A stretch of DNA of 64,000 nt from Octopus vulgaris. Lineage: Eukaryota. The notes below the pieces were generated by a model, which did no database searches, was not told the DNA's origin, and saw only the letters and a list, made by a program, of their open reading frames with translations. The position numbers were made by a program, and so were the translations under genes. The stretch lies in NCBI GenBank assembly GCA_951406725.2, contig OX597814.1, positions 106,826,001 through 106,890,000 on the forward strand, in the 5' to 3' direction. This document shows, in pieces, positions 1-64,000 of the stretch. Position 1 is the first letter of the stretch. Every line of letters starts with the position of its first letter.

Positions 1-370
1 CAAGGGTAAAAATAGCGAACGCTAGAGAAATATTTTCTTGGACAAGAGAAAAGATATCAGAGAGAGATAGGATACGTGCTGTCCTTACGACAGTCGCGAA
101 AGGAAAGAAAGAGGATCACATGAGGAAGAGAAAAATGAACAATGGTCACGTGTGAGAAACGAGAGAGTGAAACGGAGAAAGAGGGAGAGAGAAAGAAAGA
201 GAGATAGAAAATGGTGAAGGGGGGAAAAGGGGGATTAGAAAAAGGATGAGAAAGAAAACAGTATAGATTAGAGTCGCATCAAAAAGATAAAGGTAAACAT
301 ACTTGGAAATGGATGCTTGACATTCAATAAAATAATAATATAAATAATATATATATACATGCATGTATGC
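1..370 (-). mobile_element. Dispersed repeat fragment, probably a Penelope-type pseudo-LTR; its end carries the 5' half of a permuted HHR cut by the window edge
   Basis: About 215-365 matches 18541-18700. The reverse complement of 1-47 (TCTTGTCCAAGA...AGCGTTCGCTATTTTTACCCTTG) aligns with 14469-14502. Confidence 0.5.
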
Positions 371-434
<64 letters not shown>

Positions 435-519
435 GTATATATATATATATATATATACAAATTAGTAAATAAATGGCACAACTACTTTTTACTGGAAGAC
501 AATACTTTGTATTGCATTA

Positions 520-564
<45 letters not shown>

Positions 565-569
<5 letters not shown>

Positions 570-770
570 ATCCAAACAAGAAAGCACTAAAAAACACAAC
601 AACGCGAGGACGTGGAACAAATATAGTATTATTGGACGCTCAGGAAAGAAGGAAAGAAGGAGGGTTTAACGTTTTGAGCGGAGCTCTTCGTCGGAAACAT
701 AGGGGAGAAGGAAAGATCCAGAGAAGGGAAGACAGAGGAAAAAAATCGCCAACGGTATACACGAGATTAT
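565..770 (-). mobile_element. Short dispersed repeat with a minimal HHR-like motif at 664-698; second copy at 31082-31281
   Basis: Near-identical to 31082-31281 and flanked by (TA)n. Minus strand reads GTTT-CCGACGA-A-GAGC-tcc-GCTC-AAAACGTT-AAAC. Confidence 0.65.
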
Positions 771-790
771 ATATATACATGCATATATGC

Positions 791-925
<135 letters not shown>

Positions 926-994
926 CAGATATAGATATAGTTATAGATCTAGATATAGATATACAGACACACATACACACATGCATATATGGGT

Positions 995-1265
995 TCAGGA
1001 CGTGTGTGGTAAATAGCTTGCTTACCAACCACATGACTCCGGGTTCAGTCCCACTTCGTGGCACATTGGGCAAGTGTCTTCTACTATAGCCCCGAGCCGA
1101 CCAAAGACTGGTGAGTAGATTTGGTAGATGGAAACTGAAAGAAGCTCCTCATATATATAGGATAAGTACTAGGCTTACAAAGAATAAGTCCTGGAGTCGA
1201 TTTCTTCGACTAAAAGGCTGTGCTTCAGCATGGCTGCAGTCAAATGACTGAATCAAATAAAAGAA
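995..1265 (+). mobile_element. tRNA-derived SINE, family A (internally deleted)
   Basis: Head GTGTGGTAA...GGGTTCAGTCCC with A/B boxes; body GGGCAAGTGTCTTCTACTATAGC; tail CAGTCAAATGACTGAA; many copies in the window. Confidence 0.85.
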
Positions 1266-1868
1266 TATATATATAGTTATTTATATACACACACATACAC
1301 ATACACGTGCATATATACATCCATAGACCTATGATGTTCTATGATGCACACGAAACTTTCAACCATTAAGTCACTTCGTGACTTCTTCTGCAGATAAAAT
1401 TATACATATATATATACATATATATATATGTATGTATATATACATACATACATACATACATACATACATACATACATACATACATACATACATGCATACA
1501 TACATCTGTATGTATATATTTATGTATGTAAGTATGTATGTATATTTGTGGCTGTGTGTGGGGGTGTGAAAGAGAGAGGAAGAAAGAAGAAAATTCGAAT
1601 GAGTAAGAGAGAGAGAAGCTGTAAGCAATTGTGGGGATGTGAGAGAGACTAACGTAAGAATATCAGACGAAAGAATATGAATATGAGAGAGAGAAATAGA
1701 AAGAGAAACGGGTAGAGAAGGAGGGATGAGGAAGAGGAGAATGAGGTGAGAAGAGAAAGAGAGAGAAAGTGAGAGAGAGTGCGAGGAATGAGCGAGAGAA
1801 AGAATGTAATGTATGATAGTGGGATTGAATAAGAGGGGCGGCTGTCGGAAATTGTTCTGCGTGCAAGT

Positions 1869-1904
<36 letters not shown>

Positions 1905-2776
1905 TAAGAGAGAGAGAGTAAGAGAGAGACGCACATATACGTACGTACATAGATATTTATGCATACACATATGTGCATATCTGTAAATGTGCGTGTGTGT
2001 GCGTGTGTGTGTGTTTGTGTTTGTGCGTGTGTGTGTGTGTGTGTGTATGCGTGGGTGGGTGTGTATGCGTGGGTGTGGGTGTGTGTGCGTGGGTGTGCGT
2101 GTGCATCATTGTGATTTCGAAATACAAGTTGAAAAATAAGCGGAAAGATGAAAAATAATTGAACAAAATAAGGAAATAAAAAGTGGGAAAGGCGAAGGGT
2201 GGGAGTTTGATGGCGGTTTTCTATAAAAGGCGGGAGAAATGAACAGATGAATCGGCCATAATAGAGACAAAATGGATGCTGAGTGAGATGAGAAGCGAGT
2301 CTAAAGTATTGCCTTACAATGAGTGATGGTAGGAGATGTTAGATATGGAGGGTACGAGGGAAAAAGAGACAAAAATCAATTATTAAAGGGCTTGTAGTGG
2401 TAATAAAGAGAACCGATTATATATTTCCTAACAAACTTGTTGCTAACACTTACTTTGTTGCTGTGGTGAAATAACAGAAAGGTTCGACTTTTCAACCGAA
2501 CAAATTTGCGACACTGTTTCGATTCCATGTTGAAGCAACTTCATCTAAGGCCTTCTCTGTTGTTCGCAAATCGTGAGTCACATGTCTCACGTTCCTCCTT
2601 CCTCCCTCTCTCTCTCTCTTTTTTTTTCTCACTCCATACATATATAGATATATAGATAGAGAGACAGATAGATAGATAGATAGATAAATGTATATGTGTA
2701 TATACATGCATATATATGATGTACACGTGTAAATGCATGCAAACATACATACATAAATACATACATAAATACATAA

Positions 2777-2891
<115 letters not shown>

Positions 2892-3201
2892 AGCCACATT
2901 TAGGTGCCAAATATACTTCATGATGTCGTGCTGCTACTATTTACATTTCGGTCAGAGATTTATTATTACTATGTGTGTGTGTTTGTGTGTGTCTGTGTGT
3001 GTGGCTGTCTGTCTGTCTGTTTGTATATTACATATATATGAATATATACATATATATACTTATCTATGTATGTACATGTATGTATATAGATAATATGCAT
3101 GTATGTATATATATATATATGTATATATATATACATATGTATATGTATTTATATACGCATGCATGTATGTATACATACATATATATATATGCGCATGTAT
3201 G

Positions 3202-3249
<48 letters not shown>

Positions 3250-3571
3250 TATGTGTTTTATTATTTGTACCAATAGCGAAAGTGAGAGAAAGAGCAACAG
3301 AGAGAGTATGCCATACCAATGGACACTTCCTATAGCTAGTTCCACATAACGTTACAGTTCAATGAAGAATTACAAGATCGGATTGGTTACAGATACCATT
3401 TTTTTCTGCCTGTCTTTCTTTCTTGTTTCACTTCCCCTCACTCCTACCCGCTTTCCACCCGAGCTCGCGTCGTACCCCACACTAGACCCTCCACCCCCTA
3501 CCATTTCGTCTTGCTGTAAATTTGTTCCTTTAGCTTTTGTTTTGATAAGTTTTGTAATATACTTACATGCA

Positions 3572-3620
<49 letters not shown>

Positions 3621-3980
3621 ATATATATATGTATATATATATGTATATATATGTATATATAGATGTATGTATATATACATATATATATACATATATATGT
3701 ATATATACATACATATATTTGTATATATACATATATACATATATATATGTGTGTATATATACATAGACTTCTGTACACACAAACAAATAGTAAGACATCT
3801 TGTCATACACATACATATTGGGATTTTCTTATACATATATATGCATAGACACAGACATCGGGGTATACATACATAGACATATACTTGTGCACACAAACAC
3901 ACACACACCTGTGTGTTTCTTTATTTGTGTATGCATGTATGTGTCTATCTATGTATGCAGTATGTATTTATATGCATGTG

Positions 3981-4052
<72 letters not shown>

Positions 4053-4276
4053 GATGGATGGATGGATGGATGGATGGATGGATGTATATACGTGTGTGTG
4101 TTTATGTATCTATATATATACACATATACACACATGAATATATATGTATGAATATATATGTATATGTATATATGTGTGTGTGTATAAATGTATATATATG
4201 CATGGATGTATAGATTTATATGAACATGTATGTTTGTGAATGTATATGTATATACGAAGAGAGAGATAGAGAAAGG

Positions 4277-4338
<62 letters not shown>

Positions 4339-4365
4339 GATAGAGAGAGAGAGATAGGGAGAGAG

Positions 4366-4404
<39 letters not shown>

Positions 4405-5058
4405 AAAAGAGAGAAAGAAAGAAAGAGAGAAAGAAAGAAACAAAGAAAAAAGAAAAAGAAAGAAAGAAAGAAAGAAAAAGAAAGAAAGAAAGAAAGAAAA
4501 AAAGGGGAAATGAAAGAGAGAGAGAGAGATAGAGAGAGACATATATATAGATATTAGTTTTAACGTAAAAATCGCTTCCAATAATTATTTGGTAAAAGTA
4601 AAGAAGCAGAATGATCTTGCGGAACATCGCTGCCAGATTTGATGCTCCGAACACGAGACTTTGATCAATGTTGCGAAGAAAGGAAATTTCAGGAATATTA
4701 TTCCTCTGCAACACAACATTTCAACTGGTTTTCTTGTTGTTGTTGTTGCTACTGCTGTTGCTGTTGTTTTCTTGGTGTTTTTTATGTTATTTTTGTTGTT
4801 TCTGACGCTTTCCTTTTTCTTTTCTTTTTTTCTTTTTGTCATTGCAAATACATGTTGAAATGTTGAGAAAAGAAATTCATTGCTAAAGGTGAGGGGCTGG
4901 GTCATGTACAGTGTGTATATATGTATATGCATATATACATACATACGTACATATGTGTATATATATATGTATACATACATACATACACACACAAATATAT
5001 GTAAGTGTATATGTATAAATATATAGATATATGTGTGCGTGTGTGTGTGTATGTATAC

Positions 5059-5111
<53 letters not shown>

Positions 5112-5199
5112 GAGAGACAGACAGACTGAGAGAAAGAGGGAGAGAAGTAAAGAAAGATAGAGGAGAGAGCGAGAGAGAAATAGACAGACAGACAGACAG

Positions 5200-5299
<100 letters not shown>

Positions 5300-5304
5300 G
5301 GATG

Positions 5305-5406
<102 letters not shown>

Positions 5407-5516
5407 TAGTTATGTCATCTACTTTTTTCTTTTTTCCATTACAGTTTTGTGATAATCAACCCCCGAGATTAGCACCTTAGGCTGTAACCTTTCGAAATAC
5501 CAATATCTTCGTTCGT

Positions 5517-5680
5517 TATTTACGTTATTTACATTATTTACATTATTTACATTCGACGGATATTTGTCCTCATCTTGTTTGTTGTTTGTGTTAACAACAA
5601 ACAAGATGAGGACAAATATCCGTCGAATGTAAATAATGTAAAGAACGTACATAATTCCTCATCTCTTAGATATAGAACTC
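5517..5680 (+). mobile_element. 5'-truncated, inverted insertion of the HHR-SINE tail with a 13-bp TSD
   Basis: TSD TATCTTCGTTCGT at 5504-5516 and 5681-5693. Arms 5517-5586 (minus) and 5587-5680 (plus) match the tails at 20898-20990 and 47973-48067. Confidence 0.85.
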
Positions 5681-5811
5681 TATCTTCGTTCGTGTCTTCT
5701 ATTGTAGCTGTGCGACGACGAATAACTTGATCTAGTTCGCTTTTGTTTTTGTTGTTAGTTTCTTTGTTGTTTTTTTTAGCCCTGGGCTGTCCAAGACCTT
5801 CTATTCTATTT

Positions 5812-6025
5812 GGTGGCCAGCTGGCAGGATTGCTAACACGCCGGAGAAAATGCATGGCGGCATTTCGTTCGGCTTCACGTTCCAAATTCCTATTCTGCCG
5901 AGGTCGGCTTTGCCTTTCATCTTTTCGGCTCGATAAAATAAGTACCAGTTGAATACTGGGGTGGATGTAATCGATTTATGCCCTCCCACTAAATTCCTGG
6001 CCTTATGCCAAATTTTAAAACTCAA
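5812..6025 (+). mobile_element. tRNA-derived SINE, family B
   Basis: GGCCAGCTGGCAGG head and conserved GCCTTTCATCTTTTCGG..CGATAAAATAAGTACCAG core. Confidence 0.8.
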
Positions 6026-6230
6026 TATCTCCAATTTTAGCCAAAGGAAGACTCTAGCTTTTGGATGGCTGAGAACCTTCGTATAGAGTTTTCTACTGTT
6101 GTCTCGGGATGACAAATACCTCGGATTTGTGTCTTTTTTTGGCTTTGCGATGACCAAATCTTTAGATTAACGTCTGGTTGGATGCTTTTTCTTCTATTTG
6201 AGACGTGATGAGAAATACTTTTGTTCATCC

Positions 6231-6485
6231 CAGTGGTTCTCAACAGGGATCTATTATGACCCTTGAGGTTCCACATTAGATTCTGTTGTTAAAAATTGTA
6301 CAGTAAATCGGTTTTACTTCGACACCACACAAAATATTTTAACAAATTTTTTTATACATTTCCTAATATTTAATTTTTAAAATATAATAGAATTTTCGAA
6401 TCAAAGGGCCATGAGGCTCCACCTGAGTAAAACAATAAATCAAAATGGTCCATAGATAAAAAAAAAAAACGGTTGAGAACCACTG
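6231..6485. mobile_element. hAT (Charlie/MER5-like) MITE
   Basis: Terminal inverted repeats CAGTGGTTCTCAAC / GTTGAGAACCACTG; related copy at about 24759-24998. Confidence 0.75.
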
Positions 6486-6583
6486 GCTTAGTGCCTTCTT
6501 TTGTAGCCATGGGAAGACCAATTCCTTCGATTAGTAATTCTAGTCTTAGGATGACGTATGTCTAGATTTATTATATTTATATA

Positions 6584-6955
6584 AGTGGCTGTGTGGTAAG
6601 TAGCTTGGTTACCAACCACATTGTTCCGGGTTCAATCCCACTGCGTGGCACCTTGGGCAAGTGTCTTCTACTATAGACTCAGGCCGACCAAAGTCTTGCG
6701 AGTGGATTTGGTAGACGGAAACTGAAAGAAGCCTGTCGTGTATATGTATATATATGTGTGTGTGTTTGTCCCTCCCCCTCCCCAACATCGCTTGACAACC
6801 AATGCTGGTGTGTTCACGTCCTCGTAACTTTGCGGTTCGGCAAAAAGAGACCGATAGAATAAGTACTAGGCTTACAAAGAATAAGTCCTGGGGTCGATTT
6901 GTTCGACTAAAGGTGGTGATCCAGCATGGCCGCAGTCAAATGACTGAAACGAACA
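6584..6955 (+). mobile_element. tRNA-derived SINE, family A (near full length)
   Basis: Head, body, internal TA/TG microsatellite and tail match 7540-7945 in reverse. Confidence 0.9.
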
Positions 6956-7371
6956 AAAAAAATTGATCCTTTGGTAAGACCGGTACTTTCGATTATTGTC
7001 TCCCTTTAGCTGTGGGATAAGCAGTACTTTGGATTAGGGACTTTGTTGTAGCTTTGGGCAGATCAAGACCTTGGATTAGGATCATTGGGACGACTAAGAC
7101 CCTGAAGTAGTGTCTTCTATTTTTAGCTTTGGAATCACAAATAACTTGGCTTCGTGTCTCCCATTCTAGCATTGTAATGACAAATTCCTTAGTTTCGTAG
7201 CCTTCGAAATACCAAGAATTAACAACATTATACAAGAATTACAAACAAGTGAATGAAAACCAAATGGAAATAAGTTCCCTTCAGGTCACAACACCAACTC
7301 CTGGCATTTGGACTTGTTTGGACATTCAAGCTCACACTGTCTTCATAGTTTCAATTTTCTCTCTCTTTCTC

Positions 7372-7425
<54 letters not shown>

Positions 7426-7539
7426 ACTCACTCCAATGATTCACATAAAAATTCCTTTGGTTTGAGTTCTACCAAAAGTAATATTCAGCACAAATGATAA
7501 TTTCTTTCCAGACACTTTGGTCGAAATCGTTCGCGTTCT

Positions 7540-7945
7540 TTTGTTCTTTTACTTGCTTCAGTCATTTGACTGCGGCCATGCTGGAGCACCGCCTTTAGTC
7601 GAGCAAATTGACCCCAGGACTTATTCTTTGTAAGCCCAGTACTTATTCTATCGGTCTCTTCTGCCAAACGGGCAAAGTTACGAGAACGTAAACACACCAG
7701 CATCGGTTGTCAAGCGATGTGGGGGGGGGGGTACAAACACAGAAACACAAGCATATACACACACACATACACATATATATATATACATATACGATGGGAT
7801 TCTTCCAATTTCCGTCTACCAAATCCACTCACAAGGCTTTGGTCGGCCCGAGGCTATAGAAGAAGACACTTGCCCAAGGTGCCACGCAGTGGGACTGAAC
7901 CCAGAACCATGTGGTTGGTAAGCAAACTTCTTACCACACAGCCAT
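7540..7945 (-). mobile_element. tRNA-derived SINE, family A (near full length)
   Basis: Reverse-complement match to 6584-6955. Confidence 0.9.
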
Positions 7946-7947
7946 TC

Positions 7948-7995
<48 letters not shown>

Positions 7996-8039
7996 TCTTT
8001 TATTCTTTTACTTGTTTCAGTCATTTGACTGCAGCCATG

Positions 8040-8256
8040 TCGGAGCCCTGTTAACAGTGATCAAAAATCTCGAGAAGTACGCGGAAAAAATAGGGGCTGC
8101 AATAAGGGTGGAGCATTGCAGAAAACAGCACTGCTTGGAACCGCTCGAATACGCCGGAAGGTGCTCAAAAAGTAAGACGTGTTACCTTAGTTCACAGGTA
8201 GTGAACAACTGACACCGTAGTACATCTCCAGCATTAGAAGCTGGGCAAAAGGAATA

Positions 8257-8330
<74 letters not shown>

Positions 8331-8365
8331 TGATGATAATAATAATAATAATAATAATAATAATA
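8040..8365 (+). mobile_element. 3' end of an R4/Dong-like RLE non-LTR retrotransposon with a (TAA)n tail
   Basis: Frameshifted peptide GAL..V.KNLEKY.EKIG..IRVEH/LQKTALLGTARI.RKVL, followed by a short UTR and (AAT)n. Confidence 0.7.
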
Positions 8366-8939
8366 TATGAAAATAAAAAAACGAATTGCTAATGAAATTA
8401 TTATTTAATTTCCTATATTCAATCGGTCCGATGGGATTGGTGGGAATAAGTTTAGTGAATATGGAGGAGGAAGAGGGGTGGTGGAGGAGGAGGAGGAGGT
8501 GAAGGAGGAGGAGGTGAAGGAGGAGGAGGTGAAGGAACGATGGTGGCGACGAGAAAGAGAGGAAGGGGCGGTCAAGGAGGAGGAGGGGAGGAAGGGGAGG
8601 AGACGGGGAGGATGAGGATGGAGAGGGGGAAGAAGAAGAAGAAGAAGAAGAAGAAGAGGAGGAGGAAGAGAAAGAGGAGGAGGAGAAAGAGGAGGAAGAG
8701 AAAGAAGTGAAAGAGAAAGAGGAGGAAGAGAAAGAGGAGGAGGAGGAACATGAGGAGGAACATGAAGAGGAACATGAGGAGGAAGAGGAGAATATTGTCA
8801 ATGGCAACGGCGACAGTATTGACAAGAAAACAACAACAAAGCAAAGAGAAAACATCGCCGATTCTGATCAGCAACTTTTTAAAAGAGAGAACCCACCCAT
8901 CACGACCACAATATCAATAATGATGTCACAAGGAACAAT

Positions 8940-9170
8940 GTATATTTCTTTATTGCCCACAGGGGGCTAAACAAAGAGGGGACAAACAAGGACAGACAAA
9001 GGGATTAAGTCGATTACATCGACCCCAGTGCATAACTGGTACTTATTTAATCGACCCTGAAAGGATGAAAGGCAAAGTCGACCACGGCGGAATTCGAACT
9101 CAGAACGTAACGGCAGACGTAATACCGCTAATCATTTCGCCCGGTGTGCTAACGATTCTGCCAGCTCGCC
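8940..9170 (-). mobile_element. tRNA-derived SINE, family B (full length)
   Basis: Reverse match to 53638-53870. Confidence 0.9.
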
Positions 9171-9479
9171 CGCAACAACAACAAGATTAATTAGCAATGG
9201 AAATATTGATGTTTGCTATAAGAGGAAGTATGACGAGGATGAAGGAGTGAGAGAGAGAGAGAGACTAACAGAGTGAGGGAGAAGGAGAGAGAACTGGAAA
9301 AAGTAGAAGGTAAGAGAGATGGAGGAAATGAGAGAGAAGAATGTCAAACGAAAGGTCAAAATGGCGAATCTTCACTCATCATTGTGTCTTGTAACATCAA
9401 ATTTGAATTGATTTTATGAATATACATGTGTATATATGGGTGTGCATTTGTGTGTATACATGTATCTGGATATGTATAT

Positions 9480-9480
9480 C

Positions 9481-9511
<31 letters not shown>

Positions 9512-9940
9512 GGCTCGGCTTTGCGAACGAAGATCAGGAAGGCTGTCCACATCGCGTGCATGCACGCTCATGACTGACAAGTCCGATGCGGGAAAGGCAG
9601 GACCGTGAGCAGTGTCCACAGATGAAGGTAGCATCCGGTGTGGTGTCAGAGGCGGCTCGCGCCTTCCTCCTGCGTCTCTTGCCTTTAAGCGCGTCTTTTC
9701 TTTGTTCCTCAGACTTGCTGACTTCGTTGAAGATCGTGTGGCACCAGACATCACGGTCTCCAGCCAGGTCTGACCAGCATTGGTGGTTAACATGACATGC
9801 TATTAGAGACTTCTTGAGGCAGTCTTTGTATAGCTTCCACGGAGCTCCTCTCACACGGTGGTCGGTGGAGAGTTCGCCAAACAGGGCAATCTTTGGAAGG
9901 CGATGGTTCTCCATTCTGGAGACATGCCCTGCCCATCGGA
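9480..9940 (-). mobile_element. RTE-clade LINE 3' end (decayed RT C-terminus plus C2H2 finger) with an (ATG)n tail
   Basis: ORF 9534-9983 contains RWAGHVSRMENHRLPKIALFGEL and CGHCSRSCLSRIGLVSHERAC. Confidence 0.85.
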
Positions 9941-10017
9941 CACACACACACACACAGTCGAGGGCTCCAGTTGATCCTATCAATGTTCAACATTCCTTCC
10001 TCCCCTTCAACTCTCAA

Positions 10018-10356
10018 ATCGTCCCCAGTACGTAACTGGTACTTAATTTATTGACCCTGGAAGGATGACAGGCAAAGTCGACCTCGGTGGAATTTGAACT
10101 CAGAACGTAAAGAGAGATGAAATAGCTATTTCTATTTCTTTACTACCCACAAGGGGCTAAACACAGAGAGGACAAACAAGGACAGACAAACGGATTAATT
10201 CGATTATATCGTAATTGGAACTTATTTAATCGACCCCGAAAGGATGAAAAGGCAAAGTCGACTTCAGCGGAATTTGAACTCAGAACGTAGCGGCAGATGA
10301 AATACCGCTAAGCATTTCGCCCGACTTGCTAACGTTTCTACCAACTCACCGCCTTA
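10018..10356 (-). mobile_element. Tandem SINE family B (two units)
   Basis: Core AAGGATGAAAGGCAAAGTCGAC repeated at about 10060 and 10240. Confidence 0.85.
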
Positions 10357-10951
10357 CCAACTTTGCATTCCTGACCTCTATAAAATGCTACCATCAAAAT
10401 CTTCTGCTCTTCTTCCAAAGACACCATCGTTAACTGTCTTAATACAAAAATTATTAATGCAGTTTAATACACACCTTATCTAATTCTCTCATTTCACTCA
10501 AGTTATTTAACTACTAAAAGACCAATTCTATTTTTGGCTTTGTATTTTTATTTATTTGGTGCGGATGTCAACCGGGGCTGCAGATTTCCTTCATTTCCCA
10601 GCAGACGACAACTAAAACAACATACACACGTCTTTAGAGCTTTCTGCCAGAGTTCCACTGTTTTTCTTACAGCCATCTGTTCGTGTCACTGCTTCTGTTA
10701 TTTCCCAATCTTCATCGTTGCTTTTTCTCCAAAGACTGTCAGCTGTCATAAACTAACTACTCCAGAACTCCCAGTTTACCATTCCACTTCTGAAGGAAAG
10801 GCCCACACAAGTTGTGGGCAGTGGCAGCCTTTCTTTAAATCACCAAACAGAAGAGGAAGAGGCAACATCAATAAGTGAAATATATATTTCAAAAAATATA
10901 TAAGTAAAAAAATAATCTAAAGAGGAAATAGAAATAAATAAATGACTAATA

Positions 10952-10988
<37 letters not shown>

Positions 10989-11001
10989 TAGATAGACAGA
11001 C

Positions 11002-11076
<75 letters not shown>

Positions 11077-11103
11077 CGGGAAGATAGAAACAGACTGACA
11101 GGT

Positions 11104-11153
<50 letters not shown>

Positions 11154-11459
11154 GCCGAAAGAAAGGAGCAACGTAGATATTGATGGACATATTCTAAGAA
11201 TGTTGCGTCGGTATTGACCGAGATGTCTTCAGATCTGTAGAATATATATTTCTAAGAAACACTTCGTTTCTATCGTCACCAAATCATGGTAGAATATTTT
11301 GTTCCTATATGAGAATTTACTGGAAAGAAAATGGTAAAATGTCAAAGTTGGCTCATATTGCGGTGTTTATTTGCAAGACAACTGGCATCTTAGATTTTGG
11401 TATTTAGTTCCACTTTCGTTCTCGACAACTACGCATACACATTGTTGCAGACGCACATC

Positions 11460-11540
<81 letters not shown>

Positions 11541-11680
11541 CATACATATATACATACATATGTGTGTGTGTGTGTGCATTTACATATAGTTACAGCATAT
11601 ATACGCAATATAGCTATATGCACAGTCACACACACACACACACTCATATTCTGTCTCAACATCAGCAATTTCTTACTACT

Positions 11681-11732
<52 letters not shown>

Positions 11733-12204
11733 TCTCAACAAAGACACACACACACATACACACACATGCATCCACCCAGTCCGCCATTCTATTTTTCTAA
11801 TTCAATATAAATATATATTCCTTCTCAAAGAGATAAACTTTATTGTTGCTCATGTTCTCTACATCTCTCTCTCCTCGTGTGTGAGAGAGTGTGTGTGTGT
11901 GGTGTATGTATGAGTGTGTGCGTGAGAGTGTATGCGTAGTGTGTATGTGTGTGTGTATAAGTGTGTGTGTGAGAGAGTGTGTGTGTGTGAGAGAGTGTGT
12001 GTGTGTGGTGTGCGTATGAGTATGTGTGAGAGTGTGTGTGTGGTGTGTGTGTGTACATGAGTGTGTGTGTGAGAGTGGGTGTGTGTGGTGTGTGTGTGTG
12101 AGAGAGAGAGTGTCTGTGTGTGAGTGTGCGCGAGTGTGTACACATATGTATGTGTGAATATATATATATGTGTGTATGTGTTTATACATGTATATGTGTG
12201 TATG

Positions 12205-12597
<393 letters not shown>

Positions 12598-12659
12598 AAA
12601 TGGGACAAGAATGCAAAACACTCAGAAGACGATACAAAAAACACGGACGGGTCATTCGA

Positions 12660-12735
12660 AGCCTTCAATCTTCAGTCAAGAACCGGATCATCCTCGCAAT
12701 TTCGGCTGATTAATCTTGAGATTGCTCCAATCTGA
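12660..12735 (-). ncRNA. Non-circularly permuted HHR-like motif within repeat 12595-12870
   Basis: GCAAT-C-TCAAGA..AGCC-GAA-ATTGC..TCTTGA-CTGAAGA-ttgaa-GGCT. Confidence 0.6.
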
Positions 12736-13484
12736 CCAACGCCCCAAGGAAAAACTAAGCTAAGAGCATTAGATTTCTTGGAAAAAAGCTTCGAATGTAT
12801 ACGAAACAAGAACGGAAAAACGGACGATGTTACACGAATATAAATACAAAAATAATACGAAAAACGCACACATATATGTATGTGAGCGTTTACGTGTATG
12901 TGTGTATATGTACATATACCTGCACATTGACAATTTTAGTTTATCTAAACAAGATATTTATTCATTAAGAGTGCACAATGACTTGACTGGTAGTCGGTGC
13001 CGCGACTGTACGTCTAGGTTACTTGAATATACAATAAAAATATACCTCAAACATTCCCCATTAAGGAAATAACGGTATATTTGCCATAAATCACCTCGGG
13101 GGACTTCTAAATGTCTCGGTGTCAATACAATTTATTAGTCGCTGTTGAACCAAACTTGTTTAGAGACACGATATATTTTCAACTGTTGATATCACGAATG
13201 CTCGGTTTATGAATCTACCGGGAACGGCCAAAGAAACGAAGTTGTCAATTAATATATCGCCGAGAAATAATACCTGTCTAAGGTCTAATAACTGTGGCCA
13301 TCACCTTTACTTAAAATTCATAATTACCACAGCGCCTCCTTTTGAGTGTCGAGTTCTCAAGCAAGACTTGGAGATATTGTTGCATTAAACAACACACACA
13401 CACACACACACACTTATATATATATATGATGAAAACATAAATCCTAATGGTGAAGCGAGTCCGGAGAGAGCCGAAGCCGAGAGG

Positions 13485-13537
13485 TCTTAACCGATGAGGC
13501 AACGGAAATTGCCGCAACTGGCGCGTCAGTATTAAGA
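13485..13537 (+). ncRNA. Type I HHR-like motif (core variants U4C and A13C) at the tip of a long hairpin (13459-13561)
   Basis: TCTTAA-CCGATGA-GGCAA-cggaaa-TTGCC-GCA-ACTGGCGCGTCAGT-A-TTAAGA. Confidence 0.6.
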
Positions 13538-13737
13538 ATTCTCGATCGGCACTTTTCGGACGATTCAGCTCCCTGTTAGTGTATATCTTTTCATTCATGT
13601 ACATTAACTACAGCATTAGAGTGATTTAGCTGTTATTTCTAGCAATGTAGGTGTTTCCTAACACCCTAGTCACATTTAGTCACATTTGTAATTCTCCATT
13701 TTGGTGAGACATTGCAAACTACTGTTTATATTAATTT

Positions 13738-13781
<44 letters not shown>

Positions 13782-14465
13782 CCTAAGTGTACAGCATTAT
13801 ATATCCAACACGGCTGATCTTATCAATCAGTTTCACGCTAGGAATACAACTGATTATTAGGTAACAATCCTGTTGTCGCCTGTTGCGTTCTTGTCCCATT
13901 TTTTTGTATTCTTGCTTATATACATATAGCGGCGTACGTACACTTTAGTCCCTTATATGTAAGTATATATATTTTTTTTCCCCTACTCAACTTGTCTCTT
14001 CCTCTCTCTCTCTCATTCTTCCTTCTCTCTCTCCCCCTCACCATTCTTCATGGTCTCCTCGCACCATTCCCCTTCTTCTCTCCCTTCCTCTTGCTCCTCC
14101 TCCCCCCTTTCCGTCGTCCACCCGCGACGATACTTCCGCCCTGACTGCTAACTGTCTTTCTCGCCTGGCCTTCGAGGCAACTGGACGACTTTTCCTGCTC
14201 TCTCGTCGCTCACAAAAAATTCTGCGTTTGCAATACTTTTTTTCGTTCGGCGTCAACAGCCTTTCTTATCTTGTTTTCCCTGCCCTGTCTTTTACTGTTA
14301 TATATATATTTTTTACTGTTTATATATTTTTTTACTGTTTTTTACTGTTTATATTTTTGTACTGTCGTTACTGTCCTGTTTTTTTACCTTTTTTTTTACC
14401 ATTTTTTTACCCCTCTGCGAAAAGATCTCAGAATTTTAATTGATTTGCTTTTCGCAGGAAGGAAA

Positions 14466-14542
14466 GTTTCTTGTCGAAGATACGTCTCGCTTTTATCCTT
14501 CGAAACGTAGAGTAGATGAAACCTTAGCGACTGAAGAAGGGG
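14466..14542 (+). ncRNA. Non-circularly permuted HHR-like motif with an intact core and a GUC cleavage triplet
   Basis: GTTTC..TACGT-C-TCGCT..CTTC-GAA-ACGTA..GAAAC..AGCGA-CTGAAGA-A-GGGG. Confidence 0.65.
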
Positions 14543-14749
14543 TTTTTTCGTTGTGTTAATTGTCCTGTACTCCATTTTTTGTTGTTTTTAAAAAAATGTC
14601 CTGTTCCTTTGGTTTGTGTCTATGTTTTCGTTTCTCTTTGTGTTCGACGTCCCTTTGGTGTCCTGTACTCATATATGCGTGTATATGTACATGTAGAGGT
14701 AGGTACGTACATATATGTTTATATATATGCATATGTTTTATTTCATTTA

Positions 14750-14790
<41 letters not shown>

Positions 14791-15295
14791 TTTGTACGAA
14801 TCTTTTATCATTTCATTCTTTCTTTCTTTCAGCCCCTTCACACTTCGTTCTTTCCACTCTTCTTTCTTTCGCTCTCCTCTCTCGCATTTCCTGGCCTTCC
14901 CTTCATTCACACTTTACTCTGTCCCTTTTCTTTTTTCATCGTCCCTCCCTAATTCTTCTATCCCGCTGCGTCTGCCTTTCTCCTCTCCTTCCACATGACC
15001 AGTGTTCGACCAAGCCTGACCTTTCTTTCTTGGTTCGACTACCATCCGTACATCATCTATATTCCTTCCCATGTTTGTCATCTCTTATGTCCCTGCCGTA
15101 AGGCTTAACTTCCACACAAGCCAGCTTAGTTTAATTTGTCCTTAGTTGAAAAACACCTATTGTTAATGTCCTGTGGTTTACATTTGTATTGGTGTATTAT
15201 TTCTCCGTTTTTTTTTTCGTCCTTGTTCTCGTACACATTCGCTGCTTTCTTCCAAGGAATCTAGTGCTCTTAGCTTAGATTTTCCTTGAGGCTAG

Positions 15296-15375
15296 CCAGA
15301 TTGGAGCAGTCTCGAGTATAGCCAGCCGAAACTGAAAAGATAATGTGGAACTCGACTGACGAAAAAAACTCTGAA
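15296..15375 (+). ncRNA. Non-circularly permuted HHR-like motif (stem II decayed) within repeat 15200-15450
   Basis: CAGT-C-TCGAGT..AGCC-GAA-ACTG..ACTCGA-CTGACGA; homologous to 12595-12870. Confidence 0.55.
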
Positions 15376-15461
15376 TGACCCGTCCTTATTGTTTCTTGTC
15401 CCTTTTTTTATCATCTGTCTGTTGCGTTCTTGTCCCATTTTTTAATTCTTTTATATATATA

Positions 15462-18400
15462 TCTCTTATGATAAAAGGCAGATTTTCTCTGCCTGTTCCC
15501 ATGTTTCTTTTTAATACAATTCTGCAATATAGAATTTCTTCAATTGGAATTTACCTATGATTTTTCTAAGTAGATTCGATTGGGTCATGGCATATAATTT
15601 TTTTTTCAATTTGACCCCCAATTAAGCAAAAATTCGAGAAAACTCAATATTTTACGATTTGCCTCTCTCATTTCAAGTGGTTTACTCCTGCTATTACCAC
15701 CACACTTTCTCCTACTTTCTCTTTGCAAGTGTGAAACTATTAAAGTGAAAGTATTATATAACAGGGATGAGCCATTAATAGCGGTCGTCCTTTTTGCTAG
15801 AGGAAGATCCGCTATGGTCTTATATGCTAAACCACTGGTTTTCAATTCATATTAATCAAATTAATGTTCAATTTTTCACCCTTATTATGTGTGTGTGTGT
15901 GTGTGTATTAGCAATTCGTGTAAAATTGCATCAATGACTTGAACTTGAATAAGTGGTTTCACATAAATGGGGATAAATTAAAAAGGTTTGTTGTTATTAT
16001 TATTACTGTTTGACTATTGTAATCACGTTTGTTGGTTCCTCGTCAGGGAAATGTTGTTGTGTTGCATTTGTTAAATAATTGTAAACCGTAACCCTCCCCC
16101 TTTCGGAGAAGGAGCTTTGGTTATTGTTTAAAAATTGAATTGTGTCCCTGTTTGGGGAAATTGACAATACTTTCATCGTCTTTACGGAAGCATTTTTGTT
16201 AAAATACCTTCGATAGAAGAAAGTCCAAAAATGAATTTCGCTGCAGCTGTACACTTCTATACAAGAGGGAGGACAAGATCCAATTGATCGAAATTGCAAG
16301 AGACGGGCCTACAATTCCAGTCTATTATATATTTTGAGTATTGTTATCACTAGCATTATCAAGATATAACTTTGTATTTTGTATTTTATGTGTAGATGTA
16401 TATATATAGATGTATATGTAATATGTACACATATATATACACATATATACATGCATAATATATCTACCCATACACACATACGCACACACACACACATACA
16501 TAGGGGCAGGTGTGGCTGTGTGGTAACAAACTACGTTCCAAACACGTACAGTCCTACTGTGTGGTGACTTGGCATGTGTCTTCTGCTGTAGCTTCAGACC
16601 AACAAAAGCCTTCTCAGTGGATTTTGTACATATATACAGGCATACATACATATATATATATACATGCATACGTACATATTCGGCATAAGCACTCTACCAC
16701 TACAACTAATAACTGTTTGGAACACTTTCAAACCTGCCTTACATTCGAACCGGAATCTCAAAAGCATTGTCCCCTTCAGCGCCAAGCTCAACTGCTCTAT
16801 CCTGACATGGAGGGTATCAGCAATGAAATCTATAACAAAACACTCATTGCTAAACTGGGTGGAAATGAATTGTCGACGTATGGCCTGCCACAAGCATTCA
16901 GGTCAGGGTCAAATAGCCTTCCCACTGCTGTCATTCGTGAAACAACCTACGACACTCAAGCGCTTTCAAAGTACATTGTTGAAAATGAGCCTAAATTACT
17001 TCCGGACCAGCTGCAGGCCTACATAACTATTCTTAATAGTGTACGCCAACGCGAGGGACGAATCTTCTTCCTCGATGCTCCTGGAGGGACAGGAAAAACT
17101 TTTATTACAAAGCTTCTCCTTGCAGAAGTTAGGTAGCATCAGGACATTGCAGTAGCTGTAGCCTCCTCTGGCATTGCAGCTACTTTGTTACCCGGTGGCA
17201 GGACAGCACACTCAACTTTTAAACTCCCTCTCAATTTAGCAGCATCCGAAATGTCTTCATGCAACATTAACAAAAGCTCACATCAGAGACAAGTACTTAA
17301 AATTAGTTATGTAATTGTCTGGGATGAGTGCACTATGGCTCACAAGGGAGCTCTGGAAGCATTAGATAGAGCCCTGAAAGACATCCGAGATTGTCAGGCT
17401 CCAATGGGAGGTGTAACGCTTCTGTTGTCAGGTGATTTCAGGCAAGCACTTCCTGTCATTCCGAAAGGCACTAGAGCTGATGAAGTTCAAGCATGCCTAA
17501 AGTCCTCTACCCTGTGGCATCATGTTACAATCTTTAATCTCACCACTAGCATGAGAGCTCAGCTACACGGCGACAAAATGTCCACAAAGTTTGCACAGGA
17601 CATTTTGACACTTGGTGAAGGCAAGATGCCTCTCGATGCTGCAGGACAAATGGAAGTGTGGTCATTTTCCTCTGTTGTTAATTCTGTAGATGACCTAAAA
17701 ACAAGGTCTTTCCCAACTTCACACAAAACTACCAAAATCACAATTGGCTGTGTGAAAGAGCAATATTAGCTCCAAAAAACGTCGCTGTTAACAAAATTAA
17801 TCAACAGCTATGCATTCTCTTCCCGGCACTATACACACTTACAAGTCTGTTGATACAATTCCAGATATAAATGAAGTTGTGAACTATCCTCCTGAATTTC
17901 TCAATTCACTGGAGCCCTCCTCGACTACCTCCACACATGTTACCACTTAAAGTTGGAACTCCTGTAATGCTACTCCGCAATCTGGAAAAAATGATATTAC
18001 ACGTTATCGAGGCGATCATTCTTTCTGGATGTGGAAAAGGTGATGACGTCTTTATTCCAAGATTTCCTCTTACTCCATCAGGAGCAGAAATTCTATTTAC
18101 ATTCAGAAAACTGAAATTCCCCCTTCGTGTCAGCTTTGCCATGTCCATTAACAAATCTCAGGGTCAAACCCTCTCTGTAGCTGGTCTTCTCTTGGAATAG
18201 CCCTGTTTCTCGCATAGGTACTGTATGTAGGCTACTCAAGAGTAGGAAACAAAAGAAACCTTTTTTTATATGCTCCACAAGGAAAAACAAGGAACATTGT
18301 TTACAACGAGGTGTTATAATCTCAACAGCCAGGAGGTATATACATGATCCCCTTTTTTTAACAAACTTCACGTACTTTCATGTATTTATATTAATATACA

Positions 18401-18500
18401 TATATTCGTGTGTGTGTGTGTGTGTGTATCCATATATATATAACAGAAAAGTCTAATTATTCTATTGAATGTAACCGGGCAACGCCGGGTATCTCTGCTA

Positions 18501-18501
<1 letters not shown>
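15462..18501 (+). mobile_element. Decayed Helitron
   Basis: A|TC 5' end (similar end at about 51400-51545, minus); 3' GC hairpin CCGGGCAACGCCGG followed by CTAG|T; internal PIF1 relic. Pairing of the two ends is inferred. Confidence 0.7.
16690..18330 (+). pseudogene. Helitron Rep/PIF1-like helicase pseudogene
   Basis: Motifs [51 protein letters not shown] and FAMSINKSQGQTL; in-frame TAG at 17134-17136 and later frameshifts. Confidence 0.92.
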
Positions 18502-18540
<39 letters not shown>

Positions 18541-18709
18541 GGTGAGGGGGAGGAAAAGAGGAATTAGAGAAAGGATGAGAGAGAAAACAGTATAGGTTAG
18601 AGTCGCATCAAAAAGATAAAGATAAACTTACTTGGAAATGGATGCGTGGCGTTCAATCAACTAATAATATAAATAATACATATATACATGCATATATGCA
18701 TATATGTAT

Positions 18710-18824
<115 letters not shown>

Positions 18825-19723
18825 TACACTCACAGATAAATACAGATGGATGATAGGTATATGTACTGGCTTTTATAATGAGAATTGTTATAGAGATATC
18901 TTAATTACTTGAAAGGAAGTCATGGGAAGGCGTCCCGTCTTTTAGTGATCTCACACAACCTTCCTTTCGGTGATATTTAATCCAAATGGAGACAGCGATA
19001 AGACATGTACTTAACTTTGTCAACTAACGTATATCATCATCTTATATGTGCAAATAGCATATATATTATCCGACCCATACTTTGTACAAGATATATATAT
19101 ATATTATTCTATGTATATAAGGAAGATCTACTGGTCGTGTCAACTAATGCATTTCATTTGATGTATGCATTGAAATGTTCATATTTGTTTGTGTGACACG
19201 AAACTTGAAACGAATGGTTGTTTTCACGGCAGGAAAACTAGAAAAATATTGACGTCTGCAAAAGCTGATTTAAAAATATTTACCGAAAAATTACAAAGCC
19301 GCGGGCTTTCTTTCAGTCATTACCAATTCCATTGTGAACATCAGCGAACGATGTTAACAAGCATATTGTATTTATTGACTAGTTGACCGGGCAAACTTGA
19401 CTGCTTTTGTTTTCACTGTTACCAAATCTATGAAGAACAAATGCCTCAAAACTGAGTACAGCTGCTAACTCGGGTATCTTTTGCAGAGAACTGAAAGTTT
19501 TGTAAATTTTCATGAGACAAGGAAACTAGAGATTACAAAGAAGAAATCAGCAAGGTGGGGTAGTTCTAATAAAAAACGGGGACGAGATAACAGTATATAA
19601 GGCACCGTATGTTTATATATAATGGAACAAAAACGCTATAGTGGACAATAAAACATTCGAACAGTCCGACGATACAAAGGCAGACAGGAGAAACAACAAT
19701 TAGAAGGACAAGCAAAAAAAAAC

Positions 19724-19781
19724 GTCATTCGTGACCCTCTTTCCTCAGTCAAGTATATCAGAAGTCCTTACTGTTTCGGGC
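19724..19781 (-). ncRNA. Partial permuted HHR-like motif (cleavage strand lost to a (TA)n tract)
   Basis: GCCC-GAA-ACAGT..TACTTGA-CTGAGGA-aaga-GGGT..GAATGAC; flank 19620-19720 is homologous to 57450-57550. Confidence 0.45.
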
Positions 19782-20099
19782 GTATATATATATATATATA
19801 CATACCACTGTATTTATACTGCATCGTTAAAAACCACTAAATACTCTTGTCTAGGCATGCGTATGTAAGTACTCAATAAATGAAGTATCACGTGTAAAGC
19901 TATAAAATCACCAACGCCTCAGGCTGCATGGCTGCAAATAGACACCATAAAATTTATCCTACTTTTCTTTATAGAAATGATCATCTACACTTTCCATCCT
20001 CGAGGTTTCACATCCAATGAGAAATCTAACATCTGCAGTGAGATCATTGAGTCTTGGAATTATTGCTTTGAAATAAGAGACTTATCTCTTACCATTAAA

Positions 20100-20312
20100 G
20101 GAGGCGAGCTGGCAGCATCTTTAGCACGCGGGGCAAAATACTTAGCGGCATCTCGTCCGTCTTTACATTCTGAGTTCAAATCCCACTGAGGTCGACTTTG
20201 CCTTCCATCCTTTTGGGGTCGATGAAATAAGTGCCAGTTACGCACTGGGGCCGATGGACTCGACTAGCCCCTTCCCCTCGAATTTCAGGCCTTATGCTTA
20301 TAGTAGAAAGGA
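20100..20312 (+). mobile_element. tRNA-derived SINE, family B
   Basis: GGCGAGCTGGCAG head plus family core. Confidence 0.85.
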
Positions 20313-20897
20313 TCCTCCCTCACCATCAATTTAACACAAATCATTTAGTGTTGTCTCCTCTGCTGACGGGTTCATAACTTTACACATATTATATATGAAC
20401 ACGCTTCTGTACAAAGTTACTCTTCCACTTGTCGCCAAAATGAGAGGGTCACCACAAAATCTTTCATATTGAGACTTTCTCTTAAAAAAATTTTTAATTT
20501 TTAATTTCACCTGAAGAAAATGGTCTGGTTTTTGCTTTGTTTTTTTTTTTCTAGTTTTTTTTTTTTTTTTTTTTTTTTTCATGATGCAATCAATAAAAAA
20601 CACGTCTGAAACAACGCTTGGCACCTTGAACGTTGTCGCAAATGAAGGCCAAGTTATAACATTCTCGCTCACTTGCTTTGTTTGTAGCAGTGTTTGGAAG
20701 TAAAGTGTATAGAGTGTGGTCGTCTCGAAAAACAAAAAGACCGGGTTTCAGCTGCGCAGGATCTCTTTGATTGTATCGAGGAAGACGAAAACTTTTTGGA
20801 AACGGTCATAACAGGTGACGAATCGTGGGCCTATGGCTATGACCCCGAAACCAAGGCTTGAAAGGAATCCTACTTGAAGAGAACAAGATTTCAAGAC

Positions 20898-21078
20898 AGT
20901 TCTATATTTAAGAGATGATGAATTATATATAGTATTTATATTATTTACATTTGGTGCATATTTGTCTTCATTTTGTTTGTTGTTAACACGACGTTTCGGC
21001 TGATATACCCTCCAGCCTTCATCAGGTGTTTTGAGGAAATTTCGATCCTGGGTTCTCATTCCTAAGGTATTTGTCGAT

Positions 21079-21170
<92 letters not shown>

Positions 21171-21289
21171 GGCATAGTGGTTAAGAGCGCAGGCTTCTAA
21201 CCTCAAGATTCCAAGTTCGATTCCAGGCAGTGATCTGAAGAAGAAGAAGAAGAAGAAGAAGAAGAAGAAAGAAGAAGAAGAAGAAGAAG

Positions 21290-21323
<34 letters not shown>

Positions 21324-21600
21324 AAGAAGAAGAAGAAGAAGAAGAAGAAGAAGAAGAAGAAGAAGAAGAAGAAGAAGAAGAAGAAGAAGAAGAAGAAGAA
21401 GAAGAAGAAGAAGAAGAAGAAGAACGAACGAACGAACGAACGAACGAACGAACGAAAAATACCTTAGGAACGTGAACCCAGGTTCGAAATTTCCCCCAAG
21501 ACACCTGATGAAGACTGGAGGGTATATCAACCGAAACGTTGTGGTAACAACAAACAAGATGAGGACAAATATCCGTCAAATGTAAATAATGTAAATAATG
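20898..21600. mobile_element. Head-to-head (inverted) insertion of the tRNA-headed HHR-SINE with a TSD
   Basis: TSD AAGATTTCAA(G/T)AC at 20885-20897 and 21601-21613; tRNA-like head at about 21169-21237; HHRs at 20985-21030 (minus) and 21500-21545 (plus). Confidence 0.85.
20985..21030 (-). ncRNA. Minimal type I HHR (Penelope type)
   Basis: AACAC-CTGATGA-A-GGCTG-gagggtatat-CAGCC-GAAACGTC-GTGTT, with perfect stems I and II. Confidence 0.8.
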
Positions 21601-22245
21601 AAGATTTCAATACGTCAAGAAAATCCAAGAGAATGCGACGAGAAAGTTCCTCGCTATCCCAAAAGAGGAAACTGCAAGAATGCGTCCATCAATGGAAATG
21701 ATGCTGGATAAATGATGTGACTTCAGAAAAGAATTACTTCAAAGGAGATTAAATGCCGAAGTGATATATGTTGTAATTTCCTTTTCATTGCACCAGTCCC
21801 GATACCAGACCTCGAACAGATTGCTCGGCTTCCGCACAGTTTCTCTCCAGTGAATTCTTCTCTCAAAATACTGCTCAGCAAGAGGCCAGAGTCCCATGCT
21901 GGGTGGGAGGACTTTCGATTCGATGCTATTTTTCAGGTTCAAACCCAGCCGACGTTGAATCTGACTTTTACCCTTCGGGGCCAATCCAATAAAAGCCGGT
22001 CACATCTGGCGATTCACTCAATTAATTTCGCTCGACCACCTTTCCTGGTCAGTTATTTAATTGCTGATTTGTTTCTCTGTGTACTTTCTCTGAAATATGT
22101 TAACTTTACAAAAGCACTTCATTAACATTAATTAAGAGATATAATTAAAGATTTTATGGCGCCTTAGATTCTCAAAAACTATCAAGTATACAATTATAAG
22201 CAGACACTACATTATGTGTGTGTGTGTGTGTGTGTATGTGTGTGT

Positions 22246-22276
<31 letters not shown>

Positions 22277-22334
22277 ATTGCGTATGTGTACATGAGTGTG
22301 TGAGTATACACACACTCATACACACGCGCATATA

Positions 22335-22483
22335 CTTTTGTTTGTTTCAGTCATCTTAACTGCGGTCATGCTGGAGCACCGCCTTTATTCAAACAAATCG
22401 ACCCCAGGACTTATTCTTTGTAAACCAAGTACTTATTCTATTGGTCTCTTATGCCGAACCGCTAGGCGATGGTGGGAGACAAA

Positions 22484-22539
<56 letters not shown>

Positions 22540-22716
22540 CTTATATATATATACGACGTGCTTCTTTCAGTTCCCGCTACCAATATCCACCCACAAAGCT
22601 TTGGTCGGCCCGAAGCTATAGTAGAAGACATTTTCCCAAGTTGCCACGCGGTGGGACTGAACCTGGAACCATGCGGTTGGTAAGCAAGCTACTTACCACA
22701 AAGCCACTCCTGCGCC
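22335..22716 (-). mobile_element. tRNA-derived SINE, family A
   Basis: Reverse match to 6584-6955. Confidence 0.85.
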
Positions 22717-22749
22717 TATATATATATAAATTTGGTGGGAAGTGGGGCC

Positions 22750-22920
22750 AGACGATTTGATCGACCTCAGTGTTTCACTGGTACTTAATTTATCGACCCC
22801 GAAAAAGGATAAAAGGCAAAGTTGATCTCGGTGGAATTTGAACTCAGAACGTAGCGGTAAACGAAATACCGCTAGGCCTTTCACCCGGCGCTCTAATGAT
22901 TCTAACAGCTCGCCGCCTTA
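22750..22920 (-). mobile_element. tRNA-derived SINE, family B (further fragments at about 23040-23100, 23455-23670 and 23695-23885)
   Basis: Family B head and core. Confidence 0.8.
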
Positions 22921-22933
22921 TCGTTATTATTAT

Positions 22934-22989
<56 letters not shown>

Positions 22990-23378
22990 ATAATAATAAT
23001 GGTTTCAAATTTTGCTACAAGTGCAGCAATTTTGGAGGAGGGTTTAAGTCGATTACATCGACCCAGTACTCAACTGGGATTTTATTGACTCCGAAAGCGG
23101 TTTGTGCTCATACCACGTCTTGCCTCTCTCTAGCCCCCACTTTTCGCACAATTTCCGATGGAGCACTTTCGCTACCTCATAGTGTCGTCACAACTTGTAG
23201 TGGTTTTGGGCAAGTCTAGGGCATTCGCTTGTGATATGACCAATGGTTTCATCCACTCTATTGCAGATGTGGCACAGCGGAGACACTTGCTCATTACTCA
23301 GGTTGACCCTCTAGTTCGTTGCCAAAGCTTGGTCTAGCGCTAGCAGTATAGTGCTTTCGGTCTCTTTTTCAGTGTTCC

Positions 23379-23446
<68 letters not shown>

Positions 23447-24758
23447 AGGGGTCGACGGCGGCAAGCTGGCTGAACTGTTAGAGTGTCGGATAAAATGATT
23501 TACAGCAATTTATTCTGACTTTTTACGTTCTTAGTTCAAATCCCGCCGAGGTCATGTTTCCCTGTCATAATTTCGAGTCGATAAAAAAAAACGGCAGGCA
23601 AATACAGGAGTCGTCGGTTCCATTAACCCCCTCCTTTCAAATTTGCTGGACTTTTGCTAAAATTTGAAATAGTTACAACTAAAGGAGTTGACGACGGCGA
23701 GCTAGAAGAATGGGTATAGCGCTGGATGAAACGCTTTGCGATATTTCTTAAATGACAACCCGCTGGAGTCAACTTTGCATTTCATTTTTTATTTAATAAC
23801 CCTGAAAAGAATGAAAAGCGCAGTTGACCCCGGTAAGGTTTGAATTCAGAACGTAAAGAGCTGGAAGAAATACCGCTAAGCGTTATCGAATATAAATTAG
23901 AAAAAGATTGAAGAGCTCGGAGAAAAAGTGCTTCTATCGGCAAGCCATTCTCGTACGTTCTTTTATTCCCGTGCCATGGCCAGTTTAAATTTGCCATAGT
24001 TAGAAAATTAGTCAATCTATTAGAGAAAGTTGCCGGACTGGACAACCAAATCAATTTCTAATAATGATGTCGACCCTAACACTATCTACAATATCCCTTA
24101 ACACAACAGAATGGCCCGCCGACTATAACATTTTGCTCTCTTATATTTGACAAAAGGAAATTTTCCCGAAATATTATAGAACCAGTAAACTTTAAATGAC
24201 GGGAAATGAATGTGTATGCAAAATGGGCAGGAAGGCAAAAAATATCTCTTTTCTTAAGAGTAATTTCTATATTTATTTACACTTTAAATAAATACAAAAA
24301 AACTATAATAATTGTTAGTCTTTCGCACAATAAAATTTACAAAAGTGCCGTAAAATATTTATTTTCCTTTGACGATGACTGTATCCATGTAGAAGTTTTG
24401 AAACATCAATGCATGATATCCGCCGTTTAAGCATTAAACAACCTGAAGTTTTCATTGAACAGTGTCACCTTACATATTTTGCTTCACTTCTCACCGGCAT
24501 GGCTTAAAGGATTTTCCGAAATACACCATTTACGCATTGCAATAATTCAAGCAAACGAAAGCACTCTTCTGCGTGCATGCGTGTTATTAGCAAGCACATC
24601 TTTCTTTCAAGTCTTATTATTGTACCTTGTTGATAGACCACCTTTCTATAAAAGAAATCATCTTTATTCTCGGCCATGTACTAATCCAGATGTCCACCCG
24701 ACTATATATTGTTGCTTTAAATAGTGTTACTGTGAAGTCAATGAGAAATCCTCTATAT

Positions 24759-24998
24759 AAGGGGTTCTCAACCATGTTTTTACTTGTGGACCCCTTTGAT
24801 TACTGTTTTATTCGGATGGATCCCCATAACTATTCGATGATTAAAAATTTCTATTTTAATTTTTATAATTAAAATATTATCAGGAATTTTATTAATGTTT
24901 AAATATTTGATGTATTTTAGAAATATAACCAGTTTATTGCGCATAAAATCTTATAGGGACCCCCAATGGGTTTTATGGACCCCGATTGAGAATTGCTG
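24759..24998. mobile_element. hAT-type MITE (degenerate)
   Basis: Ends AGGGGTTCTCAAC / ATTGAGAATTGCTG; related to 6231-6485. Confidence 0.6.
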
Positions 24999-25891
24999 TT
25001 CTAACTAGTCGTAAAAACTGCTGGAAATAACAGCCAAATCTCTCTCTCCCTTAAAACGTACCAAAACGTCTGAGGACAAGAAATAAGTACATTTGATAGT
25101 ATATTGGTAGATGCACCGATTCAAGAATAAAACTTGTGATGATCTTTGCACCGTTCAGTCACCACTGACCTCAAAAGTAAACAACAACAACAACAACAGC
25201 AACAACATTCTTATTTTCCCTGTTGATATTCTGCCGTCTTCAAAATAAATTAACATTGTTAAAATACTTTTAAAAAATTAACTTTTATTCATTTTTTTTT
25301 TTTATTAATTTCTTCTGTACACCTCCAGCACCCACAACATACACATACGCACTCACCCTTTACCCACCCCCGCAACACACGCACATATTTTTCTATTTTC
25401 CTTTTTTTAATAGATTAATCTGCCTCTTCTACTGTTTGTTCGGCATCCATTTAACAACAGAGAAATCCTTCTTTGTTTATGTCTTAGAATAATTTCTTCT
25501 TTTTTTTTAATAAATTGTTTATATCATTTTGTTTTATATTTTTGTATTGTTATTGTGTTTAATTATTGAACTTTTACGGATTAAAAAAAATTGCCAATTT
25601 TTTAATGTTACTTTCTTTTTTGTCTTTATTTTGTTTTATGGAGGGGGATTATATTTACTTTTTTTATTTTTCTATTTTTTTATCTCTGTCTTTTTTATCC
25701 AGTTTGCTCCTGTTGCTTCACTCTTCAATTTTACCCCCTTTTTCGCTTTCTCCTTGCCTCATTCATTCTCTTTCTCTTCCTCTCTCTCTCTCTTTCTCTC
25801 TCTCTCTCTTTATCTAACTATCTATCTATCTCTGTTACTATTTACGTGTGTGTGCGCATGCATGCATACATACATAAATTCATATACATGC

Positions 25892-25925
<34 letters not shown>

Positions 25926-25968
25926 ATTTAACTGTGTATACACACACACATATGTATATATATATATA

Positions 25969-26005
<37 letters not shown>

Positions 26006-26228
26006 TTGTGTGTGTGTGTGTATGTATGTAACTATGTATGTAACACATATATATATACACACACATATGCATGCATACATATGTGTTTCTGCGCATGTAT
26101 GTGTATTTTATGTATTTATATATATATATATACTTATATATATATGCGTATGTATGCACGTATTGTAAAATAAGAAATTCCATTTGTGTATCTTGAGGTA
26201 GGTTCTCACATTTCGGCCTTCTCCAAAG

Positions 26229-26279
<51 letters not shown>

Positions 26280-26305
26280 AGCACCTCTCTTTCCCCTCAA
26301 ACCTC

Positions 26306-26354
<49 letters not shown>

Positions 26355-26961
26355 TTATCTCTCTCTCTCTCGCTCTCTCTCTTTCTTTCTCTCAGCTCCG
26401 TTCGTTCTTCCTCCTATAACATTACACTTCTTTTACTCTTTTAATTGATTCCTTTCTCCCTACCCTCTCCCATCTCCCCTCTAACTTTCATTAGTTTTTT
26501 TTCTCTTTATATCATTTATAATTTCTTTATCTTTCTCTCTCTCTCTTTCTCTCTTTCTCTCTCTCTCTCCCTCTCTCTCCCTTTTATCTCACTCATTCTC
26601 TCTAATTATCTGCATTAGGACCCTCTTCCATACTCCCTACCAACATGGTCCCTTGACGATGTTTCAATCCCAACGGCTTCCGTTGCGGAAATTATTCTTT
26701 TAATTTTCCTTAAGGACTCGGTGAATGCCTGCATTTGGTGACGTCATCCTTTTATCAGCCATATTTCATCTTAGAAATCAACAACAATATCAAACGTTTT
26801 TCCTTGATTTCACGCACACACGCACACACACATACATACGCATGCTTCACACACACACACACATACAACCACATATATGAATATACATACGTATTTATGT
26901 ATGTATGCGTATGTAGTGTACGCAATTGCACACAGGCATACACACCCATAGAGAAACACAA

Positions 26962-27010
<49 letters not shown>

Positions 27011-27449
27011 TATGTGTGTGTGTGTGTGTGCGTATGTGTGTGCATATATGCATAATGTATTTGCACATGCATACCCATACATATAATTACACACACTTCA
27101 CATAAATAGATACCGGCACACGTTTTCAGGATCATAACTACACACACACATACATATGCTCACTCATTACACACACATGTATAAATATTCAAGCATAAAC
27201 ATAGAAGCGGATACATATGCACACACAACACACATCAACACACAAAGAGATATCTACTCGTATTACACAGTAACACAAACCCGCGGATAAACTTACATGC
27301 AGAAATATTCTCAAACACACTCAACACAAATACATACTCACACACACACACACACACACATAACACATACACACACACACACTTAATCACACTTATTAAC
27401 ATATGTATAGATATGCCTGCAGTTATATATAACATTCATTCTATACCCC

Positions 27450-27556
<107 letters not shown>

Positions 27557-27899
27557 TGCATAAGTGGTTGCGCGGTAAGCAGCTTGCTTACCAACCACAT
27601 GGTTCCAGGTTCAGTCCCACTGCATGGCACATTGGGCAAGTATCGTTTACGTCCCCGTAACTTAGCGGTTTGGCAAAAGAGACTGATAGGCTTACAGAAG
27701 AATAAGTGATCCAGCATAGCCGCAGTCAGATGACTGAAACAGATAGAGAAGGAGAGAGATTCACAAGAGCGATACCAGAATACACACAGCGGTTGAAGGA
27801 CGCAGTTTCGGCACCCTTTTGCAATAATCACCAAAGCTTCGTAAAATATCCTTTTCTACTTAGGGCACAAAGCCCGAATTTTTTTTTCGGGGGGGGGGG

Positions 27900-28470
27900 G
27901 GCAGTCGATTATATCGACCCCAGTACGCAAATGGTACTTAATGTATCAACCCCGAAAGAATGAAAGGCAAAGTCGACCTCGGCGGAATTTGAACTTAGAG
28001 CGTAGAGACAGACGAAATACTGCTAGACATTTCACCCGGTGTGCTAATGTTTCTATTTCTTTACTACCCACAAGGGGCTAAACACAGAGAGGACAAACAA
28101 GGACAGACAAACGGATTAAGTCGATTATATCGACCCCAGTGCGTAACTGGTACTTATTTAATCGACCTCGAAAGGACTAAAGACAAAGTTGACCTCGGCG
28201 GAATTTGAACTCAGAACGTAGCGGCAGACGAAATACCTATTTCTTTAATACCCACAAGGGGCTAAACATAGAGGGGACAAACAAGGACAGACAAACGGAT
28301 TAAGTCGAGTTCATCGACCCTAGTGCGTAACTGGTACTTAATTTATCGACCCCGAAAGGATGAAAGGCAAAGTCGACCTCGGCAGAATTTGAACTCAGAA
28401 TGTGGCGGCAGACGAAATACCGCTAAGCATTTCACCCGGCGTGCTAACGTTTCTGCCAGCTCACCGCCTT
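27900..28470 (-). mobile_element. Tandem array of SINE family B (three core units)
   Basis: Roughly 180-200 bp unit repeated; full head at about 28400-28470. Confidence 0.9.
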
Positions 28471-28933
28471 AGCTTCGTAAAATATCACAAAATGATGGTG
28501 CCACATCATTTTGTGCCATGAAAATGATGGTATTCATAGAGACCTTCACGATGTGTGACGGTGTCGGTGTCGATTAAACTAAATATACTAAATGTGTTAG
28601 ATATTATTATATAGTTCCTCTATTATTCATAATGCTTTTCAGTAGGAGCTGACAAGACTTTCGGACCACCCTATGGAATACCATTTTATGAAGCAAATAA
28701 ATATTGGGAAAAGAAAAAAGAAAGGGAGGCGAAATTCAGAATCGTTCCACTGAGTTTTGTCATCCAAAATCTCCAAAGACCATCTATTTTTTCAGGCATT
28801 AGATTACAGCCATGTTGAGGCACCGCCTTGAACAATTTTTAGTCGAATGAACACACCAACAGTTTATCAGGGGTGTTGGGGGTCACCCACACAGACACAG
28901 ACACACACACATATATGTAGGTATATATGTAAG

Positions 28934-28972
<39 letters not shown>

Positions 28973-28986
28973 AGTGTATGTATATG

Positions 28987-29029
<43 letters not shown>

Positions 29030-29089
29030 AGTGTATGTATATGTATATACATATATATATATACACATATATATTATATATATATATAC

Positions 29090-29667
29090 AGGCATTATGA
29101 CCCGTCGTTGCCGGATCATAGTGCTAGTGCATGTATATATGTGTATATATATGTGTACATCTTATATATATATACATCTACACATAAAATACAAAATACA
29201 AAGTTATATCTTGATATCGCTAATTTTATTTTTAATTTATTCCCATTCATGTGAAACCACTTATTCAAGTTCAAGTTAGTGATGCAATTTTATACCAATT
29301 GCTATTTTTACTTTTGTTATGTTACGATTATATTATACTTTAGTTTGATTTTAATTATTACTTACTACATATAATTCAATTGTTATTATTATCTCTAATT
29401 TTTATTATTAAAGTGAAAGTATCTGACATAAAATAGAGAAATGTTTTTGTTTCACTTTTAACACGTAATACTGAATTAGTGGAGATATGATATTGCTATG
29501 GACTCGCCCTAGACAAGAAGTTGAACTTTTTTTGCCCATGAAACTACATGGACCCTAAGTAAGGCATGTGTAAAATTTGAATGAAATTGGTTGTGTAGTT
29601 CTCAAGTTTTAGGGAAACACACACACAGACAGACAGACACGCATTCTCAGTTTTATATAGAGAGAGA
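29090..29667. mobile_element. Non-autonomous Helitron fragments
   Basis: Hairpin plus CTAGT at about 29098-29128; segments shared with 15730-15970 and 16355-16460; minus-strand 5' end TCTCTCTATATAAAA near 29667. Confidence 0.5.
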
Positions 29668-29710
29668 TTAATATGCATATATATACATATATATATATAT
29701 GTGTATATGT

Positions 29711-29761
<51 letters not shown>

Positions 29762-29772
<11 letters not shown>

Positions 29773-30119
29773 GAATGTTTGAAAATGCAATTTTAAAAGG
29801 TGTTTATTCACCTGACCGGTTTCACTTTTTTAGAAAAAGATTGTCAAAAGTAAAATGTAAAAGAATGTATATATTTTCAATGAACTTTTTAATATCTTCT
29901 CAAGATTTTTCCTTTTAAACTGATTTAACAATTTTCTTATTATTATCAAAGAATGTATATATGTACTGTAATATTTTGTGACAACCAGTACTTAATACAA
30001 CGAAGTTTTTACAAAGCTTTTACATTTTACTTTTGACAATCTTTTTCTAAAAATGTGAAACCGGTCAAGTGAATAAACACCTTTTAAAATTGCATTTTCA
30101 AACCTTCTTTCATATATAT
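29762..30119. mobile_element. Fold-back element with ~100-bp arms, each holding a U3-A8 variant HHR-like motif
   Basis: Arms 29762-29863 and 30017-30119; motif TTACTT-TTGACAA-..-GAAACCGGTC-A(A/G)GTGA at 29808-29853 (minus) and 30027-30072 (plus). Confidence 0.65.
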
Positions 30120-30153
30120 TTCCACTCGTGCGGTATCTTACAACTTCACTTTG

Positions 30154-30231
<78 letters not shown>

Positions 30232-31043
30232 ATTTCGGGAAGGTCATTTTTTTTGCCAAATAAACACACGCACTATATATTCGTTCTTCACTCACCCAAG
30301 GTGTCTCGCGCAGTAGGAGTGAACCTGAAACCATGTGGTTGAGAAGCAACACATCCACGCATGCGCCTATATGCGTATGAAGTCATGGCTTATTATCAAT
30401 ACAACCACAAGACAAAGATTAATGATTATCCTCGTCTCTTACTTTCGTTCTATCAAGATTTAACCTGTTTCTTCATTTTATTCTAAGTATATTTAATTCC
30501 AAAAGTAAATCATGAGTAACCTCCCTTGATCCTATACATTTTATCCATCCATGACAGACCACTCTAACACTATTCCATACGTAACACCAGTCACTTAAGC
30601 ATGGACTACAGCTGGCCAAGTCATTGCGATCTCTCCGTGGACAGTGAAAGTGTGACCAGTGTAGTTAACACTTTTCTCTCCAGCCAACTTGACCTGATAA
30701 ATAAAGACTGAGTCCGAGTAATTATTGCCACTTCCGAACCTAAATTGCTTGACTAAATCATTTTCCCATCTTCATGGAGACTATCAAAGTGTCCTTTTCC
30801 GATTTCGCCAACTAAACGGGTGGTCCACCTATTGTCTGCAAGCCTTGCAACATGTCCAGCCCACCAGAAGTTATGCTTTCGCTACACTGCGATCACATCG
30901 TTCACATCGAATACATCGAACACTCCGCTCCGTTCTCGAAGTGTCTCATTTCGAATGAGCTCTCTTAATAATTACGTATTTCTTCCTCAAGGTCCAATAA
31001 GGTCACATGCACCTTCAGCTATCTAATTCCGACGAGTCGCTTA

Positions 31044-31081
<38 letters not shown>

Positions 31082-31086
<5 letters not shown>

Positions 31087-31281
31087 ATCCAAACAAGAAA
31101 ACACAGAAAAAACACTACAACGCGAGGACGTGGAATAAATATAGTATTATTGGACGCTCAGGAAAGAAGGAGGGTTTAACGTTTCGAGCGGAGCTCTTCG
31201 TCGGAAACATAGGAGAAGGAAAGATTCAGAGAAGGGAAGACAGAAGACAAAAATTGCCAACTGTACACATGAGGTCACATT
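31082..31281 (-). mobile_element. Second copy of repeat 565-770 with a minimal HHR-like motif at 31174-31208
   Basis: GTTT-CCGACGA-A-GAGC-tcc-GCTC-GAAACGTT-AAAC. Confidence 0.7.
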
Positions 31282-31327
31282 ATATATATAAAGGAATAAT
31301 TACTATGAACCATTGTGTAGAATATAA

Positions 31328-31516
31328 TGTATAAAGGATCGTGAGTAAGTGAATTAATATAGACTTACCTTGTATTCAATATTTCGGGATTATGACCCAA
31401 TTTTCAAGAAATATTGAATACAAGGTAAGTCTATATTAATTCACATATTTGTTTTCTTGTGATTTACCTTGCATTTACTTGGCATTGTTTTAGCCTTACC
31501 CACGATCCTTTATACA
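31328..31516. repeat. Fold-back with perfect 37-bp inner arms centred on an HHR-like motif
   Basis: 31349-31385 is the reverse complement of 31408-31444; outer arms 31328-31349 and about 31495-31516. Confidence 0.8.
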
Positions 31517-32640
31517 ATATATATATACGCGTTCATGGATATACAGAGATATGCATACAGTAGCTGTGTTGTTTATTCAATGATTTTATAATAATCCACA
31601 GTTAAGTTCGTACTTTGTTATTTCATTACTTGAATTTAGCGTCATTGAATGTTCATAATTGACTGCGTCGATCGTATTCCAAGCTAATGTTTAAACGTGT
31701 ATCATTCTAAATATCACTGACGTTGTGTTAATAAGACAACTTTAGAAATCTTTCGGTCTATTATTGCCTCATCAGTAAGGCACAGACTTCACTGTACTTA
31801 CTGAAGCTGTAATGATAGAATCACAGAGTAAAATGCTCAATAAAGTACATCGCTTGTTGTAGAAGACTAGGATTGTTTCGGGAATAAATTACTCAGAGTT
31901 CGGTGCCAATCGTAACGTTTAAGTCTCCAATCAAGATTTGAAATCGACCTTCACAAATTCGAAACGTCTATAATTGGTGAAATCATATCAGAAATTTCGA
32001 GAAGTCATAGTAGTTTCGCTGCATTCTTCCACTTACCAAAAGCCTCTTCTGGTTTGAGAAGTTTGATTAGAGGAAACAACAGCTAAGGTCAGAGAAAAGG
32101 GCAACGAGGCTACGTGGTTTTCGTTAAAAGCGAGGAACTTTTCCTTTCGCTTTTGTAATTAAAGAATATCAATGGCTAAACTTACACAACGATACTTCAA
32201 CTTATTCCTTATCTTTATTTGGCCCTCAGCGGCAAAATTTCTTGCCTGTGTTAATAATTAGCTGACAAGTCAAGTCATAGAGAGCAGCACCTGCCCAACA
32301 GCTTGGCAGCAATAGCGTGGTAAATATATTCAGATATTGCAGCGAATTGTTTGTGAATTCTTTGTGTTTGTCTTTTATATGAAGACAGAAGCTTAATCTG
32401 TTCGAGTGTAAACTTCACCAACGTCGATGTTAATGAGACAAAGCACGGCTCCGTGCGAAAGATTTAATATCGAGGGAAACTTGTTAGATTACTTGATGTT
32501 AGCTTCTCCTCGTTTCACAATCAGTGTTCTTTATCAAACATCTCCTGTTCTTAGATATATACATACACACAAACACGCACGCGCATATATGTGTGTATGT
32601 GTGTGTGTATGCATGTTGTGTATATGTGTGTGTATGTGTG

Positions 32641-32684
<44 letters not shown>

Positions 32685-32913
32685 CATATAAATATTTGTT
32701 TATTTTCGTATATATAAATATACATATATACATTCACACATATTTGTGTGTGTGTGTTTGTGTGTGTCTGCATGTGTGTCAGGTAAAGAAAATGCTTTAG
32801 GGTGAGATTGACATACGTAAAGCATTATCATAAATCAAGATTATTCTAAACGAACCACCTTTGTTTAACGTAAGATGTATGGAGAACGTGTGTGTGAATG
32901 TGTGTCTTGTGAC

Positions 32914-32944
<31 letters not shown>

Positions 32945-33760
32945 ATTTGTAGATGTGTGTGAATTTGTAGGTGTGTGTGTGTTTACAGGAAGAAAAGAGA
33001 GCTAGGGAGTTAGATACACATATATGAGTATAATATAGATACCTATCAAAGTTCTTTCTTGTTCTTGGTGTAGCTGAAGTCGTAATTACGTCTCTTGACG
33101 TTGTTGGATCAAACCCAGCTGAGATCAACTTTGCCTGTCGTCCTTTCGGAGTAAATCAAACAAAAACCCTGGAATATATAAGTACCAGTCACATGTTGAG
33201 GTCTCTCAACTCTTCTTTCCATCAAATTTGTGTCCGGCTGTCAAAGCTAAAAGTTATCATTTTTGTGATGATAAAATTAATTTCAATGTTACTAATTCTT
33301 GGAGCGTTGTTTCGTGTGAATGGGAAGGTGGGGGGGGGGGGTCGATCAATGTTTGCCGTGGTTTGTTGTAAAGAAATTTCTGGTTAGACGAGATTGGCAT
33401 CAAACAGGACTGATCTGCTGTTACGTACTTTGTACACCATTTTTGTTGTCATTCCGGATGTGTTGTCCTCGAATTTTTTAATATCTTGTTTTATTGTATG
33501 TTTGTGGCAAAGCTATTGCAATTACTCCGTGATATAAGAGCGAAGGATGTACTTGTATAACCAGTTTAACAGTTGGAGTCGTGAAGGTAACAACTTTTTA
33601 CAATGGAAATTTATAAAGGACATAGGACATTTATAGCTTGTTTGCAGGTGTGTAGAATTGTGGTTTATTGTTGATCTGGGGGGTTTTATTTCTATTTTAG
33701 AGTTTTAAAGGGTATTACTTGATGTACTTTTTAATTTGTATGCGTGCCTTTAATTCCTGT

Positions 33761-33859
<99 letters not shown>

Positions 33860-34006
33860 TGATTGATTGATTGATTAATTGATTGATAGAGAGACAGACA
33901 GACACAGAGACAGACAGACACAGAGACAGACAGGCACAGAGACAGACAGACATACAGAAATACAGACAGACATACAGACAGATAGACAGATAGATTGATA
34001 GATAGT

Positions 34007-34101
<95 letters not shown>

Positions 34102-34767
34102 ATAGATTTCGGCTGAGAAGCTGCATGCACCCCATCAGTCCACTAGACTGCCACTACCATATTTCTAACAGAAAGACAGACACACACACACAAACAGACA
34201 GACAGACAGACAGATACATACATACATACATACATACATACATACATGCAAGCATGCATGCATGCATACATACATACATACATACATACATACATACATA
34301 CATACATGCATACATGGATAGATAGACAGACAGACAGACAGACAGGTACGCACATACACACACACACACATACACATTTACATCTACATGTGTCTATATA
34401 CATATACTAACATACATACATATATACATACATGCATACGTTCATACATACATGCGTACACATACATTCATACGTATATATACATGCATACGTACATATG
34501 CACATACATACATACGCATGTATAAATACACATATATACATACAGACGTACATATATAAATACTCACATACATGTAAACATATACAAATAAAAATCAGAT
34601 GAAATGGAATTTATTTTGGCTCAAATAATTATATACATGCGTTCGACAATCCATGCATCCTTGCATGTATACACGCATCTATAAATCCATGAACGTATGC
34701 AATCTTACATGCATGGATTATATACATGTTTTCCTGTATATAAATATAGATTAATGTATATATACAT

Positions 34768-34830
<63 letters not shown>

Positions 34831-35643
34831 TGTATGTATGTATGTATGTATGCACACACATATAAGATCTTAAAATACTTTGCTATTTTGAATGCGTATG
34901 TATGTACGTATGACTATAATGGATTATAAGCACGTGCATGTGCTTGTATGTACATGCATGTGTGTGTATACGCCGGCAGCCATTTTGTGTGTTGCACCAA
35001 AGATTAACCACTGCATTTATGCCAAGATGTGTGCAACAACATGTTACACTTTAAACATGCATAATTCTCCTGGCAAAAACTATTGCAAATTCAATGCAAT
35101 AAACCGTTCCTACATGAAACTCCCATCAAGAGATTATTCTTTGAAATAATCTGTTAGAAGTGTGTGAGAGAGAAAGAGAGAGAAAGAGGGACAGGGACAG
35201 ACAGAGATTGTGTGTGTGTTTGTGGTTGTGTGTGTGTGTGTGTGTTTTCCTTGTTTATTTGCATCTCTTAAAGAAAAGACCTTAAAAAATCCCTTCAACC
35301 TCAATGTTCGTTGGTATGGAGGGGCTTTATAACCTTTTTTTACAAATGAATGCAAATGAGAGGGTTTTATTTAAGGGGAAAAAATAGCTACAACATGAAG
35401 GAAATTTAAAATACACACACACACGCTCACACACGCACGCGCGCGGTGCACATACTCGCATAACAATACACAGATACATCGATAAACCTTTCCACCGTTG
35501 CGACGACGCCGTACAAGAAGAGGGAGAAGAAGAAGAAGAAGAAGAAGAAGAAGAAGAAGAAGAAGAATTAAAGAAGAAGAATTAAAGAAGAAGAATTGAA
35601 GAAGAAGAATTGAAGAAGAATTGAAGAAGAAGAATTGAAGAAG

Positions 35644-35675
<32 letters not shown>

Positions 35676-35780
35676 GAAGAAGAAGAAGAAGAATTGAAGA
35701 AGAAGAAGAAGAAGAAGAAGAAGAAGAAGAAGAAGAGAAAGAAGAAGAAGAATTGAAGAAGAAGAAGAAAAGAAGAAAAA

Positions 35781-35811
<31 letters not shown>

Positions 35812-37361
35812 AAAAAGAAGAAGAAAAAGAAGAAGAAGAAGAAAAAGAAGAAGAATTGAAGAAGAATTGAAGAAGGAGAAGAAGAAGAATTGAAGAAGAA
35901 GAAGAAGAAGAAGAAGAAGAAGAAGAAGAAGAAGAAGAAGAAGAAGAAGAAGAAGAAGAAGAAGAAAAACAACAACAACAACAACAGCGACAGCGACAAC
36001 AACGGCTGGAACAGCATCAACAACAAGAGAAGCAAGTTAGAAGGAAGGAAAAAAGAAACGTGAGAGAGATTTATCATTACTTATTCAACAAACATCACTA
36101 AAAACAACCATTTCTTTCATTTCGTCATCAATTTTCTTCTTTTTTCATCGTTTTTATTAGTTTTTTTTTTCTTTTTATTGCTTGTTTTTTGTTTTATTTT
36201 CTTTGTTTCATTTCACTTCATTTCACTCCATTTCACTTTTATATCGCTTTATTTCGCTTAAATTCTAATGAATGGCTTTCTGCGTCGTCGCTGCTGCTGC
36301 TGCTGTTGTTGTTGTTGTGTTTGTGTTGTGTTTGTGTATATGTATATGTATGTGTATACATGTATGTGTATGAGTGTCTACACGTGTGCATATGCGTGTA
36401 TGAGTGTGAGCATAGATGTGTGTGTGTGTGTGTGTGTATATGTGTATATATGCGCGGGTATGAATGTGTGTATATGCGTGTGCATAAATGTGTGTATATA
36501 TGTGTATACTTGTGTCTATATATGTGTGTATGTGTGTGTATCTGTATGTATATCTGTGTGCATATATGTATATAAATATGAGTATAAATATATGTGTATA
36601 AATATATGTGTGTATATGCGTATATCTGTATGTATATCTGTGTATAAATATGTGTGTATAAATATGTGTGTATATGTGTGTATATATCTGTATGTATACA
36701 CCTGTGTATGAGTTTATGATTAACTGTGCGTGCATTAATGTGTGTGCGTGTGTGTCTATATATGTGTATATCTGTGTATGGGAGTCTGTGTGTATACATT
36801 ATGTATATGTGTGTGTGTATGTTTTATTTCCATCTTAATATTCTACGTTCGCCACATTTTAGCAGAAGTTGCAGTTGATGACATTTTATTCCATTTTATG
36901 AGAATTTCGGTAAATTTTGTTGTTTTTTTAATTTGTTTTGTGATGTTATTTTTTGTGTGATAGAATCGTTAAGGGATTTTTTATGGGTAAAGCGGTATCA
37001 TGTTGTTTTTCTTAGGGACCAAAATCCCTGTTAGCCTTAATACATGGAGATTATGTTAAAATAATCTATGGGGGTTAGTGATAGGGGGTATCATCACACA
37101 GGGATGAGGAGACAGCAGAGAGACGGACACACGGACACACAGGCACACAGGCAGGCAGAGCGCGCACGATTAAGAGACGACAGTGATGAAAGGGGGAAAG
37201 TGTGAGAGTATTATGAAGAAAAAGAGATTAATGATACAGAAGCGGTGAGTTTTTTGATATTTAAGACACTATGTATACAGGGTATCGCCAAAATCCACCC
37301 GCATTTCAAAGGTTGACAAAAGTTCCAAGAACTAACGCTCGACGCTCCGAGCCAAACTATA

Positions 37362-37754
37362 ATCTCTATATATATAAAGCTGAAGTTGTCTGTGTATGGC
37401 AGGTTTGGTAGCCTTCAACTAATACTATCTCCTCCGAGACCCTGCGGCGCAAGTTGACCAAAATTGACAGTATGATAGAAGAAGGTTAGCTCTCCCTTCC
37501 ATAGAAGAAAAAATTCAAATCGGACCATGTTAACACCAAAAATTATTTACATCAAAAAGGTGCTATTTTTCTATGAAAATCCCTATTTTTTACGGTTTTT
37601 TGACTGCTGTGTCGCCATTTTTTGGTGTATTTCAACCAGAAAAATGTTCACTTAAAGAGAATAACAAACTACATAATGCAGAATTTTTACTTTTCAAAAA
37701 TTCTAATTCTAAAGGGTCGAAACAAGCCTGAGCAACGCCGGGCGATACTACTAG
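37362..37754 (+). mobile_element. Non-autonomous Helitron (~390 bp)
   Basis: 5' TCTCTATATATATAAAGC; 3' hairpin CCTGAGCAACGCCGGG then CTAG|T; closely matches 41447-41849. Confidence 0.8.
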
Positions 37755-38419
37755 TAGTAAATAAATATAAAACGCTAAGACATATTAGCCACATAGAGAT
37801 ACCATTGCTGTCTACCTAGGATCAAAGGAGGAAGGGATCAAAGGTCCTTCCTTCCGAAAAATTGGCCTTGTTAGCTGGTCTTCCGGATTCTGTTGCGTAT
37901 ATATTCCACCCACCCACTTCCTGGGCGGGACGCTGGGCCGTCACAGGGTAACTCATTTTTTCTTTTTTTTTTTACTAGCTGAGTGGACTGAAGCAACATG
38001 GAATGAAGTGTTTTGTTATAGAACACAACGCATTGTCCGGCCCAGGAATCGAAACAGCAATATCATGATCATGAAAGCAACACCCTCTCAACACCCAGAA
38101 TGAATAAAGGCCTCCACTCCGCCTCCCTTTTTCGCTATCCACCTAACTTTACTAGTAAATATACATCAAGACAAAGAATGAAGCATTTTTCTGTTGCACC
38201 TTGTATAAAAGGGTAGGGAGATGATCACAAGAAGAAGGGAATTCTGAAAACAAGAGGAAGGTTGTCTTTCTTTGTATCATTCGACGTTAATTCTACAAGA
38301 ATCGGTAGAAAAGAAGAAATAAGACAAGTCAAGTTCTCAGTAAATTCTTGCAGATCAAAACAAACGAAGAATTAATTGCTAAACACTTGTTTTCAGTGAA
38401 CCGTCTTTAGATTTCGGAT

Positions 38420-38493
<74 letters not shown>

Positions 38494-38730
38494 GGTGGTG
38501 GTGGTGGTGGTGGTGGTGGTGGTAGTAGTAGTAGTAGTAACAATTGGGTCCTTTTAAAACCAACAAAATACAATTCACTAAAATATACTGTAGCGTGGCT
38601 GTGTGGTGAAAAGTTTGCTTTCTACCCAGATTGTTCTGGGTTCAGTCCCATTTTCTGGCACATTCGGCAAGTGTCTTCTACTAGAGTCCCAGACTGACCA
38701 ATATATACATATAAATATATATTGGTCAGC

Positions 38731-38800
<70 letters not shown>

Positions 38801-39220
38801 TTATTTATAAATATAATTAAGGAGAAAAGAAAACAAATTCAAAGGTCGATGCATATATTCATTCAATCCATATTAACGAAATTCTTCATGGTATACAATA
38901 TACATACTTATACACAAAAATTTATAAATATATAAAAATTCATAGACATATTAAAATTTATAAACACGTCAAAATTCATAAAATATAAATACATAAAAAT
39001 ATAAGTCCATAAATGTACTTGCAAAGTCTGAATGAAGAGGATGATAAAGCGGATGTAAAATGATTCATAAAGAGTTTGGGACATGAATAAAATCTATGTA
39101 TAAAATCTTACGGCCGTTTCGAAATATATATTTACTGTTTTACTCTTTATTCTTCTCTCTACTATTTAATTCCTTTATAAACTGTGATTCCCTGTCTAAA
39201 ACTTTCATACTTACTCACGT

Positions 39221-39298
39221 TGTCTCTGACGATGGAATACCCAGTGTATGGAGATGCTAACCTATCACTTGGGATATCCCAGAAATGGCTGCAAGGCA
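39221..39298 (+). ncRNA. Decayed type I HHR-like motif with a long stem II
   Basis: TGTCT-CTGACGA-[~50 nt hairpin]-GAAA-TGGCTG-CA-AGGCA; an inverted half-copy GAAACGGCCGTA-AGA lies at 39106-39120. Confidence 0.5.
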
Positions 39299-40509
39299 TC
39301 CAATAATTAATTAATTAACTAATTAATCAATTGGTTAATTCAAATTGATTCTAATTAAATATTCTAAATGGCTTCAGATACTCGTCCTGCCTTGGCTTTC
39401 CTTTTCCTTTTCCTTCTAATATATACCCGCTAACTCAGAAGCCTACTACAGATCCCTAGCTGCAGCCTCATGTGAACTTGGAACCTAACGGACGACCATA
39501 GCATGAGTGAGGGTGAATGCCGCCGCAAGTACAATTACAAGCAAGGACAGAAAAGTTCAGCAGAGGAGAATTAAACCCACCGGAAGGTGGCTGAATTGTT
39601 ACATGAATTAAATGTGAGTATACACCGCTGTATATGGTTTCTGTGTGATGAAGTGGATATTGTAAACAGTCTTTAAAGTTTCATATTTTTTTAAGTCGCC
39701 GTGGAAAATATAAGCAAAATATTCGGAAGAAGAACGGTAGACTGTACGGAAAGTTCTAGAACTAGTATCTGAAACGTCTTTCAATTAGCTTAAATCATTA
39801 AAAAGCAAGAAGCTAAAAAGAAAACATTTCAAACTTAAACTTGGAGTCATCTGTTTTTATTTATCCTGGATTATTTTGTTTGCAAATAATTATTTCTTTA
39901 ATAAATTCTCACAGGCACGTAGAGTTAAGCTCTTTGGCCAGAGATGGAAAGCAAAGCAGGAAAGTTGAAAATTTGTTTCACAGATTAGATTTCATCGATA
40001 ATTAGCTTTGATAATAATTAGCGTCGAATGAAGGCAGTTTTATCGTGACGTTTATACAAACTGTGATGCTGTCGAGGATATTATATAGTCATATTTTCAA
40101 AAGGGATTTACATTTAAGCCACTGAAGAACAGAGGTTCTATTATGACAGGACAAAAAAATTGGTAAAATAACAAACGAAGAAATATGGAAAGGAAATACT
40201 CTAAGAATGAATATTTACAGATCTCGGTTCTATATCGCGTATGTGTTAATATATGTAGCAGCATGACTTTATTTCTGAAAGTTGCATCCATGTTACGTCG
40301 CTCTTTAATTCAAGGACGGAATGGTAGGAGTGGGACAAAATCAGGAGAGAAAAATTAAAGACGAAAATCTATTGAACAAATGATTTATATTGTTTTATTA
40401 CATTGAAATTATCGACGTCGACGCCAAGATTATAAATGTACTAAAGTTAATACAAAAGCAATAATGACTATTATGATGATGATGACGAGAACGGCAACGA
40501 TAATTAATG

Positions 40510-40540
<31 letters not shown>

Positions 40541-40569
40541 CGATGATGATGATGATGATGATGATGATG

Positions 40570-40634
<65 letters not shown>

Positions 40635-41446
40635 TTAATTATGAAACTTCTAAGCAAGATACAGTTTTTTTTCTTATTTGCTTTGTGAGGTTTTAATTGT
40701 TTTATTTTTTTAATTTTTCGTTCCAGGATAAAAGATATTATCCATTGAAAGAGTAATCCAAGACTATTACCAAGAGAGGAAATTGCCTCAATTCGAAAGC
40801 AGCAGCAATCAAGTTTAAAATTGTCTTGCGTAACTTTTCTGTTCAGCCCTCACAGAATATGGGAAAATTTGATTGATTCTATAATTCTGTTAAGTAATCA
40901 TTTAATTAATAATTCACTTTGAAATATAATTAGCAGCGAGGTGGGTGGGGGGAGAAGCAGAGTTAAATGAATGAGACGCTTGTTGAAAGAAAGCTCAAAC
41001 GAGAGATTGCGTTTGTAGAGATTGGTGAGAAGGGATCAGAGAAAATTGATTTTATCAATCCCAGTTCAACCTTGTTCTTATCTCTTGTAACGTTGCGAAG
41101 TTTTTATTATAATCCTCTTTCTGAGCCTTCAAAGGAGAGCAGAACATAACTGGATTTAGCGCAGTTATTATATCTTTATCTCAGTTTGTTGGTTTAAATA
41201 AAGATGAGTTGAAAACAGTGCAGACGGGAGCGGTAAAAACCTTAAATTTCAATGTTAGACTAATCCCTCAACATACTGTATCATTCGCTGGAATTGGTAT
41301 CTCGACCGTCTCTTCATCCATCAGTTATAGTCGAAGAATATAAACAGAAATCCTGGCAATTTTTTCCGTTATCTGAAATATATTTTGTGATAAAGCAGGA
41401 ATACAAGCCTTGATTTGGTTTCCATGTACAATATGGCAAACGTCTT

Positions 41447-41849
41447 ATCTTTATATATAAAGCTAAAGTTGTCTGTGTGTGTGTGTGGCAGGTTTGGTAG
41501 CCTTCAACTAACACTATCTCCTCCGAGACCCTGCGGCGCAAGTTGATCAAAATTGACAGTATGATAGAAGAAGGTTAGCTCTCCCTTCCGTAGAAGAAAA
41601 AATTCAAATCGGACCATATTAAGACCAAAAATTGTTTACATCAAAAAGGTATTTTTTTACTATGAAAATCCCTATTTTTTACTATTTTTTGACTGCTGTG
41701 TCGCTATTTTTCGGTGTATTTCAACCAGAAAACTGTTCACTTAAAGAGAATAACAAGCTACATAATGCAAACTTTTTACTTTTAAAAAATTCCAATTCTA
41801 AAGGGTCGAAAAGAAAATAAACCCGAGCAACGCCGGGCTATACTGCTAG
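41447..41849 (+). mobile_element. Non-autonomous Helitron (same family as 37362-37754)
   Basis: TC start, CCCGAGCAACGCCGGG hairpin and CTAG|T end. Confidence 0.8.
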
Positions 41850-42693
41850 TTTTATATAAAAGCTGTAAAATTAGATTCTAAAAATTTTCATTAAAGACAA
41901 GCAATTTTCCCTTTCGAAAATTTTATAACATTTATTTCTTATCAAACAAGAGTAAAATGTTAATTAAACCAGTCTTAAAATGTAAGAACTAACGAAAAAT
42001 AACTGTAGTATTTTACCCATTAGATTACGGATATGGCATTGGTTTCTATATTCGGTGTTCGATCCGCTGAGCTGCCTATTTATAGTATTATATGATGTCG
42101 TTGGCTGCGTATCCCATAGACACGTGTACCAATACTCTAATAACCTGTGCGTCTATGTGTATTGTGAGGTATGTACGAGAGATAGATTCAAACACGGTTC
42201 GGTCTTATTAGTACCTCATCAGCGAAGAATATAGTCCACCACAATGAAATAGAAATTAATTAAATATACACGAATGTACACTGGCTGTAATAGAAACTAG
42301 AATAATTTAAAGAGAGAGAATTCCTTGAAGGAAACCGTCGAGAGTAGGGAAGAGGGATGGAATGCTTCAAATTACGAAACTCAAATACATTAATTTTTTC
42401 TAATCACAGTAATCTGCATATTTATCTATGTAGGATTAAATGAATGAGAGTTAAATCATTTATCGGAGGCGATCAAATGTTTTCGTAATCCCAAAGAAAA
42501 TTATTTGCTGCGCAGATAGAAAGACAAATTATATTAATTTAATCACTGATGTAATTTACATAACAGATACAGTAAACTTCTCTAACACCTGGCATTTGAT
42601 GTGTTTTTAATGTCGGTATGATTTCCACATGCAGAGACATACAGACATAAATACATGCATATACACACACACACATACTACATACATGTGTGT

Positions 42694-42730
<37 letters not shown>

Positions 42731-42790
42731 TAAACATACGTTTGTGTGCATGTAAATAAATTTATGTACACACACATATGTAAATAGTCA

Positions 42791-42821
<31 letters not shown>

Positions 42822-42876
42822 ACATATATATAAATAAATCTCTGAGTGAGGTATAAACAGTAGCTGCACGACAACG

Positions 42877-43168
<292 letters not shown>

Positions 43169-43768
43169 ATAAATTTACAGATATATTTCTGTGAACGCCA
43201 ACAGGGTTGTGTGGTTAAGAACTTCATTTCGCAGTAACATGGTTTCGATCTCGCAACGTGGTAGTTATAACACGTGCTGTCTAACATAGCTTCTAGTAAA
43301 CCCCCGCCCCCAAAACCGTTGTGAGCTATATTTCATAGATAGGAACTGTGGCGAATCTTGGCAAGGGGACTGTTTCTGACACTTGAGGGTAAATTTAATC
43401 TGTCACCATGTTTAACACCATAAGCACCACCACTACGACTTTGGGTGACTTTAGTGGTTTGTATGCAGTAGGGGACTGGGTCTAAAAATATTGGTTGCCA
43501 GGAGACGAAGGGGACCCACCCGCAACTACAATGCTATCATTTATTTTTATTTCTTTTATTTTTTTTATTAAAAGTATTCTTTTCAACTGTCTACAAACAC
43601 AACCAGGCCGAAATAATTAGTGCATTCTTCCAGGAGTGAATAAAAAAATTCTCAAACTTGAGGGGATAGGCCCCTTAGATACTAACATGGGCTCCCATAT
43701 ATGGATTCTAATGGCGCAGGGGCCCTCTTGCCATCGGGCATGCTGGCAACCTGGCCAATTTTGTAGGT

Positions 43769-43818
<50 letters not shown>

Positions 43819-44196
43819 ACGTGCGTGCGTGTGTGTGTATGTGCGTGCGTGCGTCAGTCTGTTTGTGTGCGTGCGTGTGTGCATGTATGAGTTTATAGTT
43901 AAAAATGGAATTTAATTCTCTACGTGAAACAGACCTACATAGTTCTAAATATCGTGATATGTCTGTTTGCGTATAGGGATACTGCGATTGATATACATTC
44001 AATATTCCTTTTATAATTACTCTCATAAATGCATATACATTTATACCTAATGATAAATACATCCATCCAATAGTTACTTCACTTTTATCCAAGCAATTCT
44101 ATATATATACAAACTCTTATGGAATTTCATTGTAGATATCAACATAATAATGATACTACTAATAATAATAATACAAAAAACAATACAGTTATAAAT

Positions 44197-44572
44197 AAGA
44201 ACACCCAGAGAGCGCAAGCTTCGGCCAAGGCAAGCCCCAACGTCCTCTCAGTGAATAGCCGGAGATGATTTTTAAAATGAGAATATCTGAAATATATTCG
44301 ACTGCTCCCACAAACGAGAATACTAAAAATGAACCCGACCGCTCTCAAAAATTAAGTATAAAAAAAACACAGGAAAAAATAACCCAAAATCCTTGTTCGG
44401 TGTCGGATTGATCCCAAAATCTAATCAGTTCTTGTCAGACACGAGACCAAACATCCCTAAAAGTTTCATCCGAATTCATCCAGCGGTTCTTGAGATATCT
44501 GGTCCACGGACAGACAAACAAACAAACACGACTGAAAACAATACTTCTGCCTTCACTAAGGCGGAGGTAATA
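44197..44572 (+). mobile_element. Helentron-associated (HINE/DINE-like) non-autonomous element
   Basis: 3' hairpin TACTTCTGCCTT-cact-AAGGCGGAGGTA, echoed near the 5' end (CTTCGGCCAAGGC); ACAGACAAAC repeat before it. Confidence 0.55.
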
Positions 44573-44649
44573 AATAAGTGATTGATGTTCACTTAAATAT
44601 CAGAGGTTTCTTCCAAATCCCAAAGACGAGCTTTTAAGTCTATGCTTAC

Positions 44650-45035
44650 ATTTTGGAACAATTTCAGAGTACTTGCTAATGCGGTTATCATTGTATAATA
44701 TGGTGCATAGTCTCTCTTCCAAGCACAGATTACATGATTCTGAGTATGCATTGTATAGGTAGGTGTTTAGAATTGTATAGAATTACAGTTTTTATTGAGG
44801 TGTTCCACCGGTATTTCTTGTTTTTAAAGGTGTGAATACCTGCTGGTTCTAACACACCTCTTATGTATACGTCGAAGAAGTCCTTCCTGCGGGTAGCATT
44901 GTAAATAGTCTTCGCAACTATATCAAGTTTCAAGGTCAGGTGGTATCTCGTAGACATTCTGGGGTAGCTGCTGATGATGTGGGTGATATCTTGCACTGTG
45001 GCATAGCATAAATTACATTTCCTATAACAGAGTGG
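44650..45035 (-). pseudogene. R4/Dong-like RLE LINE fragment (CCHC region)
   Basis: CNLC....QDITHIISS.P...RYH...DIVAKTIY resembles CxxC..ETI.HI.S.C...RHD.VA. Confidence 0.6.
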
Positions 45036-46183
45036 AGGTTTTGTAGTATCTTTGTCTTTCTGTCTGTCTGTCTGTCTGTCTGTATGTAAGTATGTATGTA
45101 TGTATGTATGAATGAATGAATGAATGAATGTATGTATGTATGTATGATTGTGTGTATGTAAGTATGTATGTATGTATGAATGAATGAATGAATGAATGAA
45201 TGTATGTATGTATGTATGTATGTATGTATGTATGTATGTATGTATGTATGTATGTATGATTGTGTGTATGTAAGTATGTATGTATGTATGCATGAATGAA
45301 TGATTGAATGTATGTATATATGTATGTATGTATGATTGTGTGTGTATGTATGTATGTATGTATGTATGTATGTATGTATGTATGAATGTATGTATGTATG
45401 TGTGTGTGTATGTATGTATGGGGTTGCTTCTTACCCACTGTTTGACAACCGGTGGTGGTTTGTTTCCGTCTCTGTAACTTAGTGCTTCAACATTTATATC
45501 AGCTATTATTAAATATATCTTTCATCGAAAAAAATTTTCTAAATTTACAATAAAGTTTAGGTGTCTGAAAATCCTTTCTATTTCCAGTCAATTTCAAACA
45601 CCGCCACAACCAAGATCGACTGAAATCATTATTCCTGTTCTTTAGAACCAATTCCTCATTGGTTCTCCATTGTTTCAGATTTTATTCAAATTTCAATATG
45701 TCGCCTTGTAATAATTTAATTTCAAGAAAATTTAATTATCAATAAGTTTTAAGATGTTCATAAAAAGAAAACTACCCATTCTTAGAAAGAGACAAATTCA
45801 ATTATTCCAAGTCTAAGAAATCTTTTTTTGTTGTACAGATTCCAGACGTTTCATTTATTGGTAACTCACTTCTTTTCCACATTTTCCCCCTCTGTATCAT
45901 TATTCTATCTTCGCCAAGTTATTTCACGCTTTCAGACATTCTGTTGGATATTTTAACACAGCAACCAAGACTGAGACTTTCTACATCAAAGCCGATCAGT
46001 TCGAAACTTTATCAATTGTTATTCAATAAACGAAATCTAATTTCGATCACTTTTTCAATCTCGGTTGTTCAGTGATTGTGGCCCTTTATTAAGGGAGAAG
46101 TGATTGACCAGTAATTGACGGAGAGAACTTCCAGAAATATGAAATTTCCGAGACAAAGGAATATATTTTTAAATCTTTCTTTG

Positions 46184-46214
<31 letters not shown>

Positions 46215-47029
46215 CTGCTTATATTGGTTTTTTTTATATCTGGGTCAATCCTGACTGAGCAGGTGTTCCAGCGGTGACTACCATGATTTTTTTTTCTTTT
46301 TCAGATAGAATGTGCTCTAGACTTCCTTATCCAATGGCATATTCAACACAGCCGAGTGTGAGTTGCAAATCTGGCTGCTATTTCTAACAAGTCGATCGAC
46401 CAGCTTGATACTCCCATATGGAGTAAAGGAGTACCAAAAAGTACAATATTTGAAGAACTGAGTACGGTGATAGTTTTCTGTCTCTTCGTCAGACCTGGCT
46501 CAGTAAATCTATAATTGAAGGCGTTCCAATAATGACCATCAAATCTTTATATTAATGACTTCATAATTTTGTGTTCTTCCGTTTTTAAGATGGTGGGGGA
46601 GGTGATTTCTAAGAGATTTAGCTGTGATTTCTACCAGGTGAAATGACCAGGCAGGGGTTGTTTTAACTTCTCAGATGGAGGAAGTTTTTCATGGCTGAGA
46701 AGTTTTGGTAGTTTATATTCACATATGCACACACACACACACACACACACATACACACACATACACGCACACACACATACAAACACACACACACACACAC
46801 ACACATACACACACATACACGCACACACACATACAAACACACACACACACACACACATACACACACATACACGCACACACACATACAAACACACACACAC
46901 ACACACACACAAACGTATACACATCTATGTATGTACGTATGTTCGTAGATAGAGATTAGACTAGAAAGAAAGTCCTATTGCCTTTCGACACGATCACTTT
47001 GAAGCAACTTGTTCAGTCTTCGCGGTAAA

Positions 47030-47970
47030 ATAAGCCCTAATCTTTACATTCTAATGGTTCCTTTTCTTTCTTTGCAGATTATACCAAAGTTCTTAAATTT
47101 GTATCGATTTGACCCTTTAAAATGAGATTAGATCAGATACAGCATGCTTTATGAATTAAAAGGAGCTCTTCCGCAATGGAAGAAATAATCGTTCTGTCTA
47201 TGGAAATGAAACTCTAAGTGTCCAGACATGCTAATGATGATTTGGCCAGCTTCGTCCGGGAATTTTTTTTCTCACAGTTACCCTTTCATCTAGATGACCA
47301 AGTTCTATCAATATTGAACTTCTGAAAGCAGTTGAGAAAAAGTCAAAGCAAGCTACACGGGAATTAGCAAAACAGTTCAATTCGATTAATTTTGCGATCA
47401 GAAAAGTCCAAAAAATAGAAAATGTCTAAACCTGGTCAGTGAGTTCTTCATCATTTGACTGCTTCTCAGTTTAATAAAAGAATAATGATGTTCTCTGTTT
47501 ATCATGAAACGGTAGACTTGTTATCGATCCTTTCCTGGGCAGAATCATCATAATTAGGGAAAAACGGATTTTCTATAATCATACCTTCCGGAAACGATTA
47601 TGGTTGGTAACTAATAGAAAAGGAAAGTGTACCCCGCAAGTCAGGAATTACACCCGTAAAAGTTATGCTCTGCATTTGGTGAGATATGAAGAGTACCGTG
47701 TATCATAAATTCTTAAACCAAAGCGAAACAATTAATGCGGAGAATTAGTGTGGTCAATAAGTAGCATTGAAGAAATAGGTCCACACAAAGCGCCCATCAG
47801 GGGTCAACCGTAAGAGTATCATTATACTCTTAAACATTAATGAGAGACTCCAAATTGCCCAAGTCACTCAGCAAAAGATTAAGGCACTAAATATGGAAGT
47901 TTTGTTTCGTCTTCCATAATCTCCTGGCCTTGTTCCATCTGACTTTCATATTTTCAGATAATTGCAACAT
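47030..47970 (+). pseudogene. Decayed mariner transposase
   Basis: Degenerate WVPH, KVMLCIW and P*SPGLVPSDFHIFR (YSPDLAPSD) motifs with many stops. Confidence 0.75.
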
Positions 47971-47972
47971 TA

Positions 47973-48393
<421 letters not shown>

Positions 48394-48449
48394 GGTTACT
48401 AACCCAGCATTTTCCATAAATAGATTATTACATATCAGACAGTAAAGTC

Positions 48450-49400
48450 ATATTTTACTCAGCCTCCACCTGTAGTTCATCAGCGGCACACATTACAAAC
48501 TTTTTAGTTGTGGTGGCATTGGACCGCTTCAAGCTCCACTGTTAGTTTGGCACTGTGTGGTGACCACAGCTGAGAGCAGTAGTCCAGCCAGCTGACAATA
48601 AGGGTCAGCATAATTCTTGGTCTACTGTCTTGAAGGGCCTTAGTATCCATCCTGCCAATTATTTGCGCCTTGCTGTCATCTTGGTGATGTGCATAAGAAA
48701 TGATGCACCATTGCACGTACTGATTCCCAAGTCTTTCACTGCTTGTGACTGAGATTACAGTGCCTTTGGGTCATGTAGATGCAGGCTGTTGTGTATTCGT
48801 GAGTTGATAGCGCAGTGCTTGAAACTTTCCAGCATTAAACGGCATGTTATTTACTTCAGTCCATTTGTAAATATTGAACAAGAAAGTTCCCTGGGGGATA
48901 TATCACATCAGAATGGTGAAGCGGCTGTTTCAAAATCCAGTCATAGTGCTGTAAGAGACAAGTGAGGCAGCTTCCTCCTGAACAGAAGCCATGCTGCGTA
49001 TTGTTCAGTAAGTCATTTTCTTCTAGGAATATTATCAGTTTCATTCTGGTGATTCGTTCCGTGGTTTTATTCGTGTGTGAAGTCAGAGAGATTGGCACTT
49101 TTGTGGAAAGGGCATGTAATTACTTCTTTTAGCTTCTTAGGAAGTTTGACACTTGTAAGGAAACTCTGGAAGTGTATCTGAAATGGTTTCACTAAAGCCT
49201 GCTCCCATAGCTTAAGGAGAATGTGTGGGAAGCCATCGGGACCAGTTTCTGAGCTTAAGTTCATTCGTTACATCTGCATTCTCATTGTCGATGTAATCGA
49301 CGGCTGCAGTCTACAGAGCTGAAATGTTAAAGAATCCGGCGGTTTTTTTCTCTCTGCATGTGTTCCGGGAGGTGGTGGGAGGGTAGCTGAAGATACTCTT
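48450..49400 (-). pseudogene. CR1/L2-group LINE RT fragments
   Basis: GPDGFPHILLK, QHGF..GSCLT.LL and LDYCSQLWSPH peptides. Confidence 0.8.
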
Positions 49401-49626
49401 AAATTGTTCATATATATATGTGTGCGTGTAAGTATTATGCATGTATATATATGTGTTTGTGTATGTATATACATATGCTATATATTATCTGTATATGTAT
49501 ACAAACATATACACATATATCTTCAAATATATATATGCATGTATATATATACATACATACATATGTGTGTGTTTGTGTGTGTATGTATATTTGTGTGTAT
49601 TGTGTATGTATATGTATGTGTTTGTG

Positions 49627-49664
<38 letters not shown>

Positions 49665-49665
<1 letters not shown>

Positions 49666-50303
49666 TAGCAGTATCGCCCGGCGTTGCTCGGGTTTGTAAG
49701 GGAAATAACTATATAAGCATTTTTAGAGAGTTATAGCCAAAAAGTAGCAAAAAATGCATTAAAAATGGAAAAAATATGATGGTAAATTTTTTTTTAAATC
49801 GTTGACTCATCGTAGACATTTTTAGAGAGTTACTTCCCTTATATAATAGCGAAAAAATGCATTAAAATGGAAAAAAAAACGATGGTAATTTTTTTTTTTA
49901 AATCGTAGACTCATGTAGACGCTTTCATAGCCATTTCTGTTTTGGTGTCTTCAAGCCATGAAGTCGTTGTTCTAAAAGAACGCTGGTCTCCTTGACAACG
50001 CATTACGACGTTGATTTCCTTACACTCCCTTCCCCACAGGTGCAGGTGTGAGCGTGGACGCCAACTCCGCCGCCATCGACACACGAAAAATTATGCATTA
50101 AAATGGAATAAAAAATGATGTTAAATTATTTTTAAAATCGTAGACTCATCGTAGACGCGCGCTAATACTCAGACGGGCTCGATATGAATCACGACTATAA
50201 GCTACCCGAATTTGGTTAAACTGCACCGCAAAATGTGGGAGTAGTTAGGAATCTAAATCGAAGGGGACAGACACTCACACAACTACAGTTTTATATATAT
50301 AGA
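49665..50303 (-). mobile_element. Non-autonomous Helitron with internal ~110-bp duplications
   Basis: Minus-strand 3' end CCCGAGCAACGCCGGG..CTAG|T at 49664-49693; 5' TCTATATATATAAAA near 50303. Confidence 0.75.
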
Positions 50304-50339
50304 TATACATAGCGCAGTAGTGGTGAGATGTGACAGCAA

Positions 50340-50895
50340 AGAAAAGCATACATTCACTCTCTGCATGCAATTAGACTCGGAAAGTTCGTGAGGAACCCAT
50401 TGACCCAATTTGCTGACTTTTCCGATAGCACACAGGTCTCAATGAATGGTTGAATGACCAAATCCAAGCTTCTCTGCTAGTTCCTCAACAGTTACGATGA
50501 GATTTTGTTCCACCAGGGTTTTCAGGATGTCCTTGTCGAGTTCTACAGATCTTTCAGGATGAGGCTCGTCTTCTAGGCTGTAGTTTATGGCTCGGAATTT
50601 CTGGAACCACCATTGACACTGCCTTACGCTTATTGTCCAATCCCCATATACTGCATTAATATTTCTTGTACTTTCCGTTGCGTTGTTGTCTTTATTGAAC
50701 TCATAAAGCAAAATATGCCAAATATGCTCCTTTGTTACTTCCAACATAGCTTTGAAAAAAATAGCTGTTAAAATCGAAATGCACTCTTCAAAACTTGCAC
50801 TATGAATAAGGACAAGATAAAATTACTACCTGCTTTTATAGCAAGTTAATATAAGTAGTTTATCCCATTCCCCTCTGACTTTTAGTTCAAGCTGT
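50340..50895 (-). pseudogene. mariner 5' half (helix-turn-helix region) with a TIR remnant
   Basis: ORF 50439-50747 reads HI.HILLYEF.K...A....I.AVYG...WFQKFR....LEDEP..GHSTIH. Confidence 0.85.
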
Positions 50896-51635
50896 TGAAA
50901 AAACCGCATTATTATATATATATACATACATACATACATACATATACACACACACTCTCTCTCTCTCACACACATGCACACATTTATATTCTGTTATTCT
51001 TTTATATGTTTCAGCCTTGAGGTTGTGGCCATGCTGGATCATGTGTGTGTGTGTGTGTGTGTGTCTATCTGTCTGTCTGTCTGTATGTATATATGTATAT
51101 GTATGTGTGTGAATAATAATATTTTCAACAGATGTGTTGCAAATGTATCTGATTGTTCTCAAGCTTCAAATTTACTCTCTTCCAAGAACATTTTCACTCA
51201 CTCTTATTTGTTAGCTTCCCATACATTTTACTCATGTATCTATCAGCGTTCATGGACAGTAACAAATATTACATCTAGTTTCATTTTATTCGTTGCCCAC
51301 TGTGTGTGTGCGTTTGCGTGTGCTGTAAACCAGACTAAGAAAAGCATTTGACACACACACCAGAATGTGAGTTTTCTGTAAATTTTGCTTAATTGGAGTT
51401 TAAATTTTAAAAACTGGAGCTGGCATGACGCGATGCATTGTACTCTTAAAATTGCTAGGTAAATTGTAATTGAAGAAATCCTATATTGTAGATTTGTATA
51501 ACTCCCAAAGGGAGGCAGATAAAATCTGCCTTTTATAATAAGAGATATATATACATATACATATTATATGTATATATGTATACAAACATACACATATATC
51601 TTTAAATATATATGTATGTGTGTATATACATGCAT

Positions 51636-51671
<36 letters not shown>

Positions 51672-51934
51672 TGGTGAGAGAGATAAGTTGTAGATAAATT
51701 GAAAGTCCTTATAACACTGAGCTCATAACCAGTGGAGCGAAATTAATTGATATGATTTTGGGTGGTGAAACTTAAAAACCAATGGAGCGGACAACAAGAT
51801 TATTTCCGATCGATGGAAACAACAACCTAAGATTGGAACTTCTTTATCTTCGGAACGACTGCTTGTACAACGCACACAACAGACATACGTAGCGTATAAC
51901 GCACACAACATATATACATACAACACACACACTC

Positions 51935-52346
51935 TTTTTTACTACCCACAAGGTGCTAAACACAGAGAGGACAAACAAGGACAGACAAACGAATTAAGTC
52001 TATTATATCGACCCCAGTGCGTAACTGGTACTTATTTAATCGACCCCGAAAGGATGATAGGCAAAGTCAACCTCGGCGGAATTTGAACTCAGAATGTAAC
52101 GGCAGACGAAATACCTATTTCTTTACTACCCACAAGGGGCTAAACACAGAGAGGACAAACAAGGATAGACAAACGGATGAATTCGATTACATCGACTCCA
52201 GTGCGTAACTGGTACTTAATTTATCGACCCCGAAAGGATGAAAGGCAAAGTCGACCTCGGCGGAATTTGAACTCAGAACGTAACGGCAGACGGAATACGG
52301 CTATGCTTTTCGCACGGCGTGCTAACGATTCTGCCAGCTCGCCGCC

Positions 52347-52348
<2 letters not shown>
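51935..52348 (-). mobile_element. Tandem SINE family B (two units)
   Basis: Repeated core and tail; head at about 52290-52348. Confidence 0.9.
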
Positions 52349-52383
<35 letters not shown>

Positions 52384-52384
52384 A

Positions 52385-52960
52385 CACTGTTGGCCTCTCA
52401 CACTGCTTGAGCGCTTTCATGAAAGACAAGACTGTTTGAGACACATTGTTAACATCAAGGGGCAAAGTAAGACACTTCACATGGAAGTCCTTTCAAAGGC
52501 AAGATGCATAAGCATTCGGTCACTCATCGTGTCTACTTAGAGGCGTTGGGTAGGCCATGTTGTGCGCATGGAAGGCAACAGGATTCGAAAGCAGCTCTTC
52601 CGTGCTGAGCTGTACACTAGAAAGCTTTCTCAGCAGAAACCACAAAAAATGGGTACAGAGACTCCGTATAAAACAATCTGATGGAACTGCAAATCAATAT
52701 AAAGAGCTGAGAAGAACTAACTTTGGTAAGAGCTGAGTGGAAGAAGTGTGAAATTGAAGGTTGTGGAACTTTTGAAGAGGGTTGCCTGGAGCACGAAAGT
52801 ATAAAGCGCTGGCTTCAAAAGGGCTGTCGTCAGAACCTCAAGGAGAACATAAAGTGTTGGAGATGTGAAACGTGCAGCCATGTACTGCTTTCCAAGACTG
52901 GAGACGTCAACCACCTGAAATCCCATGAAAGATCAGCTGTACGCAATGCCTTCTCCTCCT
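52385..52960 (+). pseudogene. RTE-clade LINE 3' relic
   Basis: LERFH...LRHI..IK, RWVGHVVRMEGNRI.KQL and CETC..H peptides. Confidence 0.75.
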
Positions 52961-53637
52961 TCTATTAAAAAAATTTTTTTTTAATAATATTTTTGTTGTT
53001 TTTTGTAAAATCTCAGAAAATAATTAAAAATTCACATTTTTTGTCAAATTATTTTGTTATATTTGTCTATCTATCCAACTGTAAACATTTTAGATATTTC
53101 ACTAACTTTTTGCTATAACTTGGCAAAAGGGTACATATTTTGCCAAAAATTGCTACATTTGTTCCCACAGTCTTCTTTATCCGCAGCCTAGACTGGGTGA
53201 CTCGACGTGTGTGGTGTGTGAAAAGGTTTTCAAGTTGATTTAGGGTCTGAAGAGACATATTGCGGTTCACAGATATTATAAGCTCACAAAGTGATTCGTT
53301 ACAACTCTCGTCTGGCACTTATGCTTCAAACAATGCAGTTTTGCTGCAGGACTGAATAATAAGAAATGCCATCGAACAGCGTGGAAGCTCAAAGAGGCAA
53401 CAATCATATGTGAAGATGAAGCAATCTCTATGTATGCATTTATGTGCGCATAAGCACGTTGGCTATGGACCAATATGGCTGTCAATAGTTTGACGATGGC
53501 GATCCAGTTTTACGAACAACAGAGTTATCTGCTCTTGAATTAAACACATATTTATTTAAATGTAATTTTCAGACCAGAATCAGCGTGACACAGTGTCTGG
53601 GTGTGACGAGGCTGTACCTTTTGAATTGCAGGAACAA

Positions 53638-53870
53638 GGCGGCGAGCTGGCAGAATCGTTAGCACGCCGGGCGAAATGCTTGGCGTATTCCGTCTGCCGT
53701 TACGTTCTGAGTTCAAATTCCGCCAAGGTCAACTTTGCCTTTCATCCTTTCGGGGTCGATAAATTAGATACCAGTTACGCACTGGGGTCGATATAATCGA
53801 CTTAATCCGTTTGTCTGTCCTTGTTTGTCCTCTCTGTGTTTAGCCCCTTGTGGGTAGTAAAGAAATAGGT
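53638..53870 (+). mobile_element. tRNA-derived SINE, family B (full length)
   Basis: GGCGGCGAGCTGGCAGAATCG head, GAGTTCAAATTCC B box, core and tail. Confidence 0.9.
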
Positions 53871-54704
53871 ACAATCCATTCCACGGGATTCTCTACAGTT
53901 TCTATCTACCCAATGAGGCAATAGAAAAAGACATGTTTACTCTTTTACTTGTTTCAGCCATCAGACTGCGGTCATACTGGGGCACCACCTCAAAGAGGTT
54001 TCAGTCGAAGTAATCGACCCCAGTACTTTTTTAAAGCCAGGTACTTATTCTATTGTGCTCTTTTTGACGAACCACTACTATAGCAGAAAACACTTAACCA
54101 AGGTGCCAGGCAGTGGGACTTAACCCAGAACCGTGTGGCTGGGAAGCAAATTTCTTACCACACATCTACGCCTGCTCTTAGATCCTGCGCAATGTGACCA
54201 AACCTTGCATTCGTGGTTGCAAATATGACACTTTATTTATCGACCCCCGTCCACCTCCGAAAGGATCAAAGGCAAACTGAACCACAGTGCGATTTGAACT
54301 CAGAGCGTTGAGGGTCGAAACGATTATCGCCTAGCAATTTATCCAACGCTCTAACGACTCACGTGCACACATACACGCGCGTGCGCGCAGGATAATGATC
54401 TTCCTTGTCGACAATGACATGTAAGTGACCAGGTCTTCAATTCACATGTGTGCGTGTTTTCTGTGTGTGAGCATACATGCATATATGCGTGTGCGATTAC
54501 GTTTAATTTTGGTTTGAATAATATGCTTAAATTCACAGCACATAAACACAAGCCACCCGTACATTAATTTGCATATAAATACTATACAAGTATTAGATAT
54601 ATATATATATATATATATGTAGGTCCCGGGTTGATTCGGGGTTAACCACAGTAAGTAAGGTACTCAATACATAGCAGAGTAAAATTAATTTATTATATAG
54701 AAGG

Positions 54705-54755
54705 AGCTTCTACAGGACTAGTACTGTTTCATTCAAGAGAAATCTTCAGGAAGCT
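54705..54755 (-). ncRNA. Complete type I HHR (GUA triplet), left arm of fold-back element 54620-55487
   Basis: AGCTTC-CTGAAGA-tTTCtcttGAAt-GAA-ACAG-tactagtc-CTGT-A-GAAGCT. Confidence 0.8.
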
Positions 54756-55120
54756 ATTTAACAAGAATTGTATTAGCATTTATACATTTAGGCAGGTTTA
54801 AAGGAGTGGTGGTGGGGGACTTTTTTGGGGGTAGGCATAGCGCAAAATATCATACTTGGGGGAGTGGTCAAGGAGTCAGTGGTAAGTTAGATGAAAGAAT
54901 AGATAAATAAAAAAATAAAATAATAAAATAAAATAAAATTAAAAAATAAAAAAATAAAAAAATAAAAAATATATATAAAAAATATATATATAAAAAATAT
55001 ATATATAAAAAAAAAAATATATATATATAAAAAAAGGGGGGATAGAGTTATAGGTAAATAAGGAGATTCTCACTTGTACCTATACACACATGTATACGTA
55101 TCTACACACATATATATATA

Positions 55121-55172
<52 letters not shown>

Positions 55173-55418
55173 TATATACACATATACATACATATCTACA
55201 TACACACATACATACACCCGCCCACATATACAAATTTATACACATGCACATGCATATACCTGTCTACACATACACACACGTATATATGCATACACTCACT
55301 CCCATGCATGCACGCATACACACATGTATATATATACACACGACCACACATACATATATACACATATACATATATACACCCACTAAATGTATAAATGCTA
55401 ATACAATTCTTGTTAAAT

Positions 55419-55469
55419 AGCTTCCTGAAGATTTCTCTTGAATGAAACAGTACTAGTCCTGTAGAAGCT
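55419..55469 (+). ncRNA. Complete type I HHR, identical inverted copy
   Basis: Same sequence as 54705-54755; arms about 54688-54791 and 55383-55486. Confidence 0.8.
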
Positions 55470-55480
55470 CCTTCTATATA

Positions 55481-55556
<76 letters not shown>

Positions 55557-55570
55557 ACAGACAGACAGGC

Positions 55571-55615
<45 letters not shown>

Positions 55616-55616
55616 T

Positions 55617-55654
<38 letters not shown>

Positions 55655-56380
55655 TGCTAGATATGTAGGTCTGTAGGTAGGTAGGTAGGTAGATAGGTAG
55701 AAAGGTACGTAGGTAGGTATGCATGTACATTCGTACATACATATGCATACATATAATATATTCATATATATGTATACATATGTATATATATACATACATG
55801 TATATATACATACATTCATATATATATATATACACACATACATATATATATATACATACATACATACATACATATATACATATATATACACACACATACA
55901 CACACACATATACACACACACACACGTAAAAGCCATCCGTCCGTTTGTATGTTTGCCTAATTGCATAGATGCGAGCCCACCTATATATATGTGAACATAA
56001 TTCTCAATGACCTGCTGGCCATTGATCATTATTTCTTTCGGAATAATCCCGACTTTCACACGTGATTTCTGATTCTCCATGGCACCACATTCATTTTGGA
56101 ACTGCAGTCATTCACCTTGCAATTATTAATTGCTAACGTAATTGCTGGATTGGTTCCAAGTGTCATTGCGTCTACTTGACATTCTTCCCGAAATATCAGC
56201 GAACAGCATTGAAAGACCATTTAAAATTTTAAGATCAATTCGTCGATAATTCTTCATCCAAATTTCTTGTGTTTTGAATAAGAAAACAATTCTAAATTTA
56301 ACGAATCCAATATCAACTTTTGGCTTGATTTTCGAACCTTGGTGAGAATATCTGAAACTTGCTTAATAAAGTCATTTCTG

Positions 56381-56469
<89 letters not shown>

Positions 56470-56512
56470 CGAGCGCGTATGTGCATGTGTGCATGTGTGT
56501 GTGTGTATGTGT

Positions 56513-56557
<45 letters not shown>

Positions 56558-56849
56558 TGTGTCGTTAACTATGAAGGCACATGGCTGAGTTAACAGTTTG
56601 TTTCTCCGTCGGGAATTTTAAAGTTTGGCACCCCCAGCATGGCACCGTATTCAAATATATTTTTTTCTATAACTTCGGGTCTACTTGAGTCTCCAGGACT
56701 AAACTGGATTGGAGGAAATTGTGCGAAAGCCTGTCAAATCAACTTTGCCTGTGATTTGAAATACTTACCTTCTTGTACACTGTGTCATGCTGATTCTGAC
56801 TAAACGTTATGCTAGGGGAAGGAATTGGCCATGATATGTTCGATAATTT

Positions 56850-57345
56850 GTGATTATAAGCAGCCGAAGACAACCAGCAAATCTCAAAAGATTCTTAATA
56901 AAGGTGAAATTCATATCAGAAGAATATCAGGTAACAAATTTCGCAGACCCTTGTTGTGAGACATGTGAAACAATTGATCAGGGAACAGTCAAAAGATCCA
57001 AAAATGAGAAAGAATTAAAGGGAAATGCAAATATGAATTGCAAAAGAAAAAATCGCATTTGTATAACAATGCAATGAGAACTATATCGAACAAAACTCTA
57101 TCAAAATTAATAGATCGTATTAGAATACATAAACAACAAATTAAAAATTCCTCTCTTAGAAATATTCCATGCGGTGAATATCTAGACATTTGTGGAAATG
57201 AAACATTCAAAATATTTCCTTTTTTACAAAATAAAGGAAGAAAATGATCAATTACGAAAGGTAAAAGGAGAAGATGCTTTATAAAATCTAAATCTGAAAC
57301 TAAATCGGAAATAGTCAACACCGCTATTAAAAACAACTTCCTCTA
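56850..57345 (+). pseudogene. Penelope-like element GIY-YIG endonuclease C-terminus (Cys-rich linker, Neptune-like), decayed
   Basis: DPCCETCETI...NMNCK.KN.I, then KL.DRIRIHKQQIK...IPCGEYLDICG...FKIFPF and a later FI motif; the GIY/YIG residues are degraded by frameshifts. Confidence 0.7.
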
Positions 57346-57361
57346 TACGGATTACTCATGA

Positions 57362-57440
57362 ACCAGATCGAACCATCTCAAGTGTAACTGTCCGAAATGG
57401 TCATGACTTCTGGTACTTGACTGATGAAAGAAAGCTAAGA
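57362..57440 (+). ncRNA. Non-circularly permuted HHR-like motif directly downstream of the Penelope endonuclease
   Basis: ACCAGA..ACCAT-C-TCAAGTG..GTCC-GAA-ATGGT..TCTGG-TACTTGA-CTGATGA. Confidence 0.6.
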
Positions 57441-57982
57441 ATGACCCGTTTTTTTTGCCTGTCCTTCTAATTGTTGTTTCTCTTGTCCGCCTTTGTGTTG
57501 TCTATCTGTCCGAACGTTTTAATGCCCTCTATTGCGTTTTTATTTCATTTTAATATATACATATATATATATATATATATATCGAACAGTGAGAAAGAGT
57601 GCTCAACACTGCATTGCTGGATAAATATTCTTTATTTTGGGGTCAACAAGGTCCCCATTGGTTTCATGTGAAGAGAAATATCTCAACAATTATCAAACTT
57701 GCCACATGAAATGTGCGTATTCATCTCCATCTTGGGGATATGGTGCATACATTAAAATGGATCTCCAACCAATATATTTATATATATGTATAAGATCCAA
57801 CGATCGATGTGTAGGAAGAAAGTTAGCTTCAAGCAATCCGTAGTAAATAAAGAAACAACTTTCAGGAACAATAGAGATTGTTGGAAGGTTGTGGATTTTT
57901 TTCTTATTGAAGTACGATGAGCTGAAAAAAAAGTTTTATATTTCACAGTAGGTGACCAGGGTTGCCAGGTGTGCGAATAAGA

Positions 57983-58348
57983 ATACAAGAGTCAAGGAAC
58001 GGAGAAGTTAAGATCCGGGTTACATGTTTCATGACGAGCAGAACGTCAGAAGTGGTGAATATCCAAGCGAGGCGAATACTGCAGGCTAACTCTTCAGGCC
58101 AAGGATATCTTGTTTAAAGGAAAGGTTACACTGTCGCAAGGAGAAACATGTTAAATTATTCCGATTGAATCTTCCACGTATTAACATGTACTCCCTTGCA
58201 ACAATGTAAACTTTCATTTAATCAAGATATCTTTTACCTGAAGAGCAGCCTGCAGTACACACCTCGCTTGGATAGTTACCACTTCAGAGGTTCCGCTTGC
58301 TATTAAACATATGTAGATCTTACATGCTCCATTCTTTAACTCTTGTAT
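57983..58348. repeat. Old diverged fold-back (~175-bp arms)
   Basis: ATACAAGAG..ATCCAAGCGAGG..TACTGCAGGCT..AGATATCTTG..ACATGTTAA is mirrored in 58180-58348. Confidence 0.8.
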
Positions 58349-58369
58349 ATACATCCACACACACACACA

Positions 58370-58424
<55 letters not shown>

Positions 58425-58427
<3 letters not shown>

Positions 58428-58590
58428 ATTCTCTCTCTGTTTTTTTCTCGTGCTCCTTTCTGTTGAAGAGCGTAGGCTTGAAATGTAAAAAACCTTTCTC
58501 ACCTTCCCGAGCGTTAAACTAATACACCTGCTAGTTTTTTACACATTGTGTCTTCGTCTTTTGTTTTTTGTTTTTGTAAATTCCAACTAT
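58425..58590 (+). mobile_element. Short repeat with a degenerate minimal HHR-like motif at 58457-58490
   Basis: TTT-CTGTTGA-A-GAGC-gtag-GCTT-GAAATGTA-AAA; flanks resemble the 565-770 family. Confidence 0.5.
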
Positions 58591-59058
58591 ATATATATAT
58601 ATACATATATATTAGCCTTGAGAGATCCTCTCTTATAAACGCTCGGTGCATGAAAACATACACATAGATCGTAGCTGGCGAGAATTGTCGGTCGTGGGCG
58701 CCGGAATTTCCATTTCACGTGACTTCGGCCTACTGGACCTCTTCAGTGGGAAGCGCCAGTTACCGTCTCCTAATATTTCCGTGTGTGTGTGTGTGTGTGT
58801 GTTTGTGTGAATACAAATATACGTGTAGGTATATCTATAATTGTGGTGTTTTTGGAGCATATCTTACAAAGTGCAATTAACCAGTTGCGTTGAGGCAGGA
58901 GTGAACAGTTTCTGCTTCCGTCAATCCCTGTCATCAGGCTTATCGTTCCCTCCACATCCAAACATCTACGTCTGGCTGTCCGTCTGTCTGTCTGTCGAGT
59001 CAAGGATTTTAAAGCGACACATATCAAAGCGTCACATATTCTCACATTATTACACACT

Positions 59059-59106
<48 letters not shown>

Positions 59107-59280
59107 CGCACAAATGCCCTGACTCATTCACACACATACATAGATTCGTTGAATCATACATACGATTGTGCACATTACATGAAAGCGTGTATGCACACTA
59201 ACACACATACATAAGTGCAACATGCATTCACACACACAAACACACATACATACAGACACACACACATATACATATACTTA

Positions 59281-59331
<51 letters not shown>

Positions 59332-61900
59332 CATGCGCACACACAATACAAGACACACACACAGAGTGTATGAGCATACTAATACACAATACACATTAAC
59401 ACATATGCACACAGTGTATAAACACACTAGTATACTTTACTTACTTTCACATGGAGTGTGTGTGTGTGTACACGCAACACATATCAACATAAATACACAC
59501 CCACACAATAGTTAGAACTCGCACGCACGCACACACACACACACACACACATACACACACCCAATACACACACACACACACACACAGCCATTTAGCAAAT
59601 TGACAATCGGCTATTAGCATAATTTCAGATTGAATTCCTTCTGTCACCACCGTCGCCATCACCCCTTCTCCCCACAGCTCCCACAACCCCCACAACCCTC
59701 ACCACTGCCGTCGTCCCCGCCTCCGTCCTCTCCAAGATCAGATATAAAAGACCAAACAGCGCTTAAGTAGCATTTAGCCATATTTTCATACTTTCTCATT
59801 TCAGATTTCTAACGCAACAAGCGCTCGAGAGCGGAAGAATTCGCTTTTATTACCTTCTCGATTTTGGAATCTTTTAATGTTTCTCTACTCTTTTCGAGAC
59901 AAGTTAGGAAGAAAACAAATCCCATGGTGCCATAAAACGAAGAATTTTTATGAATCATTTGAGACGAAAGTAGAGAGATCAGTACAAAACACTTCCAACG
60001 ATTTACTCCTCTTGTTCGCTTCCTTATTTTTTTTTTTGTTTTGTCTTTTTCTCTAATAACCTTTTCCTTTCTTTTTTTTTTTTTTTTTTTTTGCTCCCTT
60101 CTCCCATTTTTTTCTTCTTCTCGTCTTTATTTCCTATCTACAGCAATATTTTATTGGATTCTGTTGAAATGAGATAAAGAAAAGGATGGTGAAACCGAAA
60201 TATATTTCTATCTGATAGTCTTCACCGTGAGTCTATCTTCTCTACAGTACAAAACGGTCTTCTTGTACCGCTGTTTATTGTATACAAAGCTTCTTAAAAA
60301 TCATTTTATCACCGCTGCCCCCGCCGCCAACGTTACCGTCGCTGCTGCTGCTGCTATCAACACTGTAACCGCCGCCATCATCGCCACCGTCAATCGTCAT
60401 TGATTTTGTTGTTCTTCTTCTTCCTCTCGCTCCATTTTCTTCTTCTTTTGTTATTTTTAATGATATTTTCAGATGAGATGACAGACAGATATTTCTGATT
60501 AAAAACACTTTAAATCAGTTATTTTTTAATCGGAATTCCTTTAGCCTTGTTTAGAATAGGTTAAAGTGATTGAACGAAATATCTTTTGTTCGTCTTTTCA
60601 TGTTTTTTAATGTTTAAGATGAGGTGTTTTAATGTTGTTTTATAGTCGTTAAAATTTCTCAGTGTTTCGTCGTTCACTCGTATCACTTTCTAAGGATTTC
60701 TTTCTGCTTGTATAATAGATGTTGCAGTTTAAAGTTATCTGTTTTTATGGCTGTAAATTCCTTTAATGTTCGCATTGTTCACGCATGGCTAAACAAGTGG
60801 ATTGTTGAAATGATCAGAATTCTAACTCGACTTTAAGGAATCATTCTAATATATCTGTTATTTATTAATATTGAACTGGATCTCATGTAATGTATTGATT
60901 ATTATAATATTTGTGAATAGTTGTGAAAACTACAGCAACGAACAAAGAGTTCGAAGGTGAATTTTATTATATAATTCTTGCTTAGATACACCGCCATTGT
61001 AACGGTTCCTCATGTTCCACAGTTAATGGCGATATTCTATCGAATGTTACAATAAAAGATCAGTCACGTGATAGAAGATGAGTCTTGTTTCTGGAATGAA
61101 ATTTCGTAAATAATTGTCTTCCTTTATTTGAAATAATTACAATGAGACAACAGAGAAATAATGTAAGGCATTGCCTCATATCGTTAGCAGAGTGTGAAAC
61201 AATGTAGTGTAAGACTTGTCGGTGAATTCATCGTTTTGTTGTGTCTTTCTTTTATCTACTTCAATAATTGGTAAGATGGAGGTTAAAGATCAAGCTACAA
61301 GTTTAATTTCGGAATTAAAATCACTGAGATCTTTACGGCTATTTCCAACCATTCTCCGCCGCTGCGTATTAATCGATGTGGAACAACTAAACAAATTGAA
61401 ACTACTACAGCATTTAGAAGAGATGCGCAGGAATTTTTATTGTTTTCTGAGAAACTAAACGTTTTATCTGAGTCACTGTAGCATGTCTTTCAGTTAGCAT
61501 GTACTTTAAACACAGTCTGTCGAGGTGTACACAGCATACTATTGTTATGTACTTTTAACAACGAGCAGCAAGACTTTTAACAAGATTTCATAGTCTGTAT
61601 GGAATTACGAATAAATATTTGCGAAATCTAAGAATTGTCACCTGTAGGAAACCGTTTCCTACTTACAACTTCCTCAAACTATTTTCCTCTCTAAATACAA
61701 AAGAAAGTCTGTTTGTTTATCAAGCCAAAACTATTTCATAGTTTTATTTATATTTTACTACTATTTCCAAAAGCTGGAGATTTATACGTCATGGCTATGT
61801 ATCTGCTGCTGGGTTTCATAACCAACACTTACTTAGAAGTTGGCCGACCGAAGCTATGCCACAATCCGACATGCGTGCGTGCGTGCTGCGTGCGTTCGTG

Positions 61901-61971
<71 letters not shown>

Positions 61972-62134
61972 CTGTGTGCATGTGTGTATGCATGTGTAGG
62001 TTATAATGTAACTCACTTTATCTGCGGCTATAACTTCATACGTATACATTATTCTTATATGTATATACATATATATAGCATTATTAGTATATATTTTATA
62101 CATATTATATGTGTGCGTATGTATGTATATACGC

Positions 62135-62464
62135 TTTACTCTTTACTCTTTTACTTGTTTCAGTCATTTGACTACGGCCATGCTGGAGCACCGTCTTTAG
62201 TCGATCGAGCAAATCGACCCCAAGACTTATTCTTTGTAATCCTAGTACTTATTCTATCGGTCTCTTTTGCCGAACCGCTAAGTTACAGGGACGTAAACAC
62301 ACCAGCATCGGTTGTCAAGCGATGTTGGGGGAACAAACAGAGACACACAATCATATCCACACACATACACATATACATAAACACATACACACACACATAC
62401 ACATATATATATATACATAAATATATACATATATGTGTGTGTATATATATATATATAAGTATAT

Positions 62465-62529
<65 letters not shown>

Positions 62530-62780
62530 TGCATATATGTGTATGTGTGTGTATTCTTTTATTCTTTTTTGTTTCACTTGTCTCAGTCATTTGACCGCAG
62601 CCATGCTGGGGCACCGCCTTGACGGGCTGTTTTTATTATAGTCGAACAAATAGACCCCAGGACTTATTTCTTAAACCTAGCACTGATGCTATCGGTCTCT
62701 TTTGCCGAACCACTAAGTGACAGAAACGTAAACACACCAACACCGGTTGTCAAGCGGTAACAAGGGAACAAACACGCATA
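62135..62780 (-). mobile_element. Two 3' halves of SINE family A
   Basis: TTTCAGTCATTTGACT..GCCGAACC..GGTTGTCAAGCG at 62135-62345 and 62550-62780. Confidence 0.8.
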
Positions 62781-62947
62781 TGCTTACATCCAACCATCTA
62801 AACGTGCGCGCACACACATATATATGCATATATATATGTACATCTATATATATATGTATATATATATGTGCATATGCATTTATTTATATATTATTTATGT
62901 TATTATATATATGTACATATATATACATACATTTATATACATACATT

Positions 62948-63064
<117 letters not shown>

Positions 63065-63559
63065 ATACATATAAAAGTAAATAAATGGTACAACGAAGTA
63101 CCGATATTTACTGGAAAATAGCGATCGTAATATATATATATATATATATATATTCATGCATATATATCCGTTGAGGGGATATATAAAATCGGATCTTTTC
63201 TTTTTGAAAGCCAGATTTTCCTAGTTAACTAAACAATTTGAAACTTCGTATACTGGTAGAATGTGTCAAAAGAAAACATAATTGTAAACCAAAATGAAAA
63301 CGGAATTGTAATTTCTAAGTTTAACGTTGTTTACAAATTCGAATTTTAACCAATGATATTCTTTCTTTCGGCCTCATATTATTTACTGCTTCTCAAAATA
63401 TTGTTACTGTGACGTAAACAGCTATTTTGTGACGTAGTTAACGTAAACATGTAAATAGCTAACTAAAATGTAAACATCTCCGCTTATCATAAACTTCTTG
63501 GAGTATATATAAAATTTGTGTAGATCCTAAATAGCTACACACACATGTATACAAACATA

Positions 63560-63604
<45 letters not shown>

Positions 63605-63789
63605 CTATACACACATTTTCTAATGCATATATGTGTATATATTTATAATGTGTGTGTATTATAGATGCATACATTATATATATATATAAAAGATGTTTAC
63701 ATACAATATATATATGTTATATACATCTACATGTATATGTATGTATGAATATATAAGTACCACAGAATTTGGATCAAACTGTTTTGATC

Positions 63790-63827
<38 letters not shown>

Positions 63828-64000
63828 AACACTACCATCCATGAGACATCCTAACATAATCAATGCTACTACTACTATCATCATCATTATCATCATCATC
63901 CACTGCCGCCACCACCGCCACCACCACCACCACCACCTCTACAAAAACACCAACACTATAATTGCTGCCATCATACACATCCACTGTCACCACTACCACC

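Follow-up and report, generated by a model that had tools for sequence, protein, structure and literature searches.

A 190-bp feature at 5504-5693 of the window (the whole stretch of Octopus vulgaris DNA that was analysed, 64,000 nucleotides of contig OX597814.1) consists of two 3' end-pieces of an abundant octopus repeat, placed head to head and enclosed in a 13-bp target duplication (Table 1). The 13-mer TATCTTCGTTCGT is found at 5504-5516 and at 5681-5693 and at no third site on either strand of the whole window, the chance of a given 13-mer per site being about p = 2e-8 as calculated from composition. Positions 5517-5586 are antisense to the element, and from 5587 on the sequence is TGTGTTAACAAC. 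In the alignment with a full copy of the repeat (c48, minus strand) the sense arm aligned from 48069 and the antisense arm begins at 48062, the cut of a predicted hammerhead being at 48068/48067; this places the start of the sense arm 0-2 nt 5' of the predicted cut and that of the antisense arm 5 nt beyond it. A sequence-only reading of this DNA had described a 13-bp duplication around the arms, an antisense arm at 5517-5586 joined to a sense arm, and a sense-arm start within about 2 nt of the cut; the duplication proved to be an exact pair absent elsewhere in the window, and the alignment bears out both the orientation and extent of the arms and the distance to the cut. The feature is a real head-to-head insertion.

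Both arms carry the same 3' sequence, which makes a 50-bp perfect inverted repeat with a 6-nt spacer, and the antisense arm ends 27-30 nt short of the 3' end of the sense arm. The arms are unlike at one 9-bp unit and at two substitutions; extra 9-bp units and one of the two substitutions are common across the family, as seen in the contigs of four runs. Two minority variants common to both arms, one at 5% or less and the other at 7-18% of contig depth, point to a common origin in one source gene or one molecule, or to sequence conversion between the arms at a later time. At the junction GTGTT is preceded by two T's that agree with the uncut sequence on the 5' side of the cut, as in an uncleaved RNA; a cleaved RNA would be without those bases. 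One of the two T's is common to the antisense arm, and the second could be a non-templated addition.

The repeat family in the window

BLAST within the window gives five segments of the repeat body, which belong to three insertions. The non-inverted copy c48 consists of a tRNA-like head, about 165 nt of trinucleotide repeats and a body of about 190 nt; its flanks hold a probable 7-bp duplication (48405-48411 and 47965-47971, differing at one base), seen by eye and missed by an exact-match search. The second inverted insertion, c21, has a tail of about 34 nt and junctions far from the predicted cut, and its tail-less arm holds a head that is absent from the tailed arm, so that c21 needs two cDNAs. 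The target duplications of the window insertions are 13, 10 and probably 7 bp long. Heads are joined to a microsatellite and a body in both window copies that have them and are 88% identical to each other, and heads and bodies stay 88-93% alike between copies despite the differences in the internal microsatellite motifs (AAG/AACG at 21250-21455, AAT/AAC at 21080-21169, AAT/GAT/AAC at 48158-48325). The head presumably contains an A-box and B-box-like motifs, as judged by eye. The c21 head (21175-21242) scores 20 bits with the Rfam tRNA model (E 0.11, gathering score 29), the c48 head has no Rfam tRNA match, and ARAGORN finds no tRNA; a tRNA origin of the head has modest support from its sequence.

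A 229-nt stretch of the body aligned with 27,394-42,570 contigs per run in four runs from three organisms, and 133-229 contigs per run continue 5' into the microsatellite. The family is short, non-coding, dispersed, high in copy number and flanked by target duplications, as tRNA-derived SINEs are. It is a roughly 430-bp SINE with a tRNA-like head that bears the predicted hammerhead and Penelope-type ends and has at least thousands of copies; Pol III would transcribe it from its tRNA-like head. Open frames overlapping the 433-bp unit are microsatellite read-through only, and the c48 unit is not an autonomous Penelope-like element because 433 bp are too short for an RT and GIY-YIG ORF. The family lacks the poly(A) or simple-repeat tail and the single 3' end of a LINE-mobilised SINE: the ends pass into heterogeneous flank and form two clusters, and the microsatellite is internal. 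A 23-nt exact pattern of the family had no match in metagenome, viral or prokaryote collections. Protein matches to the element were two proteins merely containing element sequence, one of them an Octopus sinensis gene model, with no RT domain; a further protein search gave no match. The O. sinensis gene model, for a cysteine-rich membrane protein, opens with about 35 residues translated from the SINE repeat, which is either exonisation or an annotation error.

The window is rich in microsatellites. It also holds a second abundant short repeat with a unit of roughly 186 bp, often in partial tandem, which we take to resemble a tRNA-derived SINE with a conserved central domain; this tandem family is unrelated to the hammerhead SINE. 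The c48 copy sits where a decayed LINE reverse-transcriptase remnant ends (48410-49200, minus strand), a remnant that is presumably CR1/L2-like according to motifs in its translation. Broken PIF1-like helicase frames at 16504-18200 on the plus strand (Pfam PIF1, E 1.4e-50) are probably a Helitron remnant, a Mariner transposase HTH remnant is found at 50439-50822 on the minus strand (Pfam HTH_48, E 5.2e-20), and a long near-perfect inverted repeat at 42882-43006 is MITE-like.

Table 1 Positions of the insertions and sequence features described in the text
Feature	Position	Strand	Remarks
Left target-site duplication, 13 bp	5504..5516	+	identical to 5681-5693; two occurrences in window
Antisense arm, from 5 nt after predicted cut to proximal tail-less 3' end, plus one 9-bp unit	5517..5586	-	matches 48062 to about 48002
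Sense arm, from 0-2 nt before predicted cut to distal 3' end	5586/5588..5680	+	gapless alignment to 48069-47972
Palindrome spacer, 6 nt (first sense-arm bases), at head-to-head junction	5587..5592	+	50-bp perfect arms around spacer
Tail, sense arm only	5654..5680	+	27 nt; 30 nt counting three bases shared with duplication
Right target-site duplication	5681..5693	+	equals left copy
Second head-to-head insertion (c21)	20885..21610	.	10-bp duplication at 20885-20894 and 21601-21610
c21 tail-bearing arm, 5'-truncated in microsatellite, runs to distal site	20895..21169	-	body 88% identical to other arm
c21 tail-less arm, nearly full length from tRNA-like head, stops at proximal site	21170..21600	+	end corresponds to c48 position 48008
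Full-length non-inverted copy (c48), 433 bp: tRNA-like head, microsatellite, hammerhead body (predicted), tail	47972..48404	-	BLAST, alignment
Micro-inverted repeat, 5 bp, 4-nt loop, straddling predicted cut	48057..48070	-	one of three 5-bp stems in 429 nt scanned
Predicted minimal type I hammerhead	48063..48108	-	stem I 5 bp, core 48103-48097, one unpaired base, stem II 6 bp, palindromic ACGU stem III
tRNA-like head of c48	48326..48404	-	88% identity over 68 nt to head at 21175-21242
Copies of the roughly 186-bp repeat	27903-28470, 51935-52348, 53636-53871, 8943-9170, 10018-10356, 20098-20265, 22750-22920, 5819-5978		

Penelope-type ends and a predicted hammerhead

The arms of each inverted insertion have different 3' limits: one reaches the distal 3' end, the other halts 27-34 nt before it. 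An inverted 5'-truncated copy stands beside a sense copy in two of the three insertions of the window. Two sharp 3'-end clusters about 30 nt apart appear in all four runs. The strongest 3' loose ends, at 47972, 47978, 48010 and 48015, are among the best six of each run and together hold about a quarter of the partly aligned contigs (786/3,072, 770/3,024, 852/3,100 and 717/2,770), and the consensus letters of the loose ends suggest true 3' ends near 47972-47974 and 48001-48008. The 3' region 47990-48051 (minus strand) folds to a stem with a z of -3.0, the AT-rich loop of which holds the proximal 3' end, similar to the stem-loop where the anole enzyme initiates. Penelope-like elements are described as typically having a truncated, inverted copy next to them and a tail of 30-40 bp at one end (PMC8557442, PMC2377424). 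The Poseidon enzyme of the anole, as presented in PMC11167929, cuts and extends both strands in vitro and initiates at two internal sites, which delimit the tail; it assists cleavage and is predicted to be a dimer. The same source describes uncleaved RNA as the one mainly used, with no RNA-seq ends at the cut, and cleavage as not needed for insertion. As two protein searches in two frames, both weak tests, found no autonomous Penelope-like partner, it is the end geometry and the hammerhead type that point to a Penelope-like enzyme, and the family was likely mobilised by a Penelope-like retroelement.

The predicted hammerhead has a stem II closed by a G-C pair and is without loop III. All three copies extending as far as the core have the core boxes and a NUH triplet, which is GUU in two of them and GUC in the third; the full minimal type I traits, with helices of 5 bp and 6 bp, are found in two of the three copies, the plus arm of c21 being decayed, and unconstrained folding gave a hammerhead-like fold in one of the three. 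Rfam returned no match of any kind at the gathering score and no hammerhead among the best 150 of 362 weak rows, and local scans gave nothing apart from the weak tRNA match; the canonical hammerhead pattern has a single, unrelated match, which is chance level. Among the best 40 of 125 variant rows there is no change of the cleavage base, which suggests that most copies are GUU. GUU is a weaker triplet than GUC for hammerhead cleavage. At the 1% setting a single indel is listed, the loss of 3 nt at 48066-48068, exactly at the predicted cut; per run, 34-60 contigs carry it, which amounts to about 1.3-1.4% of depth in one pair of runs and 0.1% in the other pair. It may be a subfamily variant, slippage, or a cut-and-rejoin scar. 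According to PMC4209133, metazoan Penelope-like elements bear minimal type I hammerheads with the traits seen here, such hammerheads are thought to act as dimers, and single ones showed no cleavage in vitro. The motif and its cut position at 48068/48067 had been proposed from the letters of the DNA and agree in their features with that description; both are sound as predictions.

Origin of the junction

The chance that one of two arms falls within 2 nt of the cut is 2-5%, and for both arms to lie within 7-8 nt at the cut under independent uniform truncation p is 0.0003-0.002. The sequence-only reading saw in this position the integration of a reverse-transcribed cleavage product. The junction does lie at the cut; that a cut RNA was integrated is possible, but we do not favour it, and the argument is weakened by a 5-bp micro-inverted repeat that yields the junction with a 4-nt slip and by c21, whose junctions are elsewhere. 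Four shorter overlapping registers occur at the same place as the micro-inverted repeat, and a fold-back at this micro-palindrome gives the real junction except for one 4-nt duplication.

A sharp peak of breakpoints at the cut had been put forward as support for cleavage, and the contigs of the four runs give a partial answer: there is no dominant peak at the cut, and a minor one is still compatible. No near-cut position is among the best six loose ends of any run, each such position holding fewer than 103, 86, 58 and 63 contigs (1.9-3.4% of those partly aligned); as the remaining 1,156 loose-end rows average about 7 contigs, a cut-site peak reaching roughly 8-15 times background would still fit. 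Inverted junctions would show as joints, and the best 15 of 116 joints include three between opposite strands (48015-48081, 48054-48124 and 48082-48157), none of them at the cut. In two runs the contig depth of the 48015-48081 joint is 1,045 and 748, much more than a single copy would give, and the joint seems to be amplified as part of a larger repeat. Contig depth, a crude measure with one bin straddling the cut, has ratios of 1.20, 0.91, 0.91 and 0.93 just 5' versus just 3' of the cut in the four runs; in a wider comparison the ratios are 1.04, 0.94, 0.82 and 0.87, lower 5' in three of the four, an effect that ordinary 5' truncation would also give. A rough posterior of a ribozyme origin, calculated from assumed inputs, is 0.07-0.77 across the priors tried and 0.19 at the central choice. 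Ribozyme cutting is not the main route for the family, and the junction likely arose without it.

We propose, with moderate confidence, that two cDNAs were primed by a Penelope-like enzyme, one from each strand of the target and both on uncut RNA, and then joined at the micro-palindrome straddling the cut. The target would have received staggered nicks 13 nt apart; reverse transcription would have begun at internal positions of the RNA, the distal site serving one strand and the proximal site the other, such internal starts being modelled on the in vitro result with anole Poseidon; cDNA synthesis would have passed through the ribozyme core, and the cDNAs would have annealed at the 5-bp inverted repeat with a 4-nt slip. 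By analogy with c21 we infer the same two-cDNA route for the 5504-5693 insertion. Because the two arm ends lie no more than 7 nt apart at the cut, which is improbable under independent uniform truncation, the model needs the microhomology step. It is supported by the overlapping arms, the tail on one arm only, the two 3'-end clusters and the same build in c21; counted against it are the failure of the protein searches to yield an autonomous Penelope-like partner, the two shared minority variants, which fit one template as well, the slightly lower depth 5' of the cut in three of the four runs, and the 3-nt deletion at the cut.

That the insertion is instead a fossil of ribozyme activity, one RNA, or two RNAs acting as a hammerhead dimer, having been cut at 48068/48067, with reverse transcription running off the cut end, addition of one non-templated base, loss of 5 nt from the second arm and joining of the ends, appears unlikely to us. 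The closeness of both arms to the cut, with a 2-5% chance for one of the two to fall within 2 nt, the deletion variant and the lower depth 5' of the cut in the wide comparison speak for it, as do the features shared with minimal hammerheads thought to act as dimers (PMC4209133) and the predicted dimeric anole enzyme described as assisting cleavage (PMC11167929). However, it concerns a single copy noticed after the fact, its two T's ahead of the cut agree with uncleaved RNA, the micro-palindrome offers a ribozyme-free route, there is neither a dominant peak among the best loose ends listed nor a depth step at the cut, and c21 breaks elsewhere; moreover, cleavage was unneeded for insertion in the one Penelope-like element tested according to PMC11167929, single minimal hammerheads were uncleaved in the assays of PMC4209133, and most copies seem to be GUU.

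A single cDNA might also have folded at the micro-palindrome and copied itself, the hairpin being resolved at the tail boundary. Such a snap-back fits the 50-bp perfect arms with their two shared minority variants, and 5' junctions of this kind are documented for R2 insertions in PMC11371274; however, the antisense arm halts at the family-wide proximal 3' end, for which a self-copy has no evident reason, the arms are unlike at the 9-bp unit and the two substitutions, and c21 cannot arise in this manner. We consider this course improbable. A fold-back artefact of the assembly or the library, or twin priming of the L1 type, would be very surprising. Short palindromes can arise as library chimeras and the locus is known from assembly sequence alone, but the exact 13-bp duplication, the unique non-inverted flanks and the unequal arms do not follow from a fold-back read. 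L1 twin priming inverts an upstream piece that does not overlap the sense piece, whereas at 5504-5693 the arms overlap over 50 identical bases; since both arms are the same sequence and the inverted piece is not from upstream, an inversion of this type is ruled out.

Comparison with known elements

The insertion architecture and the ribozyme type are already known. Insertions of Penelope/Poseidon, Neptune, Nematis and Naiad are described as having, like those in octopus, an inverted 5'-truncated copy, a tail of about 30 nt at one end and two 3' ends (PMC8557442, PMC2377424, PMC11167929), and endonuclease-positive Penelope-like elements, as far as these descriptions extend, similarly carry a hammerhead about 60-95 nt upstream of the 3' ends. 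Unlike Penelope-like elements, the octopus unit has neither an RT nor a GIY-YIG frame and starts with a tRNA-like head and a microsatellite, and no head-to-tail partial tandem is found among the three window insertions. The minimal type I hammerheads described by Cervera and de la Pena in 2014 (PMC4209133) have the same core boxes, 5-bp helix I, extra base before helix II, G10.1-C11.1 pair and palindromic 15.2-16.2 without loop III; helix II is 6 bp here versus 7-8 bp in the Schistosoma families described there. The role of the minimal hammerhead and the origin of the inverted ends and tails in Penelope-like elements are treated as open questions (PMC8557442, PMC7761336, PMC11167929).

We think it quite probable that the family is a Penelope-mobilised tRNA SINE that captured a Penelope terminal repeat. 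A variant of this reading, in which a SINE with a tRNA promoter and a captured Penelope terminal repeat left a minority of insertions, 5504-5693 among them, from RNAs cut by dimeric hammerheads within a complex of two RNAs, with both cDNAs running off at the cut, seems to us a poor prospect; if true, such insertions would document in the genome that minimal hammerheads cleave in vivo. Ohshima and Okada reportedly described three tRNA-derived SINEs of octopus in 1994, and the present family may be one of these or may be catalogued in Repbase or Dfam. In the literature searched, which lay outside Repbase, Dfam and subscription papers, we found neither an octopus SINE linked to a hammerhead nor a dispersed tRNA-headed SINE with a Penelope-type tail and inversions. 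The single copy flagged at 5504-5693 proves little alone and the family is the more interesting object: abundant, short and with clean target duplications, it offers natural insertions by the thousand for counts of 5' breakpoints, tail use and duplication length.

Precedents for the family are the Schistosoma alpha elements and the animal retrozymes. The SINE-like alpha elements of Schistosoma are likewise short non-coding retroposons with a Pol III promoter and a hammerhead (PMC6765202), but are described as mostly tandem, with canonical hammerheads (PMC4209133), whereas the octopus family is dispersed and has a minimal hammerhead (as predicted), a Penelope-type tail and inversions. Animal non-LTR retrozymes are also non-coding, contain a type I hammerhead and have been proposed to be non-autonomous Penelope derivatives (10.64898/2026.07.22.740005; PMC7761336). 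They are defined by tandem units, and the text of these sources mentions no tRNA head; the octopus insertions are not tandem, head-to-tail hammerhead units being found in none of the three window insertions. If a tRNA-headed SINE does use a Penelope enzyme, it would be a type of partner that is absent from the literature searched here.

Follow-up and report, generated by a model that had tools for sequence, protein, structure and literature searches.

A rewired hammerhead motif and a Neptune-like endonuclease remnant in Octopus vulgaris, probably from two different Penelope-type repeats

The window, a 64,000-nucleotide stretch of the Octopus vulgaris genome, contains a decayed Penelope-like element (PLE) endonuclease followed on the same strand by a hammerhead-like motif. 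Two different Penelope-type repeats probably meet at this locus: the end of a Neptune-like endonuclease and a copy of the motif repeat that has been shortened. They were likely joined once, here. The reading starts from three observations: the homology of the endonuclease, the helices of the motif with their covariation, and the divergent sequence into which other copies of each piece continue. The route of the joining and the function of the motif are proposed from these. The neighbouring endonuclease should not be used to name the parent of the motif.

The end of a decayed Neptune-like PLE ORF occupies 56853..57314 (+). It is 5’-truncated and frameshifted, and carries the thumb-linker motif RRQPANL (56865-56885, +) followed by a Cys linker and a GIY-YIG endonuclease. 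The four peptides named in the preliminary description are present (CCETC at 56952-56966, NMNC at 57030-57041, RIRIHKQQI at 57116-57142 and FKIFPF at 57206-57223) and are spread over three frames. The end of the endonuclease had been placed near 57345; it is actually KLNRK-stop at 57297-57314, with the stop codon at 57312-57314. The endonuclease closes the ORF, as the window reading frame stops after KLNRK at 57314.

An exhaustive phmmer protein search with 57071-57244 as the query gave 43 matches to the endonuclease, among which three long unrelated proteins were dropped. Pfam GIY-YIG is found in 10 of the 19 matches scanned, in 8 of them above its cut-off. The relatives align back to 56853-57266 by tblastn and have no further match elsewhere in the 64-kb window. 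The tblastn check proposed earlier confirms the identity of a PLE GIY-YIG endonuclease, with P0005 giving an E of 1e-21 over 56853-57229. Two word-indexed protein searches with window fragments returned no match, Pfam returned no real match on four window fragments, and no relative of the endonuclease was found in the viral and prokaryote collections.

RVT_1 is followed by GIY-YIG in P0014 and P0049, so the endonuclease is C-terminal to the reverse transcriptase (RT). P0044 and P0049 are full-length cluster members in which the RT, the Cys linker and then the endonuclease follow each other. The CX2-5CxxC linker and the CCHH motif are present in P0044, P0049 and P0014; the window copy has CCETC as its linker and another residue in place of the second His of CCHH. 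When compared by eye with Figs S1-S2 of PMC8557442, P0044 and P0049 show no insertion-in-fingers domain (IFD). P0044 reads DKG, not DKA, and both proteins resemble the Neptune rows of Fig. S1 in the same source. With the linker, CCHH and DKG motifs in its relatives and no IFD, the peptide agrees with the Neptune-like type suggested earlier, a placement made by motifs and not by a tree. Judged from these motifs, the remnant is the 5’-truncated end of a Neptune-like PLE. It shares with the Neptune-type C-terminal-endonuclease PLEs (PMC8557442, PMC4209133) the order of RT, Cys linker and GIY-YIG, as well as CCHH and DKG in its relatives, but in the window copy the 5’ part is truncated, the frame is shifted and the tail is gone after 57354-57359. 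Minimal type I hammerheads are described in such Neptune-type PLEs (PMC8557442, PMC4209133). Since the tail of the window copy is lost after 57354-57359, its own hammerhead, if any, would be absent from the window.

The motif belongs to a high-copy repeat whose 5’-truncated copy A occupies 57361..57552 (+) and consists of a rewired hammerhead and a pyrimidine-rich tail. A (TA)n tract lies at its 3’ end (57553..57582). The rewired hammerhead spans 57362..57427 (+), with C17 at 57377. The descriptor puts the motif on the strand of the endonuclease, with C57377 as the predicted cleavage nucleotide and 57377/57378 as the predicted cut, as had been claimed. On the same strand, an extra helix pairs 57362-57367 with 57409-57414, stem III pairs 57372-57376 with 57397-57401, and stem I pairs 57378-57383 with 57415-57420. 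GAAA is at 57394-57397 and CUGAUGA at 57421-57427. The stem II 3’ strand is at 57390-57393; the family’s stem II 5’ strand is deleted. The start of the motif at 57362 does not hold for the family as a whole, whose own 5’ part, including the stem II strand, is missing from copy A.

Four other copies are found in the window. Copy B (12575..12820, -; C17 at 12720) retains the family’s own upstream sequence. In copy C (15212..15462, +), C17 is at 15311 and 15290-15293 form the stem II 5’ strand; the sequence upstream of this copy is non-coding as far back as a (TA)n tract near 14785. Copy D (19608..19785, -) is cut off by a (TA)n tract immediately ahead of GAAA, so that the cleavage strand is absent and the copy begins 3’ of the predicted cut. 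Copy E (14458..14537, +; C17 at 14486) represents a sequence-distinct family with the same wiring and a 6-bp upstream stem II. The solo copies of the preliminary description therefore exist at 12.7, 15.3 and 19.7 kb, but its list was incomplete and lacked copy E at 14.5 kb, the fifth and sequence-distinct copy. About 500 nt of non-coding sequence upstream of copies C and E gave no RT or endonuclease (EN) match. It is plausible that the solo copies are insertions of a pseudo-LTR alone. A repeat of copy C’s 3’ end lies 1.5 kb upstream (13880-13927 vs 15419-15462, +; 87.5% over 48 columns). These repeats bracket copies E and C and may be a pseudo-LTR remnant or the tail of one composite insertion.

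The descriptor requires stems III and I and the order cleavage strand, GAAA strand, CUGANGA strand. It finds 4 full cores in the window; 200 dinucleotide shuffles average 0.015 per window. All of the invariant core letters are kept: CUGANGA with a free N7, GAAA, U16.1-A15.1 and an H17 that is not G. In a five-row alignment 42 of 44 cells (95.5%) are paired, and slid controls give 25-36%. Eight of 11 pairs change on both sides, in stems I and III of sequence-distinct families; the covariation comes from 5 sequences, both strands being present in 4 of them, and these same rows served to derive the structure. The S-G-C core order and the covarying stems bear out the proposal that the motif is a non-circularly permuted hammerhead, with cleavage itself being predicted.

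Rfam finds no hammerhead at the motif, and its window matches are microsatellite-driven only (among the 150 of 362 listed). Nested folding also gives no signal at the motif (z of 0.17-0.71). These results, and a stem II strand placed elsewhere than in all published hammerheads (in PMC10085705 it is assumed to come straight after CUGAnGA), could point to a conserved structure with another role, or to a relic, instead of a working ribozyme. However, pseudoknots lie outside the models of Rfam and MFE folding, and nested folding is uninformative for them. An extra base is tolerated between A9 and G10.1 in natural hammerheads (PMC3705267, PMC4209133), every invariant core letter is present, and stems I and III covary in sequence-distinct families. 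A structure without ribozyme function is therefore highly improbable.

Contig depth climbs smoothly from 57361 to 57390, across the predicted cut, and no loose ends fall at the cut among the 24 of 350 rows listed. Contigs cover the motif in one run guessed to be RNA; contigs cannot show expression. A helix between GGTCAT (57399-57404) and ATGACC (57442-57447) was dropped as a candidate, as it is not kept in copies C or E. The consensus lines and copy E would allow a further helix between the two flanks, 5’ and 3’, but it is poor in copies B and C.

The stem II strand lies mostly upstream of the cleavage strand and not after CUGANGA. A 4-bp stem II partner 0-2 nt past CUGANGA is present in none of the 4 full copies. 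The upstream option is more stable than the downstream option in copy C (-7.1 vs -2.1 kcal/mol) and in copy E (-7.3 vs -4.0 kcal/mol). Copy B has 4 bp downstream (-5.0 kcal/mol) and 3 bp upstream (-4.6 kcal/mol), and in copy D a downstream partner of 4 bp is available some five bases away. With the two options about equal in B and a downstream option in D, the exact opening point of the chain is provisional. In the consensus of contig loose ends, GGGC or GGAC stands just before 57361-57364; these match both common forms of the stem II 3’ strand (57391 T or C), the phase not being shown. Copy A has a substitute upstream partner at 57349-57352, from the endonuclease tail, of a kind that occurs by chance in 230 of 2133 window segments (about 11%). 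Copy A is probably inactive and would be a poor construct for a cleavage test.

Intact copies would have the strand order IIa - extra helix - IIIb/UH/Ib - IIb/GAAA/IIIa - extra helix - Ia/CUGANGA. Folded as a multiple pseudoknot, they would restore the usual hammerhead core, and the chain would be open between CUGANGA and stem II, where its ends lie. The tolerance for an extra base at the A9-G10.1 step makes an opening there plausible, and cleavage is presumed. The RNA of an intact copy would be cut after C17, which would set the RNA end of the pseudo-LTR.

The two pieces of the locus behave differently in contigs of seven public runs aligned at 80% likeness. The endonuclease family’s own 3’ tail starts at 57315..57354 (+) and is common to other copies, which then diverge. 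The junction of the two families is at 57355..57363 (+), with a depth trough at 57351-57356. Loose ends behind 57354 occur in 10, 13 and 13 contigs (X2, X4, X10) and in 13 and 12 contigs (X3, X12). They share one consensus, unlike the window, and have a median length of about 190-230 letters with no return to the motif. Loose ends before 57361 occur in 75, 79, 85 and 7 contigs in one set and in 76, 49, 63 and 57 in the other (49-85 per DNA run, 7 in the run guessed to be RNA). They share another consensus, which matches what lies upstream of copies B and C in the window. In one X9 contig, the 876 letters that precede the motif contain no match to 57291-57354.

Pieces that cross the junction are found once per run in X2, X3, X4 and X10 (among the 32 of 7436 and 32 of 2795 pieces listed), and none are among the pieces listed for X9, X12 and X15. 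The crossing pieces in X2, X3 and X4 are the locus itself, with 0-2 differences and single-copy depth; the one in X10 is an ortholog that carries a deletion. In one set, the 15 of 101 joints listed include none that spans the junction, and in the other set zero joints are listed. In X2 the summed depth is 3357 on the endonuclease tail and up to 152370 on the motif, with 47.5 on the unique flank; at 57351-57356 it is 1106, and this trough bin alone bounds the bridging depth at that value. The difference between motif and endonuclease is about 45-fold. A rough reading is tens of endonuclease copies and thousands of motif copies, although depth is not copy number. The contigs are short and the listed numbers are lower bounds, which leaves room for a rare second chimera, a few bridging contigs or a spacer of more than about 200 nt.

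The adjacency appears to be specific to the locus and its ortholog. The preliminary description had treated it as a family feature that identifies the parent element, and had named uniqueness to this locus as what would refute that view. Among the pieces listed, only the locus and its ortholog bridge 57354/57361, and uniqueness is what was found. Elsewhere, copies of either piece run on into other sequence, so the adjacency likely does not name the parent. The position was also thought to support the ribozyme independently, a claim that is not supported. As a reading of sequence, the ribozyme stands on covariation and on a parallel in Naiads (below).

A different explanation keeps the Neptune-like lineage as the parent, with the rewired hammerhead far down a long 3’ tail and an internal deletion at this locus making the two adjacent. 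Both pieces are PLE-derived and lie on one strand, the contigs are short, and the loose ends are displayed for 30 letters only. However, the loose ends behind 57354 hold no motif over their median length, and one contig set has no joints across the junction. Neither the 876 letters of the X9 contig nor the approximately 500 nt upstream of copies C and E hold an endonuclease. The depth gap of about 45-fold and the type I-like cores near the stop in relatives also argue against a long tail, and this explanation is very unlikely.

These type I-like cores come from nine metagenome loci that encode relatives of the window endonuclease. The descriptor finds the rewired core in 0 of the 9. A type I-like core lies about 90-110 nt past the stop in 3 of the 8 loci with downstream DNA; it is intact in L001, nearly intact in L002 and degenerate in L004. 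Rfam gives nothing for the four of these nine loci that it was applied to; the type I calls therefore come from the descriptor and from inspection by eye. It had been proposed that a Neptune-like lineage uses the permuted ribozyme where others use a type I hammerhead. The type I part is seen in L001, L002 and L004, but the permuted part is seen in none of the nine loci. In L003 an inverted RT fragment (2204-2344) lies directly 5’ of the endonuclease piece; an inverted 5’ arrangement has been described for PLE insertions.

In the window, CTCATGA at 57355-57361 has 6 of the 7 letters of CUGAUGA and spans the junction. In the loose-end lines for the lost tail of the endonuclease family, GAAA follows about 20 nt further on. 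This is a weak hint that the family’s own tail might hold a type I hammerhead from 57355. The loose-end consensus lines of the family are without CTGANGA at 57355.

For the favoured reading of two joined repeats, the motif repeat would have entered by its 3’ end, the target being a (TA)n tract that ended an older Neptune-like copy. Its truncated 5’ end would then have been joined at about 3 nt of microhomology (AAC); the loose-end consensus lines suggest that AAC was in both parental sequences at the join. The joining would have cost the rest of the Neptune-like tail and the motif’s own stem II strand. The family’s stem II strand is deleted at the join. Two adjacent insertions that later lost a little DNA between them would give the same picture.

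The locus could also be a one-step chimera, in which a Neptune-like RT began, by priming at (TA)n, to copy the motif RNA and after some 190 nt switched to its own mRNA at AAC. In that case the Neptune-like element would have mobilised the motif in trans without being its parent. The common strand, the short microhomology and the single (TA)n tract at the 3’ end are consistent with such an event, as are the 5’ truncation of both pieces and the absence from the window of the rest of the Neptune-like tail, which has 0 matches there with up to 3 mismatches allowed. However, only one event is seen, and nested (TA)n insertions with loss of target DNA look identical. No target-site duplication was found, and PLE template switching was not found in the literature searched. 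A one-step chimera is therefore unlikely. The corresponding wider claim, that the locus is the footprint of a Neptune-like RT template switch and that ribozymes move between Penelope clades, is likewise improbable. A 9-bp inverted repeat, spotted post hoc, flanks the whole composite (56837-56845 and 57580-57588); this length is reached in 6 of 600 random pairs of 40-nt zones.

The motif resembles the type-SGC hammerheads (HRIMA-1 and variants; Eckert et al. 2023, PMC10085705) in the order of its cleavage, GAAA and CUGANGA strands, in having all core letters and in its multiple pseudoknots. In type SGC the stem II strand follows straight after CUGAnGA, whereas it is mostly upstream in the window motif. 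The window motif also differs in its extra helix, which pairs the 5’ flank with the linker ahead of stem I. Type-SGC RNAs were reported from metatranscriptomes, with none from genomes of known organisms (PMC10085705); the window motif is present at very high copy number in the genome of an animal. Cleavage has been shown for type SGC (PMC10085705) and is predicted for the window motif. Plain membership of type SGC was rejected, as 0 of the 4 full copies have a stem II strand directly after CUGANGA.

Naiads are PLEs reported to be without a canonical hammerhead, with Naiad_Ovul and Naiad_Esco flagged ‘HHR_half_core’ (Craig et al. 2021, PMC8557442). Their ORF has an N-terminal EN, CxC and then RT, and they prefer insertion at (TA)n (PMC8557442). 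By eye, the same wiring is found at the 3’ ends of 3 of the 7 Naiad consensus ends in the supplement of PMC8557442, and none was seen in the other 4. Naiad_Obim and Naiad_Ovul, whose ends are near-identical to each other, have a 6-bp upstream stem II, a 5-bp extra helix, a 5-bp stem III, a 6-bp stem I and CUGAUGA. Naiad_Esco has the same order with an imperfect stem II (4 of 5 pairs). The window motif is like these three ends in its strand order, its extra helix and its association with (TA)n. No Naiad ORF was seen beside motif copies in the 64-kb window, and short-motif searches and reading by eye gave no sequence link between the motif family and the published octopus Naiads. The parts of PMC8557442 covered here do not describe this wiring for Naiads, and it is absent from those covered of a retrozyme preprint (bioRxiv 10.64898/2026.07.22.740005). 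It was not found described in the literature searched, on which further supplement parts of PMC8557442 and PMC10085705 may bear. This Neptune-like element is a less likely parent of the motif than a Naiad-type element or a Naiad-derived non-coding passenger. Since Naiad_Obim, Naiad_Ovul and Naiad_Esco are unlike the window motif family in sequence, they do not identify its parent.

A stem II that is detached from CUGANGA is a wiring outside the published block model. The balance tips slightly toward thousands of copies carrying an active hammerhead of this kind, which would be the ribozyme that Naiads reportedly lack. If the motif cuts, CUGANGA need not run straight into stem II, and non-circularly permuted hammerheads extend from metatranscriptome RNAs to animal genomes. 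It would also account for descriptor searches missing ribozymes in Naiads, and the role of the hammerhead in Penelope-type retrotransposition would become testable across clades.

The window has 36% G+C and is rich in microsatellites. A separate repeat family has an ordinary type I core with one extra base after A9, at about 21505 (+), 21025 (-) and 48103 (-); the 21.0-kb and 21.5-kb copies lie in opposite orientations. A stop-interrupted PIF1-like helicase remnant lies at 16504-17766 (+; Pfam E of 1e-50), and presumably comes from a Helitron. Long, imperfect, MITE-like self-inverted repeats with 74-78% identity are found at 29677-30225, 42750-43135 and 57983-58348. An exact 104-bp inverted pair is also present at 54688-54791 and 55383-55486.
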